A stretch of DNA of 64,000 nt from Thermoanaerobaculia bacterium (GTDB lineage: Bacteria; Acidobacteriota; Thermoanaerobaculia; Multivoradales; JAHZIX01). Each line of letters opens with the position of its first letter. Position 1 is the first letter of the stretch. Both the position numbers and the translations under genes were made by a program. Location of the stretch: contig JALXFE010000400.1 of the NCBI GenBank assembly GCA_027069135.1, forward strand, positions 28,774 to 92,773. Reading direction: 5' to 3'. The notes beneath the pieces were generated by a model. The model was given only the letters and a program-made list of their open reading frames with translations. It was not told where the DNA came from and did no database searches. Positions 1-64,000 of this stretch are shown one piece after another.

Positions 1-268
1 TGCGGCGACCCGGGAGGTGTGCGGCTGTTGGTGAATGGTTTCGACTCTAACGACCCGAATGAAACCGGCATGGATTCAAAGCCAGGATATTCGTCGACGC
101 CGTAGCCCGGCAGGCTGTGGTAATCCCCTCGCGAGATCTCGTAGGCCGCGCCCGTCATCCCGGGCAACGGCCTCCCCGTTCTTCCGCTGGGACTCTCCGC
201 CCGCCACCCTTCCTGCTATATTAGTCGCGGCACTCAAGAACAGACTGAATCAGGACCCGCCTTGCGTC

Positions 269-1042
269 ATGACCGACTCATCACCACAAGCCTCCCGGGC
301 CACGAGGGAAGAGACGGCTAGCACTCTGCGCGGCCTGATCATTCTGCCTGCCTTCAACGAGTCGGCATCGGTGGCAGGCGTCGTCCATGAGCTTGCCCGG
401 GAGCTGCCGGGCTTTGACCTCCTGGTCGTTGACGACGGCTCGACGGACGCCACGGCGGAGCGGGTTCCCTATCCCGCCAACGTTGTGCGGCTACCCTTCA
501 ACCTGGGCATTGGCGGCGCCATGCAGACCGGCTACCGCTACGCCGCCATGTATGGCTACGACCTCGCAATTCAAGTGGACGCGGACGGCCAGCACCCACC
601 GACCCAGGTGCGCCAGCTGCTCGACCACCAATTGCGCACCGGTGCCGATATGGTGATCGGATCCCGTTTTCTGGAACCCGGCTCCTACCAACAAACCGCC
701 ACCCGCATGAGCGGCATGATCCTCTTAAGATCCCTACTTACTATGCTGACCCGGCAAAGATTCTCCGACTGCACGAGCGGGTTTCGGCTGGCGACGCGCA
801 ACGTCATCGGGGCCTTTGCTCACTGGTACCCGGACGACTACCCGGAGCCTGAAGTCGTCTTGCTGCTCCACCGCGCCGGCTTCCGAATTGAAGAAGTACC
901 GACGAAAATGGCACAGCGAACCACGGGACAGAGCAGCATCTCCCTCGGCAAGGGCCTGTTCTATGTGCTCAAGGTCTCGATGAGCCTGATACTGGACATG
1001 GTCCGCGCACCCTGGCCCAAGGAGGCCCTGAAAGGGAAATGA
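269..1042 (+). CDS. Glycosyltransferase family 2 (polyprenyl-phosphate sugar synthase / DPM-synthase-like, GtrB-like)
   Basis: ORF 35-1042; first in-frame ATG at 269. GT2 motifs LIILPAFNE, VVDDGSTD, DADGQHPP; C-terminal amphipathic/TM tail. The 5' 230 nt of the ORF are Arg-rich and non-protein-like, so ATG 269 is used. Confidence 0.8.
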   Translation: MTDSSPQASRATREETASTLRGLIILPAFNESASVAGVVHELARELPGFDLLVVDDGSTDATAERVPYPANVVRLPFNLGIGGAMQTGYRYAAMYGYDLAIQVDADGQHPPTQVRQLLDHQLRTGADMVIGSRFLEPGSYQQTATRMSGMILLRSLLTMLTRQRFSDCTSGFRLATRNVIGAFAHWYPDDYPEPEVVLLLHRAGFRIEEVPTKMAQRTTGQSSISLGKGLFYVLKVSMSLILDMVRAPWPKEALKGK

Positions 1043-1419
1043 CACGCACAGCGATTCTTCTCGTTTTCGGCATTCTCCTCATGACCTGGACGATCCGGGC
1101 CTTTCGCGCCCATCGCCTCAAGGAGCGCTACGCCATCCTCATGGTGCTCACTGGGGTGCCGTTCCTGGTGCTCGCTTTCTGGCCCGATGGGATCATCTTC
1201 GTGGCCGAGTCGCTCCGCATCGAAAAAGCCACCGTGCTGATCCTTGCGGTGGCGACCTTCATGACCATCATGATCTTCCAGCTGCTCTCCATCGTCAGCA
1301 TCCAAGACCAGAAGATCCATACTCTGGCGCAGCTCACCGGTATCTTGCTCCTCAAGGAGAAAAACCGTGAGCAGCTACAGGCCTCCCAGCCCACGGACCG
1401 CCAAGACCCCGCCGACTGA
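1039..1419 (+). CDS. Small integral membrane protein (DUF2304-like, commonly paired with GT2 genes)
   Basis: 126 aa with 3-4 hydrophobic helices. ATGA start/stop overlap with the upstream GT2 (coupled translation). Confidence 0.6.
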   Translation: MTRTAILLVFGILLMTWTIRAFRAHRLKERYAILMVLTGVPFLVLAFWPDGIIFVAESLRIEKATVLILAVATFMTIMIFQLLSIVSIQDQKIHTLAQLTGILLLKEKNREQLQASQPTDRQDPAD

Positions 1420-1447
1420 GGATCCCTCGGCGAGGCGGAAGGCGCTC

Positions 1448-2542
1448 ATGCAACAACACTCGGCACCTCAGCCCACCAGGGTCGCGACTCTCATTGTCTG
1501 CTTCAATGGCAAGCCCTACCTGGAGGACTGCCTGACCTCGCTCTTCGCCCATGAGTCTCCCCAGGTGCACAACACGGTGGTGGTGGTCGACAATGCGTCT
1601 CGGGACGGCAGCGCGGAGTTCCTCGCCGAGCGTTTTCCCGCCGAGCGCTACCCACGACTCGTCTTGGTGCATAGCGCCGAGAACCTAGGTTTTTCGGGCG
1701 GCAACAATCTCGGCTGGAGCTATGTTCGCGAACACCTGAAGGAAGTGCGTTTCCTCGCCCTGCTCAACCAGGATACGGTGGTCGAGACAGGATGGCTGGA
1801 GGCCCTGCTGGAAGCCCTCTCTGAAGACTCCGCCAGCGCCGCCGCTCAACCCAAGATCCTCCTGGACCCGGAGACCCACCTGCTCAATACCGCGGGAAAT
1901 TGCTCCCACTACCTCGGTTTTGGCTTCACCACCGGCTACCGCGAAGAAGACCGCGGCCAATATGACCAACCCCGCCGGCTGTCCTTTCCTTCGGGAGCCG
2001 CCGTCGTCCTGCGCTGCTCCTTCATCGAACGTTGGGGACTCTTCGATGACGGGATGTTCCTCTACTTGGAGGACACCGACCTGGGCTGGCGAGTCCTCCA
2101 AGCAGGCCTCCACACCGTGTATCAACCCCGCAGCCGAGTGCGCCACAAATACCGCTTCAACGACCAGTACACCCATTATTACTACCTGGAGAGAAACCGC
2201 TGGCTGCTGCTGCTCTACCACTACCGCTTAGCGACCCTGCTCTTGCTTGCTCCCGCCCTCGTGGCGATGGAATTCGGGCAAATCTTGTTTGCAGCCCAAC
2301 ATGGCTGCTTGGGCCAGAAGATGAAGGCTTACTCCTACTTTCTGCACCCACGAAACCTGAGCAAGATGATCCGCCGACGGTGCTGGGTGCAGCGCCAAAG
2401 GGTCTGTGGAGACCACCATCTGATGGCCGGTTTCCTAGGCCGATTGGATTTCCAAGCCATCCAGAGCCCGTTGGTGAAATACTTCGCCAGCCCCATGCTC
2501 GCGGCCTATTGGAAGCTCATCAAGCCCTGTATCTTGTGGTGA
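1448..2542 (+). CDS. Glycosyltransferase family 2
   Basis: ORF 1367-2542; ATG 1448 is the first start after the upstream stop and is preceded by GGAAGG. Motifs ATLIVCFNG, VVVDNASRDGS, DxD-like LEDTD. Confidence 0.8.
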   Translation: MQQHSAPQPTRVATLIVCFNGKPYLEDCLTSLFAHESPQVHNTVVVVDNASRDGSAEFLAERFPAERYPRLVLVHSAENLGFSGGNNLGWSYVREHLKEVRFLALLNQDTVVETGWLEALLEALSEDSASAAAQPKILLDPETHLLNTAGNCSHYLGFGFTTGYREEDRGQYDQPRRLSFPSGAAVVLRCSFIERWGLFDDGMFLYLEDTDLGWRVLQAGLHTVYQPRSRVRHKYRFNDQYTHYYYLERNRWLLLLYHYRLATLLLLAPALVAMEFGQILFAAQHGCLGQKMKAYSYFLHPRNLSKMIRRRCWVQRQRVCGDHHLMAGFLGRLDFQAIQSPLVKYFASPMLAAYWKLIKPCILW

Positions 2543-2623
2543 TGCCCGGCCCTCTCGCAGCATCGAAAGCAGCAAAGGAGCTCAGACATTTCCTCGACCA
2601 GCTCAAAACGATGGACCCCCCTG

Positions 2624-3979
2624 TTGGCGGGCTGGCATTTTCTCTGCCTCACAGGTTTTCAACTGTGGGTAATTCGCCGGGCCACCCTCTTGCTGGGGGA
2701 GAGCTATGGGGATTTTGCCCACCCCTTCGCCATCGCCTCCTTCGCCTCCGCCTTCACCCTCATAGGGCTGCAGCAGACCGTCCTGCGCTACACCGGATTT
2801 CATGCGGCACAGGGGCAGTGGGGCGCCGTAAAGCGAATTCTCTTGCAGGGAGTCGCCATGCGGGGGGGGCTGCTACTAGCGGTAAGCTTGGGGCTCTTCT
2901 TCCATCTTTCCGCGACCAATCCAACGAGTCGCCAGACGGCTGCCATGGTCTGCCTCTACCTGATCGCCCAGGGGCTGTTCTTGCTTCTGGCTGCTGCCCT
3001 ACAGGGCATGGACCGCTTTCGGGAGCTGGCGGGCAGCTCGACCCTGATGCTCCTCGCCACCGCCCTACCGGCGAAAAGCTTGACCGGCATCTTTTCCATG
3101 TTGGCCCTGGGGTATGGAACCGCAGCCGCCTCCCTCGCCGCGATCGCCACCTGGACCCTATGGCGCCGGGGTAATGAGAATCAGCCCCAGGAGGCGGTAG
3201 AGGGAGTGGCTCCACCGGTCTTCCGGCATCTGCTGCGCTTCTCCACCCTGCTGAGCCTAGGCGCCCTTTTCACCCTCGGCTCCGACTCGAGCCCGATCCT
3301 CCTGCTGCGAGATGCCTACCCCGCCGTGACCTATGGCCTGCTCGCCCTGGCCTTCCAGCTGAGCCTCTACCCACCGCGCGTCAACGCTCTCGCAGAATCA
3401 CTGATTCTGCCGCCCATGAGCGCCCTGGCCCAAAGCGGGGGGGCCGAGCGTCAGTTGAGCCTGTTGGCAGCCTGGGTCAAGCGGCTGCGCCTCATGGGAG
3501 TGTTGGTGCTGGCGCCCTTGCCGCTGCTTCTTCCAACCGTTCTTCACAGAGTTTTCGAGGTGGATCATCCCCAGGCGACACTCTTTATCTCTCTCATGCT
3601 GCTGGCAAATCTGCCTCGCTTCCTGCTACCGGCCACTAGCGCGGCGCTCATCGCTCGGGGCAAACCTCTGCTACTCAGCGTCGGCAGCGGCGCCAAGCTG
3701 GCCCTAGACCTAGCTCTCCTCTTGTCCCTGCGGGGCGGCAACCCCATCGTCTTGATCCTTGCGCTGGTGGGCTCCGCATTGGTGTTCGGCCAGGCGATCT
3801 TCGCCCTTGCCCACCGCGAGCTCGGTGGCCGACTGCGCCTCGACGGCTGGACGATCCTCGCGGTTTCTCTTGGCGCTGCTACTCTCCTAATGGAAGCTGA
3901 GGCCTGGGTGATGCCCACCGCGTGGACGGTCGCCGCCGGCTTGCTTGGCCGCGCGTTGTTCCGGAGGCCCCTGAGGTGA
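2624..3979 (+). CDS. Polysaccharide/oligosaccharide flippase (Wzx-like, MOP superfamily)
   Basis: 451 aa, ~12 predicted TM helices. N-terminal LLGESYGDF...LRY motif typical of Wzx/MOP exporters. TTG start at 2624. Confidence 0.6.
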   Translation: MAGWHFLCLTGFQLWVIRRATLLLGESYGDFAHPFAIASFASAFTLIGLQQTVLRYTGFHAAQGQWGAVKRILLQGVAMRGGLLLAVSLGLFFHLSATNPTSRQTAAMVCLYLIAQGLFLLLAAALQGMDRFRELAGSSTLMLLATALPAKSLTGIFSMLALGYGTAAASLAAIATWTLWRRGNENQPQEAVEGVAPPVFRHLLRFSTLLSLGALFTLGSDSSPILLLRDAYPAVTYGLLALAFQLSLYPPRVNALAESLILPPMSALAQSGGAERQLSLLAAWVKRLRLMGVLVLAPLPLLLPTVLHRVFEVDHPQATLFISLMLLANLPRFLLPATSAALIARGKPLLLSVGSGAKLALDLALLLSLRGGNPIVLILALVGSALVFGQAIFALAHRELGGRLRLDGWTILAVSLGAATLLMEAEAWVMPTAWTVAAGLLGRALFRRPLR

Positions 3980-5106
3980 GGGAGACTGTCCTGCTGCGCC
4001 GACGCATAGATATGGTCCGCAATGTCTTCCTGGCAGAGGGAGGCTGGCGGCTGGCCTCTTCCCTCTATCTCATCGGAGGCTTTGCTCGTGGGGAAGGCAC
4101 CTGGGATATCCACCGGGGGAAGTTACGGATTTACAACGACCTCGACCTTCTGGCGGTCATTCGACGGCGTACTCCCGGGACTCTCCTACGGCTCCACCGC
4201 ATCGCGAGACGGCTTAACGACGGCCGCTTCGACCACACCGTCGACCTGGAGATCGCCTCTCTCCCCACCCTGCTGCGGCCACCTTCGACCCTCCTCGAGA
4301 CGGACCTTCGAGCGTCCCCACGTCTGCTGTGGGGAGAGGACCCCCTGGCCGGTCTGGGCGGATCCGCAGGCGGTGAAATTCGTCCCGGAGATGCCCTTCA
4401 GCTGCTGTTCAATCGCCAGGCCAGTGCTCTCTATGGTCTGCGGCTCCTGAGCCGGGAACCACTGAACATTCCCTACCTCCAGGTGCAGATCTGCAAGCCT
4501 CTTCTGGCCATGATGGCAGCCACACTGGCTCTGGAAGGGCGGTATGTTTCCCTCGCTTCCGACCAGCTCTCGGCTCTTCTGCAGCTGCTGCCGCGCCAGT
4601 CCTCCGACCCCCTATGGCAGGCCTTCCGCTCCCCCCGCACCCTCGAGCTGCTGGAGACTGCTGTCCGCTTCAAGTCAAACCCCGAAGCCGGGCACTTCGA
4701 ACCCTTCGGGGAGACTCTGGATGAGGTTCTCAGGATCTACCAGTCACACTTGTTCGCCGCGCTGGCGAGACTCTGCGAAGAGCCATCAACGGGGCCTCCC
4801 GAGAGGCTACTCAAGACCTTCCGTCGACGGCAACCACGTTCCTTCCGGCTGCTATCCCTTCCCTGGTGGGCCCACGCCGTGAGGTCTCGCCAGGCTGGTG
4901 TTTCGACCTCCCTGCCCCGTGTTGACGTTCACCCGCAAGTGGATGTATATATCGCCCACACCCGCTGGTTGGCAGATTTTCTCGACGGAGCCTCCCCGTC
5001 CCAGCTGGGGCATTCCCGCCTGCTCGCAGGCCGCAGCCACGAGGAGCGCTTGGAGTCTCTGATTCGATCCTGGCAGGCGAGTGGCTTCGGCTGCCGGCTA
5101 GAGTAA
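3976..5106 (+). CDS. Hypothetical protein with nucleotidyltransferase (Pol-beta-like) fold motifs
   Basis: GGFARGEG...NDLDLLAV resembles the GS...DxD NTase signature. GTG 3976 overlaps the flippase stop (GTGA); alternative ATG at 4012. Confidence 0.5.
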   Translation: MRETVLLRRRIDMVRNVFLAEGGWRLASSLYLIGGFARGEGTWDIHRGKLRIYNDLDLLAVIRRRTPGTLLRLHRIARRLNDGRFDHTVDLEIASLPTLLRPPSTLLETDLRASPRLLWGEDPLAGLGGSAGGEIRPGDALQLLFNRQASALYGLRLLSREPLNIPYLQVQICKPLLAMMAATLALEGRYVSLASDQLSALLQLLPRQSSDPLWQAFRSPRTLELLETAVRFKSNPEAGHFEPFGETLDEVLRIYQSHLFAALARLCEEPSTGPPERLLKTFRRRQPRSFRLLSLPWWAHAVRSRQAGVSTSLPRVDVHPQVDVYIAHTRWLADFLDGASPSQLGHSRLLAGRSHEERLESLIRSWQASGFGCRLE

Positions 5107-5154
5107 GCTACCCGCGACGTTCGTTCGCAATGAGACACCCAGGATGAAGCACCC

Positions 5155-6450
5155 GTGAAAAAATACCCTGGCGCCGATTCGCTGACCCTCTTCATCATCC
5201 TGGATGCCTTTCGCCACGACTACCTCCTCCGAGCTCCGTACCTCTCCTCCATCGCTGATTGGCACGGCGACGTTCGAGAGACTTTCGGCTTTATTTCCAC
5301 CCGGCCTGCCATGTGCGCCGGGGTCTACCCGGAAGAGACGGATCTTTGTTTCGAATACCAGTTCCGGCCCGAGGGCAAGACCTTCAGCCCACGGCTCTGC
5401 GCCACCCTTGAAGCGGCTTCTAAAATTCTACCTCTCAGGCCGCTCAAGCTCGCAGCTTCAGCCTGGCTCCGGGCCACAAGCCGAAATATCATCGCCCGCC
5501 GAACCGGTTTGATCGGCAATATCCCCTTCGATCAGCTTCGCCTTTTCGATCTGTCCGAGCACCGGCTTCAAACGGAACCCGGCTACCTGGCCACTCCCAC
5601 CATCTACGATTTGTTGCGGGAAGCCGGACAAGATTTTTCCTATTTCGGATTCGCTCGTAGTAAGAGCCCTCGGGAGATTTTGCGCAGAATTCGCTCATTG
5701 GTCCTGGGCAACGATCTGCTGGAAGCGGATAGAAGCCTGGTAAGGAATTACCTGGGCGACCTGGAACGCCACAGGCCCGCTTTTGCGCACCTGCATTTCT
5801 CCGCCTGTGATTGGGTGGGCCACCGCTTCGGCCCGGACTCCGACGAAATGGAGGCAACGATTCTCGCCCTGGACCGCATGGTCGAGGAGGTGCATGGACA
5901 AGCACTGGGTCGCTATGACCGAGTCCGCCTGCTGTTGAGCGCTGACCATGGCATGGTGGGCGTCACCTCGAGCCATGACCTGCGCCGGGAGCTGGCTCGC
6001 CTGCCGGTCTCGGAGCCCGAGGACTACGTCGCCTTCCTGGACTCCACCATGGCCCGCTTCTGGTTCTTCAAGCCGGCGGCGGAACGGGCCATTCGCCAAA
6101 GCCTGGACGATCTCCCCTGGGGCACCGTGCTCAGCGAAGAGGAGAGGGCCCGGCACCGGATCCGCTTCCGTGACAACGCCAATGGCGACCTGTTCTTCCT
6201 GCTCAATCCCGGTGAGGTCCTACTGCCGAACTACTACCAGGCCACGGGAGCCCCCCCCCACGGTATGCACGGCTACGACCCGGATGAGCGAGACAACCAG
6301 GGAGCCGTCCTGCTGCATGGCTTTCCCGGCAAGGCGGTGCGAGATACCGGTGCGCTGATCGACCTGGTCGATCTCTTTCCCACCCTCCTCGATCTCCACG
6401 GACTGCCCAAACCGACCGAGTCGTCGGCCAGGTCTCTGCTCCAGCGATGA
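5155..6450 (+). CDS. Alkaline-phosphatase superfamily protein, type I phosphodiesterase/nucleotide pyrophosphatase (NPP) family
   Basis: LFIILDAFRHDYL metal-site motif near the N-terminus and LLSADHGMV motif. GTG start. Confidence 0.75.
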   Translation: MKKYPGADSLTLFIILDAFRHDYLLRAPYLSSIADWHGDVRETFGFISTRPAMCAGVYPEETDLCFEYQFRPEGKTFSPRLCATLEAASKILPLRPLKLAASAWLRATSRNIIARRTGLIGNIPFDQLRLFDLSEHRLQTEPGYLATPTIYDLLREAGQDFSYFGFARSKSPREILRRIRSLVLGNDLLEADRSLVRNYLGDLERHRPAFAHLHFSACDWVGHRFGPDSDEMEATILALDRMVEEVHGQALGRYDRVRLLLSADHGMVGVTSSHDLRRELARLPVSEPEDYVAFLDSTMARFWFFKPAAERAIRQSLDDLPWGTVLSEEERARHRIRFRDNANGDLFFLLNPGEVLLPNYYQATGAPPHGMHGYDPDERDNQGAVLLHGFPGKAVRDTGALIDLVDLFPTLLDLHGLPKPTESSARSLLQR

Positions 6451-7304
6451 AATCCGTCGCGGTCTTCATTCGGGCTCGCAACGAGGCGGAAGCCTTGGCG
6501 AAAACCCTACCGGCGATCGCTGCCCAGTCGAGGCCACCAACGGAAATCGTGGTTCTGGACAACGAGTCCACCGACGGCACCGCCGACATCTCTCGGACCC
6601 ACCAGGCCCGGGTGGAGACCATTTCCCGAGAGGAGTTTTCCTACGGTCATGCCCTCAACCGGTCTCTCAAGGATACCCGCTCCGAGATCATCATTTTCTT
6701 GTCCGCCCACTCGCCTCCGACCACCGATCGATGGCTCGAAAGGCTCATCGAGCCCATAGAATCCCGGAAGGCCAGCGCGACCTTTGGCCGGCAAGTGCCG
6801 GAGTCGGGGGTCAACCACCTGGAAGAATGGATTCTGCACCGCACTTTTCCCAAGAAGCCACGCACCTGGCGCCGCTGGCTCGGTCTCCAAAGGATCACCT
6901 TCAGCAACGCCAATGCGGCCATCTCCCGCTCGTTGCTCCAGCGGGAGCCCTTTCGGGAAGACCTTGAATTCGCTGAAGATATCGAGTGGGCCAACCGGGT
7001 GAAGGGGCAAGGCGAAGACCTCGCCTACGTTCCGGCGGCGGCCATCTACCACTCCCACCCGTACCGACCGGGCTTACTGGAGAGGCGCATGGAATCCGTG
7101 GGCCGAGCCATGGCTCGAAACGGCTCCGGTGGGGAGTATTCCTCTCCCGTGGGCTACGCTGTCATCTACCTGGGAACCCTGGCCGTAGACTTTCTTTTCT
7201 GCTGTTTTCGCGGCTATTGGGCCACCATCCCCCAGATCCCTAGATACCGCGGAGAGTATTTTCGGGGACTCCGCCGCGGCTTGCGCCTAGGTGGCACCCC
7301 TTAA
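6447..7304 (+). CDS. Glycosyltransferase family 2
   Basis: VAVFIRARNEAEAL, IVVLDNESTDGT motifs. ATGA overlap with the upstream gene. Confidence 0.75.
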   Translation: MKSVAVFIRARNEAEALAKTLPAIAAQSRPPTEIVVLDNESTDGTADISRTHQARVETISREEFSYGHALNRSLKDTRSEIIIFLSAHSPPTTDRWLERLIEPIESRKASATFGRQVPESGVNHLEEWILHRTFPKKPRTWRRWLGLQRITFSNANAAISRSLLQREPFREDLEFAEDIEWANRVKGQGEDLAYVPAAAIYHSHPYRPGLLERRMESVGRAMARNGSGGEYSSPVGYAVIYLGTLAVDFLFCCFRGYWATIPQIPRYRGEYFRGLRRGLRLGGTP

Positions 7305-7501
7305 GATGCGCTCCGAGAAGTGCGATACCATGGCATGCTCCCCCTTGCCCCGAAGAAGTCTCCCGAAACGAGCTGTCCAGTCGCCCGGGGCGACTGTAGC
7401 TCACAGCCAGGAGTCACAGCCAGGAACCGGCATAGAGAAACGCCCGCTGAAGACCACCAAGAGAAGCACCTGAGCCTTCGAACCGTTATTCGAGTCTGGT
7501 C

Positions 7502-9109
7502 ATGAAAGAAACCTTCGCCAACGACCCTTCCCGCTTCGAACGCCTGCTCCTGCTTGGACTTCTTCTGCTCATCCTCGGGGGACTGAAGCTGAGCTTCAAC
7601 CCCGGTATCGGGCGCAACTCCCTGGATGGCGACTACTACTACCAGATCGCCCGAAACGTCTCGGAAGGTAACGGCCTCAAGACCAACCTCTCCCTGTATC
7701 TCAAGGGATTCAAGCACTTTCCCCACGAGTCCAACATGGCACCGCTCTGGCCCCTCGCCCTGGGCTATACCGGACGCATCGTCGGCCTCCCAAGAGCCGC
7801 CGCTCTGCTGCCCGAGACCCTCTACCTTATCGACCTGCTGCTGCTGTATTTCCTGGCTAATGTCCTGGCTGTGCGCATGACCGGCGAGCCTTCGGCACGG
7901 TTCGTGATCCCCGGTGGAAGAACCTTGGACCTGGGTCATGTGGCGGTGCTCCTATTAGGAACGAATATCCGCTTCTTTGAGTTCACCTCTCTGCCCTATA
8001 CGGAAGCCCTGGGGTTCTTTTTTCTTCTTTCGGCCTTGTTGGCATTGGACCGCTGTCGCCATGGGCATCTGGGCTGGGCCGCCGCCGCAGGCCTCTTGGC
8101 CGCTGCCGGTTTCATGACGCGGGCCCAGCTCATTGGCGTGATGGTCGCGGTGCCCCTGGCTCTGACGCTGGTGAGTATTCGCCAACGGCGTTTCTTGGCC
8201 CTGGCTGCCACCGCCGTCCTCAGCTCCGTTGCGGCGATCCTTCCCTGGGCCTGGCATCTATCGAGTTTCATCCAGCCTTTCAGAGTCTGGCCCATGATCA
8301 ACATGGGTTCCTACCGGACGACTCCGGAAATCGCCGCATTCTCGACTCGGGTGCCCCTGGAGACTCTCTGGGAGCGGTTCGCTGATCGGGCCCTGGGCTT
8401 ACGGGTTGCCTTTAGTCCCTCCGACCCGAATTCCTATCTTTTCTCCTTCGGCCTGGTCGCCTGGCTTCCCCTCTTGGCCATCGCCAAGATTCTCTCCGGA
8501 TTGCTGAATTTGGTACGGGAGGGCCGGGCTCTGCTCAACCCTCGATATCTGGCGCCGATGGCGACGGTTCTGGCCTCCGGAGCCCTCCTTGCACCGGTGC
8601 ATGATGGCCACTTCCACTACTTTAAGGAATGGCTATTCGGCTTTCGCCACGGCTTACCCCTGATCTTGTTGATTCTTCCCGCCCTCGTCTTGCTCACAAA
8701 AATGAGCCACCGCTGGCTCGGCTGGATTGCCTGGGGCTTGGTGGTCGCCTCCCTCGCCACGGGCCTTGCCCGTACCAGCGGCCTTCTGACCCTGAAATTC
8801 CCATCGGGGCTGCTGGGGCCAGAGCCGCAGTTGGTCGCCTGGCTCGACGGGCAAACTCCCCGGCCATCGGTGGTCACCACCAACTCCCAGACCCTCTCCG
8901 CTCTGAGCCGCTCGGGCTACCATTGGATCACTTGCCAGAACGACTCCGAGAGCACCCTGGGGCTTCTCGAATTCGCCGGGGCCAACTACGTGCTCCTCTA
9001 TCCCGGCGAGGAAAAATGCTCCTTCCTCCAGGGCCTCGAAGACCGGCTAGAGCTGATCAAGGTATTCGGAGACGACGGATTCCAGATCGGTGTTCTCAAG
9101 GCTCGGTGA
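7502..9109 (+). CDS. GT-C membrane glycosyltransferase (ArnT / PMT_2-like, GT39/GT83-type)
   Basis: 535 aa polytopic. First periplasmic loop motif DGDYYYQIARNVSEGNG resembles the ArnT/PMT DE-YY.QIA signature. Large C-terminal soluble domain. Confidence 0.7.
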   Translation: MKETFANDPSRFERLLLLGLLLLILGGLKLSFNPGIGRNSLDGDYYYQIARNVSEGNGLKTNLSLYLKGFKHFPHESNMAPLWPLALGYTGRIVGLPRAAALLPETLYLIDLLLLYFLANVLAVRMTGEPSARFVIPGGRTLDLGHVAVLLLGTNIRFFEFTSLPYTEALGFFFLLSALLALDRCRHGHLGWAAAAGLLAAAGFMTRAQLIGVMVAVPLALTLVSIRQRRFLALAATAVLSSVAAILPWAWHLSSFIQPFRVWPMINMGSYRTTPEIAAFSTRVPLETLWERFADRALGLRVAFSPSDPNSYLFSFGLVAWLPLLAIAKILSGLLNLVREGRALLNPRYLAPMATVLASGALLAPVHDGHFHYFKEWLFGFRHGLPLILLILPALVLLTKMSHRWLGWIAWGLVVASLATGLARTSGLLTLKFPSGLLGPEPQLVAWLDGQTPRPSVVTTNSQTLSALSRSGYHWITCQNDSESTLGLLEFAGANYVLLYPGEEKCSFLQGLEDRLELIKVFGDDGFQIGVLKAR

Positions 9110-9190
9110 CGGCCTGCGGCAGCTCCGGGCCATGGGGAAACCCCGCCCTCGCCGAGTGGCAGAGGCTCCTCCGGGCGAGGGAAGGATTCA

Positions 9191-9222
9191 GCGGTAGGCG
9201 GGGCACAGCGCCCGCCTACCGC
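9191..9222. terminator. Perfect 12-bp GC-rich hairpin (gcggtaggcggg / cccgcctaccgc, 8-nt loop) between convergent genes; candidate bidirectional terminator
   Basis: Inverted repeat read directly from the sequence. Lies between the + gene ending at 9109 and the - gene ending at 9237. No strong U-tract. Confidence 0.4.
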
Positions 9223-9236
9223 TGAGGGGTTCGGGT

Positions 9237-18058: not shown

Positions 18059-18603
18059 TCGTCTCCGTCGGAAGGCGGGAAGAGACCGTCGCCATCGAGG
18101 AAGACGGGCAGGATTGCTACCTCGTTCGCCTCGGGGACCGGTCCTATCGCGTGAACTCTGTGGCCACCGGGCCCGGCCTTCGCAGCCTGCTGGTCAAGAA
18201 AGTCTCCCCGGGGCAGGAAGACCCTGCGGAAAAAGACTCCCAGCGGCAGTGGGAAATCTCCGTCCGGCCGCTGGCAGAGGATTCCTACGAGGTCTCCGCG
18301 GCGGGCCCTCGGGCCTCCGTCCGGGTCACTGTGGAAGACCCCTTGACCCATCAGGCCCGAGAAGCCCTCGGCGAGAGCGGCAAGTCCGGCCCTCACCGGG
18401 TCGAGGCCTTGATGCCCGGCCGGGTCATCGCCCTCCTGGTCGAGGAAGGTGCTCCGGTCGAAGAAGGCCAGGGCGTCCTCGTGCTGGAAGCCATGAAAAT
18501 GGAGAATGAGATCTCCGCCGAAAGCGGTGGGATCGTTCGCAAGCTCCTCGTCGAAGAGGGCCAGGCCGTGGATAGCGGCGACCCACTTTTTGAGATCGAA
18601 TAG
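18049..18603 (+). CDS. accB: Biotin carboxyl carrier protein (biotinyl domain)
   Basis: C-terminal VLVLEAMKMENEISAESGGIVRKLLVEEGQAVDSGDPLFEIE with the biotinyl-lysine EAMKM motif. Start uncertain (ATG 18007 or GTG 18049); overlaps the accC 3' end in another frame. Confidence 0.7.
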   Translation: MELIVSVGRREETVAIEEDGQDCYLVRLGDRSYRVNSVATGPGLRSLLVKKVSPGQEDPAEKDSQRQWEISVRPLAEDSYEVSAAGPRASVRVTVEDPLTHQAREALGESGKSGPHRVEALMPGRVIALLVEEGAPVEEGQGVLVLEAMKMENEISAESGGIVRKLLVEEGQAVDSGDPLFEIE

Positions 18604-18612
18604 GACGACGCC

Positions 18613-21108
18613 GTGGCCTTGTTCAGCAACAAACGCTCCCTGATCGAAAACATCTTCACCTCCCAATGGGAAACCCCGGAGGAGAAAACGCGGCTCCTCC
18701 AGAAATTGCGTTCGAGCCCTCCCCGTTCCAGCGCGGAGCTCATCCCATTTCTTTGGCACGACGACGGAGACGTTCGCCGGCTGGGCTCGTCCCTCTTCCT
18801 GGAACGTCCAGACGCCTCCTCCATCGAAGCCTTCCTCCGGGAGATCGGTGACCGGCCCGTCAACCAACGCACAGGCCTGATGCCCTTATTCGAGCACCTA
18901 CCGTCCGCGGAGGTCAGCCGGCAGCTGAGCCGCATCCTCACGGGCGGTTCGCCGAGTGAGAAGCGCAGCGGTTGGAGCCTCGCTCTCTCCCTCCCGGGCG
19001 CCCTGGGGGCGACCTTCCTGGAACGGGCGGTCCTCGATGCACCCACGCCGGTCCGCATCCGGGCTATCCAACGGCTCGTGGAAGGAACCCCGGATGTCGC
19101 TCGCGCCAACCTATTACGCCGTCTGGCGCAAGATCCCGAACGGCAGATTCGCCTCCAAGCCCTCGAGGCCCTCAGCAGTCTTCAAGGGCCCCAGGTTCTA
19201 GGATTGATGATCGAGCGTCTGGCGGAAGGCGACGAAGCGGAACAAGCCATCGCCGAGCGCTACCTCGCCCAAGCGGAAAAGGTAGATCCCGCCGCAAAAC
19301 GGCAGGCACTCCTGGACATCCTCACCAAAGGGAATCAGAACACCCGCCGCATCGTCGTTCGATCGCTGCTGGAGGCCGACAGCCCGGAAAACGTGGTTCG
19401 AGAAGTCCTCGCCCGCTGTACCGGCATGGCCGGCTGGCTGCGCAACCGTGTCCTCGAAGCCCTCCGGGAAGCCGGGCCGACGGTCCTCGAGGCCTCTTTG
19501 GAGATCATCCGCCACGGCGGCGGAGACCTCCGCACACCGGCCATCATGATGCTGGCCGACGGCAAGCCGGAGCCCCGGATGCTGGAGCCCTTCTGCCAGC
19601 TCCTGACGGATCCCGATTGGTGGCTGAGGGTCTCTGCCTGTGAAGTGCTGGGCAATCTCGGGGATGAGCGAGCCGTACCTCATCTCGTGCGAGCGCTCCA
19701 GGACGAAGAGACTCGCTGGGCCGCGGTGGACGCTCTGGCTCAAATTGGAGCCGCCTCGGCCCTGCAACCGCTCAGCAAGCTCCTGAGAGATCCGCGCGAA
19801 GAGGTCCGCCTGGATGTCCTTCAGGCCTTCTCCCGTTTCAGCGATCAGCGTCTCCTGCCGGTCATCCGTTCCGTGCGGGAACGGGATCCTTCGCCTACGG
19901 TGCGGGAGCGGGCTCGAGAGATCCAAAAGGCGATGGCCAAGAGCCTGAGTCTCGAGGAGGCCGACGCCGAGGATCCCAAGATCGACGTCAACAGCTTTTC
20001 CAATCCCTTAGACAAGCTCCTGTGGAAAATCCGCGATATGGGAGCCAGCGATCTCCACCTGACGGTCGGCGAGCCCCCCATGATCCGCATCGACGGCGAA
20101 TTGCAGAGGATGAAGGGCCTCGGAAATCTATCCGCCGAGCACTGCCGACGCTACATCTATGGAATTCTCGATGAGCGTCAACGCCAGATTCTCGAGGCCG
20201 ATCAGGCCCTGGATTTTTGCCGCGAGTTGGAGGGGGTCGGACGCTATCGCGCCAACGCGTTTCAGCAATGGCGTGGCCTATGCGCCTCCTTCCGGGTCAT
20301 CCAACACTCCCCCTCGACGTTCTATGAGCTGGGGCTCCCCCAGGGGCTCAAGGAGCTCCTCGATTATCATCAGGGAATCATCGTCCTGGCGGGTCCTTCC
20401 GGCTGCGGCAAGAGCACTTCGATGGTGGCTCTGTTGGACCTCATCAACGAGACCAAGGCCCTCCACATCGTCACCCTGGAGGATCCGGTGGAGTTCATCC
20501 ATCCACCGAAGCTGGGATTGATCAATCAACGGCAGGTCGGGCGCGATACGGTGAGCTTCGCCTCCGGCCTTCGGGCGGCGATGCGGGAAGACCCGGATGT
20601 CATCGTCGTTGGAGAGCTTCGCGACCCGGACACCATCCGCATGGCGCTCAAGGCCGCTGAAACCGGCCATTTGGTTCTCGCCACTCTCCATACCACCGGC
20701 TGCGTGCAGACCATCGACCGCCTGGTGGACAGCCTCCCACCGGATGAGCAAGCGCAGATCCGCACGTCCCTCTCCGAGTCCCTGAAATACGTCGTCTCCC
20801 AACGGCTGGTGCCGCGGAAGAATCCACAGGCACACCCTCGCGGCAAGCGTCGGGTCGCCGTCTTCGAGGTCATCAAAGTGACCTTCAGCATCGGCGCCAA
20901 AATCCGCCAGGCGGAGACCTTTCAGATTCCCAGCCTGATGCAAATCGGCCGCAATCTGGGCATGCGTTCCCGAGATATGGCGCTGCAGGAGATGATCGAA
21001 AATGACCTCATCGAGCCGGAGGTCGCCTGGCGGCAAGCAGAACAGCCGGCGAACTTCCTTTCCCAATGCGATCTTTCGAAACTTCCTTCCGGAGAAGCCG
21101 ACTGGTGA
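18613..21108 (+). CDS. PilT/PilU-family type IV pilus retraction ATPase fused to an N-terminal ~450-aa HEAT-repeat (PBS-lyase HEAT-like) domain
   Basis: N-terminal HEAT-like repeats (e.g. AVPHLVRALQDEETRWAAVDALAQIGAASALQPL...). C-terminal half has PilT_N, Walker A GPSGCGKST, Walker B DPDVIVVGELRD and His box ATLHT. Confidence 0.8.
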   Translation: MALFSNKRSLIENIFTSQWETPEEKTRLLQKLRSSPPRSSAELIPFLWHDDGDVRRLGSSLFLERPDASSIEAFLREIGDRPVNQRTGLMPLFEHLPSAEVSRQLSRILTGGSPSEKRSGWSLALSLPGALGATFLERAVLDAPTPVRIRAIQRLVEGTPDVARANLLRRLAQDPERQIRLQALEALSSLQGPQVLGLMIERLAEGDEAEQAIAERYLAQAEKVDPAAKRQALLDILTKGNQNTRRIVVRSLLEADSPENVVREVLARCTGMAGWLRNRVLEALREAGPTVLEASLEIIRHGGGDLRTPAIMMLADGKPEPRMLEPFCQLLTDPDWWLRVSACEVLGNLGDERAVPHLVRALQDEETRWAAVDALAQIGAASALQPLSKLLRDPREEVRLDVLQAFSRFSDQRLLPVIRSVRERDPSPTVRERAREIQKAMAKSLSLEEADAEDPKIDVNSFSNPLDKLLWKIRDMGASDLHLTVGEPPMIRIDGELQRMKGLGNLSAEHCRRYIYGILDERQRQILEADQALDFCRELEGVGRYRANAFQQWRGLCASFRVIQHSPSTFYELGLPQGLKELLDYHQGIIVLAGPSGCGKSTSMVALLDLINETKALHIVTLEDPVEFIHPPKLGLINQRQVGRDTVSFASGLRAAMREDPDVIVVGELRDPDTIRMALKAAETGHLVLATLHTTGCVQTIDRLVDSLPPDEQAQIRTSLSESLKYVVSQRLVPRKNPQAHPRGKRRVAVFEVIKVTFSIGAKIRQAETFQIPSLMQIGRNLGMRSRDMALQEMIENDLIEPEVAWRQAEQPANFLSQCDLSKLPSGEADW

Positions 21109-22268
21109 GTGAGGAAAAAACCGACGCGACGGCGGCGACGCCGGGGACCGTACCGCCGGGGCAGGGCCTGAAGCGTATCGATCGCTTCCTGAAGTTGATG
21201 GCTGACCGAGGAGCCTCAGACCTCCACCTCTCGACCGGTCGAGCACCCATGCTGCGCCTTTCCGGTGGGGTGGAGGCCGTCCGCTACCGGGTGATCGACG
21301 AGCGCGACTTCGAAGGCCTGATGCAGCCCATCACCCCGCAGCGGCTGTGGAAACGATTCGTCGAAACGGGAGATGCCGACTACGCCTACGACCTCCCGGG
21401 AGTGGCCCGGTACCGAGTCAACGTGTTTCGCCAACACCGGGGGCCCAGTGCGGTCTTTCGCATCATTCCCAACGAATTGATCACCCTCGAAGAGCTCAAG
21501 ATGCCGCCGGCCGTGGGCAAGCTGGCGGACACTCCCTCGGGCCTCATCCTGGTCACCGGTCCCACCGGCTCCGGTAAGAGCACTACCTTGGCGGCGCTGC
21601 TCCATGAGATCAACCTCACGCGCCAACTCCACGTCATCACCATCGAAGACCCCATCGAGTTCGTCCACAAGAACCGCCAATGCCTGTTCAGCCAAAAAGA
21701 GATCGGTACCCACGCTCAAGGCTTCGCCGAGGCCCTGCGCATGGCCCTGCGAGAAGACCCGGACGTGATCCTGATCGGTGAGATGCGGGATCTAGAGACC
21801 ATCGAGATCGCCCTAAACGCCGCCGATACCGGCCTGCTCGTCCTCGGCACTCTGCACACGAATTCCGCGGCCAAGACCGTCGACCGCGTGGTCAGCGTCT
21901 TCCCCGCCAGCCGCACCGAGGAAGTACGAAATCTTCTCGCCAACGGCCTGTGCGCCATCGTCGCCCAGCAATTGCTCAACCGCATCGGCGGTGGCCGCAT
22001 CGCGGCCGTCGAGGTGCTTCTCAACAACCAGGCCTTGAGCTCCACGATTCGCGAAGGCAAGACCCACCAGATCTCGGACATCATCAGCGCCGGCAAGCGC
22101 CGCGGCATGGTGGCCATGGACGACAGCCTCATCCAATTGGTGGAAACCGAAGTCATCGAGCCCCAACGGGCTCTCGAAAAGGCCATCGACAAGGACGCGA
22201 TGCGCCGATGGCTCAAAAAGCACGGCTCCCAGGTTCCGGAAGACGTCGAGGACCCTGACGAAGCTTAG
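21066..22268 (+). CDS. pilT: Type IV pilus twitching-motility ATPase PilT
   Basis: ASDLHLSTG, Walker A GPTGSGKST, DPDVILIGEMRD, GTLHTNSAAKT and an AIRNLIRE-like STIREGKTHQI motif. Start ATG 21066, or GTG 21105 overlapping the upstream stop (GTGA). Confidence 0.9.
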   Translation: MRSFETSFRRSRLVSEEKTDATAATPGTVPPGQGLKRIDRFLKLMADRGASDLHLSTGRAPMLRLSGGVEAVRYRVIDERDFEGLMQPITPQRLWKRFVETGDADYAYDLPGVARYRVNVFRQHRGPSAVFRIIPNELITLEELKMPPAVGKLADTPSGLILVTGPTGSGKSTTLAALLHEINLTRQLHVITIEDPIEFVHKNRQCLFSQKEIGTHAQGFAEALRMALREDPDVILIGEMRDLETIEIALNAADTGLLVLGTLHTNSAAKTVDRVVSVFPASRTEEVRNLLANGLCAIVAQQLLNRIGGGRIAAVEVLLNNQALSSTIREGKTHQISDIISAGKRRGMVAMDDSLIQLVETEVIEPQRALEKAIDKDAMRRWLKKHGSQVPEDVEDPDEA

Positions 22269-22393
22269 AGACGGCTGCCTTGGGCGAGCCCCTCTTCCAT
22301 GACAAGTGATATCTTGTGGGCTAACAGGTTCTCGAGATCCGAAGCGGGTGAGAACATCGGCGGCGGTCCCGGACCTGGAACCAACCCAACAAC

Positions 22394-22400
22394 AAGGAGG
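22394..22400 (+). promoter_or_regulatory. Shine-Dalgarno AAGGAGG for the dodecin gene
   Basis: AAGGAGG 6 nt upstream of ATG 22406. Confidence 0.6.
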
Positions 22401-22405
22401 ATCCC

Positions 22406-22609
22406 ATGACCGTAGCAAAAATTACTGAGATCTCGTCTTCTTCCGAGATCAGCTTCGAAGATGCCATCAAGGACGGCCTAAAGCGGGCCAGCAAGACGCT
22501 CCACAACATCACCGGAGCCTGGGTCAGCCAGCAGAAGGTCGACCTCAAAGACGGCAAGGTCGTCGCCTACCGGGTGAACCTCAAGCTCACCTTCGTCCTC
22601 AAGGACTGA
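22406..22609 (+). CDS. Dodecin family flavin-binding protein
   Basis: 67 aa: KITEISSSSEISFEDAIKDGLKRASKTLHNITGAWVSQQKVDLKDGKVVAYRVNLKLTFVLKD matches the dodecin consensus (...E..G.S..S.EDAI...KVT..V.F.L.D). Confidence 0.75.
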   Translation: MTVAKITEISSSSEISFEDAIKDGLKRASKTLHNITGAWVSQQKVDLKDGKVVAYRVNLKLTFVLKD

Positions 22610-22628
22610 TCCGCCATCTCCGCTTACA

Positions 22629-22650
22629 GCCCGGGTCCGGCAGCCCGGGC
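22629..22650. terminator. GC hairpin (gcccggg-N8-cccgggc) between convergent genes; candidate bidirectional terminator
   Basis: Inverted repeat between the dodecin stop (22609) and the heptosyltransferase stop (22687). Confidence 0.35.
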
Positions 22651-22686
22651 TGGCGGCGCCGATTCCCACCCGCCGTCTTCACTCCC

Positions 22687-23790
22687 CTAGCTCTCTTTAC
22701 CCTTTCCTAGCAGGGTCTCGCAGCGCTCGAGAACTGCGTCGACTTCCAGAGCGAATAGCGGGCTGCGACGAAAGACCCAGGAAAGCGGTGGGGTCGGAGA
22801 CCTGCCGAAGAGCACTTCTTGGCCTTCGACAGAAGCTCGGCCGGTGGTCGGCGAAGCCAACGCGAGGGTCGTAACCCCGAGGGCCGTCGCCAAGTCCAGG
22901 AGTGACCCGCTATTGCCCACCGCAAGGTCCAGATGACAGAGGGCTCCGGCCAAGTCTGCCAGATCGAGATCCGGCCCCAGAACGGGAACGAAACGGGCCG
23001 TCTCCTCATGCACCCGCACCGACGGCCATAGATCCGCTGACCTCGCCACCAAAGCGCAACGAACCGACGGGGTGCTTTTTCTCAATCTTTGCGCCAGAGC
23101 CGCGAAGCTTTGCCAGGGCCATCGGGGGCTCAGCCGATGATCCGCTCCCGCAAAGAGCCCCACAAGCAGACATTGCCGTGGAATCTGGGCACGGCGGAGA
23201 TACGATTCACCCTCGGCTCGGAGCTCTTCTGGAAGCTGAATCGTCGGCCGCCAACTCGACGGCGGATCGAGCCCGAGGGCCGTCACCAAGCGACGGTAGT
23301 AGGGCCTTCCCACGGTTCTAGGCCCCATCCGGCGAAGCGTCGAGGCGGCGACCGCCGGACGTTCCAACCCGGGTTCGAGGAGCCTGCGCCGCCACCATCC
23401 GCCGTAACCCCAACGCCGAGGAACCCCCGCCCGAAGAACCAACTGTGCGGCCCGGCGGGATTCGTCTAGGAGCACTGCTTCTCGACACCCGAGCTTCCTC
23501 AGGGCGGCAACCGTGGCTTCTTGCGACTCTTCGAGCTCCACCAGATCCCGAACCCCCGGAAGAAGCGATAAGAAGCGGGCGAAGGCGGCGGGGGCGAGAA
23601 CGACCAACTGGCGGCCTGCGGAGGCCAGGCTCCGAAACACCGGAAGAGCTCGCAGAAGCTCTAAGAGGGAGGTGGGAGAGACCACCAAAATCGGGGACGC
23701 CGACCCCGGCTCGAGAGGTGAATTCGAGTCTCCGTGCGGGGAGGGAGGCGCTGAGCGCCCCCCTTCGCCGGGGTCGGAGGGAGCTGTCAC
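22687..23790 (-). CDS. Glycosyltransferase family 9 (ADP-heptose:LPS heptosyltransferase-like)
   Basis: Motifs ILVVSPTSLLELLRALPVFRSL and LDLAVGNSGSLLDLATALGVTTLALASPT (GT9 signature region). The ORF-track 566-aa ORF (to 24387) is antisense to lpxL at its 5' end. A GTG at 23790 or 23799 overlaps the lpxL stop; start uncertain. Confidence 0.7.
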   Translation of the reverse strand: MTAPSDPGEGGRSAPPSPHGDSNSPLEPGSASPILVVSPTSLLELLRALPVFRSLASAGRQLVVLAPAAFARFLSLLPGVRDLVELEESQEATVAALRKLGCREAVLLDESRRAAQLVLRAGVPRRWGYGGWWRRRLLEPGLERPAVAASTLRRMGPRTVGRPYYRRLVTALGLDPPSSWRPTIQLPEELRAEGESYLRRAQIPRQCLLVGLFAGADHRLSPRWPWQSFAALAQRLRKSTPSVRCALVARSADLWPSVRVHEETARFVPVLGPDLDLADLAGALCHLDLAVGNSGSLLDLATALGVTTLALASPTTGRASVEGQEVLFGRSPTPPLSWVFRRSPLFALEVDAVLERCETLLGKGKES

Positions 23791-24677
23791 TTCTTCCACC
23801 GATTGTGGAGCCACATCCACTGAGCCGGGTGCTGGCGGATCTCTTCTTCGACCACCGCCAGGTAGTCGGTGGTCAGCCGGTGGACCGCCTCCTCCTCCGT
23901 CTCGCCGTCCGCCCGCGCCGGATCTATCGCCGGACGAAGCACCACCCGGTAGCAGCCCTTGGGCTTCGGGAACCCGAAGATCGGCACCACCGGAGCTCCG
24001 GTGCGCAGCGACATTTTGGCCAGAATCGTGTTGGTCCGAGACGGTTGGCCGAAGAACGGAACTTCGATGCCCTCCCCCCGGGGGGGCCGCTGATCGATCA
24101 AGATCCCCACCCGGCCCTGCTTGCGTAAGACCTTCATCATGCTTCGAGCAGCGCCTCGTTTGTCCAGAACCCGATTCCCGAAACGGGTCCGTAACCAGGT
24201 GAGCTCGCGGTCCAGGTGGGGATTGTCCAAGGGGCGGCCCACCACGTCCATGGGGCCCTGGTAGAGGCCTACCGGCAGGGCTGCGGCTTCCCAACAACCG
24301 AGATGGGCGCTCATGACGAATATGCCCTTGCCCACTTCTTCCGCCCGCTGCAGGTTCTCCAAACCTTCCAGGGTCAGGCGCCGACAAAATTCGACTCGGT
24401 CGAATCGGCCACAGCTCAGAGAATCACAGAAGCTCAATCCGAGATGATGGAAGGACTCGCGGGTCCGCCGCCGAAGCTCCTCGTCAGAAAGCTCCGGAAA
24501 CGCCCTGCGCAGGTTGTCGGATGCGATCCGCCGACGGCCCACCAGCAGACCTCCCGCCAACCGGCCCAAGGCACCGCCCAGCCGACGAGCGCCGGTGTGG
24601 GGAAGGGCCCTCAAAGCTCCCTTGACAGCCAAGAAGGCGCCATATTCCACCCGATGCCGAAAGGGCGCGTTTTTCAT
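23787..24677 (-). CDS. lpxL: Lipid A biosynthesis (Kdo2-lipid IVA) acyltransferase, LpxL/HtrB family
   Basis: LPLAT motifs: FVMSAHLGCWE (HX4D-type region), ILIDQRPP. Start taken at MKNAPF (ATGA overlap with the lpxK stop). Confidence 0.85.
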   Translation of the reverse strand: MKNAPFRHRVEYGAFLAVKGALRALPHTGARRLGGALGRLAGGLLVGRRRIASDNLRRAFPELSDEELRRRTRESFHHLGLSFCDSLSCGRFDRVEFCRRLTLEGLENLQRAEEVGKGIFVMSAHLGCWEAAALPVGLYQGPMDVVGRPLDNPHLDRELTWLRTRFGNRVLDKRGAARSMMKVLRKQGRVGILIDQRPPRGEGIEVPFFGQPSRTNTILAKMSLRTGAPVVPIFGFPKPKGCYRVVLRPAIDPARADGETEEEAVHRLTTDYLAVVEEEIRQHPAQWMWLHNRWKK

Positions 24678-25717
24678 GACTCGACCAACCTGCGGATCGT
24701 CGGCTCCAGCCAACTCCAAAATGCCGGCTCGGGCTCGGCACGAATCGGAAGCTCGGCCAAGGGGGCTTCGAGCCGGCCATGGAGCTTGACCCGATCTTTG
24801 GAGGTGGTGAGAACGGCCTGGGCGCCGGCAGCCCGGAAAGCCGCCTCGATCCGCTCGACGGACTTCGGCGGATAGTCGTGATGGTCTCCGAAGCGGAGCT
24901 CCTCGGCGACCTCGAACCGAGCCGCCTCGACGGTCGAACGAAACCGCTCCGGTCGGGCGATGGCTGAGACCAGCAGGACTCGGGCTCCGGCTTGAAGCAG
25001 GTGTCCCGGTGCGATTTGAGCGGGGGAGGGAATCACCGCGCTGGCGAAACCCGGGCCCCGAAACCCGAAAGGCCGCAGGGCAGCGGCCAACTCCTGGCCG
25101 TGATCCTCCCCGGAAGCCCCAGTGAGGACCACGGCATCGGCCCGGCGGGCGCTCACGAGCGGTTCTCTCAACCGACCGCTCGGCAACAGGCGACCTCCGG
25201 CGAACGGATCCGATGATGGGAACGCCAGCAAGTCCAGGTCGCGATAGAGCTTCAGATGGGAGAAGCCGTCGTCCAGGAGAAAGATCTGGGGCTGAGGGTC
25301 GAGACGCTGGAGGGCATGGAGCCCGGCCCGGTGCCGGTCTTCGCCGACCACCACGGCGACCCCGGGGACCTGCCCCGCGAGAAGCACCGGCTCGTCACCG
25401 GCAGAGCTTGGCCCCAGGAGGGGACCCTTTCCGACACTGACGACCTTGATGCCCCCCTCTTTACGCCCATAGCCCCGAGACAAGACCGCGGTGGAGAGGC
25501 CCAAATCCCGCAAGTAGCTGGCCACGGCGGCCACCAGCGGAGTTTTCCCGGCGCCTCCCCAATGGAGGTTGCCGACGCTCACCACCGGCCGCGGCAGCCG
25601 GCGGGCCCGGGTGTCGTACCAGCGGCGGCGCAGGTGATGGGCAGCCCCGTAAAACAACTGCCAGGGTGAGCGGGGGGGCTTTGGTGAGGGGAGTAGAATC
25701 TGCATAGGGGAGGTCAA
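24674..25717 (-). CDS. lpxK: Tetraacyldisaccharide 4'-kinase
   Basis: VVSVGNLHWGGAGKTP P-loop and overall LpxK similarity. ATGA overlap with waaA. Confidence 0.85.
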   Translation of the reverse strand: MTSPMQILLPSPKPPRSPWQLFYGAAHHLRRRWYDTRARRLPRPVVSVGNLHWGGAGKTPLVAAVASYLRDLGLSTAVLSRGYGRKEGGIKVVSVGKGPLLGPSSAGDEPVLLAGQVPGVAVVVGEDRHRAGLHALQRLDPQPQIFLLDDGFSHLKLYRDLDLLAFPSSDPFAGGRLLPSGRLREPLVSARRADAVVLTGASGEDHGQELAAALRPFGFRGPGFASAVIPSPAQIAPGHLLQAGARVLLVSAIARPERFRSTVEAARFEVAEELRFGDHHDYPPKSVERIEAAFRAAGAQAVLTTSKDRVKLHGRLEAPLAELPIRAEPEPAFWSWLEPTIRRLVES

Positions 25718-27069
25718 CTCTCGGCCTTGGGCTCGATTCCTACCCAGCCCTCATAGAGAGGCGCTACGAGTTCCAGCGTAGCCGCGAGAGCCCCACGATT
25801 GCGCCGGATCAACTCCAGCGAGCGCTCTCCCACCTCCGTCCCCCGGTCCGGATCCTCCAACCAAGCGCTCCACACCGCGCCCAGGTCTTTTCCGTCCCGA
25901 ACCCGAGCCCAGGCTTCGGCGTCATCGAAATGTTGGGCGATCTCTCGAAAGTTCTCCATAGAGGATCCTACCGCGGTCGGCACGGCAAACTGAGCCGGTT
26001 CCAGGGGATTGTGGCCCCCTTTCGGGACCAGGGTACCGCCGACGAATGCGGCGGTGGCAATCCGGTAGAGAGCCGCAAGCTCCCCCAGGCTATCCAGGAG
26101 GACGACTCCGAGTGCCTCCTCGGGCTCCCCGGTCCCACCTCGGAGGGGGTTCTCGAGGTCGAGCGCCGAGCGCCGTAGGGCCGAGAAGCCCCGGCGCTGC
26201 AAAAGGTCTGCGACCTCGTTCCAACGCTCCGGATGCCGTGGCACGAGAATCAGGAGCGCTGTTTCTCTACCACCCAGAGCTTCGAAAGCATCCAACACAG
26301 CTTCTTCCTCTCCCCCCATAGTCGAGCCGGCTACAAGAATCGGCCGGCCGGCCGCCAGGGTCTCGAAGGCCTCTTCCAAGGCGCTGTTCCGTGGCGGTTT
26401 CTCCGTTTCGTACTTGAGGTTGCCGGTCACCGTGGTCCGAGAGACCTCCACCCCCAGAGCCACCAGCCGGCGGCGATCTTCTTCAGTCTGCATCGCAAAA
26501 TGAGAAATGGGCCGCAGCAGAGGAGAGAGAAAGGCCCTCAGCCGATGCATACGGGCGAAGCTGCGATCGCTGATCCGACCGTTGACAACCACGGTGGGCC
26601 CCTCCCGTCGCCCTAGGTGGTGCAGGAGCAGAGGCCATAGGTCCCCTTCCGTGAGGACCACCGCCCTCGGACGGTAGCGACTCAGAAACCGCCGAATCGG
26701 TATCCCGAAATCGAAAGGGAGGTAGGTCACCGCCGCTCGAGGCTTTAAGCTCTTCTTCGCCCGGCCCTGCCCGGTCGGAGTCACCGTCGTCACCACCAGC
26801 GGCACGGCCTCCGGCAGAGCCGCAATCAGGGTTGCCGCCACTCCCACCTCGCCGACGGATACGGCGTGTACCCACAGCCTTTCCTCAGGCTCTTGGGCCT
26901 CCCGGGGTGGATAGAACCCCAGCCGGGGAATCAAGGTCTCTTTATAGTGCCGCCCGCGCCGAATCAGGATGAACGGCGCAGACACCAACAAGGCGGTCGC
27001 CATGACCCCTTGGTAGAGAATCCAAGCGATGGCGCCGAGAGCCCTTTCAAGGGCATGTATTTGCCTCAT
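25714..27069 (-). CDS. waaA: 3-deoxy-D-manno-octulosonic acid (Kdo) transferase
   Basis: N-terminal TM, then RLWVHAVSVGE and the GT30 fold; 451 aa. Confidence 0.85.
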   Translation of the reverse strand: MRQIHALERALGAIAWILYQGVMATALLVSAPFILIRRGRHYKETLIPRLGFYPPREAQEPEERLWVHAVSVGEVGVAATLIAALPEAVPLVVTTVTPTGQGRAKKSLKPRAAVTYLPFDFGIPIRRFLSRYRPRAVVLTEGDLWPLLLHHLGRREGPTVVVNGRISDRSFARMHRLRAFLSPLLRPISHFAMQTEEDRRRLVALGVEVSRTTVTGNLKYETEKPPRNSALEEAFETLAAGRPILVAGSTMGGEEEAVLDAFEALGGRETALLILVPRHPERWNEVADLLQRRGFSALRRSALDLENPLRGGTGEPEEALGVVLLDSLGELAALYRIATAAFVGGTLVPKGGHNPLEPAQFAVPTAVGSSMENFREIAQHFDDAEAWARVRDGKDLGAVWSAWLEDPDRGTEVGERSLELIRRNRGALAATLELVAPLYEGWVGIEPKAES

Positions 27070-27183
27070 GTCCGGCGGGAGTATAGTCTTTTGGCGCGTA
27101 CCCTCGCCTGGGCGGGAGACTTCGTCCCAAGAAATCCTAGACGTCTTGGGAACCCGGCCCGTATAGCCAATCGAGGGAAGAAC

Positions 27184-27825
27184 ATGCCAAGACTTGTGTA
27201 CTCAGAACGAAAGCAGCGGGCCCAATGGGAGGAAGCCTCCGACCGCGAACTCATTTCCGGCCTCCAAGCGGGGGACGAAACCGCCCTGGACGAGCTCATT
27301 CGCCGCAAGACGAAACCTCTGATCCAGGTGGTCTACCGCATCCTCGGGGACTACGAAGAATCCCGCGACGTGGTCCAGATGACCTTCGTTCGGGTGTGGC
27401 AGAAACGCGATCAATTCGACCAACATTGGAGCCCGAACACCTGGATTTTTCGCATTGCGACCAATCTCGGGATCGACCAGCTGCGGGCTCGAAAGACCCG
27501 TGAGCGGACCCAGGAGCCCATGCGCAAACATCTGCGCCAGGTCGCCGAAGGGCAAGGCCAAAAAGCGCACTCCCGGATCCAGCAGAAGGAAGTCCTGAAG
27601 ATCTTCCATGAGCTGGCGGAGGATCTTTCGGAGCGGCAGCGCGCCGTTTTCGTGCTCCGGGAGATCGAGGGTTTTTCCTCCCGGCAAGTCGCCGAGACGG
27701 TCGGATGTCGGGAGTCCACCGTCCGCAACCATCTCTTCAACGCCCGCAAAGTCCTGCGCCGAGAAGTCCTACGCCGCTACCCCGAATACGCGGGTACCTA
27801 CACTTTGAAGGAGGCCTCCTCATGA
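27184..27825 (+). CDS. RNA polymerase sigma-70 factor, ECF subfamily
   Basis: Sigma region 2 (VYRILGDYEESRDVVQMTFVRVW) and region 4 (LSERQRAVFVLREIEGFSSRQVAETVGC...TVRNHL). Confidence 0.85.
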   Translation: MPRLVYSERKQRAQWEEASDRELISGLQAGDETALDELIRRKTKPLIQVVYRILGDYEESRDVVQMTFVRVWQKRDQFDQHWSPNTWIFRIATNLGIDQLRARKTRERTQEPMRKHLRQVAEGQGQKAHSRIQQKEVLKIFHELAEDLSERQRAVFVLREIEGFSSRQVAETVGCRESTVRNHLFNARKVLRREVLRRYPEYAGTYTLKEASS

Positions 27826-28475
27826 TCCACTGCCCGGATTGGAAGACCCTGCTTCAATACCGCTTCGACTCTTCCCTCGAAGAACCGGAGGATTGGGCCG
27901 AGGCTCTCGAGCACCTGAACGGCTGCGATTCCTGCCGCATCGAGGCTTACGAGGCCGACCCTTCTCTACTTTTCCTCGACCTCCCGGAGATCGAAGTGGA
28001 AGATCGCGAGATTCGGTACATGCAGCAGGCGGTAGCGACCCTGCGCCACGGCCTCGAGCTTGCCGACCACGATTCCTCCCAAGTGTCCGTCCGGGGCACC
28101 TCGCGGTTGACCTCAGGAATGCGGACTTGGGGGAAGATCGCCGCATCTCTCGCCGTGACCGGAAGTCTCATCGCGGGCGGCGTCGGTGCTTTCGACTCGG
28201 AGCCCGCCTCCGTTTTAGAAACGGGACAGATCGCGACAGGCACCGAGCTCGATACGGCGCCGGGAGTACCCGCCGCCGGGGCCCGTATCTATGGCCTGCC
28301 CCCTAGTTACCCAAACCGTTTTCCCGCGATGCCGTCAGCGCTGCCCGTCAACTGGCGCAACGCCCCGGTAGTGGAAGAAGTCGGCAGTCCGCTGGCGAGG
28401 ATCTACAACTACCCAAGGGCCCCGGAAGACAAGATCGCTCTCGTGATGATCATCGATCCGGCCTTGGATGTTTGA
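27822..28475 (+). CDS. Anti-sigma factor (zinc-finger, ChrR/RsrA-like N-terminus)
   Basis: ATGA overlap with the sigma gene. HLNGCDSCR zinc-binding-like motif, then a TM segment (IAASLAVTGSLIAGGV) and a periplasmic tail. Confidence 0.55.
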   Translation: MIHCPDWKTLLQYRFDSSLEEPEDWAEALEHLNGCDSCRIEAYEADPSLLFLDLPEIEVEDREIRYMQQAVATLRHGLELADHDSSQVSVRGTSRLTSGMRTWGKIAASLAVTGSLIAGGVGAFDSEPASVLETGQIATGTELDTAPGVPAAGARIYGLPPSYPNRFPAMPSALPVNWRNAPVVEEVGSPLARIYNYPRAPEDKIALVMIIDPALDV

Positions 28476-28555
28476 TTGCGAACGCCCCGTCGAGCCGCCG
28501 AGATTCCTGAACTGTTAGACCTGAAACATCTGAGGCGAACCTACGAGCTGTCTAC

Positions 28556-29344
28556 ATGACTGCCTTTCGACATTCTCCGAGGCTTCGGAGCCTCCGAGCC
28601 TGCCTACTTACCAGTCTTTGCCTTCTTACCGGTGACACTGGGGCGTGGGGGGCTCAGGCGGCGGCACGGCCCAGCGTGAAAGCGCCGGCCCTGGCGTTGT
28701 ACGCCTATAGCTTCGAGAACCAACCCGCCGTCGAGGCCCTCTCTCTCGTCTATCCGCTGCTTTCCGATCTCGGCACGGTGGAGCTCCGGCCCAAGGAGAA
28801 CACCCTCGTCATCCGCGACACCGTGATAACCATCAACCGAATCGTCGCGATGCTGAGCCGCTTTGACCATCCCCCGCGGGAAGTGCAGTTGGAAGTACGT
28901 ATCGTCAGTGCCCGGGCAGAGGCGTTTTCTCCGACAGCTCGATCGCGACTTCCCAAGGAACACGTGGACCGGCTCAAGGACATGCTGCCGTACCACAGCT
29001 ACGAGCAATTGGCCGGCACCAATCTGGAGGCCCGGGAAGGGGAACGGGTCAACTACCAATTGGGAGACCGCTTCTCCTTGGATTTTCGGTTGGGCACTCT
29101 GGTCGAAGGAGCGCGGGTTCGACTCCACGATTTTCAGATTTTCCGGGGGGGAACCCGAGATGGACGGGAAAAAAAGAGATTGATCGTCACGACCCTCTTC
29201 CTTCACCTGAGCCAGCCCGTCTACCTGGGCCTTGCTCCGAGCGAAGACAGCAAAGAGGCGCTCATGGTGGTGGTCACGGCCAAGGTTCCGCCGAAGAAGA
29301 CGGATTCCAAAACAAAGGTGGACCGCCGAGGAAACGGCTCATGA
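28556..29344 (+). CDS. Secreted/lipo-protein with secretin-N (NolW-like) domain
   Basis: Signal peptide. LVIRDTVITINRIVAMLSRFD resembles the secretin_N motif (vlv.g.......i..li..LD). Confidence 0.45.
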   Translation: MTAFRHSPRLRSLRACLLTSLCLLTGDTGAWGAQAAARPSVKAPALALYAYSFENQPAVEALSLVYPLLSDLGTVELRPKENTLVIRDTVITINRIVAMLSRFDHPPREVQLEVRIVSARAEAFSPTARSRLPKEHVDRLKDMLPYHSYEQLAGTNLEAREGERVNYQLGDRFSLDFRLGTLVEGARVRLHDFQIFRGGTRDGREKKRLIVTTLFLHLSQPVYLGLAPSEDSKEALMVVVTAKVPPKKTDSKTKVDRRGNGS

Positions 29345-29375
29345 AGCACCGATCGAGTAGACAGGGGGCGAAGAA

Positions 29376-30590
29376 ATGCAATTTGTTTGCCGCCTAGGTA
29401 CTCCGGACGGCCGCATCGTCGAGCAGCGCCACCAGGCCGCTGACGAGAGTGTTCTGCGCAGAGAGTTGGAGCAACGGGGATACCACGTCTTCGAGATGAG
29501 CCGCCCAGGGATCCTGAGCAAGCTCTCTTTCGGACACTTGAAGTCCGGCAACCGCAAGGTCGGAAACGAGGCCTTCTTGCTGTTCAACCAGGAGCTCGCT
29601 GCTTTGTTGCGGGCGGGACTCCCCCTCCTTCAAGCTCTCGATCTGATGTTGGAGCGGATGGAGAACCCGAGCTTGCGGCCGATTCTGGAAGATATTCGCG
29701 ATCGCCTGAAGGCCGGCGAGAACATGTCAGATTGCTTCGCTGCCTACGGCGAGACCTTCCCCCGTCTGTACTCTTCTTCTCTCAAAGCCGGGGAGCGCAG
29801 CGGGGATATGGAAGGAGTGATCCGCCGTTTCATCCGCTACCTGCAACTGGTGACCTCAGCCCGCAAGAAGGTTGTCTCTGCCCTCGTCTACCCGGCGGTG
29901 CTGGTGGGCCTATCCTTTGGAATGCTGGCGTTGATGGGCTTGTTCGTGGTGCCCAAGTTCTCTGCCTTCTACGAGGATATGAATGCCGAGCTCCCGGCAC
30001 TCACCCGCGCTACCCTGGGCGCTGCGACCTTCTTCAGGTCCAACTGGCTTCTCATTTTCGGAGCCCTGGTCATCGGCATCGCCGTATTTCGACAATGGAA
30101 TCGCACGGAGGCCGGGGGGATCGCCTTCGATCGGTTTCGTCTGAGCTTCCCCCTGATCGGAACTATCCTCCATCGCTTCGGTCTGGCGGAGTTCAGCCGT
30201 TCTCTGGCGACCCTTCTCGGTGGCGGTATACCCCTCGTATCCGCGATGGATATCGCGGTCGACGGCGTCGGCAACGCTTACATGCGCCAGCGTCTGCGAC
30301 CGGGAATCGACTTGGTGCGCCAGGGTGAGCCGTTCTATAGCGCCCTGGAAAAAAGCGAGATTTTTACCCATATCGCCGTCGACATGGTCAAGGTCGGCGA
30401 GGCGACGGGTGCTTTGGACGAGATGCTGACCAGTGTGGCAGATTTTCTGGATGCCCAGGTGGAGACCCGCTCGGAGCGCTTGCTGGCGCTGATCGAGCCG
30501 ATTCTTCTTGTGGTCATGGCCCTTATCATCGCTCTCCTCCTGATCTCCATCTACTTGCCCATGTTCAGCGTCATCACGCAGATTCAGTAA
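29376..30590 (+). CDS. pilC: Type IV pilus assembly platform protein PilC / GspF family
   Basis: 404 aa with two T2SSF repeats, 3 TM. Motifs LFNQELAALLRAGLPLLQAL and SRSLATLLGGGIPLVSAM. Confidence 0.9.
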   Translation: MQFVCRLGTPDGRIVEQRHQAADESVLRRELEQRGYHVFEMSRPGILSKLSFGHLKSGNRKVGNEAFLLFNQELAALLRAGLPLLQALDLMLERMENPSLRPILEDIRDRLKAGENMSDCFAAYGETFPRLYSSSLKAGERSGDMEGVIRRFIRYLQLVTSARKKVVSALVYPAVLVGLSFGMLALMGLFVVPKFSAFYEDMNAELPALTRATLGAATFFRSNWLLIFGALVIGIAVFRQWNRTEAGGIAFDRFRLSFPLIGTILHRFGLAEFSRSLATLLGGGIPLVSAMDIAVDGVGNAYMRQRLRPGIDLVRQGEPFYSALEKSEIFTHIAVDMVKVGEATGALDEMLTSVADFLDAQVETRSERLLALIEPILLVVMALIIALLLISIYLPMFSVITQIQ

Positions 30591-30633
30591 TGTTGAGATC
30601 CCAGGACGAAGCGACGCACAGGAAGTAAGCGAC

Positions 30634-32274
30634 ATGGCGACCACCTCCATCGAAGAGCCCCTCCTTCAGGCTCAACCGGACACCGAGGCCCAACTCCGGG
30701 CCGAGCGTGAGGCCGCGGTAGAGCTCGCCGAGCGTTATGGCATGGAATTCGTCGATGTCCATCAGATCCGGATCGATAACGAATTGCTCCGCCGTATCCC
30801 CTTCGACCTGATGCTGCGCTACGAATTCATTCCGGAAGAACAGCTGCAGGGGCGTATCTCCGTCGTCATGGCGGACCCTTCGAACGTGGTGAAACTGGAT
30901 GAGTTGGAGCTCCTCCTAGGCCAACCGGTGGAAGCCAAGGCCGGGGTGCCCACCGCTATCAAGGAGATCCTTCAGAAGTCCGAGAGCGCCCAGCGAGTCC
31001 TCGACGAGGCCAGCGAAGACTTCCGCATGCAGCTGCTGCAGGAAGACGACGACGGGGAGGAAGTTCTCTCCATCGATCGCATCAGCACCGATACGAGCCC
31101 CATCATCAAGCTCGTAGATTCGACCCTCTTTAACGCCATCCAGCGGCGCGCTAGCGACATCCACATCGAGACGCGGGACGCCGAGGTGATCATCAAATAC
31201 CGCATCGATGGCGTGCTCTACCAGGCCATGGAGCCCATCGACAAGCGGCATCACCAGACCATTATCAGCCGCATCAAGGTCATGGCAGAGTTGGATATCG
31301 CCGAGAAGCGAGTCCCCCAGGACGGTCGATTCAAGATGCGCATGGGGGGCCGCACCATCGACTTTCGGGTCTCCATCATGCCGTCGGTCCACGGGGAAGA
31401 TTCGGTGATCCGAATCCTCGACAAAGAATCCATGAACACGGAGTTCAAAAATCTCCGGTTGGACATCCTCGGCTTTGATGACGACACCCTCAAGAAGGTG
31501 CGGAAATTCATCCGGGAGCCGTACGGGATGGTGCTCGTGACCGGGCCTACGGGTTCCGGTAAGACCACGACCCTCTACGCCTGCCTTTCGGAGATCCAAT
31601 CCGCCGAGGACAAGATCATCACGATCGAAGACCCGGTGGAGTATCAACTCAACGGCATCACCCAGATCCCCGTCAATGAGAAGAAGGGGCTGACCTTCGC
31701 CCGGGGCCTGCGCTCCATCCTGCGTCACGACCCGGACAAGATCATGATCGGCGAGATCCGAGACGAGGAAACCGCACAGATCGCCATTCAGTCGGCCCTC
31801 ACCGGCCATCTGGTCTTCACGACCGTACACGCCAACAACGTGGTCGACGTTCTCGGAAGATTCCTCAACATGAACGTCGACCTGTACAACTTCGTGTCGG
31901 CCCTCAACTGCATCCTCGCCCAACGGCTCGTACGGCAGATCTGCCCCCACTGCCGACGGCCGGAGAAGGCCTCTCTTCAGCTTCTCGAGGAGAGCGGCCT
32001 CGACCCGGAGACCTACAGCGACCAGACTTTCTACGAGGGTGCCGGCTGTATCGAATGCAACGGCACGGGCTTTTTCGGCCGCCTCGCCGTCTCAGAATTG
32101 CTGGACCTGTCCGACCACATCCGCGAGCTGATCCTGGAACGACGCCCGGCTTCGGAAATCAAACGGGCGGCCCGAGAAGAAGGGATGCGCTTTCTTCGGG
32201 AAACGGCATTGGACAAGGTCTTCCAAGGAGTAACGACGCTTCGTGAGATCAATAAAGTTACCTTCGTGGATTGA
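30634..32274 (+). CDS. pilB: Type IV pilus assembly ATPase PilB / GspE family
   Basis: N1 domain, Walker A GPTGSGKTTTL, Walker B, and a tetracysteine CPHC...CIEC motif. Confidence 0.9.
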   Translation: MATTSIEEPLLQAQPDTEAQLRAEREAAVELAERYGMEFVDVHQIRIDNELLRRIPFDLMLRYEFIPEEQLQGRISVVMADPSNVVKLDELELLLGQPVEAKAGVPTAIKEILQKSESAQRVLDEASEDFRMQLLQEDDDGEEVLSIDRISTDTSPIIKLVDSTLFNAIQRRASDIHIETRDAEVIIKYRIDGVLYQAMEPIDKRHHQTIISRIKVMAELDIAEKRVPQDGRFKMRMGGRTIDFRVSIMPSVHGEDSVIRILDKESMNTEFKNLRLDILGFDDDTLKKVRKFIREPYGMVLVTGPTGSGKTTTLYACLSEIQSAEDKIITIEDPVEYQLNGITQIPVNEKKGLTFARGLRSILRHDPDKIMIGEIRDEETAQIAIQSALTGHLVFTTVHANNVVDVLGRFLNMNVDLYNFVSALNCILAQRLVRQICPHCRRPEKASLQLLEESGLDPETYSDQTFYEGAGCIECNGTGFFGRLAVSELLDLSDHIRELILERRPASEIKRAAREEGMRFLRETALDKVFQGVTTLREINKVTFVD

Positions 32275-33247
32275 GAGACTGGCCGGGCTGAACCCGAGGC
32301 CGGTCCCTGGATTCGTATTCTCCCTCGACGAGGGACGGCTGGCCTATGCTCGGTTCCAGCACAAGAACGGGACCTTGGAATTCTCCGACTATGCCTCCGT
32401 AGCATTACCGGAAAACGCCTTTCACGCCGGCCCCTTAGGCGGCGGAGTTCGCCAAGAACCTGCCCTGGCACAAGCCTTGGCGGATATCCTCGAGCGCATC
32501 GAAGAGCCCGTCGAAGAGGCCTGTCTCCTCCTGCCGGACGCCTGGCTTCGGCTCGCCTTCACGGAGGTCGGGGAATTGCCCAAAGATCCCCAGAAGCTCG
32601 ACGGGGCCCTTCGCTGGAAGCTCAAACGCCTGGTTCCCTTCAGGGTCGATGAGCTTCGCCTCGAGGGTGTCGAAGTACAGGCCCTTCCCGGCCAGGAAGA
32701 GCCGAAGAGAGCTCTTATCGGCTTCGCCTTGGATGCTCTCCTGGAACGCCTCGAAGGCATTTTCCAACAAGCCGGAGTGAAGATCGGCTACATCGGAAAC
32801 ATCAGTACTTCGATGCTACCGGCCTTGGCCGAGGGGACCGTTTCGGACGCCTTAATAGGCCTTGCCCTGGTCCGGAGCGATAGCTACACTCTCCTCTTCG
32901 CCCGAGGAGGGGAGCCGGTGCTCCACCGCCACAAGTCTTCGGATGGAGCCCTTCCCTACGAGGTTCGGGAAAAGCGGATCCAACGGGACCTAAAGCTGAC
33001 CCGCAACTTTCTAGATGAACGGATCCCAGGGGCACCCCTCGAGAGGGTCTTGGTGCTGGCGGCACCGGAGGTCGAAGATCCCTGGCCCCGCTGGCTCGAG
33101 GACAGCCTCCAAAGCCCAACAGAGAGGTTGAGAGAAGAACATATGGTCCCCCTTTCGGTCCAGCTGAACCGCCAGCAGTCGGAAGAGGCCGGCAGTTGGC
33201 TCGAGATCGCACCGCTACTGGGCGCGAGCTGCCTGGAGACCGCGTGA
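32243..33247 (+). CDS. pilM: Type IV pilus assembly protein PilM (actin-like)
   Basis: Position immediately after pilB and before pilNOPQ. ~330 aa cytoplasmic protein. GTG start 32243. Confidence 0.7.
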   Translation: MRSIKLPSWIERLAGLNPRPVPGFVFSLDEGRLAYARFQHKNGTLEFSDYASVALPENAFHAGPLGGGVRQEPALAQALADILERIEEPVEEACLLLPDAWLRLAFTEVGELPKDPQKLDGALRWKLKRLVPFRVDELRLEGVEVQALPGQEEPKRALIGFALDALLERLEGIFQQAGVKIGYIGNISTSMLPALAEGTVSDALIGLALVRSDSYTLLFARGGEPVLHRHKSSDGALPYEVREKRIQRDLKLTRNFLDERIPGAPLERVLVLAAPEVEDPWPRWLEDSLQSPTERLREEHMVPLSVQLNRQQSEEAGSWLEIAPLLGASCLETA

Positions 33248-34440
33248 AGACCCGACAGCTCAACCTCGCCCGACGACCTTTCGTCAACGCCCGGCCGGTA
33301 CGCCGGCTGACGGCTCTCCTGTGGCTCGTCGGCGCCGGTCTCTGCATTCTCAATGTAGTGCTGTTCTGGAATTATTTTTCCACCACCGACGACAGCCAAC
33401 AGGAACGACTTGCCCTGGAACAGCGCATCCAGCAACATAGCGCGCGCATCGCCGAGAACAAGGCCGTTCTGGCCAAGGTCGATCTGGTGCATCTCAACTC
33501 CCAGGTGGACTTCCTCAATGGCAAAATTGCGGAGCGAACCTTCCCCTGGAGTCAGCTCTTCGACCACCTGGCGGAAGTCCTCCCCGATAATGTCCGCCTG
33601 CAGAAACTCGCACCGACAACCGAAGACCGCGTGGGTCGAAGCGACCGGGTCGTCCTCCCGGGCGGACGGGTTCGCATGACCATCTCCGGAATCGCCAAAA
33701 CCGTCGAAGACGAATTGGAGTTCGTCGACCGGCTCTTCGCCCACCCATCCTTCGAGAGGCCCCGGTTGAAGGCTGACTCGATACAACAGGATCGATTTCT
33801 CCGATTCAATCTCGGAGTGACCTACTTCCCTGTCCGCCCGAGCTCGGTCACCTCAGGAGAGGCGTTGGAAGCCGACCGCAACCAAGATGAGGACGTGGAA
33901 TCTACGACGGCTACTCCAAGATCGCGGCTCGCGGCGACGGGCGTAGAAGCGCTCCCTCCCTCGTCTCCCCGCCGGACCGGCACACCACGACCGCCCGTTC
34001 CCGTAGCCCTGGCACAGGAAACACCCGCGGCCGAAGCGCCGTCCGTTGCTTCCGCGAGGCGACCTCTTCCGAGGGCTCGAGAGAAAAAGGCGGACGTGGC
34101 GCCCACGGAGCCGGACCGACCCTCGAGGCGAAATCGTCGGCGCGGCCGGTCCACCGAGACTGAAACCCCGGCCCCGACACCCACCGTGGCCGGAGGCATC
34201 GCGGGCTTGTTGCCCCAAAGAGCTCCGGGGGGCGAGGCCACTCGCTCCACCTCGACCAATCGGCGTCGGGGCGGGGCTCGTCGCTCTGGCGGTGGAAACC
34301 GTCGGCGCCGGAACCCACCGGGCATACCTCTCCCGGGAGGCGATTCCGACGGTGAGGATACCGGAGCTCGCGATCCTCGGGATCCCCGGCGCCCTTCGCC
34401 CCGTACCCCGCCCGCGTCTTCCACCTTGGAGATCCAATGA
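33244..34440 (+). CDS. pilN: Type IV pilus assembly protein PilN with long Arg/Pro/Thr-rich disordered C-terminal tail
   Basis: GTGA overlap with pilM. LNLARRPF then a TM segment (LLWLVGAGLCILNVVLFW) and a coiled-coil, typical of PilN. An extra ~220-aa low-complexity tail follows. Confidence 0.6.
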   Translation: MKTRQLNLARRPFVNARPVRRLTALLWLVGAGLCILNVVLFWNYFSTTDDSQQERLALEQRIQQHSARIAENKAVLAKVDLVHLNSQVDFLNGKIAERTFPWSQLFDHLAEVLPDNVRLQKLAPTTEDRVGRSDRVVLPGGRVRMTISGIAKTVEDELEFVDRLFAHPSFERPRLKADSIQQDRFLRFNLGVTYFPVRPSSVTSGEALEADRNQDEDVESTTATPRSRLAATGVEALPPSSPRRTGTPRPPVPVALAQETPAAEAPSVASARRPLPRAREKKADVAPTEPDRPSRRNRRRGRSTETETPAPTPTVAGGIAGLLPQRAPGGEATRSTSTNRRRGGARRSGGGNRRRRNPPGIPLPGGDSDGEDTGARDPRDPRRPSPRTPPASSTLEIQ

Positions 34441-35027
34441 AGCATCCCGGTGACGTGTGGCGCAAACACCTCTGGCTGTGGCTTCCGGCCCTGATCTTCT
34501 TCAGCTTGAATCTCCTCACGTGGAGCTACTACCACCTGGGAGACTTCGGCAATCAGGTGAGCCAGATGGAAAAACGGCTCGAGAGCTTGAAGGAGCAGGC
34601 GGCGAAGCTCAGCGTGGAAGAGAGTGAAGGCGCAACTCTGATCGAACGGGCGGCGACGAACCGGACCCGCATCGAGACCCTCTACGGGCAACGCCTGGCA
34701 ACCCAGAGCGAGCGACTCACCTCGGTGATCGCCGAAGTCCGAGACCTCGCCAGGAAAGCGGGCCTCGAGCCCTCCTCGGTCTCCTACCCCGAACAAACGC
34801 TCAAGAGCTTCGGCTTGGAACGCAAGGAATTCGTCTTCAGTGTCACCGGTACCTATTCCGACCTGCGCAAGCTGATCAACTCGCTGGACCTGACGGACAC
34901 CTTCATCTCCTTGGACGAAGTGGGCTTGAGCCAGGATGGTGGCAACAGCACTCGGCTGCAAATCAGCTTACGGCTGTCGACCCTTTTCGCCGCTGAGGAA
35001 GACTACGAGAACGGAGACGAAGCGTGA
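34437..35027 (+). CDS. pilO: Type IV pilus assembly protein PilO
   Basis: ATGA overlap. N-terminal TM (LWLWLPALIFFSLNLLTW), coiled-coil, periplasmic domain; position between pilN and pilP. Confidence 0.6.
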   Translation: MKHPGDVWRKHLWLWLPALIFFSLNLLTWSYYHLGDFGNQVSQMEKRLESLKEQAAKLSVEESEGATLIERAATNRTRIETLYGQRLATQSERLTSVIAEVRDLARKAGLEPSSVSYPEQTLKSFGLERKEFVFSVTGTYSDLRKLINSLDLTDTFISLDEVGLSQDGGNSTRLQISLRLSTLFAAEEDYENGDEA

Positions 35028-35608
35028 CCGAGAGCTCCCGAAAAAAGCTCCTCCTGGGAATGCTGGGAGCCCTTCTGGCGATCTTCGCCTGGAAACAGCT
35101 TCCCGAACTGAGCTCCCGCGAGAGCGAGGCCCAGATCGAGGCCGGACCCGCGAGCCGCCCGCGACGGGGCCGAAGAGGACGGCGTAGCCGGGAAGTGGTG
35201 CAACCCAAGGAAGTGCGCGAGCTCATGCTCAGCTCTCTGGATCCCGAACCTGGGTCCTACACCCTCGGTCGGAATCTTTGGGCTTTCTACACCCCTCCTG
35301 CACCTCCTCCACCGCCACCGCCGTTGGTCAGGCCCCCGGTCTTCGTCCCGCCCCCACACGTAGATAAGGAGCCCGTGGTCGATGAAACCCCGAGACCACC
35401 GACCATCCGATTCAAGTACTTGGGAAGCTTCGGGCCCAAGAATCGGAAGATCGCCGTACTGGCGGAAGAGGAAAACCTCGTCAACGCCTTGGAAGGGGAT
35501 GTGGTGATGAAAAACTTCCGAGTGGCCAAAATCGGCTTCGAGTCCGTATACATTGAGTACGTGGACTTTCCCGACGCCGAAGCCGCTCAGCTGAAGGTCG
35601 GAGGTTAA
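35024..35608 (+). CDS. pilP: PilP-like pilus assembly protein (proline-rich)
   Basis: GTGA overlap. TM/lipoprotein-like N-terminus, poly-Pro linker (PPAPPPPPPPLVRPPVFVPPP), C-terminal beta domain. Assignment is by position. Confidence 0.45.
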   Translation: MTESSRKKLLLGMLGALLAIFAWKQLPELSSRESEAQIEAGPASRPRRGRRGRRSREVVQPKEVRELMLSSLDPEPGSYTLGRNLWAFYTPPAPPPPPPPLVRPPVFVPPPHVDKEPVVDETPRPPTIRFKYLGSFGPKNRKIAVLAEEENLVNALEGDVVMKNFRVAKIGFESVYIEYVDFPDAEAAQLKVGG

Positions 35609-35624
35609 CTTGGAGACACTCTTG

Positions 35625-38117
35625 ATGATCCGTAGACCACTCGGGCTTTGCGCCCTCGTCGTATTGGTAGCCAGCCTCGCCGGCTGTTCGAGTTACCAGA
35701 GCTACCGCAAGGCCGAGATCGCAGCCCAACAAGAGGATTGGGATCGGGCCGTCCTTCACTACATGGAGGCCGTGGAGCGTGAGCCGGATAACCTCGGATA
35801 CCGCTCGGCCTTGCTGCGGACGAAAATCCGTGCCTCCCAGGAACACTTCAAGAAGGGTAAGCAATACCACGAAGCCGGGGTTCTTCAGCGAGCCCTGGTG
35901 GAATACCAGCAGGCGGTCCAGCTGGATCCCACGAATCAATACGCCCAAGCGGAGCTGGAGCGGGCTCGGGGAGAAGTCCGTGCCCTCGAGGACGAACGAA
36001 GTCCCGTCACCTCCCTCTCGGCGCTGAAGAAGAAAACCCGCGGAGCCCGTCCTCAACCTCCGACCCTCAACCCCAAATCGGACGATCCCATCGACTTGGA
36101 TTTTCCTCAGCCCACCTCGATCAAGGATATCTACCGGGCTTTGGGCAAGGCGTTTGGCATCAACGTTCTTTTCGATCCCAACCTCAAGGATCAGGAAATC
36201 TCCATCTCCCTCAAGGAGGTGACCTCCCAGGGCGCGCTGGAAGTCATCATGCGCGCAGCGGGACATTTCTACAAGGTTCAGGACGAGCACACGATCATCG
36301 TGGTGGCAGACACCCCTCAGAATCGCCGGAACTACGAAGATCTGGTGATCCAAACCTTCTTTCTCTCCAACGCCGATATCAAGCAGGTCATGACCATGCT
36401 TCGGAGTCTGGTGGACGCCAAGAAGATCGCCACCAACGAACAGCTCAACGCCATCATCCTTCGGGATACGGCGGATAAGGTCAAAGTGGCGGAGAAAATC
36501 ATCGAAGCCAACGACAAGGCCAAGGCTGAGGTCGTGGTCGACGTGGAGCTCCTGCAGGTGAACTCGTCGAAGATGCAGGAATTGGGCCTGAATCTCTCCA
36601 CCAATACGATCACCCAAAGTCTGGATCTGGGCGGCGAAAACGTGCCGTTGCGCATCTCGGATCTCGACGATCTGACGACCAACAATTGGACCCTGACGAT
36701 TCCCAATTTCATCTATAACTTCGTCAAGACCAATTCCCAGTCCCAGATCCTGGCCCGTCCCCAATTGCGCATCACAGAAGGCGAGAAGGCCCGGCTGCTG
36801 ATCGGTGACCGAGTCCCGATCCCCACGACCACCTTCAACACCTCCAACACCGTCGGAGGCAATATAGTGCCCCTGACGACCTTCCAATACACGGACGTCG
36901 GGATCAAGATCGAAATCGAGCCCCGGGTTCACCACAATCGGGAAATCACCCTCAAGGTCACCGTCGAAGTGAGCAATATTTCCGACTTCGTGATGGCGTC
37001 CGGAGGCCAGGAACAACCGGTCATCGGCACCAGGACCATCGAGTCGACGATCCGACTCAAGGATGGGGAGACCAACTTCCTGGCGGGCCTGATCCGGACC
37101 GAGGATTTAAGCTCCGAATCTGGAATTCCCGGGCTCTCCGATATCCCATTGCTGGGCAGGCTGTTCAGCAACAACAGCTCCAACGGCGGACGTACCGACG
37201 TGATCCTCACGATGACCCCGCACATCATCCGTACCCCCAACATCACGGAAGAAGATCTCTTGCCCATCTGGGTCGGCACCGAGTCGAAGATCACCTTTCG
37301 CGGCGGTAGCCCGCGGGTGGAATCGGAGGTGGACGGGCCCTTTGACGGCGACGACGACCGGGAGCGGGTCCAAGAGCTTCTACGCCAAAGATTGCAGCGG
37401 CTTCCCCGGGGCCTTCGGGAAAGAAATGGCAACCCGGAGACTGAGGAGGAGCCTCAAAACCCCGGCACGGACCTCACCCCGGGCCTGACTCCGAGTAGCT
37501 TCTTCCAGGAAGAAGAAAAGGATCCCGAAACCTCCAGCCTCGAGATCCCGGGGGCGCCGACGATCACTCTGGCCCAGCCGGACCCGGTGCTCTTCGCCTC
37601 CCATCGGGACGACGCCGAGAGTCGACCGGAGCCGGTTCGGCTGTGGATGGAAACAGCGGGGCGCTCGGCAGCGGCCGGAGATTCCTTCGAGGTCGACATC
37701 TTCGCGAACTCTTCGTCGTCCCTCTCGCATCTCCCGTTGGAGGTCAGCTTCGACCCGGAAGCGCTCGTCGTTGTAAGCGTAGAAAACGGCGGGTTCCTCG
37801 GAGCTCCAGGAGAGGCCGTAGTGCTTTCTGATCCCTCCGGCGTCGGACGCCTCACCATCGGCGCCAGCCGCCTCGGGAAACGCTCCGGGGTGAGCGGTGA
37901 AGGTGTCGTCGCCCGTATCCTATTCACGGCGGTGAGAGCCGGGGAGACGGATCTACAGTTGATCCAGGCCAAGGCCATGAACGCGGACCTCGAGCCCTTG
38001 GACGTCTCGCCGGAGGGCCTTAGGCTCGCCATCGGTCCGGGCTCCGGCTCGGGCAATCGTTCACGGGGACAAGGCGCCCGCAACCGGGAAGAACAACCTC
38101 CCATGAACCCGAGATAA
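35625..38117 (+). CDS. pilQ: Type IV pilus secretin PilQ (lipoprotein; N-terminal TPR-like region; C-terminal ~250-aa extension)
   Basis: Lipobox LAGC; GGAG RBS. Secretin_N repeats (NAIILRDTADKVKVAEKIIEANDK) and secretin core (ARPQLRITEGEKARLLIGDRVPI...DIPLLGRLF). Confidence 0.85.
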   Translation: MIRRPLGLCALVVLVASLAGCSSYQSYRKAEIAAQQEDWDRAVLHYMEAVEREPDNLGYRSALLRTKIRASQEHFKKGKQYHEAGVLQRALVEYQQAVQLDPTNQYAQAELERARGEVRALEDERSPVTSLSALKKKTRGARPQPPTLNPKSDDPIDLDFPQPTSIKDIYRALGKAFGINVLFDPNLKDQEISISLKEVTSQGALEVIMRAAGHFYKVQDEHTIIVVADTPQNRRNYEDLVIQTFFLSNADIKQVMTMLRSLVDAKKIATNEQLNAIILRDTADKVKVAEKIIEANDKAKAEVVVDVELLQVNSSKMQELGLNLSTNTITQSLDLGGENVPLRISDLDDLTTNNWTLTIPNFIYNFVKTNSQSQILARPQLRITEGEKARLLIGDRVPIPTTTFNTSNTVGGNIVPLTTFQYTDVGIKIEIEPRVHHNREITLKVTVEVSNISDFVMASGGQEQPVIGTRTIESTIRLKDGETNFLAGLIRTEDLSSESGIPGLSDIPLLGRLFSNNSSNGGRTDVILTMTPHIIRTPNITEEDLLPIWVGTESKITFRGGSPRVESEVDGPFDGDDDRERVQELLRQRLQRLPRGLRERNGNPETEEEPQNPGTDLTPGLTPSSFFQEEEKDPETSSLEIPGAPTITLAQPDPVLFASHRDDAESRPEPVRLWMETAGRSAAAGDSFEVDIFANSSSSLSHLPLEVSFDPEALVVVSVENGGFLGAPGEAVVLSDPSGVGRLTIGASRLGKRSGVSGEGVVARILFTAVRAGETDLQLIQAKAMNADLEPLDVSPEGLRLAIGPGSGSGNRSRGQGARNREEQPPMNPR

Positions 38118-38119
38118 CC

Positions 38120-38605
38120 ATGCTTCGACGCCCCACTGCACAACGCCCGCGGACCGACCGCGGAGTCACGTTGATCGAAATGGTCGTGGTGGCCGCGTTG
38201 ATGCTCATCCTTGCCAGCGTGAGCTACCCCGTCGCCAAGTATTCGGTCAAGCGCACCAAGGAAGCAGAGCTTCGCTTGGGACTCCGGGAAGTACGCAACG
38301 CCATCGATGAATTCAAACGCTACAGCGATGCAGGGCTGATTCCGGTAGACCTGGGGACCGACGGCTACCCCTCAGAATTGGAAGCCCTCCTCGAAGGTGT
38401 CGACCTCGTCGGCCAGATCGACAAAAAAGTGCGCTTCCTGCGCCGGGTACCCATCGATCCGATGGTGGGTAGCAACGAGGACTGGCTCATCCTCAGTACT
38501 CAAGACGAACCGGACGCATCCTTCTGGGGTGGTGAGAACGTTTTCGATATCCGTTCCAGCAGCCAAGGTGTCGGACTCAACGGCGTGCCATACGCTGAAT
38601 GGTAA
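38120..38605 (+). CDS. GspG-like major (pseudo)pilin with prepilin-type N-terminal methylation motif
   Basis: Class-III signal ...RGVTLIEMVVVAALMLILASV. GspG-like RRVPIDPMVGSNEDW (cf. PxDPWGN.Y). Confidence 0.75.
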   Translation: MLRRPTAQRPRTDRGVTLIEMVVVAALMLILASVSYPVAKYSVKRTKEAELRLGLREVRNAIDEFKRYSDAGLIPVDLGTDGYPSELEALLEGVDLVGQIDKKVRFLRRVPIDPMVGSNEDWLILSTQDEPDASFWGGENVFDIRSSSQGVGLNGVPYAEW

Positions 38606-39066
38606 AAGGGGGATCGATTTTGATTCGCAAAACTGGGACCTTGAGGCAGGTCAGGAAACGGCAGCACGGCTTCACACTCTTGGAGCTCATCATCGTCGTC
38701 GCGATGATCGGCATTCTGGCTACGATGGCCCTTCCAGCTCTCAAGGAGAGTCCCCGCCGCGCCAAAGAGGCGGTCCTCAAGACGAATCTTCGAACCATTC
38801 GGGACGTGATCAACCAGCACTTTGCCGACAAGGGCAATTACCCCTCGGGGCTGGAGGCGCTCGTAGAATCCGGCTACCTGCGCGACATTCCTCGGGATCC
38901 GTTCACCGGTGCCAACGATACCTGGGAACTGGAGTACGAGGAGTTCGACGAGGAATTCGAGCCGGCGGAAACCGATCTACCGGAGGACGGCCAACCCGGA
39001 ATCATCGATGTTTTCTCGGGCTCGGACCTCGAAAGTCTCGACGGCGAACCCTACAACGAGTGGTGA
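38599..39066 (+). CDS. Second GspG-like (pseudo)pilin, paralog of the previous gene
   Basis: HGFTLLELIIVVAMIGILATMALP prepilin motif; C-terminus ...GEPYNEW parallels ...GVPYAEW of the paralog. Alternative TTG start 38620 with RBS AAAGGGGGA. Confidence 0.75.
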   Translation: MVKGGSILIRKTGTLRQVRKRQHGFTLLELIIVVAMIGILATMALPALKESPRRAKEAVLKTNLRTIRDVINQHFADKGNYPSGLEALVESGYLRDIPRDPFTGANDTWELEYEEFDEEFEPAETDLPEDGQPGIIDVFSGSDLESLDGEPYNEW

Positions 39067-39070
39067 TCCG

Positions 39071-39931
39071 ATGATCCGGCGTACATCGCGGCTGCGGCGT
39101 CTCAGTGGCTACAGCATGGTCTTCCTGATGATGGCCGTCACCTTCATGACCATCCTGACGGCGCGGGTTCTTCCCGAATGGAGCGCTCTGAGCCAGCGAG
39201 AAAAGGAAGAAGAGCTGATCTTTCGTGGTCTGCAGTACGCGGAGGCGATCCGCGTCTTCCAGCGACGATTCGGCCGCTACCCGGTTCGTCTCGAGGAGCT
39301 CTACAAAGTCAAACCGCGCTGTATTCGGCAGTTGTATCCGGACCCCATGACCGAGGACGGGAGTTGGGGCCTGATCTTCGCCGGAGGGCCGGGAACCCGA
39401 GTTCAGGGTCAGGGCCGCCCCGGACAACCTGGGCAGCCTGGCCAACCCAACACCACCCGCCTGCCCCAGCCGAATTCAGGACACGGCTCCTCCGACGAAG
39501 ATGAAGGGACTCCGGGAGGCCAAAACCGGGCTCCCGGAAGCCCCGGGTTCGGAAAACCCCAGGCTGTAGGGCCCATCACCGGAGTGGTGAGCAAAGGCTC
39601 GAGCGAGAAGACCTTCAAGATCTTCCTGGATCAGGAATCCTACGATCAATGGGCCTTCACCGTCGATCTCGTATCCGGCGTGGCGTCGGCCCCGGACCGC
39701 CCACCTCAGGTACCCTCCGCCAAGACCCTCGGACGCCCGTTTCCGGAGGGCATCACTCCGCTGATCACCTTCACGCAGCCCAACCAACAGAATCCGCGCG
39801 GCCAGCGGGATGGAAACAACCGCAATGGCAATCGCTCACCAGACCGAAACCGCAGCCGAGGCGGATTCGGTGTCCCGCAGCCGAATCAACCGTCGACCGG
39901 CTCCGGCGGCTCGAATCGCCGTCGAAACTGA
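39071..39931 (+). CDS. Minor pseudopilin-like protein (prepilin-type N-terminal hydrophobic segment; G/Q/P-rich low-complexity C-terminal region)
   Basis: ATG 39071 immediately after the preceding stop. Motif GYSMVFLMMAVTFMTILTARV; GQP repeats. Confidence 0.6.
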   Translation: MIRRTSRLRRLSGYSMVFLMMAVTFMTILTARVLPEWSALSQREKEEELIFRGLQYAEAIRVFQRRFGRYPVRLEELYKVKPRCIRQLYPDPMTEDGSWGLIFAGGPGTRVQGQGRPGQPGQPGQPNTTRLPQPNSGHGSSDEDEGTPGGQNRAPGSPGFGKPQAVGPITGVVSKGSSEKTFKIFLDQESYDQWAFTVDLVSGVASAPDRPPQVPSAKTLGRPFPEGITPLITFTQPNQQNPRGQRDGNNRNGNRSPDRNRSRGGFGVPQPNQPSTGSGGSNRRRN

Positions 39932-40374
39932 TGAAAGTCCGCATCCGCCGACTTCCTCACGGAGCCGATCTCCCGCTGCCTCGTCCTGCCTCTTCGGGAA
40001 GCGCCGGCGCCGACCTGCGAGCCGCCGTTACGTCCCCCGTGGATCTCGGTCCCGGCGAAAGACGGCTGATCCCGACCGGAATCGCTCTCCAAATCCCTCC
40101 GGGCTGGGAGGGCCAGGTTCGACCCCGAAGCGGCCTCGCCCTACGCCACGGCATCACCCTCCCCAACTCTCCCGGCACCATCGACAGCGACTACCGGGGA
40201 GAAATCGGTGTCATTCTCCTCAACCTGGGACAGGAAACCTTTGTTATCGAACGTGGCCAACGCATCGCCCAACTGGTCCTCGCCCCCGTCGTTGACGCGA
40301 CCTGGGAAGAGGCCGAAGATCTCGACGACAGCGAGCGGGCCGAAGGCGGCTTCGGCTCGACAGGTACCCGATAG
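39931..40374 (+). CDS. dut: dUTP diphosphatase
   Basis: AGADLRA, RSGLALRHGITLPNSPGTIDSDYRGEIGVILLNLG, ERGQRIAQLV dUTPase motifs. TGATG overlap with the upstream gene. Confidence 0.85.
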   Translation: MKVRIRRLPHGADLPLPRPASSGSAGADLRAAVTSPVDLGPGERRLIPTGIALQIPPGWEGQVRPRSGLALRHGITLPNSPGTIDSDYRGEIGVILLNLGQETFVIERGQRIAQLVLAPVVDATWEEAEDLDDSERAEGGFGSTGTR

Positions 40375-40423
40375 CCGGGCGCTCAATCGTAGGTTTTCAG
40401 GCTCTTGGCCTTATTTCTCAGGC

Positions 40424-41614
40424 TTATAAATTCGCCGGGGTTCTGAAGCCGCGGGGGTCGCGGGCGAAGGCACGCAGCTGGCCGCAGGCGCCGCTGACTT
40501 CGTCACCCCGCTGTCGTCGGATGGTGGTGAAGACCCCTCGCTGCTTCAATTCCTGCTGAAAGGCCAGAACCGTCGAGGGCGCGGGTGGCTTCATCTCGTC
40601 TCCCAGGACCGGGTCCGGATTGATCGGGATCAAATTCACCTTGGCCGGCAGGCCCCGAACGAGGCGGACCAGGGCTCGGGCGGCCTCCGGCTGGTCGTTG
40701 AAGTCTCGGATGAGAATGTATTCGAAGGTGATCTGACGTCCCTTGGCCAATGGGAATCTGTGCAGGAGAGCCATCAGGTCCCGCAAGGGGTGGGTGCGGT
40801 TCACGGGCATGATTTTGGTACGGCGAGCGTCGTCCGGCGCGTGCAGGGAGATCGCCAGGTTGGGCCGCACCGGCCAAGAGATCATCTCCTCCAGGGCCGG
40901 AAGAATACCGATCGTCGAGAGCGTCATGCGGCGCGGAGCGATCGTCTCGGCTAGGAGCTCGACGGACGTGCGGACCGCTCCGGCATTGAGCAGAGGTTCC
41001 CCCATCCCCATGAAGACAACGTTGATCCCCGGAAGGTCCCCTGTTTCGTGGACCTCTCGGGTGTCCTCCTGGCCCAGGAGCGTGTAGACCTGGCTGACGA
41101 TCTCGCCGGGGGTAAGATCTCGACCGGCGCCCCAAAATCCCGTCACACAGAATTTGCAGCCCAAAGGACAGCCGGCCTGACTGGAGATGCAGAAGGTCCG
41201 ACGGCGACCGTCGGGAATGTCGACGGCTTCGATGCTGGCTCCGTCTTCTAATTCGAAGAGCCCCTTCACGGTGCCGTCCGCGGATCGCTGCGACCGGACG
41301 AGGCTGGGCATTTCGACACGCACATGCATTTCGAGATCCTGCCGCATCGACAGGCTGAGCTCGGTCACTCCCTGGAGGTCTGTGACCCGCCGGTGGTGCA
41401 GCGCTCGAAAGATCTGCTTGGCCCGGAAGGGACGATCCACCCACGGCCGCAGGAACTCTCGCAGCTCCTTGAGCGTGAAATCCAGAAGATTCGGACGGGG
41501 ATCGCGCGAAACTGGTTCAGCTTCCGGATTCTTGGCCGGACCGACGGGTGGAGCGTCGGCGGCGGAGCTTGCGGGTCGGGTCGATCCCGATCGATTGGAG
41601 GAAGTTGAGGTCAT
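40424..41614 (-). CDS. rlmN: 23S rRNA (adenine2503-C2)-methyltransferase, radical SAM
   Basis: CISSQAGCPLGCKFCVTG radical-SAM cluster motif, GMGEPLLN, and a C-terminal Cys; full-length similarity. Confidence 0.9.
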   Translation of the reverse strand: MTSTSSNRSGSTRPASSAADAPPVGPAKNPEAEPVSRDPRPNLLDFTLKELREFLRPWVDRPFRAKQIFRALHHRRVTDLQGVTELSLSMRQDLEMHVRVEMPSLVRSQRSADGTVKGLFELEDGASIEAVDIPDGRRRTFCISSQAGCPLGCKFCVTGFWGAGRDLTPGEIVSQVYTLLGQEDTREVHETGDLPGINVVFMGMGEPLLNAGAVRTSVELLAETIAPRRMTLSTIGILPALEEMISWPVRPNLAISLHAPDDARRTKIMPVNRTHPLRDLMALLHRFPLAKGRQITFEYILIRDFNDQPEAARALVRLVRGLPAKVNLIPINPDPVLGDEMKPPAPSTVLAFQQELKQRGVFTTIRRQRGDEVSGACGQLRAFARDPRGFRTPANL

Positions 41615-41930
41615 CGCCGTTGATCTGAAACGTTGGTTCCGGGAAACCTCGGGTCGCTACGGTGATCTGCTCCTCCGAGGTTCCTTCCCGCTGGCAGTTT
41701 ACCCTCAGGCAAACAGAGTATCCAGCGTCACGAATCGTTCGCAGGGAATGCCCTACGTCCGCCGAATCTGCCATGGCGGCGGAAAGCACCCTCGAGAAGG
41801 TCTTGAGCAGGGAATTGAGGTGCTGGTCCAGAGGAGGTTCCTTTCTTCTCAGATGACTTCGGCTTTCTGATTATCCCCTGGGGTTTTGAAAGGTGTCAAA
41901 CGAGGCTCAGATGCTGTAGCCTCGCCGGCG

Positions 41931-42926
41931 ATGCGTGAGAGCTCACACTGCACCCCCCAGGATGAGGAGATCCGGCGTTGGCTCGCGGGCCGCAATAGGT
42001 CCGCCCTTCGAATCGAGCCGCTGACGGGAGATATCTCCCCTCGGTCCTACTTTCGCCTCCAGTTGGGCTCTGGTGAGTCCGCAATCCTCGCGGTCTACCC
42101 GCCAGAGATGGGCGGGACCTACCAACGATTCCTGGAAACGACGTCCCTCCTCGACCGGATCTCGGTCCCAACGCCGCGGATCCTCGATCATGACAAGGAG
42201 CTCCGCTTCATGCTGCTCGAAGACCTTGGGCGCAAGAACCTCTTCGAGCTCAACCTTCCATCCTTCGAGGAATGGCGCCCTTACTTTGATTCTGCGGTGG
42301 ACTTGGCAGGCCGAATCCGGACCCTCGACCCGGCGCGAGTACGACTCCTCAATCCGATTCTCGAACCAGCAGCTCTCGAAATGGAATTGGACCAAACCTG
42401 GAGAGCGTACCTCCATCCTCAGGAAATGCTTCCGAATTCTAGGTCGAGGTCGAGATTGAAGAAGGCCCTCTCGAACATCTGCGCGGAGATTTGCCATGCC
42501 ACCCTGGTGCCTTGCCACCGAGACTTCATGGTCCGAAACCTGATGCCTCTCTATCCGGGCAGTGACTCCAAAGGCTCTGCCCCCATCGGGCAGCTCGCGG
42601 TGCTCGACCACCAAGACCTTCGGCTCGGTCCAGCGAGCTACGACGTAGCTTCGCTGCTGAACGACAGCCTCTTTCCTCCGGCGGAAATCGAAGCTGAGCT
42701 CCTAGAGCGCTCGGGGGTCTCAGAGCCGGACTATCGTAGAACCGCCATTCAAAGAACCTTGAAGGCCGTCGGCACCTATGCTTCCTTCGCGCAACGAGGG
42801 ATCCCGCGGCACCTTCCGCTCATTCCCCCGACCCTGGCCCGAGCCATCTTCCATATGGAACGGCTCCCCGATCTCAAGGGTCTGGCTGCCTTTCTCTCTC
42901 GACAATGGGCCCCCTGGCTAGGGTAG
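41931..42926 (+). CDS. Phosphotransferase (APH/ChoK kinase-like) family protein
   Basis: Brenner-type motif CHRDFMVRNLM and a downstream D..D region; ~330 aa. Confidence 0.7.
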   Translation: MRESSHCTPQDEEIRRWLAGRNRSALRIEPLTGDISPRSYFRLQLGSGESAILAVYPPEMGGTYQRFLETTSLLDRISVPTPRILDHDKELRFMLLEDLGRKNLFELNLPSFEEWRPYFDSAVDLAGRIRTLDPARVRLLNPILEPAALEMELDQTWRAYLHPQEMLPNSRSRSRLKKALSNICAEICHATLVPCHRDFMVRNLMPLYPGSDSKGSAPIGQLAVLDHQDLRLGPASYDVASLLNDSLFPPAEIEAELLERSGVSEPDYRRTAIQRTLKAVGTYASFAQRGIPRHLPLIPPTLARAIFHMERLPDLKGLAAFLSRQWAPWLG

Positions 42927-42992
42927 CCGGAAGCCAAATCTGCTAAACTGTCAGGTGCATCGATCGCAGCTCGATCACAAGGAGAACTCATT

Positions 42993-43184
42993 ATGCCGAA
43001 CTTGGGACCCATGGAGCTATTCTTCATCTTTCTCATCGTCGTCGTCTTATTCGGTGCCCGGCGCCTCCCGAGCATCGGAAAAGGTCTGGGGGAAGGCATC
43101 AGCAACTTCAAGAAGGGGCTGAAGACCAAGGATGCTGCCGAGACCCTGGAAGAACCCAAGGTCACCGAGCGCACCTCGACTTAG
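42993..43184 (+). CDS. tatA: Twin-arginine translocase subunit TatA/E
   Basis: MELFFIFLIVVVLFGARRLP...GKGLGEGISNFKKG: TM followed by an amphipathic helix. Confidence 0.8.
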   Translation: MPNLGPMELFFIFLIVVVLFGARRLPSIGKGLGEGISNFKKGLKTKDAAETLEEPKVTERTST

Positions 43185-43255
43185 ACCGCTGCCGAGAGTC
43201 GAATAGGCCCCGGGCGAGCCCGGCGCCTGCGCGAGGAACACGAGGAAATTGTAGG

Positions 43256-43975
43256 CTAGTTTTGTAGCAGGTCGCCGACGACGGAGCCTTGCCAAAGGCT
43301 CCGGTGGTGGCCGACATAGATCGCGAGCACCTTCTCGACGTAATTCTTCGTCTCGCGATATGGCGGAACGCCGTCATATCTGGCCACCGCGTAGGGCCCG
43401 GCGTTGTAGGCCGCGACGGCCATTTCCACATTCCCTTCGAAACGATCGAGCTGTTCCTTCAAGTAGCCGGCCCCGAGGGCAAGGTTCGTGCTCGGATTTG
43501 TGAGCTCTTCCAGGCTGTAGGTGGAGGCCGTCGACGGCATCACCTGCGCCAGGCCGACGGCCCCGACCGGAGACACCACGTTGGGAGAGAAATTCGATTC
43601 CGCTTCGACCAGCGCTGCCAGCAAGAGAGGATCGACCTCGTTCTTGCGGGCCATCTTGAAAATATCTTCTCCATAAGGGAGCTGCGAGAGCCGCCGGAGA
43701 TGGGCGGCCTCGTCATTGTAGGCCCGGAACATATCGAAGCTGCTCTTACTTTCGGAGATAGCCCGACGCAGGCCCTGCGGTAGGCGTCGGTGGGCCCGTC
43801 GGCGCCCCCTCTCCGCCGGTGGCTCGATCCATCGGGCAAGCTCCTGAAGCTCGGCGAGCTCAGCGTCGCCGGGAGCTTCCGGGCGCCAATCCTGAAGCGC
43901 CGTCGGCACTCGGGGAGTCAGGGAAAAAATCAACGCCGCAAGAGCGACTAGGCTCTTCCAGAGAAAGGGGGGCAT
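43256..43975 (-). CDS. Lytic transglycosylase (SLT domain) protein
   Basis: ES-GLAQVMP and AYNAGP SLT motifs; N-terminal signal/TM. Start taken at MPPFLW. Confidence 0.8.
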   Translation of the reverse strand: MPPFLWKSLVALAALIFSLTPRVPTALQDWRPEAPGDAELAELQELARWIEPPAERGRRRAHRRLPQGLRRAISESKSSFDMFRAYNDEAAHLRRLSQLPYGEDIFKMARKNEVDPLLLAALVEAESNFSPNVVSPVGAVGLAQVMPSTASTYSLEELTNPSTNLALGAGYLKEQLDRFEGNVEMAVAAYNAGPYAVARYDGVPPYRETKNYVEKVLAIYVGHHRSLWQGSVVGDLLQN

Positions 43976-44190
43976 GGTCAACAAACTCCTTGAAATGGCT
44001 GTAGATCGGCCGATTTGGCGCCTAGATGCCGCGGTGGCGGCGTTTTCGAGCGCCGGGAGCGCCCACAACGTTGGCAGCGGTCGCCCAGATTGGGACTTTG
44101 CCACCTCTACCGGCAAAGGTACTTGCCAGATTCGTGCCCAGTCAGGCCGAATCCGGAAAAAAAGATGATTTCTAGAGTGCGCTAGGACTG

Positions 44191-44448
44191 CTAGAGGCTG
44201 GTGTTCTTGGCGCGCGCGGCGGCAAAATCTGCGGGCTGAATCCCGAGAGCGGAGACTTTGTTCCGGAGTGTATTCCTATGCACTCCCAGGCATTTGGCGG
44301 ATCTGCCGAGATTTCCGTCATTGCGGGTCAGGGAGGCGAGAATGAATTGTCGCTCGAAGGCCTTCCTTGCCTGCTCGAGAGTCAGCCCCGTTCGGACCAA
44401 TTCATCGACCATCTGGCACCATCTGCCGTTCAGATTTTCCTGTGTCAC
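44191..44448 (-). CDS. Fis-family helix-turn-helix DNA-binding protein
   Basis: C-terminal NDGNLGRSAKCLGVHRNTLRNKV matches the Fis/NtrC HTH_8 consensus. Confidence 0.6.
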   Translation of the reverse strand: MTQENLNGRWCQMVDELVRTGLTLEQARKAFERQFILASLTRNDGNLGRSAKCLGVHRNTLRNKVSALGIQPADFAAARAKNTSL

Positions 44449-44557
44449 GCCGCTCTCCGCTTCCCTAAGGGATGAGTTTTTATCGTATCACAGGCAGACG
44501 ATTCGCTTGGCCCCCACGGCACGCGAACATCCTTCGAAAGGCAGGCTCTGGAATGAC

Positions 44558-45736
44558 TTATTTGAGCTCGAGCAAATCACCGACGAAGATTGGAAACCGG
44601 GACTCCAGGATCTTGGCGACCGAGGTGCTTCGGTGGACCGAGAGCACTGCGAGCTCTCCGATCACAACCGGAGGCAGGCCGGGCCGGTTGGGTCGGTAGA
44701 TGGTGAAGAGATCCCCGGGTACGACATCGTCGCTCTCGCCACGATCAATGTAGACGACATGATCCGCGGCCAGACTGATCACGCCCCCATCTCCATAGAC
44801 GATCACGGGGGATCCTTCGAGAGACTCCATCGACGACGGCATGTTCTTGGGCCGCATGCTTCCCGGGCGACCGAGAGGCAGGGGCTCTTCCTCGAACGGC
44901 ACCAGGTAAGAACCGACGATGATGGCTGCGCAAACATCGCCCGAGACCTCTCCGATCGCCGTTTCTGCCTGGACGGAGAGAATCCGGATTCTTCCAAGCT
45001 GCTGATAATAACGTCCAAGGAGGTCGCCGCTGCTCGGATGAAAGACCTTCTCCCCGGCCTGCACCGCCGTAAAGAGCTGACCCGCCGCCAGACCGGCACT
45101 CCGGCCACCGTCTAAGTAGACGATGTCGCCAGTGGAAACGCCGAAGCGAAGGGAGTCCACCGTACCGAAGACGCCCTTGTGGATATTCTTCAAACCGCCC
45201 CTAAATTGGGGTACCAGCGCTTCGTATTCCGTACCCACGATGCGGTAACCAAATTGCTCCTCGGTCTCACCGATAAAGCCGCTGCAGTAGAGATCGCTCT
45301 TATTGCCAAGCGCTTGGGGAGCGGAACGACTCGAATCGAGATTCAGCATGCCGAAGCCGTCGTCAGAAGTTTCGCTCTCGCTGTCGGTGGCTTGCGGCCG
45401 AAGCTGGGCCAATTCCCCTGGGGTCACGACCTGGACGCCGACGATGAGCGGATCTCCGGGGTAGATCCAATGGGAGTCTCGGATGTATTGATTGAGCTCC
45501 CAGATCTGGGGCCAGAGATAGGCGTCGCCATGAAAACGAGCCGACAAATCCCACAGGGTGTCCCCGCGCTGAATGACGTGGACCTCGGAGCCCTCGGGAA
45601 ATTCTACCGGTGGATCCCAGGCGGTCCAATGGTCTCCCACCTCATGGAGATCTCTCGGTGGGCCGCTGGCAGTAGCCGCCCCGGCTCCCCAGGAGAGACA
45701 TGCAAGAAGGATGACGAAATGCTTCGGTCTGGCCAT
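44558..45736 (-). CDS. Secreted LysM domain-containing protein
   Basis: Signal peptide. LysM motif HVIQRGDTLWDLSARFHGDAYLWPQIWELN. Confidence 0.8.
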   Translation of the reverse strand: MARPKHFVILLACLSWGAGAATASGPPRDLHEVGDHWTAWDPPVEFPEGSEVHVIQRGDTLWDLSARFHGDAYLWPQIWELNQYIRDSHWIYPGDPLIVGVQVVTPGELAQLRPQATDSESETSDDGFGMLNLDSSRSAPQALGNKSDLYCSGFIGETEEQFGYRIVGTEYEALVPQFRGGLKNIHKGVFGTVDSLRFGVSTGDIVYLDGGRSAGLAAGQLFTAVQAGEKVFHPSSGDLLGRYYQQLGRIRILSVQAETAIGEVSGDVCAAIIVGSYLVPFEEEPLPLGRPGSMRPKNMPSSMESLEGSPVIVYGDGGVISLAADHVVYIDRGESDDVVPGDLFTIYRPNRPGLPPVVIGELAVLSVHRSTSVAKILESRFPIFVGDLLELK

Positions 45737-45915
45737 GGGTTTGCTCCAAAGACCGAAGATGTCCCTTCGGTCTGCCGCTGTGAGTGTCCGGAGAACGAGC
45801 GTATAGTGAGATCTCTATGGCAAAATTATCGATTTTGCCTGCAATAGTCAAGGTTTACGGCACTTCGTCTCAAGCATCGGTTGAACCGGAAAGGCAGGCA
45901 GTGGACCTCGAGGAC

Positions 45916-46704
45916 CTACTCCAAGGCCCTCAACCGATCTTGGGCCCGAGCCGCAGCAGAGCTCGTCGGATAGCGATCGAGGACCTCACGATAGGTCTCG
46001 ACGGCACCGCCGCGATCCTCTAGCGCCTCGAAGCATTGCCCCGCCTTCAACAGGGCATCGGGAACTTTGTTGCCGTCAGGAAACCGTTCGACGGTCTCTC
46101 GAAAGGCTGCCAAGGCACCCTCGATATCCTTGCGAGCATACCGACATTCCCCGATCCAGTACTGAGAGTTGTCCGCCAGCGCAGAATTCGGGTACTGGCC
46201 TTGGAATGTACGCAACTCGCTTTCCGCGTCCAGATACCGGCCCTGATGGTACAAGGTGTAGCCTCGGTCGTAGGCCTGCTGCTCCTGCGCAGATATCGGT
46301 GCAGCTACCGGGGGCGAAGCCTCGACCTGGGGAGGAGGGCTTTTCGCGGGCGAAGGGACTCTCGGCGGTGCCTTGGGCTTGCCGAGGCTGACAGCCTCCA
46401 AATCGCTTTCTTCGATGCTGGGCGATCCGATGGTCTCGATGGGTATCTCCCGAACCGGCGGGACCGTGCGGCTCTCCGGCAGGCTCTCCATCGGGCGCTT
46501 CCCCTGCTGCTCCAACTTGGCCAGACGCTTTTGGAGTCGCTCGATCTCCAACTCATGAACCGTCGTCTGGCGCTGAAGCTCCAAGACGCGCCTCTTGAGC
46601 TCTTCGGTCGTGGTGTCACCGCCACCCCGGCGAGACACCAGGGAGCTACTGCCGCACCCGGCGGTGAGGAGAGCGAGCATCGGGAGCACTATCCAGATTC
46701 TCAT
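45916..46704 (-). CDS. cpoB: Tol-Pal associated cell-division coordinator CpoB/YbgF (lipoprotein, coiled-coil plus TPR)
   Basis: Lipobox LTAGC; coiled coil; C-terminal TPR with YDRGYTLYHQGRYLDAESELRTFQGQYPNS... Confidence 0.7.
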   Translation of the reverse strand: MRIWIVLPMLALLTAGCGSSSLVSRRGGGDTTTEELKRRVLELQRQTTVHELEIERLQKRLAKLEQQGKRPMESLPESRTVPPVREIPIETIGSPSIEESDLEAVSLGKPKAPPRVPSPAKSPPPQVEASPPVAAPISAQEQQAYDRGYTLYHQGRYLDAESELRTFQGQYPNSALADNSQYWIGECRYARKDIEGALAAFRETVERFPDGNKVPDALLKAGQCFEALEDRGGAVETYREVLDRYPTSSAAARAQDRLRALE

Positions 46705-46735
46705 GGTCGTTCCTATTTCTTGAGTAGAAGGGTCC

Positions 46736-47545
46736 TTAGGAAAGGGACTCGGGTTCGGGTTCTGCTTCAGAGCTCGCCGGCGTTTTGTCCAGCACGAGCT
46801 TCGGGATTTCTTTCACCCATCGACTGTCCGGGAACTCCCGCCGTAGACTCTCGAAGGTGTTGAAGGCTTTCAGGTTCAACCCCGCCTTGAGATAGGACCT
46901 CCCCAGAGTCAGGTAGGCCTTATCCTTGAACTCGTAGTCCTTATAGTTCTCCAGCAAGCCTTCCAGGCGGGCAATGGCGGCGACATAGATCCCGAAGCCT
47001 AGGTAGAACTTGCCGACCACATATTCGTGCTCCGCCAAACGGTTCCGGACCACCCGAATTTCTTCCCGGGCCAGGGCGGCGTATTCGCTTGTCGGATAGA
47101 GGCGGAGAACTTCCTGATAGGCCGCTAAGGCTTTCTCCGTGGGCGTCTGATCTCGATCCGCACGTTTGGTGCGCTTGGCGAGGCAATTGCCCAATTGAAA
47201 TTGCACGTAGGAGGCAAAGTCACTGGTCGGGAATCGATTCATGTAGTCCCGGTACTTGGCCTCCGCCTGAATGAGATTGGCCTCCCCCCCCTGGAGGAAG
47301 AAGGTGTCCGCTGCCAGAAGCAGGGATTCTCTTCCCAAGGCTGTATTGGGTGCGACCTCGAAGGCGTGGGTCAGGAAGCGCCGGGCCTTGAAGTACTTTT
47401 CGTCTTCGAGGGCCGCCTTTCCCTGAGTCAGTGACTCTTCCGCGGACAGCGACAGGACGGGATCGTTCCGCCCACCACCACCGCCACCACAACCCACCGC
47501 CGCCGAGACCAGGATGATGCCTAGCCAACCGAAGGATCTCCTCAT
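46736..47545 (-). CDS. bamD: Outer membrane protein assembly factor BamD
   Basis: Lipobox AAVGC; TPR repeats. FQLGNCLAKRTK, ALAAYQEVLRLYPTSEYA and BamD-like KFYLGFGIYVAAIARLEGLLENYKDYEF. Confidence 0.8.
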   Translation of the reverse strand: MRRSFGWLGIILVSAAVGCGGGGGGRNDPVLSLSAEESLTQGKAALEDEKYFKARRFLTHAFEVAPNTALGRESLLLAADTFFLQGGEANLIQAEAKYRDYMNRFPTSDFASYVQFQLGNCLAKRTKRADRDQTPTEKALAAYQEVLRLYPTSEYAALAREEIRVVRNRLAEHEYVVGKFYLGFGIYVAAIARLEGLLENYKDYEFKDKAYLTLGRSYLKAGLNLKAFNTFESLRREFPDSRWVKEIPKLVLDKTPASSEAEPEPESLS

Positions 47546-48207
47546 TCCGTCGTCTCCCCAAGCGCAATTCTTCGCAGCCGATTCATTTCGTCCACCGGAT
47601 CCTCACTGCCGAAAACCGCCGATCCGGCCACACAGGTCTCAACACCAGCCGCGACGGCGTCACGGATTGTACGGCGTCCCAGCCCGCCATCCATCTCAAT
47701 CTCCACCTCGACCCCGAAATCCTCGATCATGGTCCGCAGTCGGCGAGCCTTGTCGAGGGTATACGGCAGGAAGGACTGACCTGCAAAACCCGGATTGACC
47801 GACATCAACAGCACAAAATCGAGCCTCGGCAGGAGATCTCCCAACCACTCTACGGGTGTCGCCGGATTCATGGCTACGCCAGCCCGGGCACCCGCGGAGC
47901 GGATGACTTGAAGCGTTCGGTCCAGGTGCCGCGTCGCCTCCCAATGGACCGCGACCCGGGCCGCTCCCGCCTTCAGGTATTCCTCGAGGAGGGCCTCCGG
48001 CTCGTTCACCATGAGATGGACGTCAATGGGTAGCTCGGTTCGGCGGCTCAAGGCCTCGAGCACCGGAATTCCGAAGCTCAAATTCGGCACGAAATGGCCG
48101 TCCATGACGTCAAAATGAATCATGTCGGCTCCGCCGGCCTCACAGAGGCGGGCAGCTTCGCCGAGGTCGGCCAGATCGGCGGCGAGAATGGAAGGTGCGA
48201 GTTTCAT
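47542..48207 (-). CDS. rpe: Ribulose-phosphate 3-epimerase
   Basis: SILAADLADLGE, HFDVMDGHFVPNLSFG, VHLMV, MSVNPGFAGQSF motifs. Confidence 0.9.
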   Translation of the reverse strand: MKLAPSILAADLADLGEAARLCEAGGADMIHFDVMDGHFVPNLSFGIPVLEALSRRTELPIDVHLMVNEPEALLEEYLKAGAARVAVHWEATRHLDRTLQVIRSAGARAGVAMNPATPVEWLGDLLPRLDFVLLMSVNPGFAGQSFLPYTLDKARRLRTMIEDFGVEVEIEMDGGLGRRTIRDAVAAGVETCVAGSAVFGSEDPVDEMNRLRRIALGETTE

Positions 48208-49025
48208 TACCGGGAACTACCCTCTTGCGTTGTGGAAACCACCAGGGAAATTGCATCCTGGCGACGGAGAGGGTGGCCTGCCAGGGGGAACTGCCGAAGG
48301 ATAACACCCTCCGGAATTCCCTCGTAGACCTCAAACTTCACACTCCCCAGGCGAAAATTTCTCTGCTCGAAGTACCGGCGGATCTCTTCGTAGCGGCGAT
48401 ACACCAAATCCGGCATGATGTAGATCTCGCCGCGGGTGAACCGACTTACCAATAGGTCCACCGGAGCGCTCGGGGCTGTCCCGGCGCCGGCCCGCGGGTG
48501 TTGGTCCACGACGGTGCCCGGCTCCGCCAGCTCACTGCCGACACTCAAGACCCGCCCAACGGAAAGCCCCGCCGCAGCCAGAGCTACCTGGGCCGCCTGC
48601 GCATTCTGGCCCGCCAAATTCGGCACCTTAAGAACCTGAGGCCCCAACGAGAAAGCCACGGCGACGGAGCTACCTCGCTTGACCAGGGTCCGGGGGCCCG
48701 GGGTATGGGCCGCCACTTTGCCCGCCGGAACCTCATCATGGAAGTCGTCGGCAGCCTCGTCCCGTCGGAAGGTCAACCCCTGATCTACCAGGAGATTCAT
48801 GGCCTCGGCCTCGCTTAACCCCACCAGATCCGGCACCGAGGTGGCCCCGCTTCGGACGAAGAGGTTGAAGGAGGAATAGGCGAAAAAAGTGGAAATCGCC
48901 AACAAAACCCCCAGGTAGATCCCTCGAAGGGTCCACCGAAGCATCCATCGAGCCCAAGGGGGGAGTCTCTCGATCCGCCGCGTCGCCGGGGCAGCGCTCA
49001 AGAAAGCCACCCCCGACAAGCCCAC
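48207..49025 (-). CDS. PASTA domain-containing membrane protein
   Basis: N-terminal TM, then repeated VPDLVGLSEAEA / VPNLAGQNAQAAQ PASTA-like units. Confidence 0.6.
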   Translation of the reverse strand: MGLSGVAFLSAAPATRRIERLPPWARWMLRWTLRGIYLGVLLAISTFFAYSSFNLFVRSGATSVPDLVGLSEAEAMNLLVDQGLTFRRDEAADDFHDEVPAGKVAAHTPGPRTLVKRGSSVAVAFSLGPQVLKVPNLAGQNAQAAQVALAAAGLSVGRVLSVGSELAEPGTVVDQHPRAGAGTAPSAPVDLLVSRFTRGEIYIMPDLVYRRYEEIRRYFEQRNFRLGSVKFEVYEGIPEGVILRQFPLAGHPLRRQDAISLVVSTTQEGSSR

Positions 49026-49056
49026 CCGCCGTGGGCGACTTCGACGACCGTATCCA

Positions 49057-50370
49057 TCAAAGGCCCGGAATGTTCTTCTTCACATCGAAGAAGATGACCG
49101 TCAGCATGATCAGCAGAATGAGGACGAACCCCACCTGGTTGAAAGCCTCCTTGAGGCGGATCGACAGGTCTCGTCGCATCACACTCTCCACCCCCAGAAT
49201 CACCATCTGCCCGCCGTCCAGCACAGGGATGGGGAGCAGGTTCAGGATTCCGATGCTGATGCTGATGACCCCCATGAGATAAAGGAGGTATCTGAACCCG
49301 ATCCGTGCCGCCTCACCGCTGTACTTCGCGATTTCGATGGGTCCGGAAAGGGCACTCTCCGCGGCGATACGCCGGGTAAAGATCTTCCCGAGGACGAAGA
49401 AGGTCTGCTCGACGATCTGAACATTGTGCCGGACGCTTTGGACCACCGCTTGGACCGGGCCGTATTTTTGATACAGCCCCGCTGCCAAGCCGATCTTGCC
49501 GGTACCCCCGAGGTCTTCCGGAGTCACCGCGATCTCCACCTCTTTGCCGTCCCTCCGGACCACGATGTGGATCGGTTGTCCCGGGTGGCTGGAGACAAAT
49601 TTTATGAACTCCTCGTATCTCACCACCGGCCGGCCACCCATGCTGACCAGTCGGTCACCGATTTGGAAACCCGCCGCCTGGGCCGGTTTCCCTTCAGAGA
49701 GCTGGGTCACTGAAAGCAGCTCTTCTTGCAGGATTCCGGCGGTGTCATACAGATGAAAATCCGGGATTTTTTGGGGCAAGACGGTAACGGTCAGCTCTTC
49801 GGATCCGCGACGCAGACGGAGTGTCACCTCTTTCCCCTGCGCAGTCATCAGGAGAAGCTGCACACGATCCCATTTCACGACGGGCTCATCGTCCACTGAA
49901 AGAATCTCATCCCCGGCCTGAATCCCCGCCAGGTCCGCGGAAGATCCTTCCTGCACGGAGCCGACCCGGGCTGCTATGTCCGACACCGCTGGGACCGAAA
50001 TCCCCATCATGAAAACCGCAGCGATGAGGGCTACCGCCAACACCGCATTCATCGCCGGCCCCGCCAGATAGACGAGAAAACGCTGCCAGCGCGGCTTGTT
50101 GAGGAAATCCGCGGGATCGTCGCCGCCTTCGTCCGGGAGCTCGCCGCTCATCTTTACGTAGCCACCCAGGGGAATGAGCGAAAGCCGATATTCGGTGTCT
50201 CCCCGCCGGAATCCCCAGAGACGCTTCCCAAAGCCGAGGGAGAAGGTCAGGACCCGAACCCCAAAGGCCTTGGCGACGAGCATATGGCCCGCCTCGTGAA
50301 CGAAAATGATGACCCCCAGGGCAAAAACGAACGCCAGGAGATTCGAGAACGTATTGGTCAGAGCTTCCAT
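49057..50370 (-). CDS. rseP: RIP zinc metalloprotease (site-2 protease) RseP
   Basis: HEAGHMLVAKAFGV (HExxH), PDZ domain, C-terminal LDGG motif. Start at MEALTN. Confidence 0.9.
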   Translation of the reverse strand: MEALTNTFSNLLAFVFALGVIIFVHEAGHMLVAKAFGVRVLTFSLGFGKRLWGFRRGDTEYRLSLIPLGGYVKMSGELPDEGGDDPADFLNKPRWQRFLVYLAGPAMNAVLAVALIAAVFMMGISVPAVSDIAARVGSVQEGSSADLAGIQAGDEILSVDDEPVVKWDRVQLLLMTAQGKEVTLRLRRGSEELTVTVLPQKIPDFHLYDTAGILQEELLSVTQLSEGKPAQAAGFQIGDRLVSMGGRPVVRYEEFIKFVSSHPGQPIHIVVRRDGKEVEIAVTPEDLGGTGKIGLAAGLYQKYGPVQAVVQSVRHNVQIVEQTFFVLGKIFTRRIAAESALSGPIEIAKYSGEAARIGFRYLLYLMGVISISIGILNLLPIPVLDGGQMVILGVESVMRRDLSIRLKEAFNQVGFVLILLIMLTVIFFDVKKNIPGL

Positions 50371-50632
50371 GTCGTGAACCTCAGAAGAGTCGTACCCGGA
50401 GCCTCGTTCTCCATCGATCGGGGCGACAAGTAGATAGGTCGGATCCAGGCCTTCGGCTCCGCGCAAGCTCCAAGGGTGAGCCACGGGTAGCCGGCAAACC
50501 CAGGAATCATACTGGATTCGACGCGTTTCATCCACGCGCTGGCACTCGGGTTTCTGGCCCTCGGGTCTTGAGACTCGACGGGAGCAGCGGAGCCCTATCT
50601 CCGTGTTTGCCGAGAGCTGTCAGGCCCGGCAG

Positions 50633-51451
50633 CTAGAAGGCCAGCCAATAGAGCCCGATCAGCATGGCCGGCGCACCGAAGAGCAGAGCATCGATGCGAT
50701 CGTAGAAACCTCCATGGCCCGGGAGCAACCAGCCGGAGTCTTTGACCGACGCACCACGCTTGATCATCGAGTTCACCAGGTCTCCCATCTGCCCCGAGAC
50801 GGAAACGAGGGCGGCGACCCCTAGAAGCCTCGGATCCAGGCTTCCGTGGTGCCACAGGCTCCAGCCGGCGGTGACCGCCAGGGCCATAAGAAAACTTGCT
50901 ACGGCACCGGCCCATGTCTTGTTGGGGCTGACCACCGGAGCCAGCTTCTTCTTGCCGAGCATGCGGCCGACGTAGAAGGCTGCAGCGTCCCCGAGCCAGA
51001 CGATGGCCAACGTCAGCATCAACAACCAGGGATCTAGCCGATGAATTTCCGTCAGACTCGCCAAGGGGACGGCGAAATACAGCGTGCCGAAGCAAAGCAC
51101 CCCCATGGCCGGCAAGGACTCCTCCACCGGTGTCCGGAAAAGCAGCACGACGAGGCCGACCCCCACCGAAAGCCCCGCGGCGCCGACGAAAACCATTTCC
51201 GGGATCCCATCCCCTCCTATCGACGCCGCTCCTGAAAGCCAAAGACTGAGGCCGGCGGCAAAGGTCGGTACGGAGACCAAAAGAAGCCCCAAGGGCCCTC
51301 GCGGAACCCAATGCCGAACGATGCGCTGGAATTCCCAGACGGCACCGAGGAAGATGAGGCTGCAGAAAATCCCGAAGCCCAGATGGGGAAGACGGAACAC
51401 CGCCAAGACGGTCAGGAAGCCGCCGACGATTCCGGTAAGAATACGGGTCAT
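50633..51451 (-). CDS. cdsA: Phosphatidate cytidylyltransferase
   Basis: Polytopic. C-terminal KRGASVKDSGWLLPGHGGFYDRIDALLF CDS signature. Confidence 0.85.
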   Translation of the reverse strand: MTRILTGIVGGFLTVLAVFRLPHLGFGIFCSLIFLGAVWEFQRIVRHWVPRGPLGLLLVSVPTFAAGLSLWLSGAASIGGDGIPEMVFVGAAGLSVGVGLVVLLFRTPVEESLPAMGVLCFGTLYFAVPLASLTEIHRLDPWLLMLTLAIVWLGDAAAFYVGRMLGKKKLAPVVSPNKTWAGAVASFLMALAVTAGWSLWHHGSLDPRLLGVAALVSVSGQMGDLVNSMIKRGASVKDSGWLLPGHGGFYDRIDALLFGAPAMLIGLYWLAF

Positions 51452-52290
51452 CGCGGTTCTCGCGCTCCTTCGGCAGCGGCGGAGGCAGCCAATCCCGGGC
51501 CGACCTCCGGCTCACCTTGCACCCCCTCTTCCAGCCCGCCGAAGCGACGCTGTCGACCCTGGAAATCGACAAGGGCCTCGAGAAAGCTGGCGCAAGCAAA
51601 ATCCGGCCAAAGGCATGGCGTCACGTAGATTTCGGCATAGGCCGCTTGCCAGAGGAGAAAATTGCTCAGGCGCCGTTCCCCGGAGGTGCGAATGACCAGG
51701 TCCGGATCCGGTTGGCCGGACGTCGAGAGAGAACGACCGATGGTCGCTTCATCGATATCGGCCCGCCTTCCCTCCGCCCAATCGGAGACGATCCGTCGGC
51801 AGGCATCGACGATCTCGCTGCGGCTGGAGTAGTTGAGCGCAATATTCAAAGTCATCCCGTCGCAGCCCGCGGTAGCTTCCAGGCCACGCATGAGAGTGCT
51901 CACCACCGACGGATCCAATTCTCGCCAGCGCCCGAGAATCCGCAGTCGGATATTCCCCTCGACCAGCCTTTGGAGCTCCCGGCGGATGTATTCCTTCAGC
52001 AGATTCATGAGAGCCCAGATCTCCGCCTTCGGACGCTTCCAATTTTCCGTGGAAAAGGCGAAGAGAGTCAGGACCTCAAGCTCGAGCCGGGCCGCCGTCT
52101 CGACGCTCTCCCGCACCGCCGATACCCCCTCGCGATGCCCTTCGACCCGCGGCAGGCCACGGGCCCGGGCCCAGCGACCGTTGCCATCCATAATGATGGC
52201 CACGTGCCTCGGTAGCTGTTGCAGATCGAGCCGCCGAACGAGAAGGTCTTCTGGCGTTCCGGGCTCAGCGATGCTCGAGATGTCGATCAT
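51448..52290 (-). CDS. uppS: Isoprenyl transferase (undecaprenyl diphosphate synthase)
   Basis: HVAIIMDGNGRWA, FSTENWKRP, ...RDLVIRTSGERRLSNFLLWQAAYAE motifs. Confidence 0.9.
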   Translation of the reverse strand: MIDISSIAEPGTPEDLLVRRLDLQQLPRHVAIIMDGNGRWARARGLPRVEGHREGVSAVRESVETAARLELEVLTLFAFSTENWKRPKAEIWALMNLLKEYIRRELQRLVEGNIRLRILGRWRELDPSVVSTLMRGLEATAGCDGMTLNIALNYSSRSEIVDACRRIVSDWAEGRRADIDEATIGRSLSTSGQPDPDLVIRTSGERRLSNFLLWQAAYAEIYVTPCLWPDFACASFLEALVDFQGRQRRFGGLEEGVQGEPEVGPGLAASAAAEGAREPR

Positions 52291-52326
52291 TTTCTGGGAG
52301 GGAAGTTACCACAACCGGGGCTCGTC

Positions 52327-53118
52327 TCAGTCCGGCGGAGATCCTCCCGCCGGATACACCTTCGAGACTTCGAGAACCCACGGTGGAGGATAGCTCACTC
52401 GTTCCAATACAAGGCCTCGAGCTGGGGCCGTCGGGCCCGCGGCACTACGCGGTCGCCCCTGGAGCAGCTCCCGAAGGCCTCCCAGGCTCCGGCGCCCATC
52501 GCCGACCTCGAGGAGCGTACCCACCAGGCTTCGAACCATGCCGCGAAGGAAACCCTCCCCCTCAATGCTGAAGATCAACTCGCTGCCGCACTCTTCCCAA
52601 TCCGCCGCGAAGATCCTACGAAAGGGTTGACGGTGGGAACCTCCGGCGACGGCGAAGGCCGTGAAATCGTGTCGGCCCACCAAGAGACGGGCAGCGCTCT
52701 CCAAGAGGGCGACCTCGACTCCTCGGCCCACCCGAACCACAAAATCCGCATCGAGGGGCGAGAGGATTCGTTCCCGGCTCAGACGATAGCGGTAGACCTT
52801 GGACGAGGCACGGCGCAGCGCGTGGAAATCCTCGGGCATCCGGCTTGCTCCCATCACACGTATGTCGGGAGGGAGGCGATGGTTGAGCCCCCCTACCAGG
52901 CCTCGGACCGGAAAGGTCTCTTCCAACTCCAGGTGGGCCACTTGTCCCCGCGCGTGAACTCCGGCGTCGGTTCGTCCGGCACCGACCGTGCGCACCGGAT
53001 GCCGAAGAAGATCCTCCAAGGCCTCCTCCACGACTTGCTGGACCGCCAGGGCGTTCTTCTGGCGCTGCCAGCCCGCGTAGGAGGTCCCACGGTAGGAAAG
53101 AATCAGCCCGTAGACCAT
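52327..53118 (-). CDS. truA: tRNA pseudouridine(38-40) synthase
   Basis: YRGTSYAGWQRQ, VRTVGAGRTDAGVHARGQVAHL catalytic-Asp region. Start at MVYGLIL. Confidence 0.85.
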   Translation of the reverse strand: MVYGLILSYRGTSYAGWQRQKNALAVQQVVEEALEDLLRHPVRTVGAGRTDAGVHARGQVAHLELEETFPVRGLVGGLNHRLPPDIRVMGASRMPEDFHALRRASSKVYRYRLSRERILSPLDADFVVRVGRGVEVALLESAARLLVGRHDFTAFAVAGGSHRQPFRRIFAADWEECGSELIFSIEGEGFLRGMVRSLVGTLLEVGDGRRSLGGLRELLQGRPRSAAGPTAPARGLVLERVSYPPPWVLEVSKVYPAGGSPPD

Positions 53119-54512
53119 CGAGGAAACTTCACGAGCAACAGCAGGAAAGGAACCCAGATCACCAAGAAGACCCAGGGAAAGAGCTCCACACCCGGAAAGA
53201 GCCGTGGCAGATAGCTCAACAGCGAGAGACCAGCCAAGGCCAACCAGGCCCTTTGTCGGCACAGCGCCGCCCAAGGGAGGATCCAAAGCAGATACCAGGG
53301 ATAGAGAGTCGCCGAGCACAAGAGCACGACGCCGAGCAGCCGACCGGTCCCGGCGATCGCATCCCTGGACCGCAAAGTCCACACAACCGCCAAGCCCAAC
53401 AAACCGGTGAGCACCAGCTTGGCATGCAGTTGGGGATAGTTGAATGGGTACCAGGAATTCCAGAATTCAATATCCCCACTCTCCTCCTTCTTGCCATCGA
53501 GCCAGCCTTCGAAAATCGCCGGTGTATCGAGGGCTTCGAAGACTCTCCAAAGGGGTTCGAAGAGAGGGCCGTTGAATTCCCAGGAGACTCCGTACTTCTG
53601 CAGACCGGGGGGAATTCCACCGGTAGAAAGGCCCACCGGAAGTAGAGACAGACAGAGGATCCCCGCCGCGGCCCCCCAAAAGACCAGCGGCCGGCGGCTC
53701 CGCAGTCCCCAAAGAGGCAAGAGCGTGAGAGGAACCAATTTGGCGAGGACTCCCGCGCTCGCCGCCACGGCGGCTCTTAAGGGGAACCGCTGGAGCCAAA
53801 GTACCGCCCCCACGGTGGCTGCAACCCCGAGCCCGTCCACGTGGCCCATGCCAGCGACCTCCAGGACGACGAGGGGATTCCAGGCGTACCAAAGTACTCG
53901 CGAAGGGGAAACCCCGCGGCGCCGTACGAGGTAGAATAAACAGAGGCATGCGGCAAGGTCCGCAGCTACAAAGATTGCCTTGAGCACCACGATCCGCCCG
54001 GCAGAAGGCAGGGGAGCTATGGCTGCCAGCGAGAAGGCGGCAAGAGCAAGCGGAGGGTAGACCGTCGGCACATCGCGGTGATCCATCCCCTCCCATAGCT
54101 CGTCGCGCAGAGTAACGAGAGATTCGGCCTCGGGCGGAAGAGCATAGGGATTGTGGCCGGACACGACCACTCGGCCGTCCCAAACGTACCGGAGAACGTC
54201 ATTGGAGAGCGTCGGAGGTATCGGCAGCATGAGTACGCGCAACGCCGCCGCCACCCACAGAATCTCTCGGAGGCCGGGTGGCCTTGAAGCGAGCTCGGCT
54301 ACACGGAAGGCCCGTACGGCCAAGCCGAGAGCTCCGAAGGCCACAGCCCAGAACAGGAGTGTTAGAACGGGATGAGCTGTCAGGTCGAAAAGAAGCAGGA
54401 GCGCGCCGTGGGCGCCGAGCAGGAGAAGCACTTGCGGCGACGCCACAAATCCGGAAAGGAGGGGCAACCGTGACGAGCCTGGGTCTACCGTTGGGTTCAG
54501 TGATTCTGGCAA
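53103..54512 (-). CDS. Polytopic membrane protein, DUF2029/GT-C family (mannosyltransferase-like)
   Basis: ~12 TM. Loop motif DVLRYVWDGRVVVSGHNPY typical of GT87/DUF2029-type GT-C enzymes. Start uncertain. Confidence 0.55.
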   Translation of the reverse strand: MPESLNPTVDPGSSRLPLLSGFVASPQVLLLLGAHGALLLLFDLTAHPVLTLLFWAVAFGALGLAVRAFRVAELASRPPGLREILWVAAALRVLMLPIPPTLSNDVLRYVWDGRVVVSGHNPYALPPEAESLVTLRDELWEGMDHRDVPTVYPPLALAAFSLAAIAPLPSAGRIVVLKAIFVAADLAACLCLFYLVRRRGVSPSRVLWYAWNPLVVLEVAGMGHVDGLGVAATVGAVLWLQRFPLRAAVAASAGVLAKLVPLTLLPLWGLRSRRPLVFWGAAAGILCLSLLPVGLSTGGIPPGLQKYGVSWEFNGPLFEPLWRVFEALDTPAIFEGWLDGKKEESGDIEFWNSWYPFNYPQLHAKLVLTGLLGLAVVWTLRSRDAIAGTGRLLGVVLLCSATLYPWYLLWILPWAALCRQRAWLALAGLSLLSYLPRLFPGVELFPWVFLVIWVPFLLLLVKFPRWSTG

Positions 54513-55972
54513 TCTACTACACGCTACTCGCGATCTTGGCCCTCTTCGGCCTGCATCGCTTGCATCTCGTCTTGCTCTACTTTCGAAACCGCCACCGCCA
54601 ACCGGAGCCTCCGGAGGTCCCAGGAGAATGGCCGGTGGTCACTGTTCAGCTGCCACTCTACAACGAGATGTACGTCGCCCAGCGGCTGATCGATGCCGTC
54701 TGCCGCTTCGACTACCCCCGAGATCGGCTGGAAATTCAGGTCCTGGACGACTCTACCGACGAAACCTCCGAGCTCGTAGCGGCCTCCGTCGCCGACTATC
54801 GGAAGCGGGGTTTCGACATCCACCATGTTCACCGTAAAGACCGCTCGGGCTACAAGGCGGGTGCCTTGGCAGCAGGCCTCGAAAAAGCCAAGGGAAGTTT
54901 GGTCGCGGTCTTCGATGCCGATTTCATTCCCCCACCGGATTTTCTCACGACGGCGGTACCGTACTTTCAGGAAGCTGAAATCGGCATGGTCCAGGCCTGC
55001 TGGGTGCACCTCAACCGCCGTTATTCCCTCCTCACCCGCGTTCAGGCAATCATGCTCGATGGTCACTTCCGCATCGAGCACTCTGCTCGTTTCTTGAGCG
55101 GCTGCTTCTTCAACTTCAACGGTACCGCCGGAGTCTGGCGTCGGCAGGCCATCGAAGGGGCCGGTGGTTGGAAAAACGATACCTTGACGGAAGACCTCGA
55201 CCTCTCCTACCGATCCCAACTGGCCGGCTGGAAATTCCTCTATCTGCCGGAGCTCGGAGCACCTTCGGAGCTACCGGTAGACATCCACGGCTTCAAGGCG
55301 CAACAGCACCGCTGGGCGAAGGGATCCATTCAGACCGGTCGGAAACTACTTCCCCGCCTCCTCCGCGCCAAACTACCCCTCAAGGTGAAGATGGAGGCGC
55401 TGGTACACCTGACCAACAACTTCAGCTATCCGCTGATGCTGGCCCTTTCCTTTCTTGTCTTCCCTGCCATGTACCTGCGGCAAGACCATCTTCGGTCCGT
55501 CCTCATCTGGGTAGATATTCCCCTCTTTGCGGCGGCGACGGGGTCCGTGCTTCTCTTCTACATTTCCAGTCAAATGACCCGAGGCGGGCGGTGGTGGAAA
55601 GAGATGGCCTTCCTACCGGCGTTGATGGGCCTGGGGATTGGCCTGTCCGCGAACAACGCCCGGGCGGTCATCGGCGGACTCTTCCATCGCGGAGGAGTAT
55701 TTCATCGCACGCCAAAATACAACATCGTCAAGAAGGGTCAGGCGTGGAATCGAAAGAAGTATCGAGCCGGTCGCAGTCTGTCGTTTCTGCTCGAAGGTTT
55801 TCTTGCCTGTTACCTCGCTCTTTGTCTAGGTCTGGCGGTCTATTTCAAGATGTGGCTCTCGCTGCCGTTTCTATACCTCTTTTTTCATGGATACGCTTAC
55901 ATGTTCCTTCTCTCGGCGCTCCCAGGCCGCACCGGCGGCTCCCTCGAGCTCAAGCCCGCTGATTCCCTCTGA
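54470..55972 (+). CDS. Family 2 glycosyltransferase, processive beta-glycan synthase (CslA/cellulose-synthase-like)
   Basis: GTG 54470 preceded by AGGAGG. DDSTDET, DAD, TED and QxxRW (QQHRWAKG) motifs. N-terminal TM segments and a C-terminal multi-TM domain. Confidence 0.8.
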   Translation: MTSLGLPLGSVILAIYYTLLAILALFGLHRLHLVLLYFRNRHRQPEPPEVPGEWPVVTVQLPLYNEMYVAQRLIDAVCRFDYPRDRLEIQVLDDSTDETSELVAASVADYRKRGFDIHHVHRKDRSGYKAGALAAGLEKAKGSLVAVFDADFIPPPDFLTTAVPYFQEAEIGMVQACWVHLNRRYSLLTRVQAIMLDGHFRIEHSARFLSGCFFNFNGTAGVWRRQAIEGAGGWKNDTLTEDLDLSYRSQLAGWKFLYLPELGAPSELPVDIHGFKAQQHRWAKGSIQTGRKLLPRLLRAKLPLKVKMEALVHLTNNFSYPLMLALSFLVFPAMYLRQDHLRSVLIWVDIPLFAAATGSVLLFYISSQMTRGGRWWKEMAFLPALMGLGIGLSANNARAVIGGLFHRGGVFHRTPKYNIVKKGQAWNRKKYRAGRSLSFLLEGFLACYLALCLGLAVYFKMWLSLPFLYLFFHGYAYMFLLSALPGRTGGSLELKPADSL

Positions 55973-56142
55973 CGCTTTCCGATAAGTTTTTCAATCCCAG
56001 AGTTGACTCCAGCGCTACTTTTCGTGCCGATTCCGTCAAGTTGGTAGAATAATTTGGCAACCATGTGTCGTAAATGCAAGACATTTATGGTTCACAAAAT
56101 TTTTGTTGCTCTGACGGATGGACCTCGCATACACTCCGCTGG
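55973..56142. promoter_or_regulatory. AT-rich intergenic region (candidate promoter region for the XRE regulator)
   Basis: Local GC is far below the window average, e.g. ttggtagaataatttggcaaccatgtgtcgtaaatgcaagacatttatggttcacaaaatttttgttg. Confidence 0.4.
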
Positions 56143-56565
56143 ATGCTGCACTTCTCGGCGATTGGGGAGGCGTTACGTTGGTTACGAAAAGAGCGTGATC
56201 TAAAGCAGGCGAAGGTCGCCGAGTCTGCTGGGATCACCTCGCCGATGCTGAGCGCTTATGAGACAGGTAAGCAACGCCCCAGCCTGGCAACCATCGACAA
56301 GATTCTCAAGGCTCTCGAGGCAGACGCCTGGGATCTTACCAAGGCGCTACTTTCTTTCGAGGAAGAAAACCCGGGCGTTACCAAGTCGAACAAAGCTGCT
56401 GCTGAGGCTCTGACCCGCGCAAACCTGGAGACCATCGCTGAGCTGGAAATTCAGCTGCGTAAGTTGGTCGAGGAATCTGCCGGCGACGCCACGGCCACGG
56501 AAAAATCCATCCTCTTTCGCGCCTCTTTCACCCTGCTGTGGCTTCTCCGGCACTTCAAGAGCTGA
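56143..56565 (+). CDS. XRE-family helix-turn-helix transcriptional regulator
   Basis: ALRWLRKERDLKQAKVAESAGITSPMLSAYETGKQRPSLATIDKILKAL is an HTH_3 motif. The ORF could extend upstream to 56074. Confidence 0.6.
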   Translation: MLHFSAIGEALRWLRKERDLKQAKVAESAGITSPMLSAYETGKQRPSLATIDKILKALEADAWDLTKALLSFEEENPGVTKSNKAAAEALTRANLETIAELEIQLRKLVEESAGDATATEKSILFRASFTLLWLLRHFKS

Positions 56566-56617
56566 AGAGGCTCTGATTCCGACGCGAGCGGGAACCGATC
56601 CGCAAGGTGCGGGAGGA

Positions 56618-57694
56618 TCAGGGAGAAGGGAAGGCCCCGGTCACGACGACAGACGTATCGTCGGTAACCGCGGCCGACATGAAGCGCACCAACTCCCGCC
56701 GGACACTCTTTTCCGGTTCGCTGCACGCGAGCCTCGTCTGGTCGTCCCCGGCAATAGAGCCACTGCGGTCGTTGCGGCCATGCCACGTTGCCCGGGATTG
56801 CCAGGAGTAGTCGAGGCAGGCCCCGTCGATGGCGAACGGGAGGAAGAACCACGTGCGGCATTGGGCGTCGATAGCGGCGATCCCTTCCTCTTCGAGAACC
56901 TGGTGGAGCGCATGGAGCATCTCCCTAGGTACCTGCGCCCGGGTATAGGCAAACCCGCCATCACTATCGAGAAAATGGTGCAGCAAAAAGCCATCTCGGA
57001 AGATGTAGACGTCTTCGTCGAAAGCATAGGGGCCACAGGTGGGATCGGATTGGAGATCGTTGCGAACGGAAAACAGAAGAGACCGTGAGTAGTGCTGGTC
57101 CGGATTCTTGGTGGTCGTCGGACCGGCAAGAACGCTGCGGGCAAATCCGAAACTCTCCTCGGCGATGCTCTGCATCTCGGCGGAGCAATCGCTCGAGAAA
57201 CGAGAATCCTCCGACTCACGATGTCCCAGCGCCAGATGACGGGAACGCCGGCCGGCCACGCCGAACCAGCTGAACCAGCTTCTGCGGCTCCGCAGGCCCG
57301 AAGGGCCGTTGAGAACCCGAGGAACCTCTGCCAGATTGCAGTCTCCGAGGCGAGTGTCGACGGCCTCTTCCACCAGAACCCTCTTGAGAGCCCCGATCTG
57401 ATCCGGAGACGCATCGGCACGAAAAATACGGACTTGCCGACCGACATTCCGTAGCAAGACGATCACGCCGTCCCGGAAGATCACGATCTCGTCGTCTACT
57501 CGGCGACCATCCTCCAACTGCAGGCTATCGAAGAGCCTCAGGAGGTAATCGCCGTGGACTTCGTTCCCCAGAGTAGGACCTTCGCCGGTGGCTCCGACGG
57601 GAACACAGCAGAATGCCCACACCACCAGAGCGAGAAAAACTCTGGCAGAATGCAAAGAATGCCTAGCTGTGCAGCCCGAAAAAATCATCGACAT
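56618..57694 (-). CDS. Secreted hypothetical protein with internal duplicated motif
   Basis: Signal-like N-terminus (ARVFLALVVWAFCCVPVGA). Repeated ...VIFRDGVIVLLRN... / ...YIFRDGFLLHHFLDSDGGF... segments. Confidence 0.5.
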   Translation of the reverse strand: MSMIFSGCTARHSLHSARVFLALVVWAFCCVPVGATGEGPTLGNEVHGDYLLRLFDSLQLEDGRRVDDEIVIFRDGVIVLLRNVGRQVRIFRADASPDQIGALKRVLVEEAVDTRLGDCNLAEVPRVLNGPSGLRSRRSWFSWFGVAGRRSRHLALGHRESEDSRFSSDCSAEMQSIAEESFGFARSVLAGPTTTKNPDQHYSRSLLFSVRNDLQSDPTCGPYAFDEDVYIFRDGFLLHHFLDSDGGFAYTRAQVPREMLHALHQVLEEEGIAAIDAQCRTWFFLPFAIDGACLDYSWQSRATWHGRNDRSGSIAGDDQTRLACSEPEKSVRRELVRFMSAAVTDDTSVVVTGAFPSP

Positions 57695-57727
57695 ATGCTA
57701 CAAAAACATTAGGTGGCCGTCAATCTC

Positions 57728-60061
57728 GTGAAACACGGTTTCATTCTGCAGGCCTACCATCGTCACTCGCAGGGCCTTCCCACCCTCTTCTTGACCGGCC
57801 GGCTCGAATCCGGTGCGACCTTTCTGGTTCGGGAAAATCGCCAACGGCCGTACTTCTATCTTCGGAGCGAGGATCGCAGCCTCGGCCTGGGTCTCGGCGC
57901 GAGCGACCTCTCCCCTTCCCGACGACGAACCCTGCGCAGCGCCGACCCGGTGCTGAGGGTGCATACGGCGACCCGGTTGGAGATGGACTCTCTTCGGACC
58001 CGCCTTCATGACGCCGGGGTCGAGACCTTCGAGGCCGATGTTTCCCTTCCTCGGCGGTATCTATTGGACCGCGAGATCCGTTCCGCCATCGAGATTCGGG
58101 GCCTGCCTCGGGAAGGCGGTGCCACCGAAGGGTATGACCTGGTCTTCGAGAATCCCACCCTGGCTCCCTGCTCCTGCGGGCTCGAGCCGTCCGTTCTTTC
58201 CCTCGATATCGAAACCGACCCTAAGGCCCGCAAGCTCCTTTCTGTAGCCCTCGTAGGGTGCGGCGTGTCCGAGGTTCTCCTCCTCACGCCGAAAGGCCTG
58301 GAGTGCCCCCCGGAGGCTGTGCCCTTTGTCACGGAAAGTGATCTTCTCGAGGGTTTCTGCCGGCGGGTTCTCGAATTGGATCCGGATATTCTCACCGGCT
58401 GGAACGTCGTCGACTTCGACTTCCGGGTTCTGGATCGCATCGCCCAGCGGTACGGCCGACGCCTTGGCCTCGGTCGAGGTGGCGGCCCCCTGACCCTGCG
58501 TCCGATTCGAGGTCAGGGCTCACGCCTGCAGACGTTTCTCCCGGGAAGGCTCGTCCTCGACGGTCTGCAGTTGCTCCGCGGAGCCTTCATCACTCTGGAG
58601 CGCCAATCCCTCGACGCCGTAGCCCGGCGTTTTCTGGGAGAGGGCAAGGTACCCCTCAGCCAAGAAGGGGAGAATCACGGGAGAGAAATCTATCGGCGCT
58701 TCTTGAAGGATCGCGAAACCTTCGTCGAATACAACCGAACGGATGCCCGATTGGTGATCGAGATCCTCGAGCACCTGGGCCTCATCGAGCTTGCCGTTCA
58801 GCGCAGCCAGCTCACCGGCCTACCCCTGGATCAGGTGTCTCGATCGATCGCCGCCTTCGATTTTCTCTATCTCTCGGCCCTACGGCGACGAAAGACCGTG
58901 GCCCCGAGCTTGCGGCGAGAGTCCGCCCCGTCCGCCACCGCTGGCGGCGGCTATGTCATGCAACCGACCCCCGGCCTTTTCGAGAATGTGCTGGTTCTCG
59001 ATTTCCAGAGCCTGTATCCCAGCATCATCCGCACCTTCCAGATCGACCCGGCCGGATGGGTGCCCCAACCGCTGCCGGATCAAGACTTGATCGTCGCCCC
59101 CAACGGCGCCGCTTTCCGCCGTGAGCCCGGCATCCTGCCGCAAATGCTGGAAGAGCTCTTTCCGCGACGGGCAGCGGCCAAGGCGGCTGGGGACGACATC
59201 GCCAGTCAGGCCATCAAGATCCTCATGAACTCCTTCTACGGTGTTCTCGGGGCTTCCGGCTGCCGCTTCCATGATCCGGCTCTGGCCAATGCCATCACCA
59301 GCTTCGGCCGCGAGATCCTTCTCTGGTCGAAGGCCCGTATCGAGGGATACGGATTTCCTGTTCTCTACGGCGACACCGACAGCCTCTTCGTTCAGCTGGA
59401 AGCCGACGCCTCCGCACCCATGGACGTTGGCCGAGGGTTGGTGGAGCGTCTCAACCGGGATCTCGCCACCCACATCGAGAACCGCTGGGGAGTCGCCAGT
59501 CGGCTCCTTCTGCAGCTCGAACGGCTGTTTCTTCGCCTCTTTCTATTGCCGCTACGGGGCGGGGCCGGAGGGGCCTGCAAACGATATGCGGGCCTGGTAG
59601 AAAAAGGCGGCAAGCCGGAGGTGGTCCTGGTGGGTCTGGAAGCTGTCCGCACGGATTGGACGGACCTCGCTCGCCGTGTCCAGCGGGAGCTCTATCGGCG
59701 GCTGTTCTTCGAAGAGCCGCTCGAGGAATACCTTCGGGGAATCGTCACCGAGCTGCGTCACGGGGAGTACGACGAAGCCCTCGTCTACCGCAAGGCCCTC
59801 CGCAAGCCTCTCGGGGCCTACACTGCTTCCTCGCCGCCCCACGTCGTGGCGGCTCGTCGTATGTCAGGAAAGCCCGGGCGCCGCATCGCTTATGTGATCA
59901 CACACCAGGGCCCCCAACCGGCTGCCGAAAACACTCTCCCCCTCGATCACGAGCATTACGTCGACCGCCAGATACAGCCGATCGCGGAACCGGTCCTGGC
60001 CCTATCCGGCCTGAGCTTTCGAAAGGTGATCGGAGACGACCGACAGCTAGAGCTCTTCTAG
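57728..60061 (+). CDS. polB: DNA polymerase II (family B DNA polymerase)
   Basis: N-terminus HGFILQAYHRH..., similar to E. coli Pol II (AGFILTRHWRD...). Exo I motif SLDIETD; pol motifs DFQSLYPSII, KILMNSFYGVLG, YGDTDSLFV. GTG 57728 preceded by AGGTGG (alternative GTG 57713). Confidence 0.9.
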   Translation: MKHGFILQAYHRHSQGLPTLFLTGRLESGATFLVRENRQRPYFYLRSEDRSLGLGLGASDLSPSRRRTLRSADPVLRVHTATRLEMDSLRTRLHDAGVETFEADVSLPRRYLLDREIRSAIEIRGLPREGGATEGYDLVFENPTLAPCSCGLEPSVLSLDIETDPKARKLLSVALVGCGVSEVLLLTPKGLECPPEAVPFVTESDLLEGFCRRVLELDPDILTGWNVVDFDFRVLDRIAQRYGRRLGLGRGGGPLTLRPIRGQGSRLQTFLPGRLVLDGLQLLRGAFITLERQSLDAVARRFLGEGKVPLSQEGENHGREIYRRFLKDRETFVEYNRTDARLVIEILEHLGLIELAVQRSQLTGLPLDQVSRSIAAFDFLYLSALRRRKTVAPSLRRESAPSATAGGGYVMQPTPGLFENVLVLDFQSLYPSIIRTFQIDPAGWVPQPLPDQDLIVAPNGAAFRREPGILPQMLEELFPRRAAAKAAGDDIASQAIKILMNSFYGVLGASGCRFHDPALANAITSFGREILLWSKARIEGYGFPVLYGDTDSLFVQLEADASAPMDVGRGLVERLNRDLATHIENRWGVASRLLLQLERLFLRLFLLPLRGGAGGACKRYAGLVEKGGKPEVVLVGLEAVRTDWTDLARRVQRELYRRLFFEEPLEEYLRGIVTELRHGEYDEALVYRKALRKPLGAYTASSPPHVVAARRMSGKPGRRIAYVITHQGPQPAAENTLPLDHEHYVDRQIQPIAEPVLALSGLSFRKVIGDDRQLELF

Positions 60062-60075
60062 CGACCGTAGCCCGG

Positions 60076-61044
60076 CTAGACCTGCGGATCATCCGGCACG
60101 ATCCAGGTACCGGTCTCGCCGTCCAAGGCATCGAGGAGAGAGTAGATATCGGTGATCAGAGCTCGCTTTCCTCCCTGCTCCACGTAGCGACAGGCGGCAT
60201 CGATTTTGGGGCCCATGGAACCGGCGGGGAAATGTCCGGCCCGGAGATAGGCCCGTGCCTGGGAAACGGTCATGCGATCGAGAAGAGTCTCTTCCGGTGT
60301 GCCATAGCCCAGGGCGACCTTCTGGACCCCCGTCAGGACGTAAAGCTCCTCGGCTCCGATCTCGGCAGCGAGGACCGCCGAGGCCAGATCCTTATCGACC
60401 ACACCGCCGGCGGCGGAGAGCTCACCGTTGGTCTCGCGCACCACGGGTACTCCTCCACCTCCGACACAGATCACCAGCGCGCCACTGTCTACCAGGCGAG
60501 CGATGAGATCCCCTTCGACGATGGTGAGCGGCTCCGGCGAGGGAACCACCCGGCGCCATCCCCGACCGGAATCCTTAGCCACCTCCCAGCCGTGCTCGTC
60601 CCGGCCCTTGGCCGCCTGCTCTCGGCTCATCACGGGTCCGACGTATTTGGTCGCCTCCTTTAGCGCCGGATCCTCCCGGTCCACCTCGACCAGGGTGATC
60701 AGACAGCACACGGAAAGGCTCAGACCCCGACGGCACAACATATTGCGCAGCACCTGCTCCATCATATAGCCAAGCCCCCCCTGGACATCCGCCACCATGA
60801 CCGAGAGGGGAAGATCCGGAGCCAAGCCCAAAGCCTGCTCCACCCGAATCATCTGATTGCCTACCTGGGGACCGTTGCCATGGGTCAGGGTGACCTGGTA
60901 GCCCCGCTCGAGGAGTGTTACGACACCGGCCAGACTCCGGTAGAGATTGGCGTAGTCCTGGTTGACGTTACCGTCTTCACCAGGGGCTGAAATGGCGTTG
61001 CCTCCGAGGGCTACCACCACCCTCGGCGCGGACCGATCTACCAT
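60076..61044 (-). CDS. arcC: Carbamate kinase
   Basis: VVALGGNAI..., HGNGPQVG, and C-terminal ...GGGGVPVV motifs. Confidence 0.85.
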   Translation of the reverse strand: MVDRSAPRVVVALGGNAISAPGEDGNVNQDYANLYRSLAGVVTLLERGYQVTLTHGNGPQVGNQMIRVEQALGLAPDLPLSVMVADVQGGLGYMMEQVLRNMLCRRGLSLSVCCLITLVEVDREDPALKEATKYVGPVMSREQAAKGRDEHGWEVAKDSGRGWRRVVPSPEPLTIVEGDLIARLVDSGALVICVGGGGVPVVRETNGELSAAGGVVDKDLASAVLAAEIGAEELYVLTGVQKVALGYGTPEETLLDRMTVSQARAYLRAGHFPAGSMGPKIDAACRYVEQGGKRALITDIYSLLDALDGETGTWIVPDDPQV

Positions 61045-61131
61045 GATGCACCTCCTGGGGCCGCCGGATGAGGGGAGGCTGCGGCTCTCGTAAAAGAAGG
61101 CCGGATTCTATGTCAGAGGGAGCCTCGGGGA

Positions 61132-62526
61132 CTAGCGGATTCCCCACCAGACAGCGATGGCCAAAGCGATCGAGCCGACCACCCAAACCTTGAGCATGAA
61201 GGGGAAGATGAACCGCAACCAGCGATCGTAGGGTATGAAAGCCATGGCCAGGATCCCCATGAGAACCGCGTTGGTCGGCACGAGAATGTTGGTGAATCCG
61301 TCTCCGAATTGGTAGGCCAGCACCGCTACCTGTCGCTCTACTCCGACCAAATCTGCCAGCGGAGCCATGATGGGCATGGTCACGTAGGCTTGGCCGCTCC
61401 CGGAGGGGATGAAAAAATTGCAGAGGCTCTGGAAAAAAAACATCCCCGAAGCGGAGACGGCAGGACCCACTGCACGCAAGGGCTGGGAGATGCCGTGGAC
61501 GATGGTGTCGATCACCTGACCCTTGGTCAAGACGACCTCGATCGCCCGAGCGAAGCCGATGAGCAATGCCGTCGTCGTCAACTCGCCGGCGCCGGTACTG
61601 AACTCCCGTGCAGCCTTGTCCGGGCTCATCCATGCGATCAGGCAGAACAGGATCGTCAAGGCGAGGAAAACCGCCCCCATCTCTTCGACATACCAATGCC
61701 AATCGCTCAGATCTTCGCTCAGGCCATAGATGATGACCCCCATGGCGAGGAGAGAGAGGCCAAGAATCAAGACATGGCGGAAAGTCATGCGGGGAGCTTC
61801 GACAGGCTTGAACGAGGCTGCCTGAGGAATATCCCCTACCAGGCTCTTCTTCGGATCTTTGCGCACCTTCTTGGCATAGCGCCAAACGTGGTGGATCCCG
61901 AGCACGACGAAGACGACCGTCAGGACGAGCCGGAACTCCCAACCGGAAGTCGGCTGCAGCGACGACACATTCTGTGCCACGACCACGGTAAAGGGGTTGA
62001 AGATCGCGACGCCGTATCCCACGCCATAGCCGACGCATAGGATGCCGATCGCCGTTACTGCATCGAACCCAAGCCCGAGGCTCAAGGCTAGAAGGATCGG
62101 TACGAAGGGGAGGTATTCCTCCGCCATACCGATGGTGCTCGACCCCAATGCGAAAAGGATAATCCCGCCCGCCACGAACCAAAGCGGTCGGCGGCCGAGA
62201 AAGCCCAACATCAGACCGATCAGGGCGTCGATAGCGCCGGTGGCTCGCAGGACTCCGAGAGCTCCACCGATCAAAAAGACGAAGAAAATAATTTCTTCGG
62301 CGGCCGCGAACCCCTCGGGAATTGCTGTAAAGACCGAGAGAGGGTTGAGCGGCTGCGCCTCTTCCAGATAGCTGAAACTATCCGGCTTGACTTGCAACCT
62401 ACCTTTTTCATTCTCGAAGCGTTCGAAGCTACCCTGGGGAACGACATAGGTCAGGGCCAGGGCTAGAAAAATCATCCCGACGATCAAGACCAGGGTATGG
62501 GGTACACGAAGCTTCGATTTCGACAT
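61132..62526 (-). CDS. YfcC/DcuC-like family transporter (putative basic amino acid antiporter)
   Basis: 464 aa, ~12 TM, YfcC-like composition. Adjacent to arcC, as in some arginine-deiminase loci. Confidence 0.65.
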
Positions 62527-62582
62527 CAGCAGATCTCCTTAGCGAGCACTTCGCTCGGCTCTTTCGGCGGATTTCTCAAGGG

Positions 62583-63650
62583 TCACGGAATCTCTACCCA
62601 GGCGCCGGTGGCCAGGGACTCCTTTGTGGCATCCAAGACCCGCTGCACGGCCAGACCGTCCTCGAACCTCGCCGCCGGTTCGAGGGCGGCGGAGTCTCCC
62701 TCTTGAAGGGCTTGTCGCAAGGCGCCGCCGAGGTACATCGTGCCCCGGGCAAAAGGTTGGTTCGGAACACCGTGAGGCAAGGCCGTGGGAGGATCTACGG
62801 CGAGAGCTTCAGGCTCCGAGGAGCCCCGGCGAAATGCCGTCAGCTGGCCGTCCTGCCAGATCAGAGTGCCCTCCGAGCCGGAGATGACCAACCGATGCCT
62901 CTCCGGGCCGGCATAAACTGCGCTCAATTGCACCTGTGCCGGGATACCACCGGCAAAACGCAGCTGCAGGGCCGCGTAATCGTCGGCGGTCACCGGCCGG
63001 AGGTGGCCGGCCATGTCCAGACGCTCCACAAAGGCGGTCTTTTCCTGCGCCGACACCGCCTCCACCGGCCGCCCCAGCAGCCAGGTCAGGGAATCGACCA
63101 CATGACTCCCGAGGGCCCCCAACAAACCGCCGCCGAGCTCGCGATCCGACCACCAATTCCACAGCCCTTCCGGGTCGAGGCGGAAATCCGAGAGATACGT
63201 CCCTTCGGCATGGAGAACCTCCCCCAGGTAACCGTCTCGAACGGCTCGCTGAAAGGTCCGGCGACTGGGAAGGAATCGCAACTCGTGGTCGATCAGGCAG
63301 CGCAGATCGGGATGTCCGGCGGCGGCCTGGGCCATCTCTGTAGCCTCCTGGACGTTCATCGCCGTAGGCTTCTCGCACAGGACGTGCTTGCCGGCTTCGA
63401 GGGCTGCCAGAGTCATCTCCTTGTGCAGATGTGGCGGCGAGACCACGCTGACCAGATCCACCTCGGCTTCGTCCAGGAGCTGGCGCCAGTCGGTGCTGGC
63501 GTAGGGCACGCCGTGGCGCAGAGTCACTTCCCGTGCCGCCTCACCTCGATGGGCCCAGACCGCCGAGACCTCCAATCCCGCTGCCCGGAAACAAGGAAGC
63601 TGAACACGGGTTCCCCACCCGGTACCAAGAATAGCGATGCGAACGGTCAT
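62583..63650 (-). CDS. Gfo/Idh/MocA family oxidoreductase
   Basis: N-terminal Rossmann VRIAILGTGWG; EKP motif HVLCEKPTA; 355 aa. Confidence 0.8.
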   Translation of the reverse strand: MTVRIAILGTGWGTRVQLPCFRAAGLEVSAVWAHRGEAAREVTLRHGVPYASTDWRQLLDEAEVDLVSVVSPPHLHKEMTLAALEAGKHVLCEKPTAMNVQEATEMAQAAAGHPDLRCLIDHELRFLPSRRTFQRAVRDGYLGEVLHAEGTYLSDFRLDPEGLWNWWSDRELGGGLLGALGSHVVDSLTWLLGRPVEAVSAQEKTAFVERLDMAGHLRPVTADDYAALQLRFAGGIPAQVQLSAVYAGPERHRLVISGSEGTLIWQDGQLTAFRRGSSEPEALAVDPPTALPHGVPNQPFARGTMYLGGALRQALQEGDSAALEPAARFEDGLAVQRVLDATKESLATGAWVEIP

Positions 63651-64000
63651 CCTCTGGTGATCTTCTCACGCACTAGGGATTGGCCCAAGTCCTATCTCTT
63701 GACAGTGGTGGCCCCGGTTGAACCGAGATACTCTCTCCCGAAACCTACGATGGCCTCGAAAACGGCTGGAGATCTACCTGTGCCCCGAATTCTGACCCGC
63801 TCGCTTCTGACCTTCGCTGAAAAACTCAGCCTCTCAGCGAAGGATTTTCCTCTCGCGAGACACTCATGGTGCATGAAAGCGGTTCGGGCAACGAATTCCC
63901 CACCCTTGGCCACCTTGAGCTCCCCACGCCTGGAATTCCTTGAACCCAACCCCAAACACTAAGAACCCTACCGGTAGCCACGAACCTACCGAGGAGATCC

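Follow-up and report, generated by a model that had tools for sequence, protein, structure and literature searches.

[quoted passage not shown]

The locus at positions 29376-39931 (+ strand) of the 64-kb stretch of Thermoanaerobaculia DNA analysed here (the window) is a genuine operon of closely packed genes and encodes a pilus-type envelope machine, an envelope-spanning member of the type IV filament superfamily in which features of type IV pili are mixed with those of type II secretion systems (T2SS). The locus belongs to an old and conserved lineage and is no peculiar local hybrid, and there is very little doubt that this lineage is the one annotated as an "unorthodox type II secretion system" in Ralstonia solanacearum, a label used in the literature without demonstrated function (PMC5080846, PMC6428702). 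Clusters of this kind are already known but unstudied, and the Thermoanaerobaculia locus is a new member. Of the possible functions, secretion or surface display driven by a pseudopilus is the likeliest, and we favour it with modest confidence.

Extent and conservation of the operon

All reading frames of the locus were confirmed at their positions (Table 1) and agree with the genes called on the source scaffold (ENA ERZ23491342 scaffold_7, 138 kb), with intergenic spacing of -32 to +80 bp from the sigma factor gene through dut. A sequence-only reading had placed the start of the locus at 29376, but the conserved unit actually begins at 27184, upstream of the pilus genes, and adds an ECF sigma factor, a putative anti-sigma factor and a protein with a secretin-type N domain (27184-29344). 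Synteny of the entire unit extends over about 80 Thermoanaerobaculia species genomes, as judged in 80 related loci wherever the contig was long enough. The sigma factor (94 bits on TIGR02937 sigma70-ECF, cut-off 42.9; start codon picked by eye, at MPRLVY) is encoded in nearly all of these loci and the putative anti-sigma factor in most. The latter had no family match in searches with domain and family models; the overlap of its ATG with the sigma factor stop codon by 4 bases and an H-x3-C-x2-C motif (HLNGCDSC) in its translation are consistent with an anti-sigma role, and expression of the block is probably controlled by this pair, which stands first in it. The gene for the 262-aa protein was found immediately upstream of the platform gene in 68 related loci. 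A profile of its orthologs gave matches to the N domains of M. xanthus PilQ, GspD and HofQ (E 3e-8 to 5e-6), and residues 36-122 give weak NCBIfam PilQ and GspD matches.

Table 1. Genes of the conserved unit (positions in the window)
Position	Strand	Product	Basis
27184..27825	+	ECF-type sigma-70 factor, opens the conserved block of co-directional genes	Sigma70_r2, Sigma70_r4_2, Sigma70_ECF domains
27822..28475	+	Putative anti-sigma factor, zinc-binding HxxxCxxC motif	Position and motif
28556..29344	+	262-aa exported protein, secretin-type N (ring-building) domain	Ortholog profile
29376..30590	+	Inner-membrane platform protein, GspF/PilC family	T2SSF E 1e-55
30634..32274	+	Assembly ATPase, GspE/PilB family, one T2SSE_N/MshEN domain and tetracysteine motif	T2SSE E 2e-131
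32243..33247	+	Divergent PilM-like cytoplasmic protein	Ortholog profile and gene position
33244..34440	+	PilN-like bitopic protein	PilN 25.5 bits (Pfam cut-off 22.8)
34437..35027	+	PilO-like bitopic protein	PilO 20.8 bits (just below Pfam cut-off 22)
35024..35608	+	PilP-like protein	Profile match to E. coli HofP
35625..38117	+	Outer-membrane liposecretin	Secretin E 4e-41 (Pfam)
38120..38605	+	Prepilin 1, GspG-like	N_methyl domain
38620..39066	+	Prepilin 2, cleavage motif G↓FTLLE, most GspG-like	
39071..39931	+	Third prepilin-like protein, G↓YSMVF, no Glu5	

That the locus is what remains of a secretion or pilus system, in decay or no longer functional, is very improbable. Such a remnant would fit with the several components that score below curated family cut-offs, and with the lack of a prepilin peptidase gene in the window and in the 10 kb beyond each of its ends. 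However, the window has intact reading frames, as do the orthologs extracted from related Thermoanaerobaculia loci, ATPase identity among the 80 related loci is 77-88%, Glu5, the LNLARRPF peptide, the GY(L/I)RxxPxDP motif and the lipobox are all kept among orthologs, and the family is large in environmental data.

Core components and their betaproteobacterial counterparts

The PilC and PilB of the sequence-only reading are both present as members of the platform and ATPase families, and score about equally on Gsp and Pil models, all below the curated cut-offs (platform protein, 310 bits on GspF against 265 and 236 on PilC models; ATPase, 546 bits on GspE and 529 on PilB). The best PDB matches of the ATPase are Geobacter PilB (450 bits) and Vibrio GspE (375 bits), and in pairwise score it is nearer to deltaproteobacterial PilB (Geobacter, Myxococcus) than to Vibrio GspE. 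In a neighbour-joining tree, which is small and has few references, it joins the ATPases of the "unorthodox" clusters in a clade with 100% support, apart from the GspE and PilB sequences included; it lies outside the E. coli/Yersinia GspE clade and grouped with PilB references in only 25/100 bootstraps.

PilM, PilN, PilO and PilP were also recovered, as divergent, unfused proteins of these types, with PilN above its cut-off, PilO just below and PilM and PilP by profile. The PilM-like protein has no Pfam or NCBIfam match, and its assignment comes from a single profile match, to Thermus PilM (2ych, E 8.5e-5, residues 63-250), with which the placement of the gene before the PilN-like gene fits. 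The PilN-like protein has a conserved N-terminal peptide (LNLARRPF) and a long Arg/Pro-rich tail particular to this genome; hhalign matched it to E. coli HofN (probability 66-74%) and to neither GspL nor GspM. The PilP-like protein consists of an N-terminal membrane anchor without lipobox, a proline-rich linker and a conserved C-terminal beta domain; its similarity to E. coli HofP (hhalign probability 62%, E 8e-5) is detectable by profile only, and hhalign gave no match to GspC.

The PilQ claimed earlier is indeed a secretin, but not one of PilQ type. The order of its domains is lipobox, TPR, N0/STN-like, Secretin_N, secretin, a long linker and a C-terminal cohesin-like domain, and Pfam gave matches to Secretin, Secretin_N, TPR, FecR_C-like and Cohesin (29 bits against 24) and none to AMIN. 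In sequence it resembles GspD more than PilQ, both on family models (168 against 111 bits) and against PDB chains (77-83 bits for GspD-type, 38-45 bits for PilQ). Every domain is kept in 47-48 of 48 orthologs, and the lipobox, read as LAGC in the translation, is present in 33/49 sequences. As a lipoprotein with a TPR domain the secretin may act as its own pilotin. A lipoprotein secretin has a precedent in the Hxc system of Pseudomonas.

The locus is orthologous to clusters on secondary replicons of Betaproteobacteria; in the R. solanacearum species complex such clusters are found on megaplasmid and chromosome. Gene order (platform, ATPase, four small proteins, secretin, two GspG-like prepilins and a Glu5-less prepilin) is common to the locus, Ralstonia, Paraburkholderia and Eleftheria, and the secretins of Ralstonia and Paraburkholderia share the TPR, N0/STN, Secretin_N, Secretin and Cohesin architecture, while that of Eleftheria is shorter. 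One-to-one similarity to the Ralstonia and Paraburkholderia proteins was seen for all components but the PilM-like protein, which gave no match to its positional counterpart in Ralstonia by profile comparison. This gap weighs against the favoured reading, as do the few references in the ATPase tree. Identity is 50-51% for the ATPase, 31-33% for the platform protein, 30-31% for the secretin including its TPR and cohesin ends, and 42-45% and 28% for pilins. Applied to the N-, O- and P-like proteins and to the third pilin, hhalign gave probabilities of 60-98% to their counterparts; the PilN-like protein matches the second Ralstonia "hypothetical" (96%), the PilO-like protein the third (60-90%) and the PilP-like protein the fourth (96-98%), the latter two also in Paraburkholderia. 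The hosts belong to different phyla, and identities are only 28-51%. The ECF sigma/anti-sigma pair and the secretin-N-domain protein are upstream additions of the Thermoanaerobaculia version, the latter being absent from the proteobacterial clusters examined, whereas the Ralstonia and Paraburkholderia clusters are flanked by an extra canonical GspG gene that the Thermoanaerobaculia version lacks.

The mixed character proposed by the sequence-only reading is hereby borne out (GspG-fold pilins, GspD-like secretin, unfused PilM/N/O/P), but not as a one-off hybrid. A recent chimera, in which a pilus operon and a T2SS operon recombined in this genome, would account for components with best matches in different canonical systems; it is highly unlikely, as it is contradicted by the identical gene order that Betaproteobacteria and about 80 species-level genomes from a single class show, by the single ATPase clade, and by the even base composition along the locus.

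Prepilins and retraction ATPases

The two GspG-like pilins are tandem paralogs as proposed (hhalign E 2e-45), and the GspG fold is found in all three pilins. Prepilin 1 has the cleavage motif G↓VTLIE (consensus G↓FTLAE), an 11-residue insert and an FLRR(V/I)PIDPM motif, matches E. coli GspG (hhalign probability 96.5%) and shares 44-45% identity with the pilin that comes first after the secretin in Ralstonia and Paraburkholderia. Its cleavage motif could be located in 46 of 50 sequences, each of which has Glu5, and cysteines are missing from most orthologs. Prepilin 2 is a candidate for the major subunit. The third, low-complexity protein was confirmed as prepilin-like; its GspG-like core is interrupted and trailed by variable G/Q/P-rich disorder, and it is a candidate tip or initiator subunit. 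No prepilins beyond these three were found in the window; the scaffold carries one more prepilin gene, about 8.6 kb upstream of the window.

The PilT genes noted at 18613-22268 are genuine, as both pass the PilT/PilU family cut-off, but these two genes, 8 kb upstream of the locus, are not conserved neighbours of it: they are not syntenic with it in any of 80 relatives, and no retraction ATPase lies within 10 kb of the locus in any relative.

Secretion, surface display or a pilus

The alternatives offered earlier, a type IVa pilus (T4aP) with GspG-like pilins or a T2SS-like machine built on PilMNOPQ parts, are both live readings of the sequence. By homology with T2SS and T4aP components, a hexameric GspE/PilB-type ATPase would act on the inner-membrane GspF/PilC platform protein, PilN would use its N-terminal peptide to hold the unfused PilM-like protein, and PilN-PilO pairs and the membrane-anchored PilP-like protein would form the connection between the platform and the secretin of the outer membrane, at the N0 domain of the latter. 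The three pilin-like proteins would be cleaved by a prepilin peptidase encoded elsewhere, and the two GspG-fold paralogs may polymerise into a short periplasmic pseudopilus, capped or primed by the Glu5-less protein, which would act on folded periplasmic cargo, or on a protein for surface display, and push it through the secretin.

Several features favour such T2SS-like action. First, all three pilins are of GspG fold, and the two Glu5-bearing ones are mostly without cysteines. Second, the secretin is nearer to GspD chains than to PilQ and has no AMIN domain. Third, there is one Glu5-less pilin, as GspK in T2SS, and no linked retraction ATPase. Canonical T2SS (Gsp/Pul/Eps/Xcp) also has in common with the locus a GspE/F/D-family core and GspG-fold pilins with the GYxxxxPxDP motif. 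On the other hand, GspC, GspL, GspM and the GspH/I/J/K set are absent from the locus and the alignment proteins match PilN and HofP types, which counts against secretion or display. The locus also differs from canonical T2SS in that GspN is missing, PilM and PilN are separate, while they are fused in GspL, every curated Gsp equivalog model stays below its own cut-off, the ATPase is outside the enterobacterial GspE clade named above, and the secretin bears TPR and cohesin domains.

A genuine type IVa-like pilus, with a major pilin of GspG-like fold and surface fibres for adhesion, twitching or DNA uptake that are retracted by PilT/PilU encoded elsewhere, is possible but less probable. As in the T4aP of Pseudomonas, Myxococcus and Thermus, the genes for the alignment proteins occur unfused, in the order M-N-O-P-secretin, the N-terminal domain of the ATPase is PilB-like and its best pairwise matches are Geobacter and Myxococcus PilB, and two bona fide PilT/PilU ATPases are encoded in the window. 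A GspG-like fold is itself compatible with a true pilus, since the type IV pilins of Thermus form pili despite their likeness to pseudopilins (PMC5131608) and Thermus PilA4 was the best Foldseek match, and T4aP were polyphyletic and diverse in a survey of the superfamily (PMC6668835). Against a pilus stand the type of the secretin, the weak bootstrap grouping with PilB and the lack of PilT synteny; moreover, the locus has three pilins only, with no PilA-type pilin carrying a disulphide-bonded C-terminal region and no PilY1, PilVWX or FimU-type minor pilins. A further difference from the T4aP machine is that the PilB and PilQ models score below their cut-offs.

Secretion or display is also favoured by comparison with Shewanella vesiculosa HM13, where a non-canonical T2SS-like translocon (the GspD2 cluster), the only such cluster found with a demonstrated role, loads the dedicated cargo P49 onto vesicles (PMC6971210). 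By description this is a second Gsp-like cluster without GspCLM, GspHIJ and GspN and with four "hypothetical" genes before the secretin. Its order differs (G-E-F-pilins-K-four genes-D), and the cargo gene is adjacent, whereas none was identified at the Thermoanaerobaculia locus, which counts against secretion or display. By description only, the "T2SS" of Bacteroidetes (Cytophaga) is associated with secretion and does not group with the proteobacterial T2SS, and the survey suggests that it originated independently from T4aP (PMC6668835).

Gene content and conservation of the locus

The window holds fourteen co-directional forward-strand genes between 27184 and 40374, spaced by -32 to +80 bp, and the gene calls of the source scaffold (ENA ERZ23491342, JOHN19-1 scaffold_7, 138 kb) agree with the window genes. 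Ten of the fourteen lie at 29376-39931, where a pilus-type locus had been proposed from the sequence alone, and this is borne out, as the reading frames, the T2SSF, T2SSE and secretin domains and three prepilin-like N termini are all present. The genes of that interval stand as proposed, but the conserved unit begins further upstream, at an ECF sigma factor gene. The recorded product of prepilin 2 starts seven codons later than the 155-aa open reading frame.

Features of the locus and of its surroundings, in window positions
Feature	Position	Strand
Two large adjacent ORFs (772 and 809 aa)	11848-16514	
Pair of PilT/PilU-family genes	18613-22268	
PilT/PilU-family ATPase, 831 aa	18613-21108	
Ordinary PilT, 400 aa	21066-22268	
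ECF sigma factor and putative anti-sigma factor	27184-28475	+
262-aa exported protein	28556-29344	+
T2SSF platform protein	within 29376-39931	+
T2SSE ATPase, one T2SSE_N/MshEN domain	within 29376-39931	+
Four small proteins between ATPase and secretin	within 29376-39931	+
C-terminal tail of the PilN-like protein	33850-34440	+
830-aa secretin	within 29376-39931	+
Secretin linker and cohesin-like domain	37260-37991	+
Three proteins with class III (prepilin) signal-like N termini	within 29376-39931	+
Prepilin 1	38120-38605	+
Prepilin 2	38620-39066	+
Third prepilin-like protein	39071-39931	+
dUTPase gene (dut)	39931-40374	+
Family B DNA polymerase gene	57713-60061	

Proteins 77-88% identical to the ATPase occur in 80 species-representative genomes, each either an Acidobacteriota MAG or a member of Thermoanaerobaculia, a common soil and sediment class of that phylum. 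Shared gene order was scored wherever the contig of a relative was long enough, and it runs from kdtA (opposite strand) through the ECF sigma factor, the anti-sigma factor, the 262-aa protein, the platform protein, the ATPase, the M-, N-, O- and P-like proteins, the secretin, prepilin 1, prepilin 2 and the third prepilin-like protein to dut. The cluster is present in every sufficiently long related Thermoanaerobaculia locus examined. On synteny and conservation, both a recent T4aP/T2SS chimera and a decayed or pseudogene locus were rejected. At 50% identity, the third pilin alone accounts for >1,200 clusters of publicly available proteins, a number that gauges the size of the family and not its taxonomic breadth, as the representative-protein search returned close relatives only.

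The ECF sigma factor gene overlaps a gene encoding an HxxxCxxC motif, i.e., a putative anti-sigma factor, and the two head the conserved block in nearly all relatives. The arrangement is reminiscent of cell-surface signalling, in which such pairs contact STN domains, and the secretin itself has an N0 domain that is STN/FecR_C-like. Directly upstream of the platform gene lies the gene for the 262-aa exported protein, which has in its N-terminal half a secretin N (ring-building) domain on its own; conserved in Thermoanaerobaculia, the protein was not found in the proteobacterial clusters examined. At the other end of the block the stop codon of the third pilin gene shares its last base with the start of the dUTPase gene, which follows it in almost every relative and is probably co-transcribed with the secretion/pilus block. 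Promoter and terminator scans gave counts within the range expected from shuffled sequence, and no Rfam family or tRNA gene reached threshold over window positions 1-64000.

Components set against T2SS and T4aP models

The ATPase remains below the cut-off of both the GspE model TIGR02533 (546 bits, cut-off 630) and the PilB model TIGR02538 (529 bits, cut-off 676). The platform protein scores best with the GspF model TIGR02120, yet also below cut-off (310 bits, cut-off 424), and reaches 265 and 236 bits with the PilC models (cut-off 700). Compared with solved structures, the ATPase scores 450 bits with Geobacter PilB, 416 with Myxococcus PilB, 376 with Thermus PilF and 375 with Vibrio GspE. In a distance-based neighbour-joining tree with few reference sequences (472 columns, 18 sequences, 100 bootstraps) the Thermoanaerobaculia and betaproteobacterial ATPases formed one clade in 100 of 100 bootstraps. 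In this small tree the clade lies outside both reference clades, i.e., E. coli/Yersinia GspE (100%) and Geobacter/Myxococcus/Acinetobacter PilB (98%), and its sister group varied, with PilB in 25 and GspE in 3 of the 100 replicates.

The secretin begins with a lipobox (LAGC) and TPR repeats, followed by an N0/STN-like domain, one Secretin_N domain and the secretin domain, and ends with a linker of ~140 residues and a cohesin-like domain; each domain is retained by 47-48 of the 48 Thermoanaerobaculia orthologs. The sequence-only reading had named it PilQ, which needs correction: no AMIN domain was matched in the secretin, and the protein is closer to GspD both by model (168 bits with TIGR02517, cut-off 351, vs. 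111 bits with the PilQ model TIGR02515, cut-off 284) and against solved chains (77-83 bits for GspD-type chains vs. 38-45 bits for PilQ). The long linker is acidic and disordered, and the cohesin-like domain is conserved from Acidobacteriota to Ralstonia.

Between ATPase and secretin, separate PilM-, PilN-, PilO- and PilP-type proteins are present in the order M-N-O-P-secretin, as had been proposed, each recognized by a weak match. The second small protein has a Pfam PilN match above cut-off and the third a Pfam PilO match just below cut-off. For the first, the Pfam search gave no family match across 59 orthologs other than PilM_2 in a single one (E 0.035), and the ortholog profile weakly matches Thermus PilM 2ych (E 8.5e-5). 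In the fourth, a proline-rich linker joins a membrane anchor to a C-terminal domain that is conserved; the protein shows a weak profile alignment to E. coli HofP (hhalign probability 62%) and none to GspC. Comparisons by hhalign were made first end to end, and the key ones were repeated in local mode. Neither Pfam nor NCBIfam gave matches to GspL, GspM or GspC, and hhalign gave none to these E. coli proteins, whereas HofN and HofP are matched. The N termini of the PilN-like proteins have a peptide, LNLARRPF, in common, at the position of the PilM-binding INLLP motif of PilN. The PilN-like protein here carries a C-terminal tail of ~200 residues rich in Arg, Pro and Gly; as the protein is 398-414 aa long compared to an ortholog median of 265, the tail is lineage-specific.

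Prepilins 1 and 2 are paralogous (hhalign E 2e-45). The second is similar to E. coli GspG (alignment probability 99%, identity 33%), and the aligned region takes in the GY(L/I)(R/K)xxPxDP motif. This agrees with the earlier description of two tandem GspG-like paralogs. Both carry Glu5 in every ortholog where a cleavage motif was found. The absence of a canonical PilA from the locus also holds, as the two Glu5-bearing pilins are without cysteine here and in most orthologs and have GspG as their best structural match; a PilA-type major pilin with a disulphide-bonded C-terminal region was not found in the locus. Foldseek matches were weak, with Thermus PilA4 first. In the third prepilin-like protein a GspG-like core is broken up, and then trailed, by variable G/Q/P-rich segments that are predicted to be disordered, and Glu5 is lacking, as in GspK. 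Members of both pilin families bear the JGI names GspG or PulG. None of the three prepilin-like genes matches GspH, GspI, GspJ or GspK better than GspG, a six-frame motif scan of the 64 kb revealed no other prepilin, and all three pilins are of the GspG fold. A prepilin peptidase gene was found neither in the window nor within 10 kb of either window end.

Judged on sequence, the locus fails the curated models of both T2SS and T4aP. It differs from a canonical T2SS in being without GspC, GspL, GspM and GspH-K, and from a T4aP in being without an AMIN-containing PilQ, a PilA-type pilin and a PilT with conserved linkage.

Relation to the unorthodox T2SS clusters

In a translated search of plasmid and chromid records the best matches of the ATPase (50-52% identity) were on Ralstonia solanacearum megaplasmids and a Paraburkholderia chromid, and homologs of prepilin 1 were found on 138 secondary replicons, which belong to Betaproteobacteria and to a single alphaproteobacterial genus. 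Ralstonia carries two "unorthodox T2SS" with seven core genes and four hypothetical genes between gspE and gspD, for which no function has been demonstrated (PMC5080846, PMC6428702). The order in Ralstonia, Paraburkholderia and Eleftheria is that of the locus, i.e., platform protein, ATPase, four "hypothetical" genes, secretin, two GspG-like prepilins and a small protein. One-to-one matches were obtained by blastp and hhalign for F, E, N, O, P, the secretin and all three pilins. By blastp the secretin is 30-31% identical to its counterparts, TPR and C-terminal ends included, prepilin 1 44-45% and prepilin 2 42%; the third pilin-like protein is 28% identical to a counterpart that is likewise without Glu5. 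The N-, O- and P-like proteins and the third pilin gave hhalign probabilities of 60-98%. No hhalign match was found between the PilM-like profile and the first "hypothetical" protein of Ralstonia and Paraburkholderia, so that its orthology is positional only. The Ralstonia and Paraburkholderia secretins have the TPR, STN, Secretin_N, Secretin and Cohesin domains of the window protein (81 bits for the Ralstonia Cohesin domain), in contrast to the Eleftheria secretin, which is shorter and without TPR and cohesin matches. As every feature tested other than the PilM-like match was found, the locus is very probably a cross-phylum member of the unorthodox T2SS lineage, to which the Thermoanaerobaculia cluster adds the ECF sigma/anti-sigma pair and the secretin-N-domain protein.

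The four "hypothetical" genes that separate gspE from gspD seem to encode homologs of PilM, PilN, PilO and PilP. In the Ralstonia-type clusters PilN and PilO match directly, PilP matches when the profile from Thermoanaerobaculia is used, and for PilM the assignment is positional. This identity is not stated in the Ralstonia genome papers (PMC5080846, PMC6428702). Also new are the GspG fold of all three pilins and the TPR-cohesin liposecretin shared by the Acidobacteriota, Ralstonia and Paraburkholderia clusters. They yield specific hypotheses, testable in a tractable organism, for a kind of system that has been named but not studied and that has no member of known function, even in the plant pathogen Ralstonia.

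According to a survey of the superfamily, T4aP is polyphyletic and many systems are "generic" and fall in no class (PMC6668835), and because of this a specialist would find the locus interesting rather than startling. For Ralstonia GMI1000 the survey gives validated T4P, T2SS and Tad systems (PMC6668835). It is conceivable, albeit speculative, that within the type IV filament superfamily the lineage is an independent third branch, distinct from both T2SS and T4aP, that forms a dedicated secretion or surface-display machine. Such a branch would have kept an intermediate state with unfused PilM and PilN and a PilP-like connector, and would combine a minimal set of three GspG-fold pilins with a self-piloting TPR-secretin-cohesin protein. 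In Thermoanaerobaculia the ECF sigma/anti-sigma pair would couple its expression to envelope signalling, via the STN-like N0 domain of the secretin or the extra secretin-N-domain protein. The lineage bears on the origin of T2SS from T4aP-like ancestors.

Possible function and neighbouring genes

Homology suggests an inner-membrane and periplasmic assembly complex, made up of ATPase, platform protein and PilM/N/O/P-like proteins, that would dock on the N0 domain of the secretin, whose TPR-lipoprotein N terminus may stand in for a separate pilotin. The pilins would be processed by a peptidase encoded elsewhere, and the Glu5-less protein may cap or prime a fibre of the two GspG-fold paralogs. We infer both these interactions and their output, for which we lean towards secretion or surface display driven by a short pseudopilus. 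This is favoured by the GspG fold of all three pilins together with the GspD-like secretin, by the small number of pilins, one of which lacks Glu5 as GspK does, and by the absence of a conserved retraction ATPase. No gene for a cargo was recognized. A functional precedent in support of secretion or display is the non-canonical T2SS-like cluster of Shewanella, which loads dedicated cargo onto vesicles (PMC6971210).

The retraction ATPases also bear on the possibility that the locus encodes a true surface pilus. The two PilT genes pointed out earlier are genuine members of the PilT/PilU family (380 and 427 bits, family cut-off 319), but the tie to the locus is not conserved, as none of the relatives has a PilT counterpart in the 10 kb on either side of its locus. 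Their presence in this genome is consistent with a surface pilus, as are the resemblance of Thermus pilins to pseudopilins (PMC5131608) and a further prepilin gene ~8.6 kb upstream of the window; even so, we consider a surface pilus less likely than secretion or display by a pseudopilus. The further prepilin gene encodes an N-methylation domain and lies on the same scaffold, at positions 1-107 of L091, the stretch upstream of the window. Its 179-aa product is cut by the end of that stretch, and it indicates that the genome has pilin genes beyond the locus.

The first gene of the PilT pair encodes an ATPase with an N-terminal extension of ~450 residues with HEAT repeats and lies directly upstream of the ordinary PilT gene. 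The pair sits between biotin carboxylase/carrier genes and lipid A genes; in L001, the locus of the closest relative, the pair is missing and the lipid A genes directly adjoin biotin carboxylase. Elsewhere in the window, the two large adjacent ORFs have gene-like codon bias and no Pfam or NCBIfam match, and the family B DNA polymerase gene, with exonuclease and polymerase domains, is located among housekeeping genes.
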